This document shows, in pieces, positions 1-64,000 of a stretch of DNA of 64,000 nt. The translations under genes and the position numbers were made by a program. Location of the stretch: IMG/VR virus record IMGVR_UViG_3300009093_000007; one strand, given 5' to 3'. Numbering within the stretch: the first letter of the stretch is position 1; every line of letters starts with the position of its first letter. The stretch is from an uncultured virus (IMG/VR IMGVR_UViG_3300009093_000007) (taxonomy: Duplodnaviria > Heunggongvirae > Uroviricota > Caudoviricetes). Below the pieces are notes generated by a model, which was not told the origin of the DNA, searched no databases, and saw only the letters and a list, made by a program, of their open reading frames with translations.

Positions 1-50
1 CTAGATCGATTGGCGAAATAATATCCACTATTGACTCCAATATGTATAAA

Positions 51-123
51 TGGGTCCACCTGGATTCGAACCAGGGACCTGCCGGTTATGAGCCGGACGC
101 TCTAACCGCTGAGCTATGGACCC
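51..123 (-). tRNA. tRNA with CAT anticodon, most like tRNA-Ile2 (lysidine, reads AUA); tRNA-Met not excluded
   Basis: Reverse complement GGGTCCATAGCTCAGCGGTTAGAGCGTCCGGCTCATAACCGGCAGGTCCCTGGTTCGAATCCAGGTGGACCCA folds as a cloverleaf with a GTTCGAATC T-loop and CT-CAT-AA anticodon loop; no encoded CCA. Confidence 0.92.
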
Positions 124-140
124 GTGACAGGGCGTCACTA

Positions 141-278
141 TTACTTATAATTCTTACCATGAAAGCACTTCTCGGTGCGCTTACAGGTACAGGCGCCGGT
201 ACGGGTATGCTTCACCTTGCCGCGGATTTGGCGCTTGTTGACGGTCTCGAATTTCTGGACAACGGCCTTGACGCCCAT
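141..278 (-). CDS. 45-aa basic peptide MGVKAVVQKFETVNKRQIRGKVKHTRTGACTCKRTEKCFHGKNYK (not in ORF track)
   Basis: AAGGAG RBS before ATG; ends in triple stop TAA TAG TGA directly upstream of the tRNA. Confidence 0.7.
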   Translation of the reverse strand: MGVKAVVQKFETVNKRQIRGKVKHTRTGACTCKRTEKCFHGKNYK

Positions 279-289
279 GTCGATTCTCC

Positions 290-640
290 TTGGATTTTAG
301 AGTTAAAATTGACGGCCACTGGTCAACCGCTCGCTACCCATCCGGGATTAGTGCGCGAGGTGCCGCTCGCGTCATTTACCCGGCCTAAGCCTCGTCCGTT
401 GTGTGGCCGTCGATTCGCAACGGACAGGTACCACGGCGTCTCCGCCGCAGTCTCTCCTTGTCCGTCACTTGTCGTTGATAGGTCTACCGCTCACGGTTGT
501 TTCTCTCTGCCCGTTACTTTATCTCAAACCGTTTACGCCACGGGCCTAGCGGGCGTTGCGTCTCCTACCTTATTTTTCAAATATCGCGCACGACCGGCGC
601 TACCGTCGAAGAATCGAGCTAGGTACCTGACTCGACCCGA
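290..640 (-). ncRNA. candidate structured RNA or long 5' leader
   Basis: Several stems (GTCCGTTG/CAACGGAC, CGGCG-GAGA-CGCCG, CGCGAG/CTCGCG, ACGGTT/AACCGT) between a promoter and the peptide RBS. Confidence 0.4.
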
Positions 641-645
641 AGAGG

Positions 646-695
646 ACTATAGCACAGGACCTAAGCCGGCCGTATCCCGGTAAGTAAAGCGTAAG
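646..695 (-). promoter_or_regulatory. promoter with CTTACGCTTTACTTACCGGGA upstream motif and TGC-TATAGT extended -10
   Basis: Same architecture as the elements at 26417-26467 and 35942-35991. Confidence 0.55.
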
Positions 696-726
696 TCAAT
701 CCGTCCTCGAAAGGAGTCCTCCCACC

Positions 727-1134
727 ATGGCCTTCCCCCTCGAAATCGTCCGCTCTGGGATTGTCCTTGCCAACGGCCTAACCAAGGGACTACAATGCAA
801 GGTGAAGTTTGAAGCCGTCACGGGACAAGGGGCTAACGGCCGGACATACGCCGCGCCCATCTATATAGATGCCGTAGTGGATATGACAACTAAGGAACGG
901 GTGAGACCGGACGGGAAGATATTGACTATCGCGGCGACGGTGACGGTTGTGGGAGATATACCGGCTAATGGGACCGTTATAGCTGGTAACCCTCGCCGTG
1001 AGCCTGTAGATCCACGCGATAGGGTGACGTTGCCAAATGGATTCACCGGGCCTATTATCAGTGCGCCGGGTAGTGTTATCGACCCGGGTACAAATCGCGG
1101 ATTGATCCATGTGATAGAGCTGGGGGCGGTGTAG
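727..1134 (+). CDS. head-closure / head-tail adaptor protein
   Basis: AAGGAG RBS; beta-rich 135 aa with DPRDRVTLPNG pattern typical of SPP1 gp16-like proteins; position before tail genes. Confidence 0.6.
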   Translation: MAFPLEIVRSGIVLANGLTKGLQCKVKFEAVTGQGANGRTYAAPIYIDAVVDMTTKERVRPDGKILTIAATVTVVGDIPANGTVIAGNPRREPVDPRDRVTLPNGFTGPIISAPGSVIDPGTNRGLIHVIELGAV

Positions 1135-1173
1135 ATTCGTGGCAAATCTCGGAAAGGGTAAGGCAACAGGAAA

Positions 1174-1413
1174 ATGAATCTTAAGCCTCTCACGGAAAAT
1201 GATCTAATTGAAGCTTTCACATCTGACACAGAAATATGGGCTAACACGCCTTTACACGGCCCTGTCAGAGGCCGTATCAGTAGTATAGAAAAGAGTGTGT
1301 ACGGGGGACCCGCCAAAATACGTTTCAAGTATCCGTCTTACCCAGGTTTTATTTTTACCAGCTATGCTGGCGATTTCTACATAGATACCGATGTACATAA
1401 CAATTACGCCTAA
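1174..1413 (+). CDS. hypothetical protein
   Basis: AGGA RBS, operon context. Confidence 0.55.
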   Translation: MNLKPLTENDLIEAFTSDTEIWANTPLHGPVRGRISSIEKSVYGGPAKIRFKYPSYPGFIFTSYAGDFYIDTDVHNNYA

Positions 1414-1430
1414 GAAAGGGAGAGCGTCAA

Positions 1431-2018
1431 ATGTCATTCACCAGATTCTACAACAAGACCACACTAGTAAAGGATTTGCCACTTGACGATTACGAAGCGA
1501 TGGCGGATCACTTCTATTTGCGCTATTATGGGTGGTTTTTAGAGCCGATTGAAGACTTCCCGCGAACTGGTCACGACGCTTTCGTAGCACTAATTTCTGT
1601 CTGTACGATGGCGGCGCAAATAGGCGGTCTATTATATCCGTGTAATTGGTTTGATAGCCCAGAAGATAATCGTACGGCCGAATTTGCTATGCTGCTAGAA
1701 CGCTGGTTTGGCGATAGTTTTCCGGTATTTGTGATACCGGAACCATCCGATGCACTCACAGAGACCGGATTAGCTGCCAGATTCTACAAGAGTGTATTTA
1801 ACGGCAGCGGTTCTGACTCATCTGTCGGCATATCCGGTACTGGTGTATTGTATACGCGATCCGATGATGGTGTAGATATTATCGACCCATGGATTCTCCG
1901 TGACAGAGTAAAAGAAAGGTTCGAGGAGTGGTGCCGCACAGCTAAGAAAGCAGGTGGCGAAGAGGGTCGAGAACCGTATATGCGAGTGTTCCGTGCGGCG
2001 GCCGGGTTGGACAGTTAG
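1431..2018 (+). CDS. hypothetical helical protein, possibly HEPN-like and degenerate
   Basis: GGGAGAG RBS; 195-aa ORF. Confidence 0.6.
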   Translation: MSFTRFYNKTTLVKDLPLDDYEAMADHFYLRYYGWFLEPIEDFPRTGHDAFVALISVCTMAAQIGGLLYPCNWFDSPEDNRTAEFAMLLERWFGDSFPVFVIPEPSDALTETGLAARFYKSVFNGSGSDSSVGISGTGVLYTRSDDGVDIIDPWILRDRVKERFEEWCRTAKKAGGEEGREPYMRVFRAAAGLDS

Positions 2019-2095
2019 ACAGGAGGGGTATTGCCCACTCACAGTGGCTAGATACATAAACCATATTATACTATAAAAGAAAAGAGGATGAGACT

Positions 2096-5000
2096 ATGAG
2101 CGACGACAGACTAGAGGTTATAGATTTTGATTTGCATACTCGGGTCTACGACACCGTACGCGGCGAGTATGGATTAGTTGTGAAGATTCAAGACCCTGTG
2201 ATCAATGTGTATATAGAGAGATCCAATAAGGTTTTGACGTACTTTCGCACTGGCGGACCGTGGCCTAGTTTTAGGGATTTACGTTTGTTGGATGCGTACG
2301 AAGTGCCGACGGAATCGTCCACTATCACCCGCCATGACATCGCTGTTGTCATGATAACGACCGATCGCACACCGTCGTATTTCGCGCAGACTTGTCAGCT
2401 ACTAGGCGAATCTGAAGGCTTGTTGCGTGCTAATCAACTCTTAGACAGCGGTGTAGTGTTTGGTACGTTCGTCGACAATATAAAAGCCCCTAATCGTAAC
2501 GCCGCTAGTGCTTTGAAATGGGGATCAGAACGCGGACGCAAGTGGGTGTTATTCCTAGAAGACGACTTGAGATTCTGTAATCGATTCATTGACTCTGTGG
2601 CGGTGTGGCTATCAAAATACCATAGCGCCTTTGACAACGGCTCCGAACGGTACACCGTATCCCCTATTTACCTCTTTGGTTCTGCGACTATTGTCGATAC
2701 ACCTAAATCGAAAGGCATACACACTGTCTATGAGGAGCTGCCTCACGGTGACGAATGGGCGTCCGTGCCTATCGAGGGTTTTTACGGCACACAAGCTTTC
2801 GCTATTCTCGCAAAAGACGCGGAGGGTCTAGCTAAATACCTGGCGACAACCAACGATCCTGTCGGACAATATGACTTATCTATAGCTAAATGGTGTCATG
2901 ACTGCTATCCACACGTACGGCATTTCGTTACCTCTATCCCTTCTTTCGTCCAACATATTGGCGAGGAATCGAGTATTCGCCCGTGCGGGCCACATTTTAC
3001 TTTCCCGTCGTGGCGGGGGGAGAAATGGAGTTACGTACAACAGGACGTAGATGACAAGCGCAAAGAAGCCGTAGAAGGTATATTCGCGGAGGCTGTAAAG
3101 GGTGGTGGTAGGTTCGCAGAGGTACCGGGCTCCGATAGCGACGGCAACCTCCAGCCGCAATCGGCCTTGACTTCTGCCAAACCGTGGAATTTAATCTGCA
3201 CACGCTGTGGCAAGCCTATAGATGAAATGGACGTATCCGTGGGCGATCGCAAGGCCGGTGACAACAGCCCTGGATATAAGTTTGCCCACTACGCCTGTTA
3301 CTCTGCTGGCGAAATATCGCATCCTTTGCACGATCCTGGCCATTTCAAAAACCCCGATCGTATTTTGATGTGTGAAGCGCCACCGTCAGCCAACTTCTAC
3401 AGTGCCGGTCAAGTGGCGGAAGACGCAAAAAAGAAGATGGCCGTGATTGTCGCGGACGGTTACAGTCCCGATATAGTGTTAGCGTCGTCGTCTCAAATAC
3501 CGTCGCTAAAGCAATCGCCAGAGGATACCTTAACGATTAAGCCCGGTATGCTTATACAGTACAATAATGGCACCGCAGTGGCTATACCTTCTAGTGAAGT
3601 ACACACCTGTACTAATCCGATTTGTCAAGACCGCGCACCGAGTGACGCAGAAGATCTGCCGCCCGAAGTCGTGTACGATGACAACGACGGCAAAGGTGAT
3701 CTATCCGCTCCCGTCTTCACAACCTCTCGCCGCGTCCGTGCCGAGGATTTCCGCTCCGACTGGTTACGTCAATTAGCGACGGAAATGGACGAACCTGTCA
3801 GAATGCACAGGAAGTTGTGGGAGTACGCAGCGATTGCTAAGGTTGCTATGGAGCGCACAGGTTGCGGTACGTTCAATGGTGGGTCGCGTCCGCGCGTCCT
3901 CGGCTTCGGCGTAGGACGTGACCCTCTAGCCGCGTGGTTTGCCAGTCGCGGCGCCGTTGTCGTCGCGACAGATAAACCCGAAGATACGACTAGCGACGAC
4001 TGGAAATCCACTGGCCAGCATGCGAACGGGAAAGATCAATTGCGACGGTTGAAGAGCACGACGGATGAGGACTGGGGACGTATACATTACGCCGAATTCG
4101 ATATGAATGCTATAGGGACACCCGCTGTCAATAGGCTGCTTAATGGTTGTACGGATGACGGCTATGACCTCACCTTCTCCTGTGGCTCTTTCGAGCATAT
4201 CGGCGGCATTCAAGCGTCCATCGATTTCTTCGTTCGCCAGATGGCCTTCCTAAAACCGGGTGGGATCGCCGTCCATACTACGGAGTATTCCACTCTTCAT
4301 ACCATGCTTGACTCGCCCGACCTCTGCTTACTTCGTTCGTGTGATATCGCCGTCATCGCTAGACGGTTAGCAGAACAGGGGGACTTGCTCCTCCCGTTCG
4401 ATCCTACGCCGGGCAACGAGCCGGCTGACTTCTACATCGACCGACCACCGTATCCGGGCAATCTAGTGACACCGGCAGAGGTGGCTATCCCGGGCACTAC
4501 ACTAGGCGCTATCGGCCCGTGGCACTTGTCTATGGAAGTGGGCGGGCATATTACGACGTCGATTGTGTTGATTGCGATACGTGGCGGTATAGCAGAGCGA
4601 AAGCCTACCCCGGCCGAAGAACGACAAATTAAGCTTGAACGATATGTTGACAACAGCCCAAGCGGCAAAGCGTATCGTCAATTTAAATACGGTATGGCGA
4701 ATCGTAGGCAATCCGTACTCTTCCTTGGCGATGCCGTAGTATCATCCGGTTTTGCCAAATCCACACACAAAGTCTGCGATTACCTCGACGCACACGGATG
4801 GGATGTCAGAGTTATAGGCATGAACTACTACGGCGAACCGGATGCCGATTGGCCCTATGAATATCCCATTCATCCCGCATTCGACCCTATTCACGGCCCA
4901 TCGTCGCCAGATGGCTCTACTCTTCTCCCACGATTGATCTACGAACACCGTCCGGACATTGTCGTAATTCAACAAGACCCATGGAATATTCCAACTTACA

Positions 5001-5971
5001 CCTGTGCGATAGATCAGGCGTTCTCCATTATCGACCGCGCTACCCCTCCTATTGTCGGCTTCCTCGCCGTTGATGGCGCCAACCAAGCCGGTGTGCCATT
5101 GAATCGTCTCGCGGCCGTGGCGACGTGGACGCAATATGGTCTATCCGAATTACGTGCCGGTGGCTACACCGGACCCGGGTATGTAATCCCGCTAGGCGTT
5201 GATACCGAAGTATTCCGTCCGCTCGATCGTCAAGCGATTCGACGTAAGTTCGCTGAATCCGTTCGCTCGATGCCCGGGAAATTGGCGAGCGATATTGACA
5301 TAGAGACAGCGTTTATCGTCGGATTCGTAGGGCGTAATCAACCGCGGAAGAGGATCGATTTACTCCTGCAATCATTCTCAGAGTGGATTCACGGCGCGCA
5401 TGGTAATGAACCTATCGCCAACGCTATGCTCGTCCTTCACGTGGGCCCTACCGGCGACACGGGATTTGATATTCCCTCTCTCGTTCGGTATTGTAGGCTT
5501 GACGGACGGACTATCGTCTATACGCCGGAGATTGGCCAGGGCGAGACTGAGGAATGGCTGTGTGAGTTATATAACACGTTCGACCTATTCGCCACGTGTA
5601 CGCAAGGCGAGGGGTTTTGGTTGCCGGGGTTTGAGGCGGCGGCGTGTGGTGTGCCGATTGTAGCGCCGAGGTACTCAGCTATAAATGAGCTGTTCGGCAG
5701 ATCCGCTATGATGGCTGAGTGTGTGAGTACGATAGCCAGTGCGCCTATCAACGGTGCCATGTATACATTGGGCGGGTTGGTGTCGATCAAACACTTCGTA
5801 CAAATAGCGTATAATATGTACCGCTCTAGAACTTTGCGTGACGCAGTAGCTGAGAATTGCCTGCGGCTGGCGCATGAATATTCTTGGCAATCAACCGGCC
5901 TACGTTTCGAAAACATGTTACGTGCGACGTTAGGGTTAGAGATGGTAATACCGTTAGACTTTCTAGGCTAG
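2096..5971 (+). CDS. multidomain GT-A glycosyltransferase + SAM methyltransferase + GT-B (GT4-like) glycosyltransferase
   Basis: VLFLEDDL and FVQHIG (GT-A); VLGFGVG and SCGSFEHIG (class I MTase); SGFAK, FVGRNQPRKRID, EGFWLPGFEAAACGVP (GT4). Confidence 0.85.
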   Translation: MSDDRLEVIDFDLHTRVYDTVRGEYGLVVKIQDPVINVYIERSNKVLTYFRTGGPWPSFRDLRLLDAYEVPTESSTITRHDIAVVMITTDRTPSYFAQTCQLLGESEGLLRANQLLDSGVVFGTFVDNIKAPNRNAASALKWGSERGRKWVLFLEDDLRFCNRFIDSVAVWLSKYHSAFDNGSERYTVSPIYLFGSATIVDTPKSKGIHTVYEELPHGDEWASVPIEGFYGTQAFAILAKDAEGLAKYLATTNDPVGQYDLSIAKWCHDCYPHVRHFVTSIPSFVQHIGEESSIRPCGPHFTFPSWRGEKWSYVQQDVDDKRKEAVEGIFAEAVKGGGRFAEVPGSDSDGNLQPQSALTSAKPWNLICTRCGKPIDEMDVSVGDRKAGDNSPGYKFAHYACYSAGEISHPLHDPGHFKNPDRILMCEAPPSANFYSAGQVAEDAKKKMAVIVADGYSPDIVLASSSQIPSLKQSPEDTLTIKPGMLIQYNNGTAVAIPSSEVHTCTNPICQDRAPSDAEDLPPEVVYDDNDGKGDLSAPVFTTSRRVRAEDFRSDWLRQLATEMDEPVRMHRKLWEYAAIAKVAMERTGCGTFNGGSRPRVLGFGVGRDPLAAWFASRGAVVVATDKPEDTTSDDWKSTGQHANGKDQLRRLKSTTDEDWGRIHYAEFDMNAIGTPAVNRLLNGCTDDGYDLTFSCGSFEHIGGIQASIDFFVRQMAFLKPGGIAVHTTEYSTLHTMLDSPDLCLLRSCDIAVIARRLAEQGDLLLPFDPTPGNEPADFYIDRPPYPGNLVTPAEVAIPGTTLGAIGPWHLSMEVGGHITTSIVLIAIRGGIAERKPTPAEERQIKLERYVDNSPSGKAYRQFKYGMANRRQSVLFLGDAVVSSGFAKSTHKVCDYLDAHGWDVRVIGMNYYGEPDADWPYEYPIHPAFDPIHGPSSPDGSTLLPRLIYEHRPDIVVIQQDPWNIPTYTCAIDQAFSIIDRATPPIVGFLAVDGANQAGVPLNRLAAVATWTQYGLSELRAGGYTGPGYVIPLGVDTEVFRPLDRQAIRRKFAESVRSMPGKLASDIDIETAFIVGFVGRNQPRKRIDLLLQSFSEWIHGAHGNEPIANAMLVLHVGPTGDTGFDIPSLVRYCRLDGRTIVYTPEIGQGETEEWLCELYNTFDLFATCTQGEGFWLPGFEAAACGVPIVAPRYSAINELFGRSAMMAECVSTIASAPINGAMYTLGGLVSIKHFVQIAYNMYRSRTLRDAVAENCLRLAHEYSWQSTGLRFENMLRATLGLEMVIPLDFLG

Positions 5972-5983
5972 ATATACCGTCCT

Positions 5984-6391
5984 ATGGCCTACTACCTCGA
6001 ACTCCTCGCTATTCAACGCCCGTTCGCTATCGGTCACGATGACGACGGGCGAGCGTTATTCTCTTTCAATCTCCGCGCGGTAGGATTCGAAGCCAATTCC
6101 ACCTGGGAGGATGACATCGCCACCTTGATTTCCGGGGCCGGTCTTGGTACTCTGTGGTCCGACATGTTCATAGGATCATCGGCGGATATTCCATCGGGGT
6201 CGGCGAATACCACTCCGTATGTAGAGATCATTGGCACCGGCGGGATGGCCACAAAATTCACAGCCGAAGATAATCAGCTTACCAATCTTAGCGTACAGAT
6301 CATGGTCCGTGCGGTCGGATATCAAAACGCGCAGACGAAAGCTAATCAGATATTCGAACTGTTGAACGGGAAAAGGAATTTCCAAGTATAA
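5984..6391 (+). CDS. tail terminator / tail completion protein
   Basis: SVQIMVRA..Y..A..KA..IFELL pattern; position before tail tube. Confidence 0.65.
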   Translation: MAYYLELLAIQRPFAIGHDDDGRALFSFNLRAVGFEANSTWEDDIATLISGAGLGTLWSDMFIGSSADIPSGSANTTPYVEIIGTGGMATKFTAEDNQLTNLSVQIMVRAVGYQNAQTKANQIFELLNGKRNFQV

Positions 6392-6518
6392 GCCGCGCAC
6401 CATATACCATATCTACGTATGCCACACCACACCACGCCACACCACACTATCCACATCGAAAGGAGACTACCCTACGACCTCGCCTTAACCTCTCGACCGT
6501 TAAAATAGGAGCCCTGCC

Positions 6519-7013
6519 ATGCCCGTCACCCCTCACGGCCCACAAGCCGGCCACGGCGTTGTAATGTCGTTAGAGTTAGACCCGGTGGGCGCACCGGGCG
6601 TATTCACCCGTCTCGCGAACATAACCTCCGGCATCGACCTCCCCAAACATGATCGGCGCGAATCTGAGATCACAGCCCACGACAATACCATTGACGATTG
6701 GATGCTGTCGGTCCCGATGCGGGACGTCCTAACTGTTACGGCGGCGTTCTGTTTTGACAACCCCAGCCACGACCACGTAACGGGTGCTATTCATCTCTAC
6801 TATTGGGGCGGCACTTTCGGTGTCAAATTCGACGGCCCGGCATATCCTAACGGCGATTCGTCCGGATTCTATATGGCTAGTGGGCAGATGAAAACATATC
6901 AGATAAAGCAACCAAACCTCCAGGGCGAGCGCCAGTTAGATCTCACCTTCCGCTTCCGCGGGGCAGAGATCATCTCCGCGCCAGCTACCGGTGCCGTTCG
7001 ATACGGCACGTAA
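6519..7013 (+). CDS. major tail (tube) protein
   Basis: AGGAG RBS; EITAHD motif, 164 aa; immediately upstream of chaperone. Confidence 0.75.
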   Translation: MPVTPHGPQAGHGVVMSLELDPVGAPGVFTRLANITSGIDLPKHDRRESEITAHDNTIDDWMLSVPMRDVLTVTAAFCFDNPSHDHVTGAIHLYYWGGTFGVKFDGPAYPNGDSSGFYMASGQMKTYQIKQPNLQGERQLDLTFRFRGAEIISAPATGAVRYGT

Positions 7014-7066
7014 GCGCCAAAGTCCTCGATGACATAAAACTAACTGAGACAAGATCAAAGGAGACT

Positions 7067-7651
7067 ATGACTATGTCACCAAATCTCACTGCCGCCCTAC
7101 TCGCCGAGCGCGCCAAGCGTGTAACCGCCGTCGATATTCCAGAGATCAACGCAACCGTTCACGTGCGGAAGCCGTCGTATAGCGAGGGCATTAACTATGC
7201 GCGTAAAAATAAAGATTTACCGAAGGCTGGCGACGGCGGCGAAGGCGGCGATAATCAGGACGTGCAAATCGCCCTAATGGAGGACATGCTCATCCTTCTA
7301 GTTGTCGACCCCGAAACCATGGAACCGTTATTCTCCGCCGACCATCGCCCGTCCGATATCTTCCCTGTCGAGGAATTCATGGCGTTCATGCTGACGTGTT
7401 TGAATGCGACGGGGATTCTCAATACCACACCAGTGACGACGGCGGCGACCACTGTGGAAGTGTCAGACACACGGGAGGGCGAAGAGGGGGCCGGCCCTTT
7501 GGAGGATGGGACCACAAACGACCTTTCACTAGTGGAGACGACAGGGACAACGGCGGAGGAGACGACGGAAAAGGAGACGTTAGAAGCAGCGGTCCCGGCC
7601 TCGACCTTGCCGAATGCCACCGGTTCATCTACCGCCTTGCCGCTCAACTAG
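7067..7651 (+). CDS. tail assembly chaperone (gpG-like)
   Basis: VDIPEINATVHVRKPS and VVDPETMEPLFS patterns; position. Confidence 0.75.
   Translation: MTMSPNLTAALLAERAKRVTAVDIPEINATVHVRKPSYSEGINYARKNKDLPKAGDGGEGGDNQDVQIALMEDMLILLVVDPETMEPLFSADHRPSDIFPVEEFMAFMLTCLNATGILNTTPVTTAATTVEVSDTREGEEGAGPLEDGTTNDLSLVETTGTTAEETTEKETLEAAVPASTLPNATGSSTALPLN
7495..7501 (+). other. candidate -1 slippery site C CCT TTG (alternative G GAA AAG near 7567-7573)
   Basis: XXXYYYZ heptamer in the gpG frame; a -1 slip enters the downstream gpT-like frame. Confidence 0.5.
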
Positions 7652-7986
7652 GTATATGGGACGTTGAATCATGGCTAAGTGATCCGTGGGCCGGGTTGAC
7701 ATGGGAACAATTCGGGCTATGGATTCAATATTACGCGGTAGAGCCGTTCGGCGAAGAAAGAGAGGACTATCGGATCGGAACTTTGATAGCATTAACGGCG
7801 AATATTAACCGCGATCCAAAGTCAAAACCGGACCCGTTCACACCTTACGATTTTATGCCATATATGAAACGGCCGGAAGCGCACGAGAGCGAGGAGGATA
7901 TACACCATCGTCAATTGGAGAAGTGGGAAGCGTTCGTGATTGAATCAACGGCGGCAGCTATGGCGAGGTCGAAAAAGGTGATGTGA
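7495..7986 (+). CDS. gpT-like frameshift extension of tail chaperone
   Basis: RFIYRLAAQLG...W..YY..EPFGEEREDYR...N.NR...F.P.DFMP resembles tail assembly protein T; -1 frame relative to gpG. Confidence 0.75.
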   Translation, partial: PFGGWDHKRPFTSGDDRDNGGGDDGKGDVRSSGPGLDLAECHRFIYRLAAQLGIWDVESWLSDPWAGLTWEQFGLWIQYYAVEPFGEEREDYRIGTLIALTANINRDPKSKPDPFTPYDFMPYMKRPEAHESEEDIHHRQLEKWEAFVIESTAAAMARSKKVM

Positions 7987-8882
7987 GTGTGATTAGGGGC
8001 ATCTTACTTCTAAAACCTCGATACGACCCCGGTACGTACGTACGGAATAAGAAAGGTGGTCGCATGGGTTGGCACGAAATCCTTTATAAGAGTTGTTTGG
8101 ACATCGCCGCCGGCCGTCCCACAGACGAGCCCACAGGCGAAACCCTCATGCTCGACAGTGGTACGTCCAACTTTAAATGGATGTCTGCGGCGTGGTGGTA
8201 TGGGTGGGCGCTGGCTAGTGGATCGCCCAGCAAACTCGCAGCCGCACAGGAGCGCGTCCTTTCTCTCTACGCCGAGGAACGCCGTACGGGTCATCAATTA
8301 CTAGAGCAGACCTGCCCATCCCCGCACGACAATTTCCATCGTATGGCCCATGCCGTTATACGCGCTCTAGTTGTAAAACAATCACAATACCTTACGTCTG
8401 TAAACCAGGCTCGCACGGGTGTTATCGGCGAGCAGAACGCCATATGGTGGGGATGGCGATTAGCTCTCGACCGCGCAGGGGCTACCCCAGACGGCCAGAT
8501 CATCCTGCCCGGCTGTCGAGGCGACGGCGCGCCGCTGAGTCAAGTAGCGGATTCCATCTATCGCATGTGCATGGGACTGCCGCAGCGTGGGCCGGCCGCA
8601 CGCGAACCATGGTGGCAAGATCCGGCGTACGGCGGCGGCGCTCCGTCGATACTGAGAGATCTAATGGGGCCGGGGCCGTGGAAGATAACCATTCCCGATC
8701 TGCCAAAGTTGCGGTTGAAGATGGAAGGGACACACTATAGCGGAGGATTCAAACTGAGTCTAGCAGGATCGCCCGAACGAACACCTATTATATCGGAAGT
8801 GTCTGTCCGTTTCAATGCGCCCGGACAGCACAGAATCGAATTCGTCAAGGATTGGGATGAGTCGACACGGGCGGTACTCTAG
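7983..8882 (+). CDS. hypothetical protein
   Basis: 299-aa ORF coupled to neighbours. Confidence 0.6.
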   Translation: MSVIRGILLLKPRYDPGTYVRNKKGGRMGWHEILYKSCLDIAAGRPTDEPTGETLMLDSGTSNFKWMSAAWWYGWALASGSPSKLAAAQERVLSLYAEERRTGHQLLEQTCPSPHDNFHRMAHAVIRALVVKQSQYLTSVNQARTGVIGEQNAIWWGWRLALDRAGATPDGQIILPGCRGDGAPLSQVADSIYRMCMGLPQRGPAAREPWWQDPAYGGGAPSILRDLMGPGPWKITIPDLPKLRLKMEGTHYSGGFKLSLAGSPERTPIISEVSVRFNAPGQHRIEFVKDWDESTRAVL

Positions 8883-9229
8883 TGCCTACGTCGTTAACAC
8901 CAGACTCGATAGCCAAACTCCACCGTGATTTTCTCGCGCGCGTGGTAGCCGCTGTGGACGGTGAAGGAGATAATTTCCTAGCTGCTACACAAGCGGCGGT
9001 CCCTGTAATAACGGGTGCGTTGAAAGCGTCCGGCAAGAAGTCGGATGTCGTAGTGGACTCCGCTACCGGTTCGGTGTCCGTAACTGTCTCTTATGGCAAT
9101 CCGTCCGCTCCGTACGCCGCATACGTCCACGAAATCCCAACCGGCCAGCATCCTAAATACGTGGAAGGTCCGTTGAACGAGCTATCACCCGGGCTAATGT
9201 CACGTATCGCTAGTAAGATTAAGTCGTAA
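8882..9229 (+). CDS. HK97 gp10-like neck/tail component
   Basis: VPV.TGALKASG, APYAAYVHE, PKYVE.P motifs. Confidence 0.75.
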   Translation: MPTSLTPDSIAKLHRDFLARVVAAVDGEGDNFLAATQAAVPVITGALKASGKKSDVVVDSATGSVSVTVSYGNPSAPYAAYVHEIPTGQHPKYVEGPLNELSPGLMSRIASKIKS

Positions 9230-9268
9230 CAATCTGCCGACATCTATTACCATCTTACCACCTACCCC

Positions 9269-12200
9269 ATGGACGTCGGCACCGCACAAGGCGCAATCGT
9301 AATAGACGATAAATTTTCGTCCGTCTTCGCCTCATTCCAATCCGGCACATCACAAATATTAAAATCCGTTTCCGATCTAGTTGCCAAGCTAGACGCGCTC
9401 CACACTCCCCAAGAGCGCACGAAAACGGATGCTGAAAAGGCCGAGGAAGCCCAGCGTAAGTCAGCGGTTACGATCAATACCGTAACCGAATCCTACCGTC
9501 GCCTAGTCTCACAGCTAGACCCTGTTGTCGCTGGCACTAAGAAATATGAAGACGCCCACCGCACGTTATCACAAGCAGTCGAACACGGCGTAATCTCACA
9601 CCATCAATACGAATCTGCACTTGACAAAGCTAAAGAGAAGTTCCTCGCGGCCGGTGGCGGTGCATCACAATTTGAGCATTTACTCGGTAAAATCACTGAG
9701 CTAACCAGCGTAGCCGGCCCGGCCGCTAAGGAAGCCGCTGAGAAGATCGGTCTATTAGGCGAAAAAGCCGCCGGTGTTACTGAACTAGTATCGTCGCTAG
9801 GACCGTTGACGCCTATACTATTAGCTGTGGCCGCTGCTGTGGCCGTAATAGGTATCGCCTGGAAAGGATTTGAATTAGCGTCCGATTTCCTCAAAGAGGC
9901 TATTAAAGAGGGCGCCGAATTTGAGCAAACCGTAGCCAAGTTGAATAATACACTTAAAGCTAACGGTTCAGCGTCCGGCCTATCTGCGCATGAGATACTG
10001 GAATTCGCCGAATCGTTATCCGTAGCGACGGCTAGGCCTACAGCGGAAATCACCAAGGGTTTAGCTGTACTCACACAATTCCAAAAAATCGGCCATGACA
10101 CGTTCGAACGTGCGTCGAGGGATATTCTCGACTACGCACAACAGGTAGGCACTGCGCCGGAAGAGGCGTTTCAGAAATTCGGCCGTGCGCTCGAAGGTGG
10201 CCAGCGTGGATTACGTGCGCTTGAGGAAGTCGGCGGCGTATTCCGACAGTCACAAAAAGCTACTCTACGCCAAATGCTCGACAACGGCGACGTTATCGGG
10301 TATCAGACGTTACTACTCAAGATCCTAGAGGAGCACGTCAAAGGTGCCGCTGCTGCCTATGAAAAGACATTCAACGGTCAAGTAGCGCAAGCTAAAAATG
10401 TACTGATTGATCTCAAAGAAAGCATAGCTAACCAAGTCTTACCTGCGTTAGAGGATCTTGTTAATGATCTCGTTGGTTCTGTCGGCGGATGGGAGATGGT
10501 TCGTGCCGGCGTTAAGGATCTCGGAAAAGACATCGGCGAATTTATTCGCTCAGCAATATACCATATAGGTCTATGGTATCACGAATGGGAAGAGTTAACT
10601 TGGCGTGTTAGTGCGAACGTTCAAGCTGCGTTCGGCACTCTTATCGGCGGTAGTCTAGACGGACTGGCTAAGCTGTTTGAATTTTTAGGTCGCATACCTG
10701 GGATATATAGTTCTGTCTTTTCTAGCTTAGCCGTTTCGGCGAAAGGAGTGGCCGATAGCGTCACGGATCACTTCGTTAAAGGGTCTGGCGAAGCGATGCG
10801 GCACGTCGGGGAGGAGACTTTAGCGATAGCTACCCTCACGACGCAGTACAGAATACACCGTACTGTGCTTGATGGCGACACAGAGGTACAGAATAAACAC
10901 GCCTCGTCCGTCGATAGCGTAGCCGGAAAAGTCAAGGATTTAGCTGCCACGTATGATGAGGTTAATAAGGCACTTCAAGCGTATTCCGACAAATTATCAG
11001 ACCAAGAACATAAACTTTCGCTATCCAAGGATTCGACCGAAGCGCTTCTAGCTGCTGCGAAAAAGGGGTTGTACGAATACGCTCTTGAGAAAGATGCTCA
11101 GGACCGCCTAAACGCCGTCACGGCGCAAACGATTACGTTAGACAGGGAGCATCGCACAGAGATAGAAGCGCTAACGGCCGCACACGACAAACTAATCAAA
11201 CTAGGCAAGACCTCGGACGCCGCCTCTGTCAGCGAAATCATCAAACGTCAAAACGACGAATACGTTAAACAACGCGCCCATATTGCCGGGTTAGTCAATG
11301 ATAAAATTACACTGGCCAATCGTGAGAGGATTCAGCTGGCCGTAGATAACGAGGAGAAGTCTCTCCTCGACCAACTAGCTATATCGCGCGCCAAAATTAC
11401 AGACGCTGAAAACGGCAATACCGATGCCACTCGCAAATTAAACGCCGAAATCGCGGCAGAGAAAGACCGTCTAGCCTTATTGCCGCCAGTCATCCGGCTA
11501 TATTTCGAAGGCTTGCGTGATTCGAACGTTGAAGCCATCAAGCTCTTAGACACAACGAAAGGCATAGCCGGTCTACGTCTTCAGGCGCAATTCGATGTCG
11601 CTGTTTCTAATATAGATTCGTCTCTCTCGTCCAATCTACAGCAGATAGAGGCCAAATATCTTGACTTCCTACGTTCTATCGGACGTGGCAGTATCGATGA
11701 AGGCACGCGTCTTCTCCAGGATTACGCTACTGCTCACAAGGTCACACTCGATAAGCTAACCGCCGATATAAAGGCAGCAATCGGTCAAATCGACGACGCC
11801 AGGACCGTAGCAAGATATCGCAATGCTGACAAAACCCCGTTCGATGTATACGTCGAGGAGCGTGCAAATATCGAACGGCTAATGTCCGCTAGCGAAGACG
11901 AGGTGCATCTAACCGTCTCTGCCGGCCAAGCTGCGATATTAAAACTAGAACAAGATCATTGGCACTCCGTTGTCAGTACATGGGCCGGCGCACTGCAAAC
12001 GCTCGGCTCTGTCACGGGCGGATTCATTGCCAAGCTCGCTCAACTCGCCCAGATATTACAGAATTCCCAAAGTGTAAGTAGCGGTGTAAGTAGTGGCGTA
12101 TCTCAACTCGGCGGGTCGTCGGCGCTATCTGGCGGTGCGGGCGCAATTGCCGGTGAAGTCTATCTAGTCTACGCAATCAAGGCATTCTTTGAGGCGCAAT

Positions 12201-15200
12201 GGGAGGAGGAAGCCCAACGGCGATTTGGCGCGGTTGGTGAATTCATCATCTCCAATATGCGCGAGCATATTACTCAGCTTGACGAGAACAGTGCACAGTC
12301 TATCCGCGCTATACGTCAAGTAATTGATAATTTCGCGGAAGCTATAGGCGGGACCGTTACTGATCTAGCTAAAATAGGAATCCAGGTACGCAACGACGGC
12401 AAGGCGTTCGCTGCGTATGTTGAGGATAAATTTCTCGGGTACTTTGCCAGTGCTGACGAGGCTATCAAGGCCGCTGTTACTGCCGCACTACAAGATCCTA
12501 AATCATCAATCCGCGGCCTGTCGGATCTCGTACGGCAAGGACTGGCCGGGTATAATAGCTCACCTGTCTCGACGCTAGACGATTTAGCGAAATTCCTGAC
12601 TAAGCTCCGTGAGATATCTGATCTTGGCAAATTGCCGGATCAGATCCAGGTTAAAGCTACACTCGATCATCTAGCTAGTCTAACAGACGCACTATTACAA
12701 GTACGCGATGTTACTCCCGCTGTCGCACAAGGTTTCCTTGACCTCGCCGCCGCTGGCGCTCAAACCCTGTCAACGTGGCGCGATTCGATTACCGGAACAC
12801 AACGTACGGCATACGAGATCTTCGAACGTAGTAAGCTAGCGTTCAACGCTGAAAGGGATTCACGGGAAGCGGCGCTTAAAGCTCAGTATGAAGAGACCAA
12901 AGCCAGACTCCTAGCGGCAGGTGTAACGGTACAGACGACGCAACAAATAGTGGGAGCATTGGCATCGTTATCGGCTGCAAGCGGAGCTAACTACGGCGGC
13001 GGATCTGGATATAGTGGCGGACCCGGTGGCGGGCTTACAGGATCGAATGGTGGTACTAACCTCGGCGGCGGCGGAGGAACAGGCGGTCCTAACATCGTAC
13101 TTACTGGCGGCACACCTAAGCCGGTGCCCGGCAAGGATGATCTAATTGCCAGCCTCAAAGCACTGCTTGATTCACTTCTACAGGGCCTTGCAGACTTACC
13201 GGCCAAAATCACCGAAGCAGATTTCCGCAATCCTAACGCTTCTAACTTCTACGCTAAACAATTAGATGATGCTGTAGATTCATTCCGCCGAGTAAGCGAT
13301 GCGCTCGCGAAAGCCTCAGAAACATCTGATCAATTCGCGTCTGATTTAGCTTCGGCATTGTCAAACGTCGCACAATCCTTCATAGATACGCGCGATGCAA
13401 TCACAGGCCACACTCGCTCTGCCGTTGAAGAGCTTGAGATTAAAAAGCAACAAGCGGCATTGTTTAACGCTGAATTGCCGCTCGAGATTGCCAATCTTAA
13501 AGCAGAAGTGGCCAAAGACCAAGCATTGCTTGCCACTGCCGGCATAACTAACACTTACGCGGCGACTGTACTAGAGAGTGGGAAAGCCGTAGCTGTACTG
13601 GCGCAGATTACCGCTCAGACTATTGTTCTAACTGGCCAGTTGTCGGAAGCGGAAATCGAGGCAACGCAACGTAAAATAGATGCACTAAATGGTGTTATCC
13701 AAGTATTAGAACAGATTAAGCCGATTGATATATCAGAGATTCACGTCCAAGGTGGCGGTGGTGGATCTGCAAGCGGTAAATCGCCAGCGCAAGAGTTAGC
13801 GGCGTTCTTTGCAGCATTCGACCGTAGTCTACTCCCGCAACTGTCGCAACAAATCTATGACATCAATAAGAAATACGACGATGAAATCAAGCTCCACGCT
13901 AAAGATCACACAGCGATAGATCAGCTTAATAAGGACCGTGAGGCGGAGATAGCACTTGTCCAAAAGGCCGCGCGCGAGGTAGGAGTAAAGAATGCTCAAA
14001 GTTTTATCGATAGCGGACTGCCCGGATTAGTCACACAGATCAACGGTGTACATAACACGTCACAAGGGTTGATCGATTCGTTACGGGCGTTGAATTCTCA
14101 AGGTGCGCTATCGACACAGGAATTGCATAGATTAGTTCCGGCTATCCGAGCGGCTGAGCAGGCACAAGTAGCTGCTATCAAGGGCGGTGTATTACAATCT
14201 ATTGACGATTTCGCTGCCACTATCGCTAATCAGGGTTTGCCAGGGCAGTTAAAGGGGATTAGCGATCAATCCACCAGACTGCGCGACGCGCTCAATGCTC
14301 TGGCTGCTGCCGGGACGTTATCGGCGGATGAATTCTTCAAAGCAGCTGGTAAGATCAGTGACGCCGCTAAGGCACAGGAGCAGACGGCGTACGAATCCGC
14401 TGCCACGTCGTTACTGTCGGAGTTGTACGGATTCCTGCATGACGACACAGCATCGGCTAAGCTTAAATTCGATCTAACCCTGGCTGAATTGCAAATCCGC
14501 GAGGCTGAGCTAGAGAACGCTGTCAAACTCTACGGATTGGTTGGCGATTTCATACCGGAGATAAAAACCGCTATTGATAAGTTCAAAGCGGCCGGACCGG
14601 GAATATTCTCCAACTCCACCGACTTTACGGACCCGGCAACCATTCTCAGGCTAGCCGCTGAGAATCAAGCTAATGCCGGCAACAGTCTACAGTCGGCGGC
14701 ACAGGCACTATCTGCGGCGATTCAAAAGCTGTCCGATTACGGTGATTCACTATTAACCAATTCCACCCTCAGCGCCTTGACTCCGGCCGACCAGCTGGCA
14801 GAGGCGCGGGCGCAGTTGCAAGCGGATTACTCGCTAGCTAAATCCGGCAATCTCGATGCTATCAATGCCTATCAGGGGCTAGCTAATACGTTCTTGGGGT
14901 TGTCGAAAGCTCAGAACGTGTCAAATTCTACGTACGGCGTGGATTTCAAGCTAGTATTAGATGAGATCCAAGCTATTAAATCAGGTACTGGCTTAGTGTC
15001 GCTGCCTACGATATCGGCCGTGGGATCATTCGGTGGTAACGGTGGCGGCAACGGTAGCGGAGGCGGTATAGGTAGTGGCGGTGGTTCCGGTCAAACTTTG
15101 GCCGTAATCAACCTCGATCCGGTTGTATTGTCGATTGGCGCATCATCGAATCGCAACCATGATGATCTGTCAAATATGGCCGCAAAAGTGGGTGTATTGA

Positions 15201-15274
15201 CAGAGGTGGTACGTACACAGCAAGATCAATTGACGCGTGTGGTTAGCGTGTTAGAGCATGGGATGGTTCACTAA
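9269..15274 (+). CDS. tape measure protein
   Basis: 2001-aa Ala/Leu-rich helical protein after the chaperones; hydrophobic segments and internal repeats. Confidence 0.9.
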   Translation: MDVGTAQGAIVIDDKFSSVFASFQSGTSQILKSVSDLVAKLDALHTPQERTKTDAEKAEEAQRKSAVTINTVTESYRRLVSQLDPVVAGTKKYEDAHRTLSQAVEHGVISHHQYESALDKAKEKFLAAGGGASQFEHLLGKITELTSVAGPAAKEAAEKIGLLGEKAAGVTELVSSLGPLTPILLAVAAAVAVIGIAWKGFELASDFLKEAIKEGAEFEQTVAKLNNTLKANGSASGLSAHEILEFAESLSVATARPTAEITKGLAVLTQFQKIGHDTFERASRDILDYAQQVGTAPEEAFQKFGRALEGGQRGLRALEEVGGVFRQSQKATLRQMLDNGDVIGYQTLLLKILEEHVKGAAAAYEKTFNGQVAQAKNVLIDLKESIANQVLPALEDLVNDLVGSVGGWEMVRAGVKDLGKDIGEFIRSAIYHIGLWYHEWEELTWRVSANVQAAFGTLIGGSLDGLAKLFEFLGRIPGIYSSVFSSLAVSAKGVADSVTDHFVKGSGEAMRHVGEETLAIATLTTQYRIHRTVLDGDTEVQNKHASSVDSVAGKVKDLAATYDEVNKALQAYSDKLSDQEHKLSLSKDSTEALLAAAKKGLYEYALEKDAQDRLNAVTAQTITLDREHRTEIEALTAAHDKLIKLGKTSDAASVSEIIKRQNDEYVKQRAHIAGLVNDKITLANRERIQLAVDNEEKSLLDQLAISRAKITDAENGNTDATRKLNAEIAAEKDRLALLPPVIRLYFEGLRDSNVEAIKLLDTTKGIAGLRLQAQFDVAVSNIDSSLSSNLQQIEAKYLDFLRSIGRGSIDEGTRLLQDYATAHKVTLDKLTADIKAAIGQIDDARTVARYRNADKTPFDVYVEERANIERLMSASEDEVHLTVSAGQAAILKLEQDHWHSVVSTWAGALQTLGSVTGGFIAKLAQLAQILQNSQSVSSGVSSGVSQLGGSSALSGGAGAIAGEVYLVYAIKAFFEAQWEEEAQRRFGAVGEFIISNMREHITQLDENSAQSIRAIRQVIDNFAEAIGGTVTDLAKIGIQVRNDGKAFAAYVEDKFLGYFASADEAIKAAVTAALQDPKSSIRGLSDLVRQGLAGYNSSPVSTLDDLAKFLTKLREISDLGKLPDQIQVKATLDHLASLTDALLQVRDVTPAVAQGFLDLAAAGAQTLSTWRDSITGTQRTAYEIFERSKLAFNAERDSREAALKAQYEETKARLLAAGVTVQTTQQIVGALASLSAASGANYGGGSGYSGGPGGGLTGSNGGTNLGGGGGTGGPNIVLTGGTPKPVPGKDDLIASLKALLDSLLQGLADLPAKITEADFRNPNASNFYAKQLDDAVDSFRRVSDALAKASETSDQFASDLASALSNVAQSFIDTRDAITGHTRSAVEELEIKKQQAALFNAELPLEIANLKAEVAKDQALLATAGITNTYAATVLESGKAVAVLAQITAQTIVLTGQLSEAEIEATQRKIDALNGVIQVLEQIKPIDISEIHVQGGGGGSASGKSPAQELAAFFAAFDRSLLPQLSQQIYDINKKYDDEIKLHAKDHTAIDQLNKDREAEIALVQKAAREVGVKNAQSFIDSGLPGLVTQINGVHNTSQGLIDSLRALNSQGALSTQELHRLVPAIRAAEQAQVAAIKGGVLQSIDDFAATIANQGLPGQLKGISDQSTRLRDALNALAAAGTLSADEFFKAAGKISDAAKAQEQTAYESAATSLLSELYGFLHDDTASAKLKFDLTLAELQIREAELENAVKLYGLVGDFIPEIKTAIDKFKAAGPGIFSNSTDFTDPATILRLAAENQANAGNSLQSAAQALSAAIQKLSDYGDSLLTNSTLSALTPADQLAEARAQLQADYSLAKSGNLDAINAYQGLANTFLGLSKAQNVSNSTYGVDFKLVLDEIQAIKSGTGLVSLPTISAVGSFGGNGGGNGSGGGIGSGGGSGQTLAVINLDPVVLSIGASSNRNHDDLSNMAAKVGVLTEVVRTQQDQLTRVVSVLEHGMVH

Positions 15275-15708
15275 TGGTTGCCGACGCACAATATCCCAAC
15301 AATAATACCGATAGCGCCTTGATTGACGAACTAATACGTGACTATGGCGAGGTGTTTACAGTCGCCGGGCTGGCGTATGAGCGTGTAGTGCTTATCGTAA
15401 CCAAGGACGCGGAAAAGGTTAAATCGGCTCTAGATTCACACCTCACATGGTGGCGTAAGTTGGACGAGGCGCGGCAACGAGCGCTTGTGAATATGACTTT
15501 CGGTCTAGGTGTGAATGGGTTACTGTCCTTTAAGAACACCTTAGCGGCTTTGGAGAGCGGTAATTTCGATTCCGCCGCGGATGCCATAGTTGACTCTAAA
15601 TGGTATAAACGGGATGAGACGCACGCTAGTAGGATAGCCAATATTATCCGTTACGGCAATGACGGCGGCGACAGCGTAGTCACACGGGCTCGGACGTCTA
15701 ACCTATGA
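15274..15708 (+). CDS. T4-lysozyme (GH24)-fold protein lacking catalytic residues
   Basis: RQRALVNMTFGLGVNGLLSFKNTLAAL...DSKWY matches the lysozyme C-lobe; N-lobe truncated. Confidence 0.75.
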   Translation: MVADAQYPNNNTDSALIDELIRDYGEVFTVAGLAYERVVLIVTKDAEKVKSALDSHLTWWRKLDEARQRALVNMTFGLGVNGLLSFKNTLAALESGNFDSAADAIVDSKWYKRDETHASRIANIIRYGNDGGDSVVTRARTSNL

Positions 15709-18101
15709 CCCGTCCCGGCCTGACAGCATTCGGCGAATATGCGGTAGGTGATCTACCGGCCGCTAATGACATCTCTACGCCGTCGCTATCGGCCTACCTA
15801 CTCGCCAATCGCGCCGACCGGATTATCCTATTAATCGCTAAGCCGCGTATTCCGGGATCCATGGGCCAGGTGCGTACGATCTATGCGGCGAGTGATGAGT
15901 ATTCGACCAAACCCACAGATACACCAGCCAATCAAATATTTCGCGCTAGACTACTATCCTCGTATAATATCCAATATTCGTTGTGGAGCGGGCTCGGCCA
16001 GCTCCCTATTCCCAAGCAAACGGTCGACGGCAAGACACAACTACCATCCGTTCGCTCTATTCCATCGTTCGGCGTGATATCGTTCGTTGCCGCGGACGGT
16101 GATTACGACAATTTGACTCGGCTATCTTGGAAAGGTTGTGAGATTAATATCTATGTCACGACTAGAGGCACGGCGTTCTCGTCTGCCGTACAAGTATTCA
16201 AGGGTACGTGCGGCGGCGAGACGTGGGACCCATCTAGAATAGATCTCTCTATACGTGATCTACAGCAAAACTTTCAAATCCCATTACAGTCAGAACTCTA
16301 CACGACCGGGGCCATTACCTTATCCGCTCCGTCAACCCCTGCCGCAACCGCTACTATCGCCACACCGGCCGGGTCGAAATCCATAGAGTCCTGGGTTAAG
16401 CCATCATCCGATTCGTCCACCCGTCGTGATCTACTCGGCTGGCAAGGGATAACGGCTGGATGTTTTGGCGTGTATTACAACGCGAACGGGTCTAACTATC
16501 TCACAGCGTTCGCCGTCAACAATACCGGCACGATATTCAAATTCGATGACAATCTAACCGCCCCATCTGGTACGTGGATTCAAATCGCTGTCACTCTCGA
16601 CACCACGGCCGGGTTTCTCTATCTCTATATCAATCGTACGCTACGCGGATCAGTCGCCGTCACCGGAACATTCACGACCGCGGCGACAGCGTTCACACTT
16701 GCCAATGCCGCCATCTCGGAGTTGCGCCTGTGGTCTGTGGCACGCACGCTTGGCGACGTGGCATTGAATATGTATCTGTCCTACCCCTGTGCCGCGGGCG
16801 GAGCATATACCGGTCTATACGCCTACTACACATTCCCGGAGTCTGTAGGCGCCACATCTGCCGATCAAACTGGCGTGCGCGGGGTTATCACTCTAAACGG
16901 CGCGGTGTGGGATACCGGCGACTGGCAACAGTCACAATGCCTAGGTAAGGTGAAACCTGTCGCTATCGGTGAATTAAAATACCCCGCTGAAATACCTCTT
17001 CAGCTAGTCGATCCTAATGCACCTAGCACAATCATATTCCAAGCTCACCATCGGCCGATGCAAGCGTTTCTAGCGGTGCGGCATGCGGGACTAGCGCTAG
17101 TGGCCGGTGTAGATTACACCGTTGATCTCTACCGCGGCTACGTATTCGTCCATGTCAACGTCACTGCGACAATGACAGCGGACGTTCAAGGGGATACGGG
17201 GGTGGGCTCACCGGATGGGTTAGGGTATGTGAATCGCAAAGCTGACATAGCCGTCCGGATAGCGGTATTGTACGGCGGGACGCCCTACCCCACTGGCGTA
17301 GATCTCTCTTCCGTGTCGGATCTCAATATCAAAGATCCGTCGCCGTATGGCATTTTTATCAACTCCTCGCAGACTATCGGCGACGCTATCGATTCACTCA
17401 TGGATGGGTGTTCGTGGACGTTTAATCGTCAAGGTCAGTTTACTCTAGGTCGATTAGACCTCCCTGGTGTATCGACTGAGGATATCAATCAAAATAAAAT
17501 CGTCTATGGCTCACTCTCCCGTCAGCCCACACCGGAACCGAGCAAACGTCAAAGAGTGGGCTATAACCACGTTTGGCAGACACAACCACCGGCGCAACTA
17601 TCCACGTCGCTAACGACAGCGGACAGGGAGCTATTAAGTCGTCCTGATTCATTCGTGGCGCCGGGCGCAAACCTGTCAATCGTCAAGGATTATCCGCTCG
17701 CGTCCGACGTACAAATACTCACCCTGCGATATGATCAGTCCGCGGCTGAGGCGGAGTCTATCCGTCGTCAACTAGTATACGGACAGCCGGCGGATATATA
17801 TAAAATCAGAGTCGTAGAGGGACTATTCAAACACTGGTTATTAGATACCATTACCCTTACATACAAAGAAGAGGTACCGGGCTCGTCGGCAGGTGCCACC
17901 GTCGTACGTTATGACATATCGGGCAGGAAATTCGTCATCATCGGCCTAGTCGAGACCGTAGCGAGCGATCCTAGCCAGCCGGATGTTGTGGAATATACAC
18001 TGTGGGGGCCGCGTGTGTCGGGGCTTATTATCGATACCGTGACGTTGGATAAATTAGTTGTCGACACGGTGACGGGTGATAGGTTGAAGATTGACGGTTA
18101 A
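15705..18101 (+). CDS. tail tip/hub protein with inserted LamG/ConA-like domain
   Basis: SIESWVKP...WIQIAVT...LYIN...ISELRLWSVART LamG pattern; GKVKPVAIGE hub-like motif. Confidence 0.7.
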   Translation: MTRPGLTAFGEYAVGDLPAANDISTPSLSAYLLANRADRIILLIAKPRIPGSMGQVRTIYAASDEYSTKPTDTPANQIFRARLLSSYNIQYSLWSGLGQLPIPKQTVDGKTQLPSVRSIPSFGVISFVAADGDYDNLTRLSWKGCEINIYVTTRGTAFSSAVQVFKGTCGGETWDPSRIDLSIRDLQQNFQIPLQSELYTTGAITLSAPSTPAATATIATPAGSKSIESWVKPSSDSSTRRDLLGWQGITAGCFGVYYNANGSNYLTAFAVNNTGTIFKFDDNLTAPSGTWIQIAVTLDTTAGFLYLYINRTLRGSVAVTGTFTTAATAFTLANAAISELRLWSVARTLGDVALNMYLSYPCAAGGAYTGLYAYYTFPESVGATSADQTGVRGVITLNGAVWDTGDWQQSQCLGKVKPVAIGELKYPAEIPLQLVDPNAPSTIIFQAHHRPMQAFLAVRHAGLALVAGVDYTVDLYRGYVFVHVNVTATMTADVQGDTGVGSPDGLGYVNRKADIAVRIAVLYGGTPYPTGVDLSSVSDLNIKDPSPYGIFINSSQTIGDAIDSLMDGCSWTFNRQGQFTLGRLDLPGVSTEDINQNKIVYGSLSRQPTPEPSKRQRVGYNHVWQTQPPAQLSTSLTTADRELLSRPDSFVAPGANLSIVKDYPLASDVQILTLRYDQSAAEAESIRRQLVYGQPADIYKIRVVEGLFKHWLLDTITLTYKEEVPGSSAGATVVRYDISGRKFVIIGLVETVASDPSQPDVVEYTLWGPRVSGLIIDTVTLDKLVVDTVTGDRLKIDG

Positions 18102-18121
18102 GCGGGAAAGGGGTAGAAGAG

Positions 18122-18159
18122 AAAAAAAGTCCCCCCGGAGCGCGTCCAGGGGGTGGGAC
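18122..18159 (-). terminator. intrinsic terminator-like hairpin oriented for a minus-strand transcript
   Basis: A7 followed by GTCCCCCCGGA...TCCAGGGGGTGGGAC. Confidence 0.5.
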
Positions 18160-18269
18160 AGATGTGAGAGGGTAGGATCACCCTACCACACTTTCCGACT
18201 GGACACAAGGCCCTCGGTACGTGGTAAGATCGCCGCTGTCTGAGAGACCCGAAAGAAGGAGGTGCTCCT

Positions 18270-18467
18270 GTGGCTGCTGACTCTCTCTGTGGCTCCTACC
18301 TGATCACAAGCCGGACTGCCAACCGGTTCGTCGGCACCCTGGAGTGGCGACCGCGGCAGGGCGTCTACCGGCTGCACGACGGCGCCAACGAACTTAGCGA
18401 TTACGGCCCGGGCGCGGTAGCCGCTTCGATCGCTGCCGGTCGGTGGATGCCAATCCAAGCGGGGTAG
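18270..18467 (+). CDS. small moron-like protein (65 aa)
   Basis: AAGGAGGTG RBS; TGG-TAAGAT extended -10 at 18222-18230; GC3-rich codons unlike neighbours. Confidence 0.65.
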   Translation: MAADSLCGSYLITSRTANRFVGTLEWRPRQGVYRLHDGANELSDYGPGAVAASIAAGRWMPIQAG

Positions 18468-18473
18468 ATACCA

Positions 18474-18545
18474 ATGCTGTGGTTTTTAGTCGGGGTGTTT
18501 GCCGTAGCAATCTGTATGATCTGGGCGATGACCAGGGCATACTAA
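18474..18545 (+). CDS. 23-aa hydrophobic peptide MLWFLVGVFAVAICMIWAMTRAY (not in ORF track)
   Basis: ATG 6 nt after the previous stop, G-rich upstream; single-TM composition. Confidence 0.45.
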   Translation: MLWFLVGVFAVAICMIWAMTRAY

Positions 18546-18571
18546 ACCTTTCTATATTAGACGGAGGGTAT

Positions 18572-20884
18572 GTGCAACATAGGTATAATCAAATTGTCAG
18601 TATAGCGGCGGCTACGTTGGCGGTATTCGTTTGTAGCACTAACGCCCATGCTCAGGACATACCTATCACCGGCCTGCCGCACGTATCGAGCATACAACCA
18701 ACAGACGCATTTATCTTCCAACGGGCTGGAGCTACACGAGACAACTTCATCTACCAGTCTGAGTTATTCAGTGGATACGCTTCGCTCGCCACACCGGCTA
18801 TAAGCTGGGCAGTATACGCTGCCGACTATGGCGTCGGTGTAAGTAGCTCGGCCGCAACCAACGATGCCGGTATCGCCGCCGCTATTGCTGCCCTGCCCGC
18901 TTCCGGCGGCACCGTCGTACTACCGTGCGGTAATGGAATAAGTATCTCTGCTACGATTACACTCGGCAACGCGACGACCACAACCGCAAGCACTCGCAAC
19001 GGTATTACACTGACCGGTTGCGGTACCGGCCCCGACGGTATCAATATGGCAGCCGTCTCCGGCGCTACCCGTCTCATCTGGGCAGGATCGGCAGGCGGAA
19101 GGATGGTAGAAATTCACGGCCCAATCGAGGGAGTCAACCTCAGTGATTTCACACTCGACGGTGCCGGTCTAGCGGCTCAACTTATCCACTCCTACCGATC
19201 TTTTCAACAAGACGTACGTCGAATGAGCCTCATCCAGTGGACGGGTACCGCAATCGCAATTGATGCCGATGGAACCTATACCGGTGCCGGTGGCGGCGGT
19301 GGCGGTGGTGCGCCGTTCCAACAAACTAGGGAACTAGTTAATATCATTAACCCTTCGTCTACCTCCGCTAATGCTGTTACGATTGGATCGAACGTCAACG
19401 GCAACTACAACGTTAACGAAGTGACGTTCACGCGGTGCCAACTAGAACGCGGTAATACAGACAACGCCTATTCTCTTTGGCTCGGTAATGTAGACCACGC
19501 AACCTTTGTTCACTCTTGGTTCCTTCGTCGTAGTTCCACTACCGGTAAGGCGATTATCGTTGCACCTCAGTCCGGCGCGCCTACTTGGCCTAGCAATATA
19601 ACCTTCATCGCATCCCCTCTTCAGGGCGGCATCTATCTCGATCAATCCGCAGCTACGTGGTCGAATACCGCTAATCCGGCGCTTCTTTTTTACCCATTCT
19701 ACACTGCTGACAGTCAAGCCATTCCGCCTGTCGGAGCGATCTCGACTACTCTTCCCGCGACCCTTGTTGGCGGTATGACAGATACCGGCATGCCGCTTTC
19801 CGGTAGTCAAACGCGTATCTCTCTGTCTACAAATCAAGGTATGTCAGCTAATCAAGAAGCGTTCGGCAATAACGGTATCCTTTTCGAGGGTGCAACGTCC
19901 GATGCCTTCGAGACCTTTCTGACCGTGACCGATCCGACTGCCGACCGTACGATTACTCTACCGAATGTGAGCGGAACTGTCGTTACAACCGGCGACACCG
20001 CGACCGTTACCGCTGGTATGCTTGCTAACGCTCTTCCGGCGAACACGACCGCTGTAGCAAACCAATTCTTTACGGCTTATAATTCGGCCACAGGGGCATA
20101 CACAAAAGCTCAACCGGCGTTCACGGACATATCCGGCGTCACGACTATCGGCCAGATTCCCACCGGCACAACGTCCACGACCGTGGCACTAGGCAACTCC
20201 AAAACAAACGGCCCCGGCGGCTCAAAATATAGCACCGATCGTATACCGTCGTCAAATACAGACGCCCCTTGCACAGATGAATTCCTTACGGCTACAGAAT
20301 CCGGAACTTGGCGCTGGGGTAATCAAGGCTCAAGCACTCAAGCTTTGACCGGCGATGTTCGCCAGATCACAATCGGCGCTGAAACAACCAATGTCCACGT
20401 TAGGTGGTGTACGCCGCCCGCCGCAACGGATTGGACGTTTGGCGCCAAAGTATCATGTTTCGCATCAAACTCAGCGAATGCCTGTGGCCTTGCGGTCCTA
20501 GAAACCGGCACAGAGGCCACACCCACCGCTCTGTCGTTCGTCCTAGAAGGTAACGGCAACGGTACCCCGGTCTATGTAACAAAGACCTCTTACACGTCGG
20601 CCTATGCTGGCACAGCCGGTGGGCCGCTTACTTGGGGATCGCTCTTGACAGCCGGTCTCACACACTGGCAAGAAATCACCTACGTATCAAGCTCTAAGAC
20701 GATAGCGTATAAGATCTCACTCGACGGGATCTTTTGGTTTCAGGTCAACTCAAAGGTTTTAGGCGCTAACCCGGTATCGCTCGGTACTTTTGTAGACGCC
20801 AATACAGCTTCAAATACGGGGCTAACAGGGATCTTCTACTACACTCGTTTAGTCAAATCGTCCAACGGATTGATAGGGCAGTAG
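18572..20884 (+). CDS. tailspike/fibre-like protein with pectate-lyase-like beta-helix and C-terminal lectin-like domain; N-terminal signal peptide
   Basis: GGAGG then GTG at 18572; AADYGVG..ATNDAGIAAAIAA..GGTVVLP beta-helix start; DPTADRTITLPN fibre motif. Confidence 0.7.
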   Translation: MQHRYNQIVSIAAATLAVFVCSTNAHAQDIPITGLPHVSSIQPTDAFIFQRAGATRDNFIYQSELFSGYASLATPAISWAVYAADYGVGVSSSAATNDAGIAAAIAALPASGGTVVLPCGNGISISATITLGNATTTTASTRNGITLTGCGTGPDGINMAAVSGATRLIWAGSAGGRMVEIHGPIEGVNLSDFTLDGAGLAAQLIHSYRSFQQDVRRMSLIQWTGTAIAIDADGTYTGAGGGGGGGAPFQQTRELVNIINPSSTSANAVTIGSNVNGNYNVNEVTFTRCQLERGNTDNAYSLWLGNVDHATFVHSWFLRRSSTTGKAIIVAPQSGAPTWPSNITFIASPLQGGIYLDQSAATWSNTANPALLFYPFYTADSQAIPPVGAISTTLPATLVGGMTDTGMPLSGSQTRISLSTNQGMSANQEAFGNNGILFEGATSDAFETFLTVTDPTADRTITLPNVSGTVVTTGDTATVTAGMLANALPANTTAVANQFFTAYNSATGAYTKAQPAFTDISGVTTIGQIPTGTTSTTVALGNSKTNGPGGSKYSTDRIPSSNTDAPCTDEFLTATESGTWRWGNQGSSTQALTGDVRQITIGAETTNVHVRWCTPPAATDWTFGAKVSCFASNSANACGLAVLETGTEATPTALSFVLEGNGNGTPVYVTKTSYTSAYAGTAGGPLTWGSLLTAGLTHWQEITYVSSSKTIAYKISLDGIFWFQVNSKVLGANPVSLGTFVDANTASNTGLTGIFYYTRLVKSSNGLIGQ

Positions 20885-20941
20885 TGGCTATAACGTGGCG
20901 ATAAGAAGGCAAAACAGGGGCAAATAAGGGTAATAATCATT

Positions 20942-21889
20942 ATGTCATCGCCGATTATCGCTAGCCCTGCCCTATCCGATTCTATTGTACTAGTCGGCGG
21001 CGTCACGGCCGGATCTATGCCGTTATCGTATCTACAAACCGATCAACCCAGCGACCGCACGCGATTTACTGATCTAAGCGTCTTGTACGCTCCCGGTGGC
21101 GGATCGGCTGTAGCCTCATCTGGTGCATATGTTGTATTAGATTTCGGAACACCAGTCGCCTTACATCTACACTACTTCGGAATGACAAATGCCAGTACAT
21201 TCGCTGCGATTCGTAAAAGAGGCGGAAATAACCCCGATCCTACAATATCACCGGTGTATGATACTGTAATAGGACTAGGCACAGGATCGGCTCATGACAT
21301 ACCATTAGCACCAGTCGATGGGTTGAAAGCTGTTGGTATATCTAAAATCCCGCATATCGATTTCAGCTCCGCAGGTTTTGGCGGATCATCATTTCGATAT
21401 TGGCGGTTTGATTTTATCGATCCAGACAATCCGGACGGCTATCTAGACATCGGTCGCATGATCTTAGCGTCCTTCTCCTCTATCAATGGCGCTCCGCCGT
21501 CGTGTTATCAATTCCCGCGTGGCGTGTCAGCGTCCAATAGTTCAATCGGATTCAACGAACCGACTGTGCGACTAGAGACAGCTGGCCGTCAAACATATTC
21601 GGCCGTACGTACGCCATTAGATCAGCAGAAGTTTTCCATCGCCGCTGTTAAGGAGTCTGACTTATTAGGTTCTCTCCGTGCGATTCGTGCTACTAGAGGA
21701 AATTCACGTGGCGTATTGTGGATAGAAAATCCCGCCGATCCGGCTGTGATAGCACAAAAGACCGTATACGGCCTAATGACTATTAACGATAGTCCACATT
21801 TAGGGCTTATGGCTGTCGGTGGAGTAGTGGTATTTGCCCCGTACACGCAAGTTTACACAGTTGACGGTTCGATTGTAGCGATGAATTAA
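20942..21889 (+). CDS. minor tail / distal tail-like protein
   Basis: RYWRFDF.DPDNPDGYLDIGR motif seen in tail proteins. Confidence 0.6.
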   Translation: MSSPIIASPALSDSIVLVGGVTAGSMPLSYLQTDQPSDRTRFTDLSVLYAPGGGSAVASSGAYVVLDFGTPVALHLHYFGMTNASTFAAIRKRGGNNPDPTISPVYDTVIGLGTGSAHDIPLAPVDGLKAVGISKIPHIDFSSAGFGGSSFRYWRFDFIDPDNPDGYLDIGRMILASFSSINGAPPSCYQFPRGVSASNSSIGFNEPTVRLETAGRQTYSAVRTPLDQQKFSIAAVKESDLLGSLRAIRATRGNSRGVLWIENPADPAVIAQKTVYGLMTINDSPHLGLMAVGGVVVFAPYTQVYTVDGSIVAMN

Positions 21890-22086
21890 ACTAAGATAAG
21901 GTGATCATTAAAATGGGCGAACGTAAGGAACCTACACCGTTGCCTGAAGGCGTACGTAAGCCTATGCCTCCTCCGGCACCACCACCTCCACGCCGCAGCA
22001 CAATTACTATTAAGTTTAGACCAATAAAAGAAACTCTCCGCAACTTATCTGCTTACGATAGTGACGGTATAGTGGTGGACTAGAAA

Positions 22087-22278
22087 ATGTCTATTTTAAC
22101 CGACGATCAACGCGCTATCTTCGACGCTTGGTACACGTCACACAGCAAGTCGACTCTAGACGTCGCCGATCCTGACACCTTGCGAGTGCTAGCGGAGGCG
22201 TCATTCGAGGAAGGGGTTAAGGCGGCGGAGTCGCGATCGGCTGAAAGCTACGAAACTAGGTATGGCGGTAAAAAGTAG
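22087..22278 (+). CDS. hypothetical protein
   Basis: Operon spacing. Confidence 0.5.
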   Translation: MSILTDDQRAIFDAWYTSHSKSTLDVADPDTLRVLAEASFEEGVKAAESRSAESYETRYGGKK

Positions 22279-22287
22279 GCTATCACC

Positions 22288-23139
22288 ATGGCTAACGACA
22301 AATCACCGGCTTTAGTCGGCGTCTCCACTTCCACCGTTGGTACAGGCGACTACGCTTGTGGCACAGCTCTCCCCGGCTTTCGCACGTTCAACTCCGGTGT
22401 ACTATCAGACGGCGATACATTCCCGTACGAATGTATTGACAAGACGACCACGCCATACACTTTCGAGCGCGGCCGTGGGCGGTTCAATGCCGGGCCTAAC
22501 ACTGTCACACGCGTACTAGTCACATCCAACAGTGCCAATAACACAGCTCCTATCTCATGGGGCGCTGGCGGCTCGCGCAATCTATTCATAGACGACGGCG
22601 ACCAAGCCACGGCCAGATCAGTATTGGGACTAGACACAGCGGCGTATCTTCCGGTCGGTACAGGCGCCAATCAGATCGTCCAACTCGATGGTACCGCTCA
22701 TATTCCGACATCACTCTATACGACTCTGCCACACACCCATTCGTCAATCGTCTCGTCTATAGCATGGGCGGGCGGGTCTAACTCAAATATCCTAAAGTGG
22801 TCCTCGGCCGGTGTATTAGCTGCTGCCGGGCTGGGCGATTCGGTTACCGCTCTATGGCCATTATGGGCAAAAGGTTCGGACGGCGTATATTACACATTCG
22901 GCGAAGTGCCGTTCACCGGGGTTGTGGCTGGACAGCGTTACTATCTCGGAGTAGCTGGCGCTATCTCTACCACATTTTCCAACGGCGTAAACGACATACC
23001 GGACGGTACGCATATTATGGTAATAGTAGGGTATGGCGCCGCGACCGGTGTATTGTTCTTTAACCCATCGCATCCGTTCGCGTCTATCTTGTCCTCTGGT
23101 ACGGCGTTGAAGCTTGAGCATGGCGACTTTAAGGTGTAA
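22288..23139 (+). CDS. tail fibre-related protein
   Basis: STSTVGTG...GFRTF...FERGRG..TVTR N-terminal fibre module; VGTGANQIVQLDG repeat. Confidence 0.65.
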   Translation: MANDKSPALVGVSTSTVGTGDYACGTALPGFRTFNSGVLSDGDTFPYECIDKTTTPYTFERGRGRFNAGPNTVTRVLVTSNSANNTAPISWGAGGSRNLFIDDGDQATARSVLGLDTAAYLPVGTGANQIVQLDGTAHIPTSLYTTLPHTHSSIVSSIAWAGGSNSNILKWSSAGVLAAAGLGDSVTALWPLWAKGSDGVYYTFGEVPFTGVVAGQRYYLGVAGAISTTFSNGVNDIPDGTHIMVIVGYGAATGVLFFNPSHPFASILSSGTALKLEHGDFKV

Positions 23140-23186
23140 TGTAGCGACCGGTCAATAAACTAGAAACGTAGAATTGGAGAACGTAA

Positions 23187-23816
23187 ATGGAAACCTACCG
23201 CAGCATCCCCGTTTGGCTCCGTGTCGGCAATTCGGCAGACGAAATCATCTATCGCGACCGCTCCGGCGCCGTCGCCCGTGCGTCATGGTTACCTGACGAA
23301 TCGCACGACACATTTGGCGTAAAAATCGGCGGCGAAGACTCCCCCGTCTCGGGTACCTTAGTCGGCGAACGGTATTCCCGTCAGCTCCTCCAACAGGCTA
23401 TCCGGGTGGGCGCCCTACCGCTGCGTACTGATTATGTCGTGACGGACCGCGATGACGACCTTATGAAGCTGGTAGCGATTGGCGACCTCCCCGCTTGGGA
23501 CGCTCTCGTAGCGCCTGTCCTGGCCCGTCTACACCTGTCTGCTCCTCCTAGCTCAGGCCCTGGCGACTCCAACCCCGGCGTGGTGCCGCCTACCCCTGGC
23601 CGGCCGGACGGTGGTGTCCTAGAGAAGCCTACGCCCATCGGTACGGCACAGGACCCGGCTATGGGACTGGTGTTTAAGCTTCAGGACGCACTCCGCGGCA
23701 TGGCGGATGTGCAGGTATTTGATGCTGTCAGTTTGAAGATTGTCAAGATGAGCGACACGGAATACTGGCGAACCACGGTGGCGCCGCTGTTGAAGTCGAT
23801 GTTTATGTCGAGCTAA
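23187..23816 (+). CDS. hypothetical protein
   Basis: GGAG RBS; 209 aa. Confidence 0.65.
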   Translation: METYRSIPVWLRVGNSADEIIYRDRSGAVARASWLPDESHDTFGVKIGGEDSPVSGTLVGERYSRQLLQQAIRVGALPLRTDYVVTDRDDDLMKLVAIGDLPAWDALVAPVLARLHLSAPPSSGPGDSNPGVVPPTPGRPDGGVLEKPTPIGTAQDPAMGLVFKLQDALRGMADVQVFDAVSLKIVKMSDTEYWRTTVAPLLKSMFMSS

Positions 23817-23867
23817 GACAGGCTAATCAGACAGACGGACAGCGGCGCGCGCATCGGAGACTGTGAT

Positions 23868-24341
23868 ATGACATATCAACCGCACGGCATGTGCTGGCTC
23901 TGGGATTACCGTCTAATCCTTCTCCATGCGCCGTCCGATTTCGCTACCTTTATCGCATATAGCATCATTGTCATTGTCGCGGCGTACGTCTATCGCTGTG
24001 GCACTCTATCACACCTACGCACGGCTTATCCGCGGCTGTGGAAGTCTGGCGCCGGATTCGTCGGCACATGTGGGCTATCGCACTTGGGAAATTTCCTAGA
24101 AGTGTGGTATGGCGGCAGTCTGTACTGGATGTCGGGCGTTAACAAAGTCATAATGGCAGTATTCTCACTGTACTTCGCCGTACAGTTCTACCGCGTCCGT
24201 GACGAGCTAGTGCTAGCCGGAAGAGTACTCCACGCTTCGGCGGATTTTTTACAGGCACATATTGACGGCGAGCGTGTGGAATTTGATCGTAAACAGCCAC
24301 ATCCGCCGCAGCCGTCGCCACAGCCGCCGCTGTCTCAATAG
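23868..24341 (+). CDS. stand-alone ETR1-type ethylene-binding (Cu) three-TM domain
   Basis: PHGMCWLW...SDFATFIAY...GFVGTCGLSHL...YWMSG..KVIMA.FS aligns to ETR1 SDFFIAIAY/FIVLCGATHL/AKVLTAVVS. Confidence 0.75.
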   Translation: MTYQPHGMCWLWDYRLILLHAPSDFATFIAYSIIVIVAAYVYRCGTLSHLRTAYPRLWKSGAGFVGTCGLSHLGNFLEVWYGGSLYWMSGVNKVIMAVFSLYFAVQFYRVRDELVLAGRVLHASADFLQAHIDGERVEFDRKQPHPPQPSPQPPLSQ

Positions 24342-24361
24342 TGTAACGATAACAGCCGCAC

Positions 24362-24811
24362 ATGCCCATCATCGCTCAAATGCCCGGACTCGATCCCACC
24401 CCCTACACGGCGTGGGGAGTACTTGGTTTGCTTGGCGTGTCGTTAATAGTGATGCTGGGGGTGGTCTGGAAATTAATCACCCAGCAGACAGCCAACATGA
24501 AAACGCGTGATGAGCTAATCATGAATTTCGTAGATCGCCACCGTAGCGAAACAACCAAAACACTAGCCGAAGTCGCTAATACCATAGCGGCATCCGGTGA
24601 GCGTCAAGCCGCTGCCGCTACAGCATCAAATGAAAAGATTGGCGCTATCCTTACCCGCCACACTAGAATGCTGGACGAGGTATTAATGTCTAATCGCGTA
24701 CTAGACAAGATTTCTGCTATGAAACAGTCCGGCGTGACTATGAGTCAAGCCGAAATAGAAACCCTTGTACGGACAATCATGCATGAACGCTCCACTGCCC
24801 GAGAGGGATAG
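24362..24811 (+). CDS. single-TM plus coiled-coil protein, holin-like
   Basis: WGVLGLLGVSLIVMLGVVW TM then helical tail; position after tail genes. Confidence 0.5.
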   Translation: MPIIAQMPGLDPTPYTAWGVLGLLGVSLIVMLGVVWKLITQQTANMKTRDELIMNFVDRHRSETTKTLAEVANTIAASGERQAAAATASNEKIGAILTRHTRMLDEVLMSNRVLDKISAMKQSGVTMSQAEIETLVRTIMHERSTAREG

Positions 24812-24813
24812 AT

Positions 24814-25146
24814 ATGCGCCAGCCGTGGGGGTCTGTCGAGAAGTGGGGGCCGTGTGTGGTAGCGGTTATTGCGCTATTTGCTGTGATAGGGATAGGGTGG
24901 ACTACTTCAAGTCGAATGTCGAAAATCGAAGGACACACATACGCGCATAGTACCGCGCATGATGGGATGGAGATAGCTTTAAGAGCCGAAATTCAAACTT
25001 GGCAAGCGTATGTCGTAAGCCTGCAAGCAATTATGATTAAAAATGGCATTAAAGACGTACCATTGCCGCCTAAACCGTTATCGCCATTATCGTCGCCGTC
25101 GTCATGCCCATCGAACTGCCCGCCAACTAAAAAGAAGGAGAAGTAA
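24814..25146 (+). CDS. single-TM membrane protein (lysis accessory?)
   Basis: VVAVIALFAVIGIGW TM; Pro-rich, basic C-terminus. Confidence 0.5.
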   Translation: MRQPWGSVEKWGPCVVAVIALFAVIGIGWTTSSRMSKIEGHTYAHSTAHDGMEIALRAEIQTWQAYVVSLQAIMIKNGIKDVPLPPKPLSPLSSPSSCPSNCPPTKKKEK

Positions 25147-25150
25147 CATC

Positions 25151-25468
25151 ATGGCCGGAGCCGCATGCAAGGTTATTATCAACAATACCACCCAGGCGCT
25201 ATCTAGATCCCTGGAGACCATCCTCACCAACCCTGATATCCACGGCGGCATGATTCCTGAGCGTGATCGCAAAACGATGTTGCAATCGCTAGCGGACATC
25301 GATATCCTAGCGTTCACCGGCGTGTATAACGCGCCTGGTACGCCTCTAGGACTGCTAGATATCGTCTTAAAGCTTGAGACGTGTGGGCTAATCACAGACG
25401 ACGTGTGGAAGGTGCTGCCTAGGCCGGCTAGGGCGGGGGTTGGAAATGGTGGCATCAAGAAGAGATAG
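25151..25468 (+). CDS. hypothetical protein
   Basis: AAGGAG RBS before ATG 25151. Confidence 0.6.
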   Translation: MAGAACKVIINNTTQALSRSLETILTNPDIHGGMIPERDRKTMLQSLADIDILAFTGVYNAPGTPLGLLDIVLKLETCGLITDDVWKVLPRPARAGVGNGGIKKR

Positions 25469-25492
25469 TCAATAGACCGGGCTGTAAAGTGG

Positions 25493-25531
25493 AAAGGCGC
25501 CTGGAGGTCGACCCACTCAGGCGCCTTTTTT
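25493..25531. terminator. bidirectional intrinsic terminator
   Basis: AAAGGCGCCTG...CAGGCGCCTTTTTT between convergent genes. Confidence 0.8.
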
Positions 25532-25552
25532 CTCTTCTGTGATTCGAGCCGG

Positions 25553-25816
25553 TTACTGTCCTGCCAACCTCGCCAATTCCGTCTCGATAGCCACTTCGAT
25601 AACGACGGCGGCCGCTGCTTTGACGAACGGATTGCCGATCCGCGACAACGCCTGATCGATTAACGGCTTCAGTTCCGCCCGGCCTTCTGGACTGGCGAGG
25701 TAGCTGAATAGAGCGGCGTTGAATGATGTGGCGTCGACGGAGGCGTGCTCGGTAGCGGCGACGGCGGAGGCGGATAGATCTTGTCCGGGTTGTGGCGGAT
25801 TCATTGGGATTTCCAT
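25553..25816 (-). CDS. hypothetical protein
   Basis: GAGGA RBS. Confidence 0.6.
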   Translation of the reverse strand: MEIPMNPPQPGQDLSASAVAATEHASVDATSFNAALFSYLASPEGRAELKPLIDQALSRIGNPFVKAAAAVVIEVAIETELARLAGQ

Positions 25817-25860
25817 AGCCTATAATCCTCTTATCGGTCGACTTGTACGCGCGGTGAATT

Positions 25861-26325
25861 TTAGACACTCGGCGGCGGAGGCGGCGCGGTTGTGGCAATC
25901 GCGGCCTTAACCTTATCGTCCAACGCTTTAAGCTTGGCGGTCAGCTCGACCTCTACCGCGGTATCGCCGTTCGCTTGTGCCTCTGCCAGTTGACGCTTTA
26001 AATCCTCGATCTCTGCCAGATCCTTGGCGATCTCCGCCGAGTCTGCGGCAATCGTAGCCGCCTGTGATGCCTCTGTGGCTTCCGCCGTTGCCAGTGCGTT
26101 AGCCAGGCTATCGACGTCGGTTTCCAGCATGTTCTCGATATTCTTCAAGTCGTCAGCTTCCTTTGACATTCGCTTCTCCATACGGTTAAGTTGGGCGGAC
26201 ATTTGACCTAATTGATGTGTGATGACGTGTAGAGCATTGATGATGTAGTCTACTTTACTTGGGAACACTGGAATGCGGCTCATGGTGACGGGTGAGGTTG
26301 GCGGTTGTGGCAACATTGGTTTCAC
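25861..26325 (-). CDS. acidic coiled-coil protein
   Basis: Heptad-rich; GGGGA RBS; downstream of promoter 26387-26415. Confidence 0.6.
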   Translation of the reverse strand: MKPMLPQPPTSPVTMSRIPVFPSKVDYIINALHVITHQLGQMSAQLNRMEKRMSKEADDLKNIENMLETDVDSLANALATAEATEASQAATIAADSAEIAKDLAEIEDLKRQLAEAQANGDTAVEVELTAKLKALDDKVKAAIATTAPPPPPSV

Positions 26326-26386
26326 ATTTCTATCCCCCTTTAAGGCCGGTTTATTCGGTATTTATTTGGCGTTGTCTGTGTGCATT

Positions 26387-26467
26387 ACTCTACCCTTGTT
26401 GCGGCCACAAGTCAAGAACTTCCGCCTTACTTGCCCGGAACGAAATGTGGTAAGTGTGTGGTAGGCT
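26387..26467. promoter_or_regulatory. divergent promoters: leftward TTGACT-17-TAGAGT; rightward motif plus TGG-TAGGCT
   Basis: Consensus spacing; 23-bp motif at 26417-26439 identical to 35942-35964. Confidence 0.65.
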
Positions 26468-26510
26468 GTGAATCGTCAAGAGGGAGATAAAAGGAAAGGA
26501 CGGTAGTGAA

Positions 26511-26753
26511 ATGGCAGATAATGACATTCACGTCAACCGTACCGGCTATTGGGTTACGTACCGCGCTAATTCTAGCGAAGATCGTGACGACCGCGATATT
26601 ATACGCACGTACGCCTGTACCGATCTGGAGGGGTTGTACGCTCTAATCGACCACTTAACTGGCCGACCTACCGACTCGTTTCCGTTAGACAGTCGCGGAT
26701 TGCCAATAGCGCCGAATGTGACGATTGCATACCCGTTGCATATTTACAGTTAA
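26511..26753 (+). CDS. hypothetical protein
   Basis: AAGGA RBS. Confidence 0.55.
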   Translation: MADNDIHVNRTGYWVTYRANSSEDRDDRDIIRTYACTDLEGLYALIDHLTGRPTDSFPLDSRGLPIAPNVTIAYPLHIYS

Positions 26754-26992
26754 GCCAGAAGGTAACCACTATGAAATACGATCGCCACGGCGCCTGTGCT
26801 CAACGTGGTCAACAGTTCCACCGCCACTCCTATCCAATCGGCCGCGCGACGTTAAAATCCGCTAATAACGTTGAAAGCCCGACTGGATTTAGATCTAGAG
26901 GACCCGCTGCGGAGAGACAAGCGAGAAGATTGGCGCGACAGGCGGAGAGGAAAGATAAAATCGCTGTACACGACAATGGGCGACCCCGGTAA

Positions 26993-28696
26993 ATGTCACT
27001 CGGCCGCGTCACACCCAACCCACCTCCGTCCTCTTCACGTTCGTCACATTTACGTGTCGAGCCATTGGGTGCCGCCGTTCTATCTCCACCCCGTCTCGAC
27101 CCGCGCGCTATCGGTCTACCATCAAAGTTCTCCCGCCTCTACCAGCAACAAGAGGACTGCATACTACAGGCACTATCCTCACCCAAACGATTCATAGGCA
27201 TATTCGCGCCGACCGCTTCCGGTAAAACAGCCATATACGTCTCTATCGCTCTTCTCCGCCACGATCGCGCACAAATCAACGTTCACACTAAAGCACTCCA
27301 AACTCAAATCACCAACGACTTTCCCTCGATATTCTCTATCACCGGTCATCGCAATTACTGCCCGCTAACTGTCTCGGAAGCAGACGCCGACGTCACCGGC
27401 TGTCCATTACGTCAAGCGTGCCGCTATCGGCCGGAAGTAGAATACGCGGCAAAGTCGCAAATAATAGTCACGAACTATTCCCACGATTTCACCATCGCCA
27501 AATCATTCGCACCGGATAGGCTAGGCGACCGCTCATTACTAATCCTAGACGAGGCGCATGGCATCCATGACGAGCTGACCGGTCAAATGACAATTGACAT
27601 ATCGACTGCCCGGATTCATCGCCTCATCAATATGTCTGTGCCGAAATCGCTGTCAACTGTTGACTGGTATGATTGGTCTAGGGAAGCGATAGCTAAATGT
27701 GAAAGCCGCGCTATTACTCTTCACGATGAATACGAATCCGGCAGCACCAGAGGTACAGAACTACGCCGTCTAGGCCGATTATCATCCGATCTGAAACGAT
27801 TCGTCTCCTCGTCTGCCCCGGCCGGCACACCCGGCAGCGCACTCGGCGTTAACCCTCATTTCGCCGCCGTACCCTACGTCGTCAAGCATAAAGACGATTC
27901 CACCTGCTTCCTAATAACACCTGTTCTAGCCAAATCATTCGCCGAAGAATTCCTATTCCGCGGGATCTCCAAAATCATCCTCACATCGGCGTCAATCGAC
28001 CGCAAAGACATGTTTGACCTCGGGATCAAACCAGACGACTTGGAATATATAGAAGTTCCAAGCGTTATCCACCCGTCGCGACGTAAGATCTATTTTACAC
28101 CCACATCTCCACCGACCAGTCTCAAACACCCCGTGTCGAGCGGTGCATTACGTCTCCACTCTATGTTAGCCTCTGAGATCGTCTCCGGACGCCTCGACCG
28201 TCGCGGGTTGATTCAAACCCCGTCCTATCACGTCAATGGTAGATTTCTAGAGGATTTCAAGTTTCGTGACATCGTTATAACTCACGGTGCAGGTGGTGGG
28301 CGAAAGGCTGTCGAGACGTTTAAATCGTCACTAATTCCTAGCGTACTCGTTTCGCCGGCAGTGAGAGAGGGTTATGATTTTCCATATGAAATGTGCTCAT
28401 ACGGAATCATTCTCAAACTTCCATGGCCAAACACACACGACAATCCAGAATTAGCTATGCGATGTAAACTAGACAAGGACTATCGCGAGCGGTTCGTTAC
28501 GCAGCAGATGGAACAAATGATAGGCCGGATTGTGCGTACACCTGGCGATCGGGGCGAAATATTTATCATTGACGAGCAGTGGGGGTGGTTTGTCAAATCT
28601 GCGCCGCTTCATCAGTATGTACGCGATGCGTTGGTAGATTGTTCGGAGAGGGGTAGAGTGCTGCCACTGCCACCGAAGTTGGACTATCAGATATGA
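26993..28696 (+). CDS. DinG/XPD-family SF2 helicase
   Basis: APTASGKT, LILDEAH, EGYDFP, KLPWP, QMIGRIVRTPGDRG. Confidence 0.9.
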   Translation: MSLGRVTPNPPPSSSRSSHLRVEPLGAAVLSPPRLDPRAIGLPSKFSRLYQQQEDCILQALSSPKRFIGIFAPTASGKTAIYVSIALLRHDRAQINVHTKALQTQITNDFPSIFSITGHRNYCPLTVSEADADVTGCPLRQACRYRPEVEYAAKSQIIVTNYSHDFTIAKSFAPDRLGDRSLLILDEAHGIHDELTGQMTIDISTARIHRLINMSVPKSLSTVDWYDWSREAIAKCESRAITLHDEYESGSTRGTELRRLGRLSSDLKRFVSSSAPAGTPGSALGVNPHFAAVPYVVKHKDDSTCFLITPVLAKSFAEEFLFRGISKIILTSASIDRKDMFDLGIKPDDLEYIEVPSVIHPSRRKIYFTPTSPPTSLKHPVSSGALRLHSMLASEIVSGRLDRRGLIQTPSYHVNGRFLEDFKFRDIVITHGAGGGRKAVETFKSSLIPSVLVSPAVREGYDFPYEMCSYGIILKLPWPNTHDNPELAMRCKLDKDYRERFVTQQMEQMIGRIVRTPGDRGEIFIIDEQWGWFVKSAPLHQYVRDALVDCSERGRVLPLPPKLDYQI

Positions 28697-28863
28697 ATAA
28701 TAATAGGAATAATAATAGGTACGGGTGGCATATTCTAGCTAGAGCGCATGACCATATATATAATGCCAAAAGTATACCACTGAAAGAGCGTGTCGAGAGT
28801 TGCTATCTAGTTATTCGGTTAATGATAAATCTGTTACCCGCCCCGAAAAGGAGACCAGTCGCC

Positions 28864-29088
28864 ATGAAAGCCACCGTTCACGCTGAAATCACGTTCGACC
28901 TAGCCACACCAAACGACTACGACGAGACGATTACGTCATGGGAAGACGCGGCGGAGTATGACCTTCAATATCTGACTATCACAATCGGAGATAACGACGT
29001 AATCTTTTCTACGTCATCATTGCAAATTGAAGGTAAGGAGGAATTTGAACGTACAGACGATGATGATGACGACCTAGACAAATTCTAA
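28864..29088 (+). CDS. acidic hypothetical protein (ORF extends upstream to 28693)
   Basis: AAGGAG RBS before ATG 28864. Confidence 0.5.
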   Translation: MKATVHAEITFDLATPNDYDETITSWEDAAEYDLQYLTITIGDNDVIFSTSSLQIEGKEEFERTDDDDDDLDKF

Positions 29089-29161
29089 CCACACAACCAC
29101 CGGGCCGATAATGGTTATCGTACCCGCCATTAAAACGTAGACAGACAGGGAGAAAAGTTAG

Positions 29162-30328
29162 ATGCCACTTAACCCCACTACACTACAGTTACCACAACAG
29201 ACCACAGCACAACAGCAGACGGCGACCACGGCGACCCCGCAACAAATTGTCACACCGGCCGCCGGCTCTATCATCCGCCCGCCCGGATTCGTCCCTTTCT
29301 CAATGGTCGATCCGGACAACGCCGAAGTTTACGGACTCGCAGACAGATTCCGCGCGACCATCCGCCTCGTCCGGGCCGTCCCTTACGACTACTTCCGCCT
29401 CCGTCGCCAGATCGCCGTACGGGACGGCAAATCAACCAAGGCTATCACCGGCCGTGACGGATACTCTCTTGCCGTTGTCGTCTACTTCGAGCCCGACCCA
29501 GGCCAAGGTTATGAGTCGCTCGACCCGGCATATTACTCGGCCGTGTCACTCTACAACTTCGTGCCTTCGCTGGACGGTATCAACGTCATTCCCAATGCTA
29601 CATGGGAGGGATTCCAGGAACTCGCCGAAGGTAAGGCCCATATCTTCCACGGCGCCACCAACGACCAACCCTACGAGCACGAAGATCTCCTCGAATACTC
29701 CGGGCCGTTTATGGCACCGGTAGGCGGGTTGGAAGACGACGGCACTCCCAAGCGCGGGCATCGTGGTATCGATTTAGGCTCCGATTGGAAGCACTTCCTC
29801 GACCATGCCGCGAGCGCCGGCTTGAAGATCGACCCGGCAGCGTGGGCGGCGAAGGGACTGGCAGCGTTCGAAGGGCATCGTGGCCGGTTTGACAGGATTA
29901 AGGTCAAGAACAAGAGGGAGGGCGAGCATGACGTCCTTCTTATGACAGAGTACATGGGGTTTAACGGAGTCGGTGGGCAGGTTAATGGTGGACAGGCCGT
30001 GACCGGGGCCACGAACGTACAGACACAAGCCAATCAGGCCGTGACTCCTTCGGCTCAAGCCCCTGCCGCAGCTCCAGCGCAGACCACCCCGGCGGCAGCT
30101 ATCAATCCCGCTATCGTCGAATTCGTTCGTATGGCCCTCGCGCAGGCAGGCGGCAAGCTGACTACCGGCCTGCTCATCTCGCAAGTGGCAGCGTCTCCGC
30201 TATTTACCGGTAATGGAGTTCTCACCGCCGAAGCCTACCGTACCCTCGCCGCACCAGACGCACCGGCTCGGCTGACAGCAGCTGGATTCGTAGTCAACCC
30301 GGCAACGGCCGAGGTATCGTTGTCGTAA
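29162..30328 (+). CDS. hypothetical replication-region protein (possible ssDNA-binding)
   Basis: GGGAG RBS; Q/T/A/P linkers; position between helicase and nuclease. Confidence 0.6.
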   Translation: MPLNPTTLQLPQQTTAQQQTATTATPQQIVTPAAGSIIRPPGFVPFSMVDPDNAEVYGLADRFRATIRLVRAVPYDYFRLRRQIAVRDGKSTKAITGRDGYSLAVVVYFEPDPGQGYESLDPAYYSAVSLYNFVPSLDGINVIPNATWEGFQELAEGKAHIFHGATNDQPYEHEDLLEYSGPFMAPVGGLEDDGTPKRGHRGIDLGSDWKHFLDHAASAGLKIDPAAWAAKGLAAFEGHRGRFDRIKVKNKREGEHDVLLMTEYMGFNGVGGQVNGGQAVTGATNVQTQANQAVTPSAQAPAAAPAQTTPAAAINPAIVEFVRMALAQAGGKLTTGLLISQVAASPLFTGNGVLTAEAYRTLAAPDAPARLTAAGFVVNPATAEVSLS

Positions 30329-30473
30329 GTGGCCTAGAGCCTAGACATTTGCACGGTGCCGACCGGAATTGAATATAGAAAGGAACGGTATCTGCCAGTC
30401 GGCACACTGGAAATGTTTAAACACCCGGCCACTATGATTCTTTTGGGTAATATAGAAAGGTACGATAGATAAT

Positions 30474-30734
30474 ATGCCAGTAATCAACAGAATCGAACGC
30501 GATTACGATGTACCGTTAGTCCTCAACTGTGAAGTACAATTTGACAGCGCCAACGATCTCATCCCGTGCGAGACGAATCCCGAGACCGGCGCCGAGTCGC
30601 GTCAATTTGAACGGTTCCATGCTTATGCCGAAGTGACAATTGGAACGAAGGTACCACTGCGCCACGTGTGCAGAGAATGTGCCAAGAAATGGCACAAGTC
30701 GAGGGAGCAGCGGCTAGGAATAAGGTGGGCGTGA
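30474..30734 (+). CDS. hypothetical Cys/His protein
   Basis: AAAGG RBS; HVCRECA. Confidence 0.55.
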   Translation: MPVINRIERDYDVPLVLNCEVQFDSANDLIPCETNPETGAESRQFERFHAYAEVTIGTKVPLRHVCRECAKKWHKSREQRLGIRWA

Positions 30735-30738
30735 TCCT

Positions 30739-30969
30739 ATGAGAATCGACTTCGCACTAGTAGACAACGCCGACGAAAACGGAGACATAGTATTCTCTGC
30801 TGGTAACACATCTAGCGTACCGCACGTAGGTGATGAAGTTACATTACACACAGCCGGAGAGCTTGGCGCTTGGAGAATCACGCACCTGCGCTGGGATTTC
30901 TATCCGCCGATAAGCAATTACGGCGAAGGGCATGTAGTGGTTTACGGCTTTGGTGATAAAATCAGATGA
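30739..30969 (+). CDS. hypothetical protein
   Basis: VPHVGDEV motif; operon spacing. Confidence 0.55.
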   Translation: MRIDFALVDNADENGDIVFSAGNTSSVPHVGDEVTLHTAGELGAWRITHLRWDFYPPISNYGEGHVVVYGFGDKIR

Positions 30970-31178
30970 TCTAATCTACAAGGATAAAAGAAAGTGACCG
31001 AAGAAAACAGACTTGAATCTATGGCATTTTTATTGTTCGAATTCGAACGAGAAATCCGACAATTTCAATATAGGCTTAGGCCGGAACGCGTAAACAAGCT
31101 CACAGAATTGAGGAAGCGATACAATGACGGTGATAGATCGGAAGAGCTAAGCAAACTTATATTTGAATTCCCGCGTGT

Positions 31179-31835
31179 ATGAATCAATCTACTAGCACCC
31201 CCGTCCTCATCCACGACGGCTTTCCGCCTGATCTATTCGATTTCTCTTCCCCGTTCGGCGGCGGAACTGTCGGCGGATCGTCCGCGTCTCGCACGTCGGG
31301 CGTTCACATATCCGGAATCACTCACGCTATGGCTATCCATTTCGGATATTTAAAAGAACGACCTATGTCGGAGCTGATCCGTCAAGCGTTCATGGGGCTA
31401 GGCACTGCGATAGAATGGGCATTAGCCTACGCGTACTCACGTCGCCACCCCGGAGAATACATCCACCAACCCGGCGAAATGATCAAAGACGGCATCCTTG
31501 CCCATATTGATCTGATCCGCACTCCAGATCCGCGCGGGTTGATTGTTGACGACGTTAAGATGAGATGGTGTTCTTCGCACAAACCACTAACCGATCCTTC
31601 CTTCTGGGAAGCTTGGACGCGATTAAAGGGTTATTGTCATTACGTCGGATCACATATCGGCCGGCTTCACGTTGTCTACCCCAATGGTGAGGGATTCGGT
31701 AAGCGCCCGGATGGATCGCCTAAGCAATTCGGCCCGGTCTATCGCATATGGGAATGGGAATGGACAGAATTAGAGATCGAACAAAATTGGGCGATGTTGT
31801 TAAATCACAAGCATATGGCCGTGGCGGAGGAGTGA
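31179..31835 (+). CDS. PD-(D/E)XK (Cas4/RecB-like) exonuclease
   Basis: HISGI, GTAIE, HIDL, VDDVK, LKGYC. Confidence 0.75.
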   Translation: MNQSTSTPVLIHDGFPPDLFDFSSPFGGGTVGGSSASRTSGVHISGITHAMAIHFGYLKERPMSELIRQAFMGLGTAIEWALAYAYSRRHPGEYIHQPGEMIKDGILAHIDLIRTPDPRGLIVDDVKMRWCSSHKPLTDPSFWEAWTRLKGYCHYVGSHIGRLHVVYPNGEGFGKRPDGSPKQFGPVYRIWEWEWTELEIEQNWAMLLNHKHMAVAEE

Positions 31836-32165
31836 CAAAGAGGTCACCGAAATCTATGACTATCACAGCCTATGAACCTGTCATCATACGCGATTCAACA
31901 ATCAGTGTCATGACAATATACGGCCTATCTCCACAAGTACTCCACCCGGGCGATAAACTATTCACCAGTATAGACGATAACCTACAAAAGATCACACGCG
32001 TGACCAAGAATCGCTGTGTCGTGGCCATAGCCCTAGAAGAGTCATTTCCGACTCGACGCGGCCGCACCCGTCGTGTACTGGTTTGTATGTTGCCGTCGTC
32101 GAACCCAGATCTTAATCTATATATGCCGAATTGAGCTGTTAAATCGAAAGGACACTATCCACATC

Positions 32166-33128
32166 ATGGCAATGGGCAAACCCACAACACCCGTTCAAAC
32201 CTTCGTCCCGGCGACCGCTACCACAGACAGCGGCGAAACCCGTGTAATCCAATCGGCGCAACCGGCGGGTGAGCTTCAAGGTACGCGGTTCTACACTCTC
32301 AAGCCCAATCGCCGTCCGGCCCGTATTCTCCTCTACGGCGATGGCGGTACCGGGAAGACCTACTTCGCCGCTCGATATTGCCCCGGGCCTATAGCTTTCA
32401 TCAATTTCGACCGTCGCGCCAAGGATACCATTCTCAAAGCACAACAAGAGACGGGTAAGAAAATATGGTATCAAGAGATCCGCCCATTCCCGGACGCTAT
32501 CAACATGACGAGCGATGAGAGTAAGAAGGTGGGCAAAGAACAGCTCAAGATATTATTAGATGAAATCTATTCCGCCGTGCGCTTGTCTCAGCGCGGCGAT
32601 GTGCGTACGATCTGCTTGGACACGGCCACAGAGGCTAATGCTGTTATCAATATGGCTATCTCCGGGCGCCCCGACCGCGCCGCCGATGACTACGGCAAAT
32701 CCAAGGACATGGCGACGTGGCAATGGAAATCAATCCTTAATGGTGTATTCGACGGTGAAGCTAACTTGATCTTGCTATCCCGCGCCAAAGAGATCTATAA
32801 CGGACGAGAGGGTACCGGGAAGTTCACCTATCGTTGCCCGGCTGAGCTAAACGACGGTGTAGATATATCGATGGAGATACGCACCGTCGTACCTGGCATG
32901 AACGCTATAGCCGGCGGGTTGAAATCATTCGCTAGCGTGGGCGTGAGCGGTACTCTCCCGGGTATGCAAACCGGGCCGCGGTGGGAATTATACGTTACGA
33001 AAGCTGGTGCCAATGCCGCTGAGCTGGGCCAGACATATACTTCCACTGAATGGGATCTACTCGGCGGACCATTCGTCTACGCTTGCATGCGTCAATGGGT
33101 TGGGACGACTCCGGAGGATTGGAAATGA
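32166..33128 (+). CDS. AAA-family ATPase (Sak4-like recombinase)
   Basis: LLYGDGGTGKT Walker A; TICLDT Walker B; next to exonuclease. Confidence 0.8.
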   Translation: MAMGKPTTPVQTFVPATATTDSGETRVIQSAQPAGELQGTRFYTLKPNRRPARILLYGDGGTGKTYFAARYCPGPIAFINFDRRAKDTILKAQQETGKKIWYQEIRPFPDAINMTSDESKKVGKEQLKILLDEIYSAVRLSQRGDVRTICLDTATEANAVINMAISGRPDRAADDYGKSKDMATWQWKSILNGVFDGEANLILLSRAKEIYNGREGTGKFTYRCPAELNDGVDISMEIRTVVPGMNAIAGGLKSFASVGVSGTLPGMQTGPRWELYVTKAGANAAELGQTYTSTEWDLLGGPFVYACMRQWVGTTPEDWK

Positions 33129-33472
33129 CCTCTGGCCAGCCCTCGGGGCCAGTCCTCTCTTTGGTACCCACTTTCGAGGTATGGGCTATATACCAGCCAT
33201 CAACGGGTAAATTTTTGCCGATGCGATGGACGACCGTTAGAGGATACACTCACGACGAGCCCTCGTTCGACTTTCCGCGGTTATTCAGATCAGAACGGGG
33301 GGCAAGGCAAGCCCTACGTGCATGGCTTCAAGGAGAGTGGTCTGAAGCCCATACCTTTGATGAGCATTACATGTGTTATGAGTCAACCGGACCGGAACCT
33401 AGTTTGCCGCGACCAGAGCGAGCTAATTACGGGATGGAAGTGATTAGAGTCGTATTGAAAACGGATGACTGA
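33125..33472 (+). CDS. hypothetical protein, paralogue of 52791-53183
   Basis: Shared AI.Q.STG.FLP...PR.F.....AR.AL.AWL.G.W. Confidence 0.6.
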   Translation: MTSGQPSGPVLSLVPTFEVWAIYQPSTGKFLPMRWTTVRGYTHDEPSFDFPRLFRSERGARQALRAWLQGEWSEAHTFDEHYMCYESTGPEPSLPRPERANYGMEVIRVVLKTDD

Positions 33473-33506
33473 TCTGCGGCTAATTCGAGGGAGCCTAGGG
33501 TGACCT

Positions 33507-33921
33507 ATGGTACATGTGCCCATAAAAGACACAGTAAACGAGCTACGCGCGTTTTGCCGAAGAAATAACCGCGCAGTTAAATCATCTGGCGGACCTATGC
33601 CATCGTTTAAACGTCACATGGTGGCACGACCCGGCAACCGGCGAGCCGCTCACTCGTAACAAAGGTGAGCTTCTCATGTTGATAGTGACGGAAATTTCCG
33701 AAGCGATGGAAGGGGTGCGCAGGAATTCTCAGGACGACAAACTCCCATCGCGTAAGATGGAAGAGGTAGAATTGGCGGACGCGCTAGTCCGTATCTTCGA
33801 TTACGCTGGCGGATTCGGGCTCGATATCGGCGGGGCGTTTGTCGAGAAGTTAATATATAACCTTAGCCGTGACGACCATAAGCCGGAGAATAGAATAAAG
33901 CTAGGAGGAAAAACGCTTTGA
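33507..33921 (+). CDS. MazG-like NTP pyrophosphohydrolase with an apparent +1 frameshift at TTTT 33552-33555
   Basis: WW..P.TGE...RN.GELLMLIVTEISEAMEG.R...EVELADA.VRI.D; frame open upstream of 33676 without a start codon. Confidence 0.7.
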
Positions 33922-34150
33922 CTATCCAGACTGATACAGTACTACTTGACGACTATTATACTCGTGACTCACGCATACACCATATCATTGGCAAGGTGGA
34001 CGCCAAGATAACGTTCCTATTCGCCCGCGGCAAGCCATCTCGTGCGCGTGAATATATGCGACTATTGAATAGACTGAAACAGACCAGATATCGCCTGAGA
34101 GAACGCATTCGTAAAGGATAAACGGTCGGCTGTGGGAGCTAGCACCTGTT

Positions 34151-35041
34151 ATGATACTATCGTCTAATATAGTAGCGGCGCCAATCATTCCAACCCCTAC
34201 CATCCTCATCTCCAACGCTGAAGGCTCCAAGCACCTCATCAACTACCCTCCACTATCACAGTCCGGCTGTGGCGTTCTTCTCAATCTACCCTCGACCGAT
34301 GCCGTCTTTTATGGCAACGGCCCCGACAATCGCACAATCTCTATCGGCGTAGAAGTAAAGTCTCTCTCCGATCTACTAACCTCGCTCCAAAACGGTCGCT
34401 TATTCGCCACACAAGTCCCCAAGCTCCTCGCCGCGCACGATGTCTGCCGGCTGGTATTCTATGGCGTATTCCGTTGCAACCTCACCGACAATATAACTCT
34501 CCAGGAATACCGCACCTTTCCCGCTCGCGACAATCGTCCGGCACATTCCCGTTGGGTTGATTTCAAACTCGGCCCAAAGTCCCCTATCCGTTACGGCTAT
34601 CTCATCTCCCGGTTAGACAAGCTCGCCCGCTTAGGCGTCCTCTACGACCACGTGCCGGATATCTCACACGTAGCGCTATGGCTGGCCTGTCTCGCTCGCT
34701 CCTACGCTAAACCCTATTCCGAGCAAACTGAAGCTTACCGCGCATTCGACCAATCTCGCGACACCCCGCCCGCCCGCCTCGATCTCGACTCTACGACTCT
34801 ACAGATAGCCAAACTCTGCGCCAAGATCCCGGGCGTAGGTTGGGATCGCGCGTTTGCCCTGGCTGAGCACTTCCCGTCGTATCTAGCTATATGCTTAGCT
34901 ACGCCGGCTGAACTCGCCGAAGTCGCTACCGTATCCGCAGACGGCAAGCGGGTGCGATTCGGACTGAAACTGGCCGAATCCATCTATAACACCATACGCG
35001 CGGTGCGGCCGGGGTGTCGACCGCCAACAGCCCGTCCTTAG
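34151..35041 (+). CDS. ERCC4/XPF-family nuclease with HhH
   Basis: D..F.G...GVEVKSLSDLLTSLQNGRL..Q; IPGVG HhH. Confidence 0.8.
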   Translation: MILSSNIVAAPIIPTPTILISNAEGSKHLINYPPLSQSGCGVLLNLPSTDAVFYGNGPDNRTISIGVEVKSLSDLLTSLQNGRLFATQVPKLLAAHDVCRLVFYGVFRCNLTDNITLQEYRTFPARDNRPAHSRWVDFKLGPKSPIRYGYLISRLDKLARLGVLYDHVPDISHVALWLACLARSYAKPYSEQTEAYRAFDQSRDTPPARLDLDSTTLQIAKLCAKIPGVGWDRAFALAEHFPSYLAICLATPAELAEVATVSADGKRVRFGLKLAESIYNTIRAVRPGCRPPTARP

Positions 35042-35075
35042 GTCAATCCTTCTGTCGATCTCGCCAATCTACCTA

Positions 35076-35104
35076 TTGACATCCTCGCCGTGCCGTAGTA
35101 CTCT
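35076..35104 (+). promoter_or_regulatory. sigma70-like promoter TTGACA-17-TACTCT
   Basis: Consensus match. Confidence 0.7.
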
Positions 35105-35184
35105 CCCTGTCAATGACAACCGGCCGGCCAGATACGTAGGTAACCGCCGGGACCATAACCACGACTGAAGGGAGAGACTACATC

Positions 35185-35853
35185 ATGGCTAAGATGGGAA
35201 GTGCCAAAGCAGCCGCAAACACCGAGGACGTCGCCAATCCTGCTAATCCCACGGTACCGGAGACGACTCCGTCAGCCACTGGCCACGTCGCCGAGACCGG
35301 CCCGACTACGACCGCCGTACTCACTGACGAGGCCCCTGGCGACACCCTCGGCACCATTATCAATCGCGAGCCGAACGACGCGGCGGCTATCGAGGCTTCC
35401 GCCGAGCGTGGTGCCAAGCGCGGCCGTAAGAAGGGTGAGCCAGCACCGCCGAGCGTCCATTGGAATCTCCCCGGCCGTCAAGAGGCCTTGGAGGACGCTA
35501 TCGCCAGTCAGATGGCCGGCCACAATGCTATCTCCTATAGCGGTCTCGCCGACATCCTCAAGACCAATCCGGCGTTCGCTGGTGAGGAGCACCTCGTTAC
35601 CCGGGAAGCGGTGTCCAGTCGGCTGCGGCTGCTCAAGCTCAAGACGGACGGCGCCGGCAACCGGCTTTACGCCTTCCTCGATGATCTCCCGCTGATCCAG
35701 GGCGGGCGTACCAGTGACCAGCATGTGTCTGCGGCTGAGCGGTTCAAGGCGAAGCTGGCAGCGGCCGGACTGGACGTCACCGGACAGGGCCAGCAGACCG
35801 GTGGACAGGGTGCGACGGCTCAGGGCGTGGACCAGGTGGCGCCCACGGTCTAA
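35185..35853 (+). CDS. monocistronic putative DNA-binding protein
   Basis: Own promoter, RBS and terminator; KRGRKK AT-hook-like motif plus helical domain. Confidence 0.6.
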   Translation: MAKMGSAKAAANTEDVANPANPTVPETTPSATGHVAETGPTTTAVLTDEAPGDTLGTIINREPNDAAAIEASAERGAKRGRKKGEPAPPSVHWNLPGRQEALEDAIASQMAGHNAISYSGLADILKTNPAFAGEEHLVTREAVSSRLRLLKLKTDGAGNRLYAFLDDLPLIQGGRTSDQHVSAAERFKAKLAAAGLDVTGQGQQTGGQGATAQGVDQVAPTV

Positions 35854-35898
35854 GCGAGCGGCGGCAGGACAGGGCAGGGCAACAGATGCGATCCCCAC

Positions 35899-35934
35899 GG
35901 GGTGCGACAGGCGACTGTCACACCCCCTTTTTTT
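35899..35934 (+). terminator. intrinsic terminator
   Basis: GGGGTGCGACAG...CTGTCACACCCC plus T7. Confidence 0.8.
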
Positions 35935-35997
35935 GTCCCACAACTTCCGCCTTACTTGCCCGGATGGGATTGGGCCGGGCTGTGGTAGGATTCCGGC

Positions 35998-36162
35998 ATG
36001 ACGAACTTACGTAAGACGTCGGTACAAGTGCCGCCTGAGCTTATAGATCTGTTGTTAGATCTATATCCGGGCTTAACCTTCTCAGAAATAACCAGACTGG
36101 CACTATGTCTTGTGGCTGATATGAAACCGCAAGTTTCCGAAAAACGTTTCACGATAGGATAG
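35998..36162 (+). CDS. 54-aa ribbon-helix-helix-like regulator, leaderless (not in ORF track)
   Basis: MTNLRKTSVQVPPELIDLL...LTFSEITRLAL; ATG 6 nt after TAGGAT -10. Confidence 0.6.
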   Translation: MTNLRKTSVQVPPELIDLLLDLYPGLTFSEITRLALCLVADMKPQVSEKRFTIG

Positions 36163-36406
36163 ACAACCGTGCTACTGCCCATCGCCATTGTAGACCTCAG
36201 CGCTTTACCGGTCATATTACAGCTTCAAGAATACGACAGTCGTACATTGGCCGGATTGCACACAATTGGTGCGCCGATGGTCAGATTCCTTTTCAGCGTA
36301 GAATGGAAAACAATATTCAACAGCGGCCGGTTCTGTGCGGCTTTATGGATAGCTGGATAGATAGCCGTATAATACCTACTGTTCAACATAACGGAGACGT
36401 GAGCGA

Positions 36407-36694
36407 ATGGCTACTATACCACAGCTGCCCGACACCCCCTCTACCCGTCTCGCTCGCGAGATCACCGCCGCCGTCAAAACCTGGTGCGAATCAACCGGAA
36501 TGTACGTGCGCAAATTAACTATAGAAAAGACCAGCTTGACAGACGCTACGTATGTCGTGCGTATCAAGGAAGCCACACCACAATCAACTATAGACGAATT
36601 GTCTAATAGCGTCAACGAGAGAACACAAGCGATGGTTGGGGCTGTACTCAGTGGTATGACTGGCAAAGGTGGCGATGATGAGACGGAGATGTGA
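36407..36694 (+). CDS. hypothetical protein
   Basis: GGAG upstream. Confidence 0.55.
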   Translation: MATIPQLPDTPSTRLAREITAAVKTWCESTGMYVRKLTIEKTSLTDATYVVRIKEATPQSTIDELSNSVNERTQAMVGAVLSGMTGKGGDDETEM

Positions 36695-36902
36695 GCCGTG
36701 ACTAATAAACCAGAATCTGCGCTATTGTATATCAAACTTCAAAACGGCTCTGCTACCTATAACTCCGACTACTCTGTCACTTTCACAGGCGGCCCTATCT
36801 GGCCGCGTGAGCTGGAATTGGCACACAAGTTGATATGTGAATACAAGCGACATGACAAGGAATACAATCGCGACGCCAAAAGAGTGACTACATAATACGC
36901 CC

Positions 36903-38333
36903 ATGACCGCTATTGTACTAGGCGCCGGCCGTACCCCTTGCCCTATCATGTTTATAGGCGAAGCGCCCGGCGAAGTCGAGGCTCGTGAACGTGAACCATT
37001 CGTCGGTCCGTCCGGTCAAGAACAGGACAGATATCTCTCGCAATTCGGATTCGTTGTCCGAATGTTCTACCGGACGAACCTGATTAAGGAATACACGCCC
37101 GGCAATCCCGACCCTACACCTAGTCAAATATCACAGTGGCAAGATACGTTACGCTACGAAATCTCAATGTGCAGGCCTAGCCTAATAGTCACAGTCGGGG
37201 CCTACGCAACGTGGGAATTCCTGCGAACGTCTATGGCGGATAAGCCGGAACCGCACTTCCTCACCGGCAAGGTGCACGGCATACCACATTACGTATCGCC
37301 TCTATCGTCACACTATGACATCCTCGCTAAGGTTGTCATCCTCCCTATCATCCATCCCGCCGCTGGTATGCGCCCGACCGATGACGCTATGGTATTGCGA
37401 TCGTCAATATTCTGGGATTACTCACAAGTGGCTAGGTGTATCAATCTCACACTATCCAACTCACCTATCGACGTCCCAATCGATATCTACGCTGGCCGTG
37501 AAGATTATCGTGTTATCTCCCCGGCCGAGCTACCCCGCCATCTCCCCTATGACACGCCGGACTTCTCTATAGATACTGAAGGATCGCCCGATGACGGATT
37601 TTCCGCACAGATATGCTGCGAGCCCGGGACAGGGTATATGTTACTTCTAGACGACCCCGCTTACCGGGCCATAGCAGCGTCTTATATCCAATCCCTGCTC
37701 GACCGCGGCACGACCGTCTATACACACTCACGCTATGAGATAGAAATGTCGCGAGCTATCAGCCTCAACTTCTCGCGCGCCAATCTCCTCGACACGATGT
37801 ACGCAGCCTATCTCCCACTCACAGAGCCGCAAGGACTGAAAGCTCTCTGTTACCGCTGGTGTGGTATGGCTATGACAGATCATGATGATACGATTAAACC
37901 GCTAGGAGTCGAGCGACAATTAGCCTATCTAGAGTCAATCATCGAGCGCAAATCCGAATGGCCTATTCCTGGCAAACGCCACATTGTCGAGAACGATGGG
38001 ACTATTATCTCTTACAAGCCACAGCCTATCCACAAATACGCCGCTGGCATTCTCCGCGATTTCAACTCCGGCAAGGTCGACAAGGACGGCAATACGACCA
38101 GTCTAGAAAAACGTTGGAAAAAGGTAGGTGATGCCTACCGCGGGATTGGCAAAGAATTGAAAGGCCCGGTTGAATCAGTGCTAGGCAAATTCCCGCACGG
38201 CTCTATCCGAGCACTATACGATAAAGACCGTGACGCCGCTGTGTACTATGGTTGTCGTGACGCGGATGGAACGTATCGATTCGCGCACGCTATTGCGCCG
38301 AGGTTGAGACATTTTCACGAACTAAAAATGTGA
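36903..38333 (+). CDS. family-4 UDG-like domain fused to PolA 3'-5' exonuclease (N-terminal half of split polymerase)
   Basis: IGEAPG..E..PFVGPSG, TNLIK, IHPAA (UDG); SIDTEG, DTM.AAYL, GLKAL, YGCRDA (ExoI-III). Confidence 0.85.
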   Translation: MTAIVLGAGRTPCPIMFIGEAPGEVEAREREPFVGPSGQEQDRYLSQFGFVVRMFYRTNLIKEYTPGNPDPTPSQISQWQDTLRYEISMCRPSLIVTVGAYATWEFLRTSMADKPEPHFLTGKVHGIPHYVSPLSSHYDILAKVVILPIIHPAAGMRPTDDAMVLRSSIFWDYSQVARCINLTLSNSPIDVPIDIYAGREDYRVISPAELPRHLPYDTPDFSIDTEGSPDDGFSAQICCEPGTGYMLLLDDPAYRAIAASYIQSLLDRGTTVYTHSRYEIEMSRAISLNFSRANLLDTMYAAYLPLTEPQGLKALCYRWCGMAMTDHDDTIKPLGVERQLAYLESIIERKSEWPIPGKRHIVENDGTIISYKPQPIHKYAAGILRDFNSGKVDKDGNTTSLEKRWKKVGDAYRGIGKELKGPVESVLGKFPHGSIRALYDKDRDAAVYYGCRDADGTYRFAHAIAPRLRHFHELKM

Positions 38334-38348
38334 GAGCGAGACGAGAGT

Positions 38349-38546
38349 ATGCCTAGAAAAAAGTCACACACTAAGCACCGAATGCGCTGTGCGATAGAGG
38401 AGTTGTACGATCAACTTGTTGAGATGAAAACTAATACGCTATGCTCGTGTAATGGGACATCCCATTACCCTTGTGCGCGTTGTGAAATCACGCGCAGAGA
38501 AACCGACGATTTGCTAAGCGCCATTACAGCCGAATACGGGTTTTGA
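38349..38546 (+). CDS. small Cys-rich protein inserted within the split polymerase
   Basis: CSC..H.PCARC; GAGAG upstream. Confidence 0.55.
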   Translation: MPRKKSHTKHRMRCAIEELYDQLVEMKTNTLCSCNGTSHYPCARCEITRRETDDLLSAITAEYGF

Positions 38547-38552
38547 TCTCAA

Positions 38553-39857
38553 ATGAACCTTACCCCTCTCTGGCACCACGGCTCTTATCTTTCCACTGTC
38601 TGGGATGACATGCAATCCCGCGGCGTGCCTGTCCACATAGCCTCACTCCGCCAACTCGCCGCCGATCTAGAGTCCTCTATGCGCGGCATTGGCGCCACGC
38701 TATCCTATAATTTCTGGGGCGGTCTACCATTCAATCCTAACTCTCCGCCGCAAGTAGAAGAACTCCTTAGACGTCGTGGCCTAGTCGGATTAGAACGTAA
38801 TTCAAAAGGCGGTTACTCCACTTCCAAAAAATCCATTGAGGGCCTCCGTTACACGGACCCGGCGCTTGCAATGGTATTCGACTGGCGCGAGCATGAGCAT
38901 ATGCTCTCCTCTTTCATCTGGCCTACACTAGACGACATTCCAGACGACTACACAGGCACACACTGGCGTCTCCGTGGTCGTATCAAGAACACCCGCACCA
39001 CGTCACGGCGCCTTGCCGCCGAAGAGCCCAACCCTCTCGCATGGCCGAAACACTCTAAGCTCGCCAAACGGTTGCGCGCCTGTTGCAGTGCGCCAGATGG
39101 ATTCCGCATCCTTGCCGCTGATTACTCACAGATAGAAGTCCGCGGCATGGCTAACGCATCCGGTGATCGGTTAATGTGTGACATCTTCAACCGCGATCCG
39201 GCCCGTTATTCCAAACTCGACCGCGATTTCCATATCCAGACAGCGTCTCACCTATTCGGAGTGGCACCGGCCGATGTCGATGACGATTCGCAACGAACAC
39301 CGTCTAAGCGTATTACATTCGGAGTAGGCTACGGTCTACGTGGTCATGGTCTAGCCGCTCAACTCCAATCCTTCGGCATCACCGGATGGCCTGAAGATCG
39401 TTGCGAGGAATTTATCCGTGAATGGTATAGACTATACTCCGGATTCGCTCGTTACGCTGAAGACTGTGCACGCGAGGCGAAGCGCACAGGAATATGTTTC
39501 GATGAATGGGGAATGCCTAGGTACGTACCAGGGGTATGGTCGCGGACGCCGAAAATAGCGGCAGAATCTGCCCGACACTTCGTATCCCACCGTATTCAAG
39601 GGTGGGCACAGGGATTGATTCAGAACGCCATGAGGGCGCTTAAACCTGTCATCCTTGACTGGCAAGATAACGGATTGCCCATCTATTGGCTATTACAAGA
39701 ACACGATGCGCTGGTATTCGAAGCGGGCGAAGACACTGTCGACACAGTCAAACCCGTAATCGTCAACGCCATGGTCCATCATCACGGGTTACGAACGTGT
39801 AAGGTGCCTATCGAGGTAGACGTGAAAGTGACTAAAGCCTGGGGGAGTAAATCGTGA
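38553..39857 (+). CDS. polA: family A DNA polymerase, polymerase domain
   Basis: FNPNSPPQV, ADYSQIEVR (A), KRITFGVGYG (B), IQG.A, EHDAL (C). Confidence 0.92.
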   Translation: MNLTPLWHHGSYLSTVWDDMQSRGVPVHIASLRQLAADLESSMRGIGATLSYNFWGGLPFNPNSPPQVEELLRRRGLVGLERNSKGGYSTSKKSIEGLRYTDPALAMVFDWREHEHMLSSFIWPTLDDIPDDYTGTHWRLRGRIKNTRTTSRRLAAEEPNPLAWPKHSKLAKRLRACCSAPDGFRILAADYSQIEVRGMANASGDRLMCDIFNRDPARYSKLDRDFHIQTASHLFGVAPADVDDDSQRTPSKRITFGVGYGLRGHGLAAQLQSFGITGWPEDRCEEFIREWYRLYSGFARYAEDCAREAKRTGICFDEWGMPRYVPGVWSRTPKIAAESARHFVSHRIQGWAQGLIQNAMRALKPVILDWQDNGLPIYWLLQEHDALVFEAGEDTVDTVKPVIVNAMVHHHGLRTCKVPIEVDVKVTKAWGSKS

Positions 39858-39929
39858 CAGAACAAGAATTAAAAGAATTGCGTCTAAAATCGGTCCTACC
39901 CCATTTAGTTCAAGTAGGAGAGCGCTAAA

Positions 39930-40421
39930 ATGCCCGACGACAACATCAACCGCACGACCGACCTATCTAAGCTAACCGAGATCAATCCCGGTCTCGCCGA
40001 CGTATTATCCTCTCTACTATCCGAGTACACTTCCCTAGCTGATACCATCGACTCCGCCAAATCCCGCCAAGTAGAGATAATGTCAATCGTCAAACCGCTG
40101 GCGGAATCGGCGCAGTTGAAATCCGTGAAATCCGCCGAATGGACTCTATCGCGCACGAAGGGCCGGACCGGTGCTACATCCGTATATCTGCCCGGACTGC
40201 TATCATATGGTATCACAGCAGACGCGTTAATCCATTCGATTAACAAAATCGATATCAACTCTCTCAGTCAACCTAAGCTAATCACAGAGTACGGTGTGCA
40301 TATCGAAGTGTTAAAAGTTGCGCTCGAATCGTCATCGAACAAAGAGCCGGATGGGAAAGCGTTTTACACTGTGCGACGTAAAAACGACAAAAGCGATAAT
40401 GGCAAGGACGGTGAAAAGTGA
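39930..40421 (+). CDS. hypothetical protein
   Basis: AGGAG RBS. Confidence 0.6.
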   Translation: MPDDNINRTTDLSKLTEINPGLADVLSSLLSEYTSLADTIDSAKSRQVEIMSIVKPLAESAQLKSVKSAEWTLSRTKGRTGATSVYLPGLLSYGITADALIHSINKIDINSLSQPKLITEYGVHIEVLKVALESSSNKEPDGKAFYTVRRKNDKSDNGKDGEK

Positions 40422-41341
40422 CGTTACAGCCTATTACTTTGACCGATCCGATTGGCCCTAAAACCCCTGTTCTAGACTACGGCTACATCCAAGCTATCGA
40501 GGCTTGGGGATGTGACGAGAGGGTAATCGAAGCGGCACGTATGAGCACAGGAAAAGGGTTTCTGGGATGGGGTAATTCTACCTATATAGAGTGTCTTAAC
40601 CCTAACGGATCGTGTGTCGGCTACTCATGGCAAACAAATTCATCCGAAAACGATGCTATAACCGAAAGAACAGATTTAGGGCTAGGAATGCGGTGTCCGT
40701 TTTGTTCGGCTGTATTGGTTGTGAACAAGGCTAAGTCGCGCATAGGAGACGGAAAACTACTCCGTTACCTCTACGAACACAAACACGCTACACCGTTCGA
40801 GATGGCTGGCCTAGTAATCGAAGTACAAGCCCCCATCTTTGTCTTCCGTGAATGGCGCACACATCGAACGTGTACACAGATAGAAGAGGAGATGTTTTGG
40901 GACGACGCGTACAGTGAGATGTCGGCACGTTACACACCATTACCATACCTGAATTATATCCCAACTATCGAACGCTTGCTCATCAATAGCAAACCCAACA
41001 AGCAAGCCGGAACGGTCAAAGGTGCCGACGAATTAACCGAAGAAAAAGCACTAGAATTTCAAGCCGCTCTCTCCTCCGAGTATGAATATCAAGAGAAAGT
41101 CTATCAGACTGCTCTGGCTAACGGTGTACCCAAAGAGTTAGCCCGCGTACATCTCCCTGTAGGCCGCTATTCCCGCATGCGGGCGTCTGCCAACCTGCGC
41201 AATTGGTTGGCATTCTTGACCCTCCGAATGGACTCAGCCGCTCAATACGAAATCCGCCAATACGCGAACGAGGTAGGCGTAATCATCTCACAACTATACC
41301 CGCGTACATGGGAATTATTCATCGAAGGTAAGAATGGTTAA
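40418..41341 (+). CDS. thyX: flavin-dependent thymidylate synthase
   Basis: EAARMS, H.TPFEM, APIFV.R.W..HR, SEMSARY, ELAR..LP, NLRNW..FL.LR....AQYEIR. Confidence 0.9.
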   Translation: MTLQPITLTDPIGPKTPVLDYGYIQAIEAWGCDERVIEAARMSTGKGFLGWGNSTYIECLNPNGSCVGYSWQTNSSENDAITERTDLGLGMRCPFCSAVLVVNKAKSRIGDGKLLRYLYEHKHATPFEMAGLVIEVQAPIFVFREWRTHRTCTQIEEEMFWDDAYSEMSARYTPLPYLNYIPTIERLLINSKPNKQAGTVKGADELTEEKALEFQAALSSEYEYQEKVYQTALANGVPKELARVHLPVGRYSRMRASANLRNWLAFLTLRMDSAAQYEIRQYANEVGVIISQLYPRTWELFIEGKNG

Positions 41342-41356
41342 AGGAGATAGCCACAA

Positions 41357-41692
41357 GTGACTAAAGACGAATTCGCCAACCTGCTCGAATGTATCCAAGA
41401 CGAAGAGAAACAAGTCCGTTGTGAGGGTCAAGCGGAATATGCCCACGATGATTCGAATTGTTTCGCTAATTTCGACCGCGTAGCGGCTGCACTACACACG
41501 ACTAGAGAAAAAGTCCTATTAACCTACGCCATGAAGCATTTCGACGGCATCATCGCCTACGTCAACGGCCATACATCGCAACGTGAAGACGTACGCGGCA
41601 GAATCAAAGACTTGCGGATGTACATGGCTTTACTCCGTGGCATGGTAGACGAACGTGACAAAGAAGCCGCTATAGCGGAGATAGATCAATGA
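41357..41692 (+). CDS. all-alpha NTP-pyrophosphatase-like (DUF1599-type) protein
   Basis: EYA...FANF..VA...KH.D.I...E....RI.D...Y. Confidence 0.6.
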   Translation: MTKDEFANLLECIQDEEKQVRCEGQAEYAHDDSNCFANFDRVAAALHTTREKVLLTYAMKHFDGIIAYVNGHTSQREDVRGRIKDLRMYMALLRGMVDERDKEAAIAEIDQ

Positions 41693-41913
41693 AATTCCGC
41701 CTTGTCTGGTACGACACATCCGAATCCATCAAATACCAAGCACCATGTGAAAACCGCTACGAATACTTCGGCGACCGTCAATCTATATGGCGACTGTGGT
41801 TTGAGCTAGTCGAAGAGCGAGGATGTAAACACGTAGAGGTGTATAACCTAGCCGGTGAGAAATGCGATATGTTCAAGGGTATTAACGGCGGTATGAGGGA
41901 GCATGCATTATGA
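41689..41913 (+). CDS. hypothetical protein
   Basis: ATGA overlap, GGAG RBS. Confidence 0.55.
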   Translation: MKFRLVWYDTSESIKYQAPCENRYEYFGDRQSIWRLWFELVEERGCKHVEVYNLAGEKCDMFKGINGGMREHAL

Positions 41914-42143
41914 GCCTGTATCGATACGGATCGTGCAACGATGACACTGGCCGCGCGTGGCTAGACTCTTACGGATGTCTACTCTTCGGTAAATATAGCG
42001 GCGACGATGTTAACAACGCAGCTAAAAAAGATCCAGACTACCTACGCTGGATGCTAGAAAATGTAGAAGACATGAACTATGACGATAGAGAAACTATCCA
42101 AGGTGTGCTTGACTTCGCCGCACGAGGCAAGAGATACCAGTAG
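41910..42143 (+). CDS. ExoX C-terminal/DUF3820-like small protein
   Basis: FGKY.G......DPDYLRW. Confidence 0.65.
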   Translation: MSLYRYGSCNDDTGRAWLDSYGCLLFGKYSGDDVNNAAKKDPDYLRWMLENVEDMNYDDRETIQGVLDFAARGKRYQ

Positions 42144-42157
42144 CGGGTGACGAGCGT

Positions 42158-42826
42158 ATGGCACACTTAGGTCCTAGTCGTAACGCCGTCATCGGTGAAG
42201 GTGTCGATTCCAACCCACGACCTTATATTAAGTCGGAGTCTGAGTCTGTGTCATCACCTGCCACCACCATTATACCCGACCCTGATCCTATCCCCTCTAT
42301 AATCCCCCTACCCTCGCCCGACGACAACGAACACGGTTACAACTTAACCCACTTGGAATATCGTATTCTTCAAACACTACTCACTCGTCCGCTCGGCGAG
42401 GGCATCCCGTCTGTCGCCAAACGAGCCCGTACGTCCGTCCTATGTGTTAAGCGTGCGCTATCCAATCCGATCTTCTCCGCGGCGTTGCAGCGTGAAGTTG
42501 AACTTGACCTCGGTTCGCATCGTCCTATTGTCGCCGCCGAACTCTTACGTATCGCTACTACTCCGTCTCATCCTAGACAGCTTCAAGCTATCGAGACTTA
42601 TTTCCAACGTCTAGACGGGCTGAAGATTGACGTTAACGTAACCGGGCCTAGCGACCGCTTCCCGTGGCACGTACTGAGTATAGAGACCCGGCGGCGAGTG
42701 TTAGAGGAACTAGAGATAGCGGCCGCGGCAGGTAAGACAGACACAGGGTTGATACGTACATTATCATCGTCATACGAAGACGGTGTCCATACCGATAACA
42801 TTATAGACGCCGAACTAAGCAAGTGA
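42158..42826 (+). CDS. HTH protein, candidate terminase small subunit
   Basis: IPSVAKRA.TS...VKRAL..P.F HTH; KIDVNVTG C-terminal strand. Confidence 0.4.
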   Translation: MAHLGPSRNAVIGEGVDSNPRPYIKSESESVSSPATTIIPDPDPIPSIIPLPSPDDNEHGYNLTHLEYRILQTLLTRPLGEGIPSVAKRARTSVLCVKRALSNPIFSAALQREVELDLGSHRPIVAAELLRIATTPSHPRQLQAIETYFQRLDGLKIDVNVTGPSDRFPWHVLSIETRRRVLEELEIAAAAGKTDTGLIRTLSSSYEDGVHTDNIIDAELSK

Positions 42827-42965
42827 GCGATAACTTATATCTTACGCTCCACTCTCCCTCTATCCCCTCTCCTCGACCTATGTTAACCTACTGACTGCAC
42901 TTATCTTACGATCCTATGGCCTACCTTTCGCATCGTGGTAGTTACGAACTTCCTCTACACCTCTT

Positions 42966-43979
42966 TTGACCGGAGGCTGTCACGTGGCATTGCGCTCGCA
43001 CCGCTCGAATGTCCTACCGTTTAATAACCTTGATAGCCAAAGTTCACATGACGAAGATGCCGTAAACACACTGGACGATGATGCCGTAAAACCTCGTATA
43101 GGCCCTCTGTCAGGACCTCTGGCCGAAGCACTCGGTGCCATTCTACAATCCCACACAGTCTCCCCTGTCACAACCCCGCCACTCGCCGAAAACGTCCACC
43201 CTCCGATGCCGACAGGCGCCGTGTCATGGTCAATGCCGCAACCGTTGCCGTCTGTAGGACCACCACCCTCGCCACCTACCGCCCCTCGCCGTTTAGTCAG
43301 TCGCCGACAATCCACCATATCGCACACCCCTATATCAATGGTGGATGTGGACGATTCCACCGCCAACCCCGTTCCGTATAGCCTACTACACGAGGTTATC
43401 GTCAACCGCGACCTATACACAGCCGACGACAAAGCACACACTGTCAAAGTCTACGACTACCCCTCAACGATTAAAAACGCTCTCTCTCGTGTAGTCTACA
43501 CAGTCGCTGACCCCTCCCACCGTCCCACACAAAGTCTCCTTCTCGTCTGCGCTATCCATCATGGCCTAGACGTATTAGAACTCGATAACGTCACAGAGTC
43601 GATGGACGATTTCCGCGCACGTCTATGTGGCCCGTCTTCCGGCTGGCTACCAGAGCGATACTATCAACAATTTGCTACGTGGATAGACAACCTCCCCATT
43701 CGGCCGGAATCATACGGCGACCGCACATCGATATTACAACTCCGACTGCCCGAAGGTATTTACAACCGTGTGTGCAAATTGGCAGGGGTACTAGGAACGC
43801 CGCTATCAACTATTGTGATAGTGAGCGCTATGGCAGGACTAGCTAGCCAGGACAATCTGCGCGAGTACGTCGATATGTTTAGCTCGGCCGTGTCTAGGTT
43901 CAGATCACTAGTGCGGGTTAGACTGGCTATGTATAGAGCAATGTTGACGGCGTTGGAGAGTGAGTACAACAGCCGTTAA
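42966..43979 (+). CDS. hypothetical protein with C-terminal RHH-like segment
   Basis: LQLRLPEGIYNRVCKLAGVLGTPLSTIV; GGAGG before GTG near 42984. Confidence 0.55.
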   Translation: MTGGCHVALRSHRSNVLPFNNLDSQSSHDEDAVNTLDDDAVKPRIGPLSGPLAEALGAILQSHTVSPVTTPPLAENVHPPMPTGAVSWSMPQPLPSVGPPPSPPTAPRRLVSRRQSTISHTPISMVDVDDSTANPVPYSLLHEVIVNRDLYTADDKAHTVKVYDYPSTIKNALSRVVYTVADPSHRPTQSLLLVCAIHHGLDVLELDNVTESMDDFRARLCGPSSGWLPERYYQQFATWIDNLPIRPESYGDRTSILQLRLPEGIYNRVCKLAGVLGTPLSTIVIVSAMAGLASQDNLREYVDMFSSAVSRFRSLVRVRLAMYRAMLTALESEYNSR

Positions 43980-43982
43980 ATG

Positions 43983-44216
43983 TTATTCGATATCATCACC
44001 GCCGCCTAGCGCAAAGCCTAGCGCAAAGTCAAGCGACTCTTTTATTATAGCTTGTTCAAACTCTTCTGCCTCTATTATCTCCGCTATACATTTGCCGCGA
44101 CTCCATGGACCATCCGCGTCCGCAATGATTCGCAACTGTCTGATAGTGTAAGGGGCATCACACAGTCGCTCTATACGGCCTAGCATGTTCTGGAATGCGT
44201 TAGTCGAGTCGCTCAT
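43983..44216 (-). CDS. hypothetical protein
   Basis: AGGAG RBS; overlap with upstream gene. Confidence 0.55.
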   Translation of the reverse strand: MSDSTNAFQNMLGRIERLCDAPYTIRQLRIIADADGPWSRGKCIAEIIEAEEFEQAIIKESLDFALGFALGGGDDIE

Positions 44217-45043
44217 ATACGCTCTCCTATCTTCTTATCCGGCGCTACTAGCCCGCCCCTAGCCTTACCGCCGATATTAACCTTGTCGCCGTGGCTATAA
44301 CCTGAGTCATAACCATCATCGGACGATACTCTGCTATTCAATGGCGCCGGTCTCAATCCGAGATCTTTCTGCGCTTCCGCAATCGCAACCTTGCGCTTGT
44401 CTAGCACGATTAAAGCACCGCCTGTCGCCGTTTTCATACCGGCATAGTACTCCTCTATGATCCTAGTTGCTACACGCGCCGCACATCCCAGTCTAAACGA
44501 ATTCTTCCAAGCCGATCTTCCTCGACCCGATTCGTTACCCTCATCCATCATAAAATACGGATCATACTCTTTGCGCCAACGATATTCATTATCCGCGGCG
44601 TCTGATATCTGTCTGCAAATCATATCTTGCAGATATTTGAACGCTTCTAGGTCGCCCCTGCGTCCTGTCGCTCTGATCTGCCCACCGTATGTGAACATTT
44701 TACAGCCGCATACCGTCTGCAATGCCCTAGCGATCCTCATTCGCCACGCAATGCGATGTCCCTTGACCTTACCATCTATTTCACCGTGTGATATATCCAA
44801 CCTCTCTTCCTCGCCGGCCGAGTCGATGATAGTGGCCTCATCTATGTTATACTCTATCATCAGCTTAGCGGCAGCGGCGGCGGCATTGGATGCCTCACCC
44901 TCTGTCGTCTTGGACCGATCACGGTCCGCTAGTGCTAAGAACTTGCGGATGCGGTCGATTACCTTACTACTTACACCTGTCGTCTGCCCACTAGTACCGT
45001 TCACAGTCACCCTCCGCATTATGATTGTCGACAAGGATAGCAT
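44213..45043 (-). CDS. DUF2786-like protein
   Basis: RIRKFLALA...TEGEA..A...A.KLM.EYNI; SFRLG. Confidence 0.75.
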   Translation of the reverse strand: MLSLSTIIMRRVTVNGTSGQTTGVSSKVIDRIRKFLALADRDRSKTTEGEASNAAAAAAKLMIEYNIDEATIIDSAGEEERLDISHGEIDGKVKGHRIAWRMRIARALQTVCGCKMFTYGGQIRATGRRGDLEAFKYLQDMICRQISDAADNEYRWRKEYDPYFMMDEGNESGRGRSAWKNSFRLGCAARVATRIIEEYYAGMKTATGGALIVLDKRKVAIAEAQKDLGLRPAPLNSRVSSDDGYDSGYSHGDKVNIGGKARGGLVAPDKKIGERI

Positions 45044-45260
45044 TCCCCGCGAGGAGCGCGCGCCTGGCTGATTCCAAAAGAGGACGATCGATTCCGAAGA
45101 ATTCGTCTAGTAGGTTGTCCAGTGATCGATAAGCCTTCCAAGTCCATTCGAGAGCGGCATTAGGGCCGCGCGTCGCGTCTGCGATGAATTCTTCGATTGC
45201 GCACCTTGCGATGGCGTGTGAGGCCCATTTTTCGAGTTCCGCTGCCTCTTCATGTGTCAT
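44991..45260 (-). CDS. hypothetical protein
   Basis: AAGGAG RBS. Confidence 0.55.
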   Translation of the reverse strand: MTHEEAAELEKWASHAIARCAIEEFIADATRGPNAALEWTWKAYRSLDNLLDEFFGIDRPLLESARRALLAGNAILVDNHNAEGDCERY

Positions 45261-45317
45261 TCGGATCTGTTCTCCTTTCTTTTCCTTGTAACCATACCTT
45301 CCCCGATCGGTTTGAAT

Positions 45318-45695
45318 TCATAACCCGACTAAGCGCATAGCGCACCGATTAGAGCATACAGGGTAGTTGCCGCGCATGATTATATCGGCTTCAGCTATCC
45401 GCTTTCCACATTCCTCACGCTCCATGAACCCATCAAACTCTTCATAGAAACTATTACCTTTGGTCGGGAATTGGTCTTTGGTGGGATCGTGAATCGTTCC
45501 GTCAGGAGCTACACACCACCAATGCTGCTCTAACGTACCCCATATAGGTTCATAGTAGAATCCGCGTACTAAGCGTAAATCTAGGTCAGGACGTGAAGCG
45601 ATAAGCTCTTCTGACATTTTCTTGCACCTGCCGCGATACTTAGCATAATCGGAATCGTGTATCACTCCCATTTTCGATACCCACCTTTCACTCAA
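45318..45695 (-). CDS. hypothetical protein (C...HWW...D pattern)
   Basis: RGRC, HWWC, HDPT..QF. Confidence 0.6.
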   Translation of the reverse strand: MSERWVSKMGVIHDSDYAKYRGRCKKMSEELIASRPDLDLRLVRGFYYEPIWGTLEQHWWCVAPDGTIHDPTKDQFPTKGNSFYEEFDGFMEREECGKRIAEADIIMRGNYPVCSNRCAMRLVGL

Positions 45696-45988
45696 GAATA
45701 CAACGCACTTACGAACTCTTTGATATAACCGATTATGGTGGCTTTATCTGTGGTCTTACTTGGCGTACACAACCTCTCCCACTCATCCTGTGTAAACGAC
45801 AGTCTCACTTCCACTCTACTGCCACCCTTACACTCTCGCCACTTCCGACGCAACCTTTCCACCGCGCTAGGTGCGCCTATCCTCCTGGCCACCTCTATAC
45901 ACGCGGCACGGGCGCTATAACCTTCGTCACGGACTAGGCTAGCAATAGTGTCGAGGTTGATATCGTCGTTAATCGGCAAACGGCTCAT
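45692..45988 (-). CDS. hypothetical protein
   Basis: GGAG RBS; coupled. Confidence 0.55.
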   Translation of the reverse strand: MSRLPINDDINLDTIASLVRDEGYSARAACIEVARRIGAPSAVERLRRKWRECKGGSRVEVRLSFTQDEWERLCTPSKTTDKATIIGYIKEFVSALYS

Positions 45989-46244
45989 TATTTAGTCTCC
46001 GGTAGCGTTCGCGGGCATTCCGGTTGCAGCGTTGACGGCTGGCTTCACGGCGTACGAGCTTAGCGTCAGATTCACAAGCGGGGAAATCGTCCTTAACATA
46101 CCCCGTAATCGCACGTTCGCCGCTCGAATTAGGATCGTACATATAAGCCAAGGGGTAGACTGTACCGTCACGCTCGATCTGGTACCGTACACCCTGATAG
46201 GTCACACGGCACGGTGTGCAGTGGATTGGAGGCTTGCGGTTCAT
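45969..46244 (-). CDS. hypothetical protein
   Basis: ATGA coupling. Confidence 0.55.
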   Translation of the reverse strand: MNRKPPIHCTPCRVTYQGVRYQIERDGTVYPLAYMYDPNSSGERAITGYVKDDFPACESDAKLVRREASRQRCNRNARERYRRLNNEPFAD

Positions 46245-46492
46245 CTTACACTCTCCATGTATGCTTCAATAGCGGCTCGACCGGCTTCGTTTTCGGCCAT
46301 CTTGGTGAGACAGTCCGGGCAGGTAGCCTGCCCGTGTACAGCAGATTTCAACCCTACACGCTTGCCGCACATAGTCTTGACAGTCTTTTGTCCTACGTTC
46401 TCGCGGGTGGACCGAGGGCCAAATACGGACTGTAAAGCCGCATCGATTGCCCCTTCGTCCCATGGTTCATGTACATGATTCGCGGTTGTCAT
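46241..46492 (-). CDS. small CxxC-containing protein
   Basis: GAGGAG RBS before ATG; TMCGK, TCPDC. Confidence 0.55.
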   Translation of the reverse strand: MTTANHVHEPWDEGAIDAALQSVFGPRSTRENVGQKTVKTMCGKRVGLKSAVHGQATCPDCLTKMAENEAGRAAIEAYMESVR

Positions 46493-46520
46493 CGTGTTCT
46501 CCTCGTCTCTCAATAACCAG

Positions 46521-46761
46521 ACTCTAACCCGGGTCGCGATCCACTGTCAACCCTCAAACCGGTTTTCAAGCAAGACTTTACAAATGAAAGTGGGGCGTAA
46601 AGGGCCGGTGAGAGCGAGTCCCTAGAGGAACACGCGCCCGCATAGCAATAATCGTGCCAGCCGGCGAGGATAGCGTGATCGTCCTATTTAGAGGACATTT
46701 GTAAAGTCTTAGCCCGATCTCATCCCGCCCTATTGACAGCCGTTATAACCCATGGCATAGT
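46521..46761. promoter_or_regulatory. divergent early promoters (TTGACA-18-TAGAGT leftward; TTGACA-17-CATAGT rightward) with inverted CATTTGTAAAGTCTT boxes
   Basis: 15-bp inverted repeat at 46572-46586 and 46696-46710. Confidence 0.75.
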
Positions 46762-46767
46762 ACGTTT

Positions 46768-47037
46768 ATGGCAACCGAGATGACAACGAACGACGCCGCT
46801 ACGGCTACCGATATGTACGGCGCAGTCATACGCCCGGGCGACAGCGTGCAAAAGCTAAACCGCGGCGGCATGATCTCTGAGACAGAATGCGCGCCTGATA
46901 CTTGGGGACCCGTCGTCACTGTCGAATCAATCCGCCGTCAAGGGTATGACGGTACTATTCTATACACAGACCGTGCGCCTGATCCTGACTTTCCTTGTCA
47001 CAAGTCTGGCCGCGCAACCGACTTTCGTAAAGTGTAG
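46768..47037 (+). CDS. leaderless hypothetical protein
   Basis: ATG 6 nt after -10. Confidence 0.6.
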   Translation: MATEMTTNDAATATDMYGAVIRPGDSVQKLNRGGMISETECAPDTWGPVVTVESIRRQGYDGTILYTDRAPDPDFPCHKSGRATDFRKV

Positions 47038-47047
47038 AAAGACCATT

Positions 47048-47383
47048 ATGATCATCTACGAGTTCTGGATCAGACCGTTAGGCGAGTCGCAACCCATGAG
47101 CGACGTCTATCACCGCATCGAAGTCCGCAGACGTACAACGAAAAGCGACACAGACGCAGCGCAACGGTTCTACGCCTCATTGAAGGGTACCGCCCCACAC
47201 GATTCTCACTTGGCTAAAGCATGGATGCGAGTGTCGAAGTCGGGTACTTATTCGATCCATATAGCCAGCTACCGCGGTACCGTACTAGAGTCGGCGCAGA
47301 ACGGCCGGCCCGTCAAGTGGATATGGAATCTGTTAGGCGTTGCGGCTACGGAGTGGGATGCCCCTGCGGAGATTGCCTCGTGA
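47048..47383 (+). CDS. hypothetical protein
   Basis: Follows previous stop. Confidence 0.5.
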   Translation: MIIYEFWIRPLGESQPMSDVYHRIEVRRRTTKSDTDAAQRFYASLKGTAPHDSHLAKAWMRVSKSGTYSIHIASYRGTVLESAQNGRPVKWIWNLLGVAATEWDAPAEIAS

Positions 47384-47569
47384 ACGCTCTCTCCCACTCC
47401 ACCATACGTGTCCCGTGCATCGCCCGCATTCACTCTCTCGCCCGCGCGCTCGCCCGCGGGTCGATATGGTCGAACGGGTGACACGTGCGCTAACCTATCT
47501 ACTCTTTCGTGAAGAGCGAGCGGCACGACGTCGCGGATGGAAGCCTAAGACGCTGGGACGGTATTGACT

Positions 47570-47743
47570 ATGCTCGAAACTGGCGACTGGTACAATTGCA
47601 CTCACGAATGGACCATCTACGGCGACTTCGAGTTAGGCGACGTCCCCGGTGCTGGACCGCGCGAGGAGGTTGTGTGCGTCAAGTGCGGTTGCCCGGGTGA
47701 GCGATACACGGAAGCCGGCGAAGTTGAATGGCCTACGACGTAA
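47570..47743 (+). CDS. 57-aa Zn-finger-like protein (C.H.W...CVKCG) (not in ORF track)
   Basis: MLETGDWYNCTHEWTIYG...VCVKCGCPGE. Confidence 0.5.
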   Translation: MLETGDWYNCTHEWTIYGDFELGDVPGAGPREEVVCVKCGCPGERYTEAGEVEWPTT

Positions 47744-47757
47744 AAAGGGGGTGTACT

Positions 47758-48087
47758 ATGATTATCGAGATCGGCGACAACGGCCTACGTTCGCACTACC
47801 ACTACACTTCTTACGAAATCGACGACGCCACCGCCACTTCGCCTGCCGAAGCTGCCTATCAAGCTATCCGCCTACAATACCCATTCTTGACCGATGACAA
47901 CCATACGTGGCAAGCTGTGGACTATGGGCCTACACGACCCGGTGTGTCAAAGCATTTGATCGCGCTACAAAAATTAACGGACTCGTCAAGGTACAATATC
48001 ACTATAAACCACACTAACCCGTCCGGGTGGTCCGGTCTACTCTACTGGTTCTCAGTGGCCTATAGGGTACCAGGCGAACTGTATTGA
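47758..48087 (+). CDS. hypothetical protein
   Basis: AGGGGG RBS. Confidence 0.55.
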   Translation: MIIEIGDNGLRSHYHYTSYEIDDATATSPAEAAYQAIRLQYPFLTDDNHTWQAVDYGPTRPGVSKHLIALQKLTDSSRYNITINHTNPSGWSGLLYWFSVAYRVPGELY

Positions 48088-48099
48088 CCACGGCAGACA

Positions 48100-48169
48100 C
48101 TTACGCCCCACTTTCATTTGTAAAGCCTGATTTTACCCTCTTGACTGGGTCGCAACCCACTGATAGGCT
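48100..48169 (+). promoter_or_regulatory. promoter TTGACT-17-TAGGCT with upstream repeat module
   Basis: TTACGCCCCACTTTCATTTGTAAAG is the exact inverse of 46576-46600. Confidence 0.75.
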
Positions 48170-48175
48170 CTAACC

Positions 48176-48436
48176 ATGGCAACCAACGTACACGGCTACG
48201 TCTACCACAGCGGCGCCATCGACCACCGTACCGTCTATACCCCTACCCCTTGGCAACGTAACCCGCTCAACATTCGCACCGACGCCGACGAGCCTATCCA
48301 ATACTGGCGCGACGGCGATATGATTACAGCTGTATCATCGGCCGCCGCACAGGATCTAGTCCGTCGTGGCAAAGCGTTCGTTATCACATCGTACGCCATC
48401 GGCGCGCTAGACGAGAAAGGAAGGTTGGCGTCATGA
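48176..48436 (+). CDS. leaderless hypothetical protein
   Basis: ATG 6 nt after -10. Confidence 0.6.
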   Translation: MATNVHGYVYHSGAIDHRTVYTPTPWQRNPLNIRTDADEPIQYWRDGDMITAVSSAAAQDLVRRGKAFVITSYAIGALDEKGRLAS

Positions 48437-48699
48437 CTGATTTCACCATCGGCCCCACAGGCTACACACTACTCCCTAGGTCCACCGGCCACGTCGCCTT
48501 TGATGGTCCGCACGAATACTTCATTTCACTCGGTGCAATCTACCGCGCACATACGTCCGACAGTGTCATCGGCGGCTCCGGCTACCGTCCAGCGCAATAC
48601 GTCTGTACCACAGCCGACGTCTACTACGACCGCCCTAGTGCAAATAGACTACCGCCTGAAACGATCCTCGAAGTCATCCGCCGCACGATGGACGTCTAA
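48433..48699 (+). CDS. hypothetical protein
   Basis: ATGA coupling. Confidence 0.55.
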   Translation: MTDFTIGPTGYTLLPRSTGHVAFDGPHEYFISLGAIYRAHTSDSVIGGSGYRPAQYVCTTADVYYDRPSANRLPPETILEVIRRTMDV

Positions 48700-48715
48700 A
48701 CAAGAGCTAACCACA

Positions 48716-48764
48716 CTTACGCTCCACTTAACCTATTGACACTCTAACTGCCATGGTATACACT
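48716..48764 (+). promoter_or_regulatory. promoter TTGACA-17-TACACT with CTTACGCTCCACT box
   Basis: Consensus match. Confidence 0.7.
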
Positions 48765-48773
48765 CTAACCATC

Positions 48774-49097
48774 ATGAGAACCGAGACCAAATCCGGCTGC
48801 TCCACCGTCACCCGCACGTCTACCCCGTCCTCTTCGTGGATCTCCTCTCTCGTCTACGTCCGCGGCGGATCTCGCGGCCAGGACCGCTATCTTGCCATCA
48901 TCCCATCCGACTGTGACGACTGTGTCCTCCTCTACGGCGGGCCTACGACCCCCATTCCGCCATGGCTGCCGGGGTTAATCGCTGCTGGGACCGGACGCAG
49001 ATCTCCCGGTCTCGCTTACAACCGCCTAGTAAAAGGCAAATACGACTATACACGCGTGGACCGTGCGCAGTTTGAACGCGCATTGATGCACGTGTAG
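48774..49097 (+). CDS. hypothetical protein (KTSC-like)
   Basis: SSWISSL.Y ... S.G..YNR.VKGKYDY resembles KTSC. Confidence 0.45.
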   Translation: MRTETKSGCSTVTRTSTPSSSWISSLVYVRGGSRGQDRYLAIIPSDCDDCVLLYGGPTTPIPPWLPGLIAAGTGRRSPGLAYNRLVKGKYDYTRVDRAQFERALMHV

Positions 49098-49412
49098 AGA
49101 AGTATCGAAACGGATTGAAGGAGAATAAAGATGGAAGTCTACGACACAGGCCATTGGGCCTACCTCAGACATGACGGCGTGACACTCTTAGCAGTCACTC
49201 TGGACGGCGATTCTATCGAAGGCAAACGCGCACCGGATGCGGACGCCCGAGTAGCCCTACTCGCCAAACTCGGCGCGCTCTTAGTGGACTACGGTCACTT
49301 CGAGCCACTGTCCACAATACCCATACAACGCAGTCCGGGACACTACTCGTCTTGACATCGAATTAGACGGCCAAACAAACACAAAACCACGTTTATAGAG
49401 AGGTGTACGACA

Positions 49413-49976
49413 GTGTCAAAAATAAACCACGTCACCCGCGCCAAACTCCCGACCACATGTGACAAGTGCGGTGCCGACATCCCACCCGGCTCCCCTTATC
49501 AATGGATCAAACTTCGCTCCGGTAACAAACGCGCGCGGTGCGTCAAATTCTCTTGCCGCTTCCGTCCCACCGATCTCAGTACAGCCAAAACGGCCGTAAT
49601 AAAGGAAGCTATCGAGGACGCTGAAGATCTAATCGCTACAGCGTCCGACTACGAATCTATCCAATCCCACCTCAACGACGTAGCCAGTATCGCTCGTGAC
49701 GTAGCCATTGAGTACCAGGACGCTAGCGGCGCATGGGCGAGCGGATCGAACGATGCCTTTGACGAAAAGGCCGACATATGTGAGAGTTTCGCCGATGACT
49801 TGGAGAGCTGGGAGTACACCGGTCCATGTGACGAGGACGAAGCGAGGAAATGTGCGGCTGAATTCGGTGAAGATGATGAGGACGAGATGTGGGATATTGC
49901 GCTAACGGAAATGAGAGAGGAAGCTATTAGCCTTCTCAAACGAGTTCTCAGTATAAAACCTGCATTTTGTGTATAA
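49413..49976 (+). CDS. hypothetical protein (CxxC N-terminus, acidic helical C-terminus)
   Basis: GAGGT RBS. Confidence 0.6.
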   Translation: MSKINHVTRAKLPTTCDKCGADIPPGSPYQWIKLRSGNKRARCVKFSCRFRPTDLSTAKTAVIKEAIEDAEDLIATASDYESIQSHLNDVASIARDVAIEYQDASGAWASGSNDAFDEKADICESFADDLESWEYTGPCDEDEARKCAAEFGEDDEDEMWDIALTEMREEAISLLKRVLSIKPAFCV

Positions 49977-50250
49977 GGGGGGTGGATGAATGTTAGCGGA
50001 ACATTTCTGGGCGGGTGTGGCTCGACATGGGCAGAATCCGGTTCGGCATGCCGTCGATACACCGATGATCCACGGTCTAGGCTATAAGGCATTATGTGGG
50101 GTACTTGTCGCCGGCTTGAACGGTCAAAGGTTCGGAGAGAACCATCCGCGCGCATGTCCCAAGTGTATACGTCTCACACGCGGAGCTGTACAATCTACAA
50201 CGCCCACATCCGGTGGCGACGAATTCGGCAAGTTCTAAAGCCATAAAGGT

Positions 50251-51141
50251 GTGTCAAAAGGAGTGCTACCCGTGTGGAATTACATTCTCGGCTTCATCGT
50301 CACCATCACCATACTCCTATTCGTCTGCTACCTCGCCGCTCTCTTCACCAGTCTACCTAGCCGTCTGCGATCTCTCTCTATAGCTGCCGACAACCACGAC
50401 CAATCCACCCTAGCCGAGTGCCTTGTCCGTCTAGGGGCGCTATGGGAAGTAGGACTAGTCGACAATGCATTAGAAGCGTTGAACCGTGTAGATACAACAA
50501 ATGAACCTGCCACGTATATCGACAATAACACCGTAGAATACCCTGTATTCCGTGACGGTTGCTTGGTCGGTTATCTATCCATTGTGCCGACCGAGTACCC
50601 TTCAATAGACCTCAGTGATAAGGTCAAGGTACAGCGTAATCGCTCGACGTGGAGAACGAATGCCACGGATGACGCCCTAGCACAACTTTCATCACACATC
50701 TTCCGGCTGGCTACCTTACTACTCGCTATATCGTTTCTAAGCCCACCGGCCACATCCCAGGCGCAACAAATATTCACCCCATCCTCTCTCAGCCAGTACG
50801 GCCACATTGCCAGCCACATCGCCATACGCCCGGGCTCTTCCGTCTGTTCCATCGGCTATGTCGAATCCATTCACAACGAACGTGACGGCGACATTCATGT
50901 ATGGCTGTGTGAGTCTCTACCACCTCCTTCATCTGTCAAACTCACAATGGCCGACCGTCGCCACAATTGCATCTTAGGTGAGATAGTTCCATCTAATCCA
51001 ATCCCACGGCCGACCAAACGCTCTCACGTCCTCATGTGCGGCAATTGGATCGATGAAGACATCGCGCACAAATGGACAGAGCTACACCCGGTTACGTCTA
51101 TCGAATCCATCGCACCACAACAACCAGCTAAACTCCGCTAA
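50251..51141 (+). CDS. membrane-anchored protein with C-terminal OB-fold-like domain
   Basis: N-terminal TM; internal signal-like segment; E.DGDIHV.L...ELHPV. Confidence 0.5.
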   Translation: MSKGVLPVWNYILGFIVTITILLFVCYLAALFTSLPSRLRSLSIAADNHDQSTLAECLVRLGALWEVGLVDNALEALNRVDTTNEPATYIDNNTVEYPVFRDGCLVGYLSIVPTEYPSIDLSDKVKVQRNRSTWRTNATDDALAQLSSHIFRLATLLLAISFLSPPATSQAQQIFTPSSLSQYGHIASHIAIRPGSSVCSIGYVESIHNERDGDIHVWLCESLPPPSSVKLTMADRRHNCILGEIVPSNPIPRPTKRSHVLMCGNWIDEDIAHKWTELHPVTSIESIAPQQPAKLR

Positions 51142-51161
51142 TTATAAGGAGATTAAAATCC

Positions 51162-51503
51162 ATGCCACAGTCACACCCTGTCTCAAACCCAACCCCGTTC
51201 CGGCCGTTAAACGAGATCGAGTGCAATGCTATCCTACAGTGGGTCGACCGAGACAGCCACTTTCCGTATGAATACTTCAGAGACACTTGGTTAGACGAGA
51301 TTTCTGTCTCATACCGCCGTCATCGCGGCAACTTCACCATTTGCACGTTATCATTCACCTACTGGCATCCCACTCGCGGCCTATGCCACGAAATCCGTAC
51401 CGGTGCATCTCGCCGCCACGACAAGGATTCGCCTAATCCACTCCGTGGCGAGTTAGAATCATTGCACCGCGCTATCGTCGCTAAACCGATTACGCTACCG
51501 TAA
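51162..51503 (+). CDS. hypothetical protein
   Basis: AAGGAG RBS. Confidence 0.6.
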   Translation: MPQSHPVSNPTPFRPLNEIECNAILQWVDRDSHFPYEYFRDTWLDEISVSYRRHRGNFTICTLSFTYWHPTRGLCHEIRTGASRRHDKDSPNPLRGELESLHRAIVAKPITLP

Positions 51504-51517
51504 GGAGATCACATATC

Positions 51518-51907
51518 ATGACACGTAACGAACGCCGATACGACTTAGCCAAAATGTTCGCCGCCGAATTCCTCCATATGGTCACACCTGGCACTGAGAT
51601 ACCGGAGTCTGATCTAGCTAAGGTATTTGCTAAGGAATCCGTGATCTACGCGGATGCCTTAATCGAGGCACTAGAAATGGAACCTACGACACCAACAATA
51701 CAGGAGACGACACCGCTGCCAGTGGCCGCTATACTCGCTGACGTCTCTGTCGTACTAGACGGGTTCGAAAAAGGTATATTCATACGTGATACTTCACACG
51801 ACAATGAACTAGGTTGGACCATTAACCTATTACCGTATATCGTCGCCATGGCTAGGCTGTTTGATGCCGTAGATAACAACATACAAATAAAGAAAGTAGA
51901 GCCATGA
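51518..51907 (+). CDS. hypothetical protein
   Basis: AAGGAG RBS; YADALIEAL. Confidence 0.6.
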   Translation: MTRNERRYDLAKMFAAEFLHMVTPGTEIPESDLAKVFAKESVIYADALIEALEMEPTTPTIQETTPLPVAAILADVSVVLDGFEKGIFIRDTSHDNELGWTINLLPYIVAMARLFDAVDNNIQIKKVEP

Positions 51908-52374
51908 CGCCATTTGAGCTGTGGCTGGCAGGTAAAGGCCCGGAGCCTACAATCTATGCGCCGGATACCAGTATGGGCGACTATGAGGAAGACGGATTGG
52001 GTAACTTGGTACGTCGGTTTTGGCGCTGGAGACGCTACCGCCTTGACGAACCGGCCCCATCAGTCCCGAAGATCGATTGGATCACCCGGGAACGCCGTCA
52101 CTGCCTAGAGCAGGCCGAAGCCGCCGAGGAGCAGCGGGCGGCGTTGGCACAGGCGGTCTACGCTCTCCCATTTCTTAGCGGCCGGCACCCGCTCCCGGAT
52201 GAGTTCCGTTGCTTTATGTGCGGCGTGGAGTGCGCTACAAAACCGGACGACGGCTTAGCGGTTTGCGAAGAACATTGCCCTGATCACGATTACGTCTACG
52301 ACCCCGATGAGCGACGTAAATCGTGCCACTATTGTAACAAGCCGATACCGCTCGACTGGTACGACTGTGAGTGA
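51904..52374 (+). CDS. Cys/His-rich hypothetical protein
   Basis: CFMC, CEEHCPDH, CHYC. Confidence 0.6.
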   Translation: MTPFELWLAGKGPEPTIYAPDTSMGDYEEDGLGNLVRRFWRWRRYRLDEPAPSVPKIDWITRERRHCLEQAEAAEEQRAALAQAVYALPFLSGRHPLPDEFRCFMCGVECATKPDDGLAVCEEHCPDHDYVYDPDERRKSCHYCNKPIPLDWYDCE

Positions 52375-52790
52375 AGGAGATCTAAATGCGTTGCGCGCAA
52401 GTCATGGAACCTAATCCAAATGGTACTAATGGTACTGTCGACCGCGAGGTCGACCAGACCATCCTTATCGTCAACGACAAGGAAACGGAAATCATCATCC
52501 GCGCGCTACATCTATATACCACGTCTAACAAACGCTCAAAATTAGCACAACGTCTTCTAGCTGACACTGCTATCATACCAATGTCGCCGTCAACATATAG
52601 TCGTCTAATAGTAGACAAGATTATATAGCTGTGTCCTCTAACAACTATTCACGATAGAGGAAAAAATGGACGCTGCACACCCTAATATAGCTTACGACAG
52701 CAAACGTACTAAGTGGCGTAACGATGAGCTGCGCAAGGCCGGCTACACGAAGGACGAAAATCAACGCTATGCGCACTGGAGGAAAAAGTC

Positions 52791-53183
52791 ATGACGCTGC
52801 ACGACAACGAGCACACGGCAACTGCATCTCCTCTCAATTCCACAGATATCAAGTTCTATGCCATCCGACAGAAGAGTACAGGATACTTCCTCCCACACCA
52901 CTTCCGGGAGTTATCGGGGGCCTACACGAAAGACAAGCCGCTCCCCAACTGCATGCCCCGTCCGTTTAAGACTGCGGCAGCTGCTAGGATAGCTCTCACG
53001 GCTTGGCTTAAAGGTAAATGGGTGCAGACAGAAGAATCTATCTATGACTCGTGCTATGATCCTCCCGAAAGAATCGAAAGAATATATATGCCGTCTCCCC
53101 CCAATCAATGGGATTTCAGTAGAAAGCCGTCTGATATGGAAGTTGTCGAGATTAGATTAGGCTCTATCCGTCCCGCCCCTTGA
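52791..53183 (+). CDS. hypothetical protein, paralogue of 33125-33472
   Basis: GGAGG RBS. Confidence 0.6.
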   Translation: MTLHDNEHTATASPLNSTDIKFYAIRQKSTGYFLPHHFRELSGAYTKDKPLPNCMPRPFKTAAAARIALTAWLKGKWVQTEESIYDSCYDPPERIERIYMPSPPNQWDFSRKPSDMEVVEIRLGSIRPAP

Positions 53184-53630
53184 CCCTAATGCCAACCCGT
53201 TCACACTCTCGTCCCACTCTCGCCGCGTCCACGCCTAACTTATTCCTTATCCAGTGCCAGACAGAATACCCTACTCCATCTTCACAGCGATTGCCAATGT
53301 ACTCTCTCACGTCCTGTTCTCGTCGGATTACCGCCTGTTGCGGCTTACTTATGCCTTATCGAGTGAATCGTCACGTGCGCTATCTCTTAGCGAATCGTAA
53401 GCGCGGCGGGCGGGAATAGGGCGATTTACGCCTTACTTACTTCGAACCATAGCTGAAGACTCATAACTACTGCGGTAGTAGGACAGACAGACTATAGGGG
53501 TGCTTGTCTTCTACTTAAACATGGTTTCCGCGCCGCACTTACGACTTATCCAGCGGACTACTGAATGCTGCTAGCAAGGCGTAAGTGGGTGGGGTCAGAG
53601 TGAGGGGCGTAAGTTGTAAGAATTGCAAAC

Positions 53631-53683
53631 TTGTAAAGCCTCAAAGTCACATCTTGACACATACCGTCGCCGCGTTGTAGGAT
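53631..53683 (+). promoter_or_regulatory. promoter TTGACA-18-TAGGAT with TTGTAAAGCCT box
   Basis: Consensus match plus shared box. Confidence 0.7.
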
Positions 53684-53712
53684 TTGGATCGGAAAGAAAA
53701 GGAGACGATACG

Positions 53713-53904
53713 TTGTCTATTTCACCGATAATCCGTCCCAACCGGGCCGCTAAATTGCTAGGCATTTCTCGCCCGACCCTATACCGCTGGGAACGCGAGG
53801 GGCGATTGGCTCCGAGAGTAATACTAGGCCCACGTGTCAGCGGTTGGAAAGAGGAAGATCTCGCCGCCTTTATCGACGCGGGCGTTAATAGGAAAGGAAA
53901 GTAG
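53713..53904 (+). CDS. AlpA/excisionase-type HTH regulator
   Basis: AAKLLGISRPTLYRWEREG..P...LGPRVSGW; AAGGAG before TTG. Confidence 0.85.
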   Translation: MSISPIIRPNRAAKLLGISRPTLYRWEREGRLAPRVILGPRVSGWKEEDLAAFIDAGVNRKGK

Positions 53905-54014
53905 AGGTAACGTCTATGTCGCTGTCTGTGACGTAGCGTTTCGTGCAGGGTAACGTGACTAAGCAGCGTGGGAAATGTCCCGCGTTCGCTATTTTAAAAG
54001 AAAGGTGTAATTTC

Positions 54015-54299
54015 ATGGCAAAGATTCGTTTCGTATTAACGGCCGTCGTTCCGTCGCTCTTTGTGCTCGGTTTGTCGTCCACGGCGCACGCCAACTGGTA
54101 TGACAACTGGTATTGCAGGGTGATCTCGGAGAACTGTCTCTCCTGTTGTATTCATAACGAGGAATCCTGTGAAGGCGCGGCGGCGAACCAGGTACAGAAG
54201 GATGCGTGCGTCGACTCTGAAAGTACATGTCTCGCGAGTTGCCCGACCGAGGGCGGTAGTCGGTGCGTGCCTGGCGTTGATCCGGGTTGCGGCGGCTAG
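54015..54299 (+). CDS. secreted Cys-rich peptide
   Basis: Signal peptide ending AHA; 10 Cys in the mature part; followed by hairpin 54305-54344. Confidence 0.65.
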   Translation: MAKIRFVLTAVVPSLFVLGLSSTAHANWYDNWYCRVISENCLSCCIHNEESCEGAAANQVQKDACVDSESTCLASCPTEGGSRCVPGVDPGCGG

Positions 54300-54439
54300 A
54301 TATAGGGGTTGCTGCTGGGACAAATCGCCCCGGCAGCAAACCCCCTGGTCCGGTGGAACTAACGGCTATCGGTTGTGGTCGAGGTGTCTCACCGAAAACC
54401 GCTATAAGGAGGGTAAAGGTAAAATGATAGGCGACCGTA

Positions 54440-54853
54440 TTGGGTGTACGCCCGCCCGGCATAAGCAATTTCGACGTGCGCGTTTCGAATACCGCTCGCG
54501 GAATCGCTGGCACCGCTTACACTAAGGGTTCCAGCTACCACGATCGCGCATGTCCTTTTGTGGTGCTGAGGATCGGTAAAACAGGGTGGCCATCTGGCGA
54601 ATTGCCCCCCCATCGCCCGGGCTATAGGGGCGTACCGTCTCTAGCGAATAAAGTGGAAGCGCTGGTGTTTTTGGCAGCGCACGAACTCCGGCATCTGTGG
54701 CAAGCGAGGGGGGTACGACGGGGTAGAGCGAAGGGATCGAGGGGCAGCGGAATGAGTGAATGGGACGCGGATACTTACGCATATGAAAAACTTGCCGAAT
54801 GGAGAGCGGCGACTACCACATCACCTCTGTCCTTACCCCATCTACTCAAGTAG
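54440..54853 (+). CDS. HExxH zincin-like protein
   Basis: LAAHELRHLWQ ... SEWDADTYA. Confidence 0.6.
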   Translation: MGVRPPGISNFDVRVSNTARGIAGTAYTKGSSYHDRACPFVVLRIGKTGWPSGELPPHRPGYRGVPSLANKVEALVFLAAHELRHLWQARGVRRGRAKGSRGSGMSEWDADTYAYEKLAEWRAATTTSPLSLPHLLK

Positions 54854-54987
54854 TAGAATAGCAAATATTTGAAGGCAAGAGACAAATTGCGCTATCTCCG
54901 CGTGTCCGGCACAGCACAGTATAAAATATATAACCCAGATAACGAAAGTAAAAACAAATGCGCGCTTTAGGTCCTTGTGTCTAGTGT

Positions 54988-56505
54988 CTACCACATCACC
55001 CCCGCCCTTATCCCGCTAATACCCAGCGTCAATTCATTATAAGCGATTGCGCTGGCGTCAACCCATTCGTCCTCGTCTTCGTCATCGCCTACAAAGTCGC
55101 ACATTAGATCTATATATCTAGCGTTCCAAGGACCTCTCACTATCGCCACATTCCCGGCTTCACACTCGGCTCGGAAAGCACTCGATTTCGTGACCTTATC
55201 CGTCATGGCTACAGTCCACATATAATCCCACCCAGCAAACGACCGCTTCCGACTCTGCACCACAGCGTCTCCGCTAGCGCCGGGTTCCCTTTCCTCTCGA
55301 ATAGCACAGGCCCGGCCGTCTAGCTCCGCTAATTGATGCATGATCATATCGACGCCGAGGTCTGTCAGCCGTTCATCTTCATCACGGAACGCGTCCTCGA
55401 TGTAGAATCTAGGGCTAGCTTTCGGATCGATTGTCATAGCGATTTTAACGCTACCGGTGTGGTCTTTCGCTTTCCCTGTCGCGGTGTCCCACCCTCTCAC
55501 TCTCCGCACTCGATACGGCACTTGATTGGCGTCTACGAATTGCTGGAAATACGACCGTTTGAATAATCCGCCGGCCAGTGGAATAGGATGTTGCTGTAAT
55601 TGTGCGGCAGACCCGTATGGGCCTAGCTCTATCTCTAGTTCCCGCACCTTTTTCTCATCAAATACGCCTGGAAATAATAGCTCACCATCTACCGTTCGCC
55701 AGTCGCGCTTATCTGGTAGAATAATTCGTGCCTTATCTGGATCGGTCGGGTCTATCCTTGCCGGCTCAAATCGCATAGGTAGGACTAATCGTTCCCACCC
55801 ACCTTTGCTCATTAAATGTCCGCTGGGATCATCTTTATGTAGCCTCTGTCCAACGTTCAATACGACCGGGTTTAACCTTTGTCTTGTTGGCAGTGTGAAG
55901 TCCAGAAATCCATGCACCTTCTCGCGTGCCTTTTTCGATCTCGCTTCCTGCGCCTTCAACAAATCGTCTAGGATAATCCTATTAGGATGCTCGCCGGTAA
56001 TGGCCCCTCCGACCGATGACGCTATACGATATCCACCGGCCGAGTTCATGAACTTCTCTAACGCATTAGTCCCACGTGCCAATCTCACATCAAGGCTATC
56101 CCACCCGGCCGATTCCCTCGCGGATTTAATCCAAAACGATTCTCTATACCAGTCGGATTGGACTATCGCGCGTGAACAGGTATTATCCCGGATAGTATTG
56201 TCCGGTGCGTACGCCACGGAGATGTAGCGATATTGTGGCCGCTTAATCCATTCCCAGCACGGCCAGAAGACGTTAATGATCGATGACTTGCCACAGCCTG
56301 GTGGGATGTTGATATCCCACTTGCGAGGGAGTTCTCCGGCCGATATGGACATTAATAGATCGCATAATACGTCTAGATGGCGACCCCATTCAAGTTTGCG
56401 GCCTTGTGAGTAGGGGTAGTATTCCCAGGCACCGTGAATGAAATCGGGTAGCGAGTCCGCATACAGTGACGTGCGGAGCGAGGAGAGGGAGAGAGAGACA
56501 GGCAT
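54988..56505 (-). CDS. terL: terminase large subunit
   Basis: INIPPGCGKS, ITGEH, IILDD, QRLH..D..G, QLQQ.P, RGWDTA, DE.VDA. Confidence 0.92.
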   Translation of the reverse strand: MPVSLSLSSLRTSLYADSLPDFIHGAWEYYPYSQGRKLEWGRHLDVLCDLLMSISAGELPRKWDINIPPGCGKSSIINVFWPCWEWIKRPQYRYISVAYAPDNTIRDNTCSRAIVQSDWYRESFWIKSARESAGWDSLDVRLARGTNALEKFMNSAGGYRIASSVGGAITGEHPNRIILDDLLKAQEARSKKAREKVHGFLDFTLPTRQRLNPVVLNVGQRLHKDDPSGHLMSKGGWERLVLPMRFEPARIDPTDPDKARIILPDKRDWRTVDGELLFPGVFDEKKVRELEIELGPYGSAAQLQQHPIPLAGGLFKRSYFQQFVDANQVPYRVRRVRGWDTATGKAKDHTGSVKIAMTIDPKASPRFYIEDAFRDEDERLTDLGVDMIMHQLAELDGRACAIREEREPGASGDAVVQSRKRSFAGWDYMWTVAMTDKVTKSSAFRAECEAGNVAIVRGPWNARYIDLMCDFVGDDEDEDEWVDASAIAYNELTLGISGIRAGVMW

Positions 56506-56897
56506 AGGATAAGTGGATCTTATATTTTTAATCTACTGCCTTGTAAGCGCACGACTTCAAGCATAGCCGCGGACAAGATATAGCAAGCGTCTTTTCTGAT
56601 TTTTAGTGGTATGTCACGATGCAATACAGTTGCGTCATGAGCATGTAGCAGAATTACAAAAGCGCTAGGTATAGTCATGTCTAACCTCAACTCAATATTT
56701 GTTATTCGCGATGCAGTAAGTAGTAGGCTGGTAAGAGAATTTGTTTTATCCAGATAGTTACTTCCTCTAGTCGTCTATTGTATTCGTCCGCACCGCGTTC
56801 GACGTAAGCTTTCTAGCGCGTCTAACACAGGATGTTTAGGCTTAATTTTAGCCGACATAATACACCTTTATCCTTAGAGGGAGTGTACAGATCATCT

Positions 56898-57200
56898 TTA
56901 GACTATAACGCGCGATCTTATTAGACGGTCTGCGTAAATGCGCTCACTTAGTTGTAATATGACTTTCGAAGCCTGTATTATGACTGACTGATCGCTCTCT
57001 GTGTCTTCGATCCTATATCCAGCCTTGTGCAATGTAGTACGAAGTCTATCTATCGGAGCTAGCACGCTGTGCATGTAATCGATTATCTTGTCTAATTTAT
57101 CCGGAAAATCTAAATTGGTGTCACTGTGCGCTAATACTGAACGTACCTCTTCGAGTTCTTCTAGTGCCGACCTGATTGGATTATCATATTCGTCCGACAT
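56898..57200 (-). CDS. hypothetical protein
   Basis: AAAGGT RBS. Confidence 0.55.
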   Translation of the reverse strand: MSDEYDNPIRSALEELEEVRSVLAHSDTNLDFPDKLDKIIDYMHSVLAPIDRLRTTLHKAGYRIEDTESDQSVIIQASKVILQLSERIYADRLIRSRVIV

Positions 57201-57564
57201 AATACACCTTTATCCCTTTCCTTATCGCCCGCCTGATACAATCCTCTGTCCCGGTTCCGCCCGGGAACGCCACCCACCCCACCGGATGCGGCTCCTTATT
57301 AACCATTCTACCGTTACGATTATTTCCAGCGTAGTGCCAGCTAGGACCGTCAATATTAATATCTATCGGCACGGGGTCGAGCGCAAAGCCGTGATCTTTT
57401 GCATATTCAGACGCGGTTGTATCCACACCGCGGGCGGCGACATGGCGGATAGTATTGGCGTTTAACGACTTGGCAATTGATATGAACGCGCGTAATTCGT
57501 CTTCGGTCGGGCGGTAGTCACGACCGCCTGTAATGCCTATTACGACAGGAGTTATATCAATCAT
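57184..57564 (-). CDS. SLOG-family (DUF2493/YspA-like) protein
   Basis: ITGGRDY, H..ARGVD, AG..RN..M, AFPGGTGT. Confidence 0.8.
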   Translation of the reverse strand: MIDITPVVIGITGGRDYRPTEDELRAFISIAKSLNANTIRHVAARGVDTTASEYAKDHGFALDPVPIDINIDGPSWHYAGNNRNGRMVNKEPHPVGWVAFPGGTGTEDCIRRAIRKGIKVYYVGRI

Positions 57565-57604
57565 ACTGTCGCACACTGTCGCACACTGTCGCACACTGTC
57601 GCAC
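57565..57604. repeat. 4 x 10-bp tandem repeat ACTGTCGCAC
   Basis: Direct reading. Confidence 0.95.
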
Positions 57605-58029
57605 ATAGTCACATTTCATATCGCGTAGCAATAGTTTATATGTCCACAGTCTGGGCACGTATCCATATATTGTTCGCCCAGCGTTCGTGTAGGTAACTTA
57701 GGGTGCGAACAAATTGCTTGCCTTGCCTTTAACTCCGCTATTAATTCTCGCTCTGCGGCATGCACTTTATCCAAATCACGTCTTATCTCACTGTAGGCGC
57801 ACAATTCGTTCTCCTATCACCGGTCCGTGGGGGAGTGGGTTGTCACCTGTAATCGTCCCATGCTATGCCGCGCCGGTGACGTTCGTTATGAATCTCGCGG
57901 CGTGAGTATAAATCATAATCGTTATCCAACCGGTCTAGTGTCCATTTCGGCGCATTAGGCGGAGTGGGCTCCGGTGGCGGATCGTTTGAGAGATTACGCC
58001 TAGACGGCGACTTACGTTTATTTGCCATT

Positions 58030-58347
58030 TTATATCATCGCTCTTTCAATCGTCACGCCGAGTTTCTCCGCTATTCTCGCGCACGTCGCGCATGGATCGA
58101 TTGGCAACAACTCACCGCAACTCCCCACCCTAACTATTACTATTCTCGTTAGCGACCGCGGCAACCTACGCATTAACACTTCCTCGGCGTGATAGCCGCG
58201 CATAGGTAGGCGCGGAGAGTTGACAGCGATGCCGATTATACGTCCGCGATAGTCAATGCCAGCGGCGGCAACTCGATACCGACATGAGGTGACACGTAAT
58301 GCCGCACGGATCAGGCGCGCGTGAAGAGTGGAAGGGTGGGATTTCAT
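58030..58347 (-). CDS. cytidine/dCMP deaminase-like protein
   Basis: HAEE ... PCATC zinc motif. Confidence 0.8.
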   Translation of the reverse strand: MKSHPSTLHARLIRAALRVTSCRYRVAAAGIDYRGRIIGIAVNSPRLPMRGYHAEEVLMRRLPRSLTRIVIVRVGSCGELLPIDPCATCARIAEKLGVTIERAMI

Positions 58348-58535
58348 CGCCCTATGGTATCTTACTAGAACAGCTTATAGAGATCTTTACTATGATTTGA
58401 TATGGCACATTGAATCGCTCGCACAACATGCGTATCACGCGCTTGCGCTAAGTTCTCCGCGCACTAATTGCGGAAGATAGCCATAACGTTCTATATGGTC
58501 GAAGAATTCAAGTACTGAATCGGTAGTGGTGGCCA

Positions 58536-58805
58536 TTATGACGACTCCTTTTCCTGTATAGCAGCACCGAGCGATTGAAGCCACGGCACAACCTTACTGT
58601 GGAAACAGTCGGTACACAAATCCACTTTATACGTTGTGACACTAGGCCCTTCCGGCCATTCATCGCCTTCACGGAATTCGATATAGCCCTCATTAATACT
58701 ACAGCCGTATCTAGTGATTTCACTTTCGCAAATGTCGCACGTTTTCCATGTACGAACAACAGTGACGACTTCTTTAGTTTCTTTTTTGGTTTCTTGACGA
58801 TTCAT
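58536..58805 (-). CDS. small Zn-finger protein
   Basis: TCDIC...DLCTDC; AAGGAG RBS. Confidence 0.65.
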   Translation of the reverse strand: MNRQETKKETKEVVTVVRTWKTCDICESEITRYGCSINEGYIEFREGDEWPEGPSVTTYKVDLCTDCFHSKVVPWLQSLGAAIQEKESS

Positions 58806-58823
58806 TGGTATACTCTCCTTTGC

Positions 58824-59111
58824 CTATTCCGTCCTCTTAACTTTTCCCGTCAACCCAGGTGCGTACCTTTCCCCTCTCGCTCTCCACCGCGGCAGTAACG
58901 CTATTAAACTCCCATTCCCGCCTGTGCAATCCCAGCACTCCCTATTGTCGTGTGGGAGGTATCCTATTCCCGGTGACGGCGCCGGCTCGTTAAGGTCGCG
59001 CCAGTCCCAAGTAGGGCGGTCGTGTGAGAGATAGAATAGACAGGCGATGATCATCGAGGCTATGACTAATACGAATACGGCTAAGCCTATTATTAGATCC
59101 AGTGTCTCCAC
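58824..59111 (-). CDS. small membrane protein
   Basis: N-terminal TM; AAGGAG RBS. Confidence 0.55.
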   Translation of the reverse strand: METLDLIIGLAVFVLVIASMIIACLFYLSHDRPTWDWRDLNEPAPSPGIGYLPHDNRECWDCTGGNGSLIALLPRWRARGERYAPGLTGKVKRTE

Positions 59112-59113
59112 GT

Positions 59114-59284
59114 TTATTCTCCTTTCTCTGCGGCGCTCGTCAACGTCACGACTTTTCCGCCGTCCGTACGTACTATTATTCTATCACCTATTTGAAGTCC
59201 AGCGATGTCCAGTATCCGCCGCGGGATAGAGATAACGACGGAGCCACCGACGCGGCGGAGCTTGGATGTGGTGATTTCGGTCAT
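59114..59284 (-). CDS. AbrB/MazE-type DNA-binding protein
   Basis: SKLRRVGGSVVISIPRRIL..AGL..GD.I. Confidence 0.8.
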   Translation of the reverse strand: MTEITTSKLRRVGGSVVISIPRRILDIAGLQIGDRIIVRTDGGKVVTLTSAAEKGE

Positions 59285-59740
59285 GTGCCCGCTAACTGTC
59301 CCGATCAAATTCGCCTGTAGCAAGAAAGCAGTGGAGAGCGTATCGTAGCTCCTCGATACAGTCGCGATCTACAACAGTAGAGTTGCTGCCGTATAATTTC
59401 GTTATTTGTACGGCGTCGCCTGATAATCTGGTTATCAGTATATCGGTTTTACCGTTGTCTTTGATCGCTACGGTATCGGATGTTGTGTTTACGTACACCG
59501 GTAATCCTCCTAATTTGTCGCCAGTTAGACGTTAGGGTCGTCTACTATAACTTGCGACAGTTTATTGCCTACTATTTTCTCCGCACGACCGAATAGGCAT
59601 TCAACGATGGTGGCGTTGCCATTATCATCTGGCATTGTGTAGACCACGGTTAAATTACCGGGATAGCTACAAACGAGGACAGGGGAGACGGAGACAGGCC
59701 GGCGTTTCCTTGTTATTTCGTCCATGGCTTGCAGCCTACC

Positions 59741-59810
59741 ACATATCCCGCGGATATGTCAACATATCCGTACATATCTCCCACATATCTCACATATATC
59801 TGGACATACC
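59741..59810. repeat. phased ACATATC repeats
   Basis: Copies at 59741, 59762, 59772, 59783, variants at 59792 and 59804, one inverted at 59753. Confidence 0.8.
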
Positions 59811-59941
59811 TCTACCTGCCTAGGCCTCGCCCGATCTTGCCCGATCCTCTCGACCTCCCCGGGCCGTCCCCGTGCTACCCTTGGGACAAAATACCTCGAC
59901 CGCCCCAAAATGCCCCATACCGCTATCGTCACTGAGACCAA

Positions 59942-62143
59942 ATGACCCAACCGGCTAGGCCTATACTAGATGATGTCAGCGGCCGTCAAGCTGGCGGCAG
60001 TGGGGCTGTCTCGGGCAACGGTGGCGGCGATCCGGCCGGCCCGGCAGCCGGCCTCCACACCCCTCTCGGCCCCTCTGGTCTGCCCGGCCCCGACTCTGCC
60101 CTAGTTCGTCTCCTCTCTTCGGCCCTGGTCGAGCGCCAGCGCTTCCGGGCGTACGGCCCCGGCCCCAACCTCTACGGTGGACGGCGCGACCTCTATGGCG
60201 CGGTGGGTTATCCTAGACAGTTAACGAGTGACGATTACCGCGACTTTTACGAACGTGGCGACGTGGCGGCGAGACTAGTCGAATTCTATCCGCAATCAAC
60301 ATGGCTTCCGGCTGTCGCGGTGAATGAGATAGACGACCCGGATACACAGACGGAATTCGAGCTTATATGGATAGACTTTGATCGTCGATTAAACGTGATA
60401 GCTGATATTTTCATGCGCGCCGATATCCTAGCGTGCACGTATCGCTATTCCGTCATCGTAATCGGCGCACCCGGTGACCTATCAACCGAGTTGCCGCGCG
60501 GCAATGGTCGGCCGGATGCTATCAAATATCTAACCGTACTAGGCGAGGACAGGGCGGCTGTTACTAGGTTAGTCGGCCAAGACGACACCGATGAGAATGG
60601 TCTATACCCCGGTGCGACTGGCTATATAGACCCGGTATCAAGTCCGCGCTTTGGCCTACCGTTAACCTATCGCTGTAAATTCGGCGTTGCCATTAACTAT
60701 TTCACTAGCGATGGATCAGTTAACTCATCAACCGGTTCTCTGATCGAGCGCGATGTCCACTGGTCGCGCGTCTGGCATATGGCTAACGGCACGCTAGACA
60801 ATCGCGTCTATGGCCAGTCTATGTATCGGCGCGTGGCTAATGCGTTAATAGACTACCAAAAACTACGTGCGGCCTACGCGGAGTCGGCATGGAGGACGGC
60901 GAGCCCCAAGATTCATGCCAATATGGACCCGACGATGATGATGTTGCCGGGCGAGGAAGAGCAGTTAAGGGAAGCTATCGATAGGCTACGCCACGATATG
61001 GAAGATGTGGTACGTACCCGTGGTGTGGATATTAAGATGTTGTCATCGCCGGTGGGGTCTATGGAGGCTAACGTCCATACCCTATTACGTGTTATATCGG
61101 CGGCGTGGGGTATTCCGGCGCGCGTGATGACTGGATCGGAAGAGGCTAAAGCTGCCGGGACGCAAGATGACAGACACACGAATGACAGGCAGACGGAGCG
61201 GTGGGGATATTACGCTACGCCACAGCTAGGCGGGTTTATTGGTCGTCTAGCTGATTACAATTACGTGCCGCGGCCGAAGGATTTGACGATTGTGTGGCCG
61301 GAGATTGAGGAACATACGGAATCTGAAAAAGCGACGATTGCCGGTCAGATTGCGTTGGCTAACTCCAATCAAACTAAAGCCGGCGACACGCCGATACGTA
61401 CGTCGGCGGAATTGAGAGACGAATTATGGGGATTGAGAGATCCTATTATTATGCCAGATACCGTGCCAGATCCCAGCCAGAACGATCCTAATCCGAGCGA
61501 TCCAGCAGCCGGCAATCCGACTGCCGATTTAACCCGTTCTGCTAGTCTGTCTTCCGATAGCCGCGTGATCATCATTGGCGGTCCACGGCGTGGGAAATCC
61601 ACTCTCGCCCGCGAACTTCGTGCGGCATCGGCGATTCCAACCTATTGCGGCGATCCGGCCAACCTAGTCAAGGAACCGGAGGACGGTGTCACGTATCTCC
61701 CCGCGAATCTATCGTGGTCGGAATCGTCGGCGTATATCGCTGAGAATTGGTTGACTCAGCCCGGCCCGTGGTGCTGTGAAGGGGTGGCAATGGCCCGGGC
61801 GGTTAGAAAGTTAGTCATGGCGGGGAAGACTGCGGCGCTAGACGGTGTGGATATTGTCGTGTTGACGGAGCCGCACGAGGGGGCGACGGAGACGACAGGG
61901 CAAGCGATTATGGCTAAGGGGGTAATGACAGTGTGGGCGGAAGTGGCTGACTTATTCCCACAAGCCAGAGTCGTATCAACGGTGAGTAATCCTGCTAGAT
62001 ATCCTATAATTGCCGTTGCAGCTAATCGTAAGCTTGATAGTAATCTCGACACGTGGCCAGTGACGATGCCAGCCGGGCGCCGTGCGATAGCGTCGAAAAA
62101 GAATCACAAATCTAGCCCACGGTTTAGTTTTAAGGTGTGGTAA
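59942..62143 (+). CDS. portal protein (DUF1073-like) fused to C-terminal P-loop kinase-like domain
   Basis: GYP..L...DY...YER..VA.R.VE, VHWSRV.H, GIP.R..TGSE...A..QD; RVIIIGGPRRGKSTLA. Confidence 0.8.
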   Translation: MTQPARPILDDVSGRQAGGSGAVSGNGGGDPAGPAAGLHTPLGPSGLPGPDSALVRLLSSALVERQRFRAYGPGPNLYGGRRDLYGAVGYPRQLTSDDYRDFYERGDVAARLVEFYPQSTWLPAVAVNEIDDPDTQTEFELIWIDFDRRLNVIADIFMRADILACTYRYSVIVIGAPGDLSTELPRGNGRPDAIKYLTVLGEDRAAVTRLVGQDDTDENGLYPGATGYIDPVSSPRFGLPLTYRCKFGVAINYFTSDGSVNSSTGSLIERDVHWSRVWHMANGTLDNRVYGQSMYRRVANALIDYQKLRAAYAESAWRTASPKIHANMDPTMMMLPGEEEQLREAIDRLRHDMEDVVRTRGVDIKMLSSPVGSMEANVHTLLRVISAAWGIPARVMTGSEEAKAAGTQDDRHTNDRQTERWGYYATPQLGGFIGRLADYNYVPRPKDLTIVWPEIEEHTESEKATIAGQIALANSNQTKAGDTPIRTSAELRDELWGLRDPIIMPDTVPDPSQNDPNPSDPAAGNPTADLTRSASLSSDSRVIIIGGPRRGKSTLARELRAASAIPTYCGDPANLVKEPEDGVTYLPANLSWSESSAYIAENWLTQPGPWCCEGVAMARAVRKLVMAGKTAALDGVDIVVLTEPHEGATETTGQAIMAKGVMTVWAEVADLFPQARVVSTVSNPARYPIIAVAANRKLDSNLDTWPVTMPAGRRAIASKKNHKSSPRFSFKVW

Positions 62144-62283
62144 AACTAATGCGAGCGACCCATCAACAGAACGCCAACGGCACTCCTCCGGGTCGCCCGC
62201 GCGCTCCGTCAACGGTGTCGGCCGGGGAGAACCGGCCGCGTCGACGTCTCCGAGCTGGAATGAGTAGACCATAGATAGAAGCC

Positions 62284-63684
62284 ATGCACAAGAGGGCAAG
62301 TAAGGCGGTAGTTGCGAGAGGGTCTGGGGGCTTATCCCATCCCGTCGCCATTCCCTCGTCTATTCGCTCGGCTACCCGGTCGCTGTCCTTCCGCTTATCC
62401 TCGGCCAAATGCCGCGAAGAGATCTATCTAGGCGAATCTCATCTAGTCGTTCCCGTAATCCCGCTAGTCGGCAATATCGTATTCTGGCCTACTGGTGCCG
62501 AGGGTTATGAATGGGTGCCGGATTACGTTCTCGCGGCGGCTCCGGTCGGGTGGAATAATCGCCCGGTTGTACCAATCCACCCGGATATATCGCTGCCGAC
62601 CGCTAACACCCCGGAATTCTTGACAGCCTATTGTTTTGGTCAACTATTCAATACTCATTACGGTGCCGATGGCAAGCTGCATACCGAAGCGTGGCTGAAT
62701 CGTACCCGTGCGGCGCAGGTGGGGGCGATGGCAACCGATGTACTAGCGAAGTGTGAATCCGGCGAAATGGTTGAGGTTAGTGTAGGCGCACAGATTCAAT
62801 TTGAAAAGCGCGCCGGATCGTTCAACGGACAATCGTACGTCGGCGTTTGGCGGGGATTGGTGCCTGATCATTTAGCTGTCGGATTGAACGGTTCACCCGG
62901 CGCATGTTCGATTGAAGACGGCTGCGGTGGGCCGCGGACGGCAGTGACGAAGAGGGCGGCAGCAGAGACGGCGACGAAAGCCGCTAAATCCAAATCTAAA
63001 TCCAAATACGTATTCCTTGAATCCAATCGTCCACGATCAATAGGAGCTACCGCTATGCCATCTCTCCGTGAATCTATCACCGGCTTATTAACCGCTCTTC
63101 GTCTATCTGGCACTCCCGCCGAGGACGCCGAGGAAGCGGCTGAGCTAATCGCCTATGGATCAATGCGAGATCTAGTCGATAATGCTATCGCCAAACTCCA
63201 AGCGGCGAAGGTAGATATATTGTCGTTAATCTCAGCTGAGACGGAATCGCCGACCGAAAGCGCGGAAGCGGAATCAGCAGAGGAGACGATAGAGCTAGCG
63301 CAGTATTCGCGGATTAGAACGCTACTCTATTCCGCTGGTGATGAAATCTATGCTGCGTCGAGTGTGGTGTACGATCTCTACCGCGAGCACATGGCCGATA
63401 AGATAGAGGAAGAAGCGGCTAATGACGGCGCGCTACCGGTTGTGATCGTTGGCGATACGCGGTATTACGCCGATGGTAATGGTGGCAACGGACGGTCGGC
63501 GGCTGGCGCGCGGCATAGCAAGGAGGATATGAAGATGATTCAAAACACTCATGATACGACTGTTAAACTCGGCGCGACGTGTGCGACCGAGGAGACGAAA
63601 GCGGCAGCTAAGGCGACAATCGCGACCACGGCGGCAGCGACTGTTAAACCGTGCGGGTGTCACAATACAGCGTCATTGTTTTAA
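62284..63684 (+). CDS. capsid maturation protease (DUF2213-like) with C-terminal scaffold-like region
   Basis: WN..PV...HP, EVSVG, PDHLA, GACSI.DGCG; acidic helical C-terminal half. Confidence 0.8.
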   Translation: MHKRASKAVVARGSGGLSHPVAIPSSIRSATRSLSFRLSSAKCREEIYLGESHLVVPVIPLVGNIVFWPTGAEGYEWVPDYVLAAAPVGWNNRPVVPIHPDISLPTANTPEFLTAYCFGQLFNTHYGADGKLHTEAWLNRTRAAQVGAMATDVLAKCESGEMVEVSVGAQIQFEKRAGSFNGQSYVGVWRGLVPDHLAVGLNGSPGACSIEDGCGGPRTAVTKRAAAETATKAAKSKSKSKYVFLESNRPRSIGATAMPSLRESITGLLTALRLSGTPAEDAEEAAELIAYGSMRDLVDNAIAKLQAAKVDILSLISAETESPTESAEAESAEETIELAQYSRIRTLLYSAGDEIYAASSVVYDLYREHMADKIEEEAANDGALPVVIVGDTRYYADGNGGNGRSAAGARHSKEDMKMIQNTHDTTVKLGATCATEETKAAAKATIATTAAATVKPCGCHNTASLF

Positions 63685-63714
63685 ATGTACCGACTTTAAA
63701 TAGGAGACCGTTAT

Positions 63715-63969
63715 ATGGCCCAACAAGATAAACCACAAGAGCACATTCTACAGTTTTTCGCTTATGATCACTTGCCGCCTGCACTAGCTGCTATTTCGCG
63801 CCCGTTCTGTGAACTAGCAAATGCACTAGTATCAGGCGATAATGTACCAGAATCCGGAACTGTCACTATCGGCGAGGGTCTGCCACGTAACCCCGAACGC
63901 ACCGTTGCGTTGCGTAAGTTGTTAGAATCCAAAGACGCCGCTGTACGAGCCAAGATAGCTAATGGATAA
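63715..63969 (+). CDS. small helical protein, possibly Acb2/Tad1-like
   Basis: FFAYDHLP...PERTVALRKLLESKDAAVRA; AGGAG RBS. Confidence 0.5.
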   Translation: MAQQDKPQEHILQFFAYDHLPPALAAISRPFCELANALVSGDNVPESGTVTIGEGLPRNPERTVALRKLLESKDAAVRAKIANG

Positions 63970-64000
63970 AAACTTTTAAACGTTAGGAGGATTTTTTCAC

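Follow-up and report, generated by a model that had tools for sequence, protein, structure and literature searches.

Until now the ethylene-binding domain (EBD) of ethylene receptors has been regarded as the sensory input of proteins that also carry signalling domains, and we know of no EBD whose structure has been solved. Class I holins, such as lambda S105, have three membrane helices with the N-terminus out and the C-terminus in, and the T4 holin T has antiholins as regulators, RI in the periplasm and RIII in the cytoplasm. In the EBD, Asp, Cys, His and Lys positions have been implicated in Cu(I)/ethylene binding and in signal transfer (PMC10266040 and PMC11819568, available text), and the available part of a report on rice (PMC13261662, 2026) describes OsERS1/2 as cation channels without selectivity, which require Cys4/Cys6 but not Cys65 to be active. 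The DNA considered here, hereafter the window, is a stretch of 64,000 nucleotides from an uncultured phage with a genome of about 69 kb; the phage origin of its EBD-like gene follows from the terminase, portal and tape measure proteins encoded on the same DNA. An earlier reading of the letters by a model (the first-pass annotation) had seen in this gene a phage-encoded, stand-alone ETR1-type sensor domain heading a holin-like membrane cassette, and had stated that it knew of no described phage system of this kind; our paper searches found none either. The features of the locus are collected in Table 1.

Table 1. Features of the EBD-like cassette, in window coordinates
Feature	Coordinates	Strand	Description
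EBD-like protein	23868..24341	+	157 aa, stand-alone; Pfam ETR1_N match; AlphaFold2 model
Protein A	24362..24811	+	149 aa, one membrane helix at about 17-37
Protein B	24814..25146	+	110 aa, one N-terminal membrane helix
Protein C	25151..25468	+	105 aa, soluble, helical; ATG 25151 behind AAGGAG site
Intrinsic terminator	25491..25531	+	GC-rich hairpin followed by U-run; closes late (+) operon

The Pfam profile ETR1_N (PF25487) matches the EBD-like protein with an E-value of 5.7e-13 and 49.4 bits (cut-off 27), residues 16–111 aligning with profile positions 2–91 of 97, and Pfam detected no GAF, kinase or any further domain in its 157 aa. The AlphaFold2 model, built from an alignment of 39 rows, has a mean pLDDT of 86.5 and places helices at 14–44, 55–78, 86–109 and 111–142, which amount to three membrane helices and a charged C-terminal helix. 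By analogy with ETR1, the N-terminus is expected to lie outside and the C-terminus inside, with the C-terminal helix in the cytoplasm. The output-less, ETR1-type character claimed for the protein is borne out by these results. The first-pass annotation had proposed checking the assignment by profile or by structure: the Pfam match supplies the former. A PDB search with the model returned no fold match at E ≤ 0.001. A PDB sequence search with the clade profile gave a chance match only (E 0.57).

We equate D24, Y31, I34, V35, V65, C68, H72 and K93 with ETR1 D25, Y32, I35, P36, I62, C65, H69 and K91, and take D25, Y32, I35, P36, I62, C65 and H69 to be the seven ETR1 residues needed for ethylene binding. 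The available text of PMC11819568 confirms that they number seven and, with that of PMC10266040, backs the numbering equivalence in part. Six of the eight key positions are kept in the EBD-like protein, V35 and V65 being the ones that differ. Five of the seven ethylene-binding residues are present, with Val at the Pro36 and Ile62 equivalents, and so are the equivalents of both Cu(I) ligands, Cys65/His69 (C68 and H72), and of the Asp25–Lys91 pair (D24 and K93). All of these residues had been named by the first-pass annotation, and their columns are near-invariant in 95 multi-domain relatives (D24 in 93, Y31 in 95, I34 in 94, C68 and H72 in 95 each and K93 in 90), where the columns of V35 and V65 hold Pro in 88 and Ile in 91 sequences. 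The N-terminal PHGxCxxW, which had been called bacterial-type, is likewise the canonical motif (P in 91, H in 94 and G, C and W in 95 of the 95). The CGTLSH motif noted in the loop is there in the sequence but is not conserved, C44 being found in 2 and H49 in 5 of 39 clade members. One near-identical IMG/VR phage differs from the window in this gene by 10 synonymous and 3 non-synonymous changes; the resulting pN/pS, roughly estimated at about 0.1, points to purifying selection. Judged by its sequence, the protein is genuinely related to the domain with which ethylene receptors bind copper and ethylene but lacks an output domain, and ligand binding by the window's own copy is possible.

The stand-alone phage-borne proteins form a separate, output-less branch of the family with a signature of its own. 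In an exhaustive profile search, the best 33 cluster representatives were all 119–190 aa long and the first multi-domain protein came at rank 34, while ETR1_N matched 32 of the 39 clade members at E ≤ 0.001. A 78-row tree contains a branch (SH-aLRT 92) with 39 of the 40 stand-alone rows and three other short proteins on one side and all 30 sampled multi-domain rows on the other; five of the eight other short proteins group with the canonical sensors and not with the phage branch. The signature comprises a longer loop or insertion after TM1 (Y-x-Y-R-x-G-x-L ... Y-P-x-L-W); TM2 is followed by E-x-W-x-G-G, and F103 and R111 lie within TM3 or behind it. Tails at the C-terminus are hydrophilic across the clade, with a median length of 27 aa, a median of 38% charged residues and a net charge of about 0. 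All homologues are metagenomic, and the GC content of the family spans 52–67%, so its phages probably have different hosts. Profile scans of genome contigs from 185,579 species, one genome each, gave no relative of the EBD-like protein or of protein A, hence no prophage copy and no named host. No match was found in the GenBank phage collection to window positions 20000–30000 (megablast) or to the EBD-like protein (tblastn), and the EBD-like protein, B and C all lack a PHROG family. A further metagenome locus (L004), of 1031 bp and 58% identity, ends at the contig edge.

The EBD-like gene is the first of a tight cassette of four (EBD-like gene, A, B and C), the last genes of the structural operon before the terminator. 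As the first-pass annotation had it, two single-helix genes (24362–24811 and 24814–25146) follow directly downstream, but the cassette extends over four genes and not three, and the last of them starts at the ATG at 25151, not at 25043, and encodes a soluble product. The N-terminal tail of A precedes the membrane helix, contains no Lys or Arg and carries a conserved D-P-x-P..A.G..G.L motif. Protein B has a W-G-P..VAV..LF.VIGIGW motif in its membrane helix, then a helix with conserved Q.W..YV..L and a Pro-rich tail. The positive-inside rule alone predicts a cytoplasmic location for the helical C-terminal domain of A and an N-in, C-out orientation for B. Protein C has a nearly invariant N-terminus, M-A-G-A-A-C-K-x-I-I, with C6 in 19 of 19 sequences, and an AlphaFold2 model (pLDDT 73.3) with helices at 3–26, 37–56 and 68–77.

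Searches with the three partners brought little likeness to known families. The A family comprises 75 clusters, all metagenomic, with no consistent Pfam family among 43 members, and the C family comprises 26 clusters. A language model gave A a weak likeness to viral single-helix proteins (0.88 to a cluster with Holin_BhlA in 10% of its members), and a stricter sequence pattern for A matches only two of the five known loci. Homologues of B occupy the same position in the window and in lineages G002, G003, G004 and G005; B has no Pfam or PHROG family, and no lipobox ORF, such as would encode the outer-membrane lipoprotein that a two-component spanin pairs with a type II inner-membrane protein bearing a periplasmic coiled coil, was seen in the window's cassette. 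For C, there was no PDB fold match at E ≤ 0.001 and no usable feature match in the protein atlas, where its structural neighbours are generic helical fragments. No kinase or regulator domain was found in A, B or C, Pfam and PHROGs gave no holin, antiholin or spanin family for any of the four cassette proteins, and none of the four matches any of 5027 PADLOC defence-system models. A complex prediction for A with the EBD-like protein scored 0.00 without controls and neither supports nor opposes binding. The two proteins encoded upstream of the EBD-like gene (209 and 283 aa) have no PDB sequence match. The terminator hairpin (MFE -24 kcal/mol, z -3.3; 0 of 200 shuffles fold as well) sits where the operon converges with minus-strand genes at 25553–25816 and 25861–26325.

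The same four genes occur in the same order in all five phage lineages found (the window/G001, G002, G003, G004 and G005), in three genome contexts, with start and stop codons that overlap or lie 1–28 nt apart. Its gene order is constant across these lineages, and the module travels from one genome context to another in one piece. When IMG/VR was scanned with the alignments of A and C (6 and 4 loci), every contig returned also had an EBD-like gene, and for 8 of 12 EBD-like proteins a homologue of A or C lies on a contig of equal size, which is a mere proxy for the same contig. The first-pass annotation had placed the cassette where siphoviruses carry lysis genes and had called for a survey of the neighbourhoods of stand-alone homologues. 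A small membrane cassette does stand at the end of the late operon, and in G003 the genes behind the module encode a tail-anchored protein with a coiled coil, a GH108 + PG_binding_3 endolysin two genes after the module (Pfam 2.8e-13; PHROG endolysin 3.3e-28) and a Lipase_3 protein; no endolysin adjoins it in the window, however, and G003 is the only one of the five lineages in which one does, although the cassette itself is found in all five. Lipobox proteins adjoin the module in G004 and G005. In G002, the module is flanked by the tape measure gene on one side and by other tail genes on the other, and in G004 the sole recognised muramidase is 16.5 kb off, among head and tail genes. Pfam gave no endolysin in G005 or G002 (crude ORF calls; G002 about 60% complete). 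By Pfam and PHROGs, the window and the rest of its genome (G001 56000–63000) hold no endolysin except for a T4-lysozyme-like C-lobe protein at 15274–15708, behind the tape measure gene, which is the window's only peptidoglycan-hydrolase-like gene. The window has further small hydrophobic ORFs, among them one of 50 aa with two helices at 54842–54994.

The ligand site is far less constant than the module. Of the 39 stand-alone clade members, 16 retain both Cys and His, as against 95 of the 95 multi-domain sensors; the other 23 lack one or both, and the state of the pair has changed at least nine times on the tree of the stand-alone branch. The G005 copy has neither residue and the G004 copy has Arg for His, and both lineages keep the full four-gene cassette. 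Since the pair is retained so rarely, has changed so often and is dispensable to two lineages with the complete cassette, the core function of the cassette cannot be to sense ethylene or copper, and the gas, alkene or copper sensing put forward by the first-pass annotation finds no support as a general mechanism. Nearest to the window protein, the pair is kept (P0002–P0004, P0006–P0011, P0013 and the G002 and G003 copies), and a close relative, P0005, has Ser instead of Cys. The N-terminal C9 is kept in the window copy and in only 20 of the 39 clade members.

Our preferred reading, held tentatively and at slightly less than even confidence, is a late membrane complex, holin-like or controlling lysis, built on a recruited sensor fold; that the EBD-like protein acts on the host membrane, probably in lysis, is more likely than that it serves as a hormone sensor. 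Expressed late, the four products would assemble into a complex in the cytoplasmic membrane of the host and would control the membrane's permeability at the end of infection, either in the manner of a holin or by setting the time of lysis. The EBD-like protein would be the polytopic, oligomerising core, with its three helices N-out/C-in as in class I holins. On the cytoplasmic side, A would add a helical domain and C would be a small partner; in the periplasm, B would supply a coiled coil that bears a Pro-rich tail. The copper/ethylene site, since it has been lost repeatedly, would be a legacy that the module can do without; in the window's sub-branch, where it is retained, it could still modulate the complex. 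For a role in lysis, we count the position at the end of the late operon, the endolysin and lipase of G003, the lipobox neighbours and the hydrophilic charged tails, and for a pore role of the fold the available report of cation channel activity in OsERS1/2 (PMC13261662). Against it count the single case of endolysin adjacency among five lineages, the lack of any holin-family match and a tail net charge near 0 rather than positive. Holin loops are also usually far less conserved than those of the EBD-like clade. That conservation, shared by the partner proteins, suggests that specific contacts are made between proteins, which is not what a generic pore would call for, and would suit a late membrane module with a task other than lysis, be it superinfection exclusion, ion or copper handling, control of membrane potential during assembly or interference with host envelope signalling. 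Such a task, which we consider unlikely though well short of negligible, would also agree with the four lineages that have no adjacent endolysin, with the place of the module inside the tail gene block of G002 and with its moron-like movement between genome contexts; it agrees poorly with a late operon co-directional with the structural genes, with the hydrolase and lipase beside the module in G003 and with the failure of all 5027 defence-system models to match, and no specific alternative of this sort has positive support.

An improbable alternative, the idea of the first-pass annotation, is that the window's sub-branch binds Cu(I) together with ethylene or another small ligand, A, B and C being a trans-acting output that tunes lysis timing. 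The window copy does retain PHGxCxxW, D24, Y31, I34, C68, H72 and K93, its nearest relatives share the Cys and His, an isolated EBD, residues 1–130 of AzoEtr1 fused to GST, binds ethylene (PMC11819568, available text), and OsERS1 currents are enhanced by ethylene according to the accessible part of PMC13261662. Retention of the pair in close relatives may nevertheless be mere shared ancestry, and the idea has to contend with its loss in most of the clade, in two phages with the whole module and in so close a relative as P0005, as well as with Val at two of the seven ethylene-binding residues. Quite improbable is a fuller version, in which the sub-branch's EBD-like subunit, with Cu(I) and ethylene or another small unsaturated or redox ligand, would gate a four-protein membrane channel, a phage whose host is a soil- or plant-associated bacterium would time lysis by a plant hormone, and the branches without the pair would be constitutive versions. 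The poisoning of host receptor dimers, also suggested by the first-pass annotation, found no support. ETR1-type receptors do dimerise through their membrane domain (PMC10266040, available text) and the window copy keeps the canonical N-terminal Cys, so an output-less domain might heterodimerise with host EBD sensors and silence them; but strict co-occurrence and translational coupling with three phage partner genes argue for a phage-internal complex, the branch diverges strongly from canonical EBDs, including at the dimer-relevant N-terminus (C9), and the spread of GC content probably reflects different hosts, all of which makes such a decoy highly improbable.

A whole phage-borne branch in which the bare three-helix domain belongs to a conserved four-protein membrane module, and in which the copper ligands have been lost repeatedly, departs from the view of the domain as a fused sensor input. 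If the module controls lysis, it would be a holin or lysis-control system of a kind not yet described, with a recruited sensor fold as its basis, and a natural case in favour of the recent claim that the domain can serve as an ion channel whatever the state of its ligand site. Should the ligand site still be used within the branch, this would be a first example of a plant hormone being read by a phage. The family also offers minimal natural proteins (119–190 aa), with and without the Cys/His pair, for the biochemistry and structure of a domain that has resisted structure determination.

Compared with the EBDs of ETR1, SynEtr1/Slr1212 and AzoEtr1, the window protein is alike in its profile match, its three N-terminal membrane helices, its bacterial-form PHGxCxxW and the implicated Asp, Cys, His and Lys positions. 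It is unlike ETR1-type receptors in having no GAF, kinase, PAS or other output, and the phage branch stands apart from their EBDs by its own loop signature, with the insertion after TM1, by the Val residues in place of Pro36 and Ile62 in the window, by copper ligands in only 16 of its 39 members and by its setting in a phage four-gene membrane module. OsERS1/2 share the membrane domain family of the EBD-like protein, and their reported conductance, which depends on the N-terminal Cys pair and not on the copper-ligand Cys65, agrees with a pore function that persists when the ligand site is lost; the available text of that single study (PMC13261662) concerns full-length plant receptors in oocytes, HEK cells and yeast, not an isolated domain or a bacterial or phage homologue. 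From holins, the cassette differs in that neither sequence nor profile relates it to any family of holins or antiholins, in its unusually well-conserved loops, in tails with a net charge of about 0 and in the lack of an adjacent endolysin in four of five lineages. It resembles class I holins and T4 T in the small three-helix EBD-like protein with its expected N-out/C-in topology, in the charged hydrophilic C-terminal tail and in its place at the end of the late operon, and in G003 the module stands before an endolysin. As in T4 T-RI-RIII, a bitopic protein with a predicted periplasmic domain and a small, predicted cytoplasmic protein accompany the three-helix protein.

The EBD-like protein, related to the ethylene-binding domain (EBD) of ethylene receptors, matched Pfam PF25487 ETR1_N at E 5.7e-13, scoring 49.4 bits where the cut-off is 27, with neither a second Pfam domain nor a PHROG match. 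Its AlphaFold2 model, based on a 39-row alignment of stand-alone EBD-like proteins (A2), reached a pLDDT of 86.5, with helices at residues 14–44, 55–78 and 86–109 and a C-terminal helix at 111–142, in agreement with the three-helix protein without an output domain described in the first-pass annotation. As a comparison set, we used 95 multi-domain relatives of at least 230 aa, drawn from the 150 best matches of an exhaustive profile search. The residues that had been aligned by eye to ETR1 fell in near-invariant columns of this set, namely D24 (93/95), Y31 (95/95), I34 (94/95), C68 (95/95), H72 (95/95) and K93 (90/95), and the N-terminal PHGxCxxW likewise consists of residues near-invariant, and thus canonical, in these relatives. 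The roles of Asp25, Cys65, His69 and Lys91 in ethylene receptors are treated in PMC10266040 and PMC11819568. Positions 35 and 65 are both Val, as had been read, where 88 of the 95 relatives carry Pro and 91 carry Ile, respectively. The reported second motif, CGTLSH, is present in the sequence but is not conserved, since C44 occurs in 2/39 and H49 in 5/39 clade members. The gene differs from its copy in the related IMG/VR phage G001 by 10 synonymous and 3 non-synonymous changes, which indicates a coding gene under constraint. The C-terminal tails of EBD-like proteins (median 27 aa, 38% charged) are hydrophilic, with a net charge near 0.

A word-indexed search with the EBD-like protein returned seven relatives, every one of 137–167 aa. 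The exhaustive profile search yielded 4392 proteins (E ≤ 0.001); among its cluster representatives, ranks 1–33 were taken up entirely by proteins of 119–190 aa (E 5e-50 to 1e-16), with multi-domain sensors starting at rank 34. The short proteins in A2 were picked by eye for the branch signature, omitting P0035, P0038, P0039, P0046, P0047, P0051, P0063 and P0065; A2, these eight, the copy of phage G003 and 30 randomly sampled multi-domain N-termini formed the 78 rows of a tree, a quick IQ-TREE reconstruction from few columns in which 43 of 75 inner forks were unresolved. A branch with an SH-aLRT of 92, under the 95% mark, had on one side 39 of the 40 chosen stand-alone rows with P0039, P0047 and P0051; the other side held every multi-domain row (30 of 30), five further short proteins and P0028. 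Y42, G45, P55, L57, W58 and F103 are each kept in at least 90% of the stand-alone members, G45 lying in an insertion that canonical forms lack; E78, G82–G83 and R111 are common in this branch and rare in canonical forms. ETR1_N was matched at E ≤ 0.001 by 32 of the 39 A2 members.

Cys68 and His72 occur together in 16/39 stand-alone members (a count valid for A2 and, when the G003 copy is included and P0028 left aside, for the stand-alone side of the tree) versus 95/95 multi-domain relatives. The His72 position is Arg in 13/39, and the presence of both ligands requires a minimum of nine changes on the tree. The EBD-like protein of phage G005 lacks both Cys and His and that of G004 has Arg for His; genes A, B and C, located 3' of the EBD-like gene, are retained in both phages. 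Judging from these sequences, the copper site is dispensable in the stand-alone branch. Homology to the EBD is secure, but membership of the functional ethylene receptors is not: the protein lacks an output domain, it differs at two of what we take to be the seven ethylene-binding residues, and metal ligands can be lost within the branch.

The two single-TM genes noticed directly 3' of the EBD-like gene are A and B, with one helix each. The gaps between the EBD-like gene, A, B and C are 20, 2 and 4 nt, and none of the three downstream proteins matched a Pfam, PHROG or PADLOC family. C is small and helical, its N-terminal Cys is invariant in a 19-row alignment, and a PDB fold search gave no match. 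Among the language-model neighbours of A, viral proteins with a single helix predominated, and Holin_BhlA was a weak lead (0.88). By the positive-inside rule, the helical domain of A is predicted to be cytoplasmic and that of B periplasmic. Searching IMG/VR with a DNA pattern back-translated from the branch signature gave five loci. The four other than G001 encode genuine homologues (E between 4e-44 and 3e-58 in hmmsearch), and two of these four, L005 and L009, belong to the same phage. Scans of IMG/VR with the A and C alignments (six and four loci) added G002, and every contig returned carried an EBD-like gene. The gene order was identical in 5/5 phage lineages, with the stop of each gene overlapping or almost touching the start of the next, across GC contents of 52% (window/G001), 58% (G002), 67.5% (G003), 53% (G004) and 65% (G005). 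The families comprise 75 clusters for A and 26 for C, all metagenomic, and 8 of 12 EBD-like proteins had an A or C homologue on an identically sized contig, a mere proxy for the same contig. Two scans of 185,579 species, with one genome per species, returned no copy. Selection acts on the four-gene module as a unit.

Features of the window and of related phage loci
Feature	Coordinates	Strand	Remarks
EBD-like gene	23868–24341	+	157 aa
A	24362–24811	+	149 aa; single membrane helix after N-terminal tail without K or R
B	24814–25146	+	110 aa; one N-terminal helix, then helical segment, Pro-rich tail
C	25151–25468	+	105 aa; soluble; start preceded by AAGGAG site
Terminator	~25491–25531		hairpin and U-run; closes + strand block; strong
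Coiled-coil protein	25861–26325	-	154 aa
tRNA-Met (CAU)	51–123	-	near window start
Glycosyltransferase-like ORF	2096–5971	+	1291 aa
P0162	15274–15708	+	144 aa; only peptidoglycan-hydrolase-like gene recognised in the window phage
Uracil-DNA-glycosylase-like ORF	36903–38333	+	476 aa
Intervening ORF	38349–38546	+	65 aa
Family A polymerase ORF	38553–39857	+	434 aa
Small hydrophobic ORF	54842–54994	-	50 aa
Lipase_3 protein, G003 (L007)	267–1559	-	Pfam 2.2e-21
Endolysin, G003 (L007)	1573–2106	-	adjoins Lipase_3 gene
Three ORFs, G002 (L012)	7107–9186	+	directly 3' of module
Tad4 homologue, G004 (L024)	15151–15591	+	Pfam PF25186, E 5.2e-29

The 64-kb window covers most of a tailed phage genome, with genes for the large terminase subunit, portal protein, tail terminator and a 2001-aa tape measure protein, as well as a family A DNA polymerase, ThyX and a DEAD-type helicase. 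G001 (69,203 bp, direct terminal repeats) is near-identical to it, with 98% identity in the EBD-like protein. The structural genes and the EBD-like gene share the plus strand, and two minus-strand genes converge on this block at the terminator, whose fold (MFE −24 kcal/mol) was equalled in 0/200 shuffles. The coiled-coil gene runs toward this terminator, and its product gave weak, generic coiled-coil matches in Pfam, PHROGs and PADLOC. Elsewhere in the window, the tRNA-Met gene lies antisense within a 213-aa ORF call, which is therefore doubtful. In the 1291-aa ORF, between head and tail genes and just 5' of the tail terminator, the C-terminal third contains glycosyltransferase group 1/4 domains (3.7e-24 to a PHROG glycosyltransferase family, 3.8e-09 to Pfam Glyco_trans_1_4); the corresponding position in G004 is occupied by a muramidase. 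The glycosylase-like and polymerase domains, on separate ORFs in the window with a small ORF between them, are joined in one 886-aa protein in G004; the separation could reflect a split gene, a frameshift or an insertion.

The module follows the tail-fibre region in the window, G004 and G005 (phrog_8610 protein upstream), with a DEAD-type helicase downstream in the window and G004. In G002, it lies immediately 3' of the tape measure gene and 5' of further tail genes; the three ORFs next to it there have signal-peptide-like N-termini, two being Cys-rich. Upstream of the module in G004 are genes for a protein with two helices and one with a lipobox; this phage also has a Tad4 (Thoeris inhibitor) homologue. 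G005 has a lipobox protein downstream of C. In G003, the module is preceded by a Mu-F-like head gene. The next gene downstream encodes a coiled-coil protein of 192 aa that ends in a membrane helix, and after it come a GH108+PG_binding_3 endolysin (2.8e-13 and 1.9e-12 in Pfam; 3.3e-28 to the PHROG endolysin) and the Lipase_3 protein, the last two being reminiscent of the LysA/LysB pairs of mycobacteriophages.

We tentatively favour a role of the module in lysis or membrane permeability. Such a role fits the late, operon-terminal expression suggested by gene position, the three membrane proteins of complementary predicted topology with a small cytoplasmic partner, the endolysin and lipase beside the G003 module, and the lipoproteins nearby; the recruited three-helix domain would be the oligomerising membrane core. 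With respect to the lysis linkage proposed in the first-pass annotation, a neighbouring endolysin was seen in G003 and was not recognised beside the module in the window, G002, G004 or G005. Counting against a lysis link, the sole recognised muramidase of G004 (PF11860, 1.2e-40) sits next to the tail terminator, 16.5 kb upstream of the module; G002 (~60% complete) and G005 yielded no recognisable endolysin, and neither, apart from P0162, did the window plus its missing 5 kb, read from G001. The start of P0162 overlaps the stop of the tape measure gene. Its residues 33–129 match the C-terminal lobe of T4-type lysozymes, at positions 63–162 of 177 (phmmer against PDB, E 6.9e-11); the catalytic N-terminal region is short and divergent. 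The 50-aa ORF has two strongly hydrophobic segments and shares 7 nt with the end of the large terminase gene; it may be genuine and encode a small membrane protein, another candidate holin, or may have arisen by chance. A membrane role other than lysis seems unlikely. The nearest relatives of the window copy mostly retain Cys68 and His72 (P0005 has Ser for Cys), and a ligand-gated version might persist in this sub-branch; set beside the loss of ligands across the wider branch, we consider this quite improbable. That the protein is a decoy for host sensors, whose EBD it resembles, is very improbable for a domain kept in one gene order with A, B and C.

The first-pass annotation knew of no described phage system of this kind, and full-text literature searches likewise turned up no description of an EBD that is encoded by a phage or stands alone. 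Prokaryotic EBDs have been reviewed with many output domains, and for viruses the available part of that review mentions only giant-virus histidine kinases (PMC7700396). According to a 2026 report on rice OsERS1/2 (PMC13261662), cation conduction requires Cys4/Cys6, not Cys65, and the current is enhanced by ethylene. These data come from one study of full-length plant receptors; by analogy, conduction without a need for Cys65 makes a ligand-independent pore role of the EBD fold plausible.
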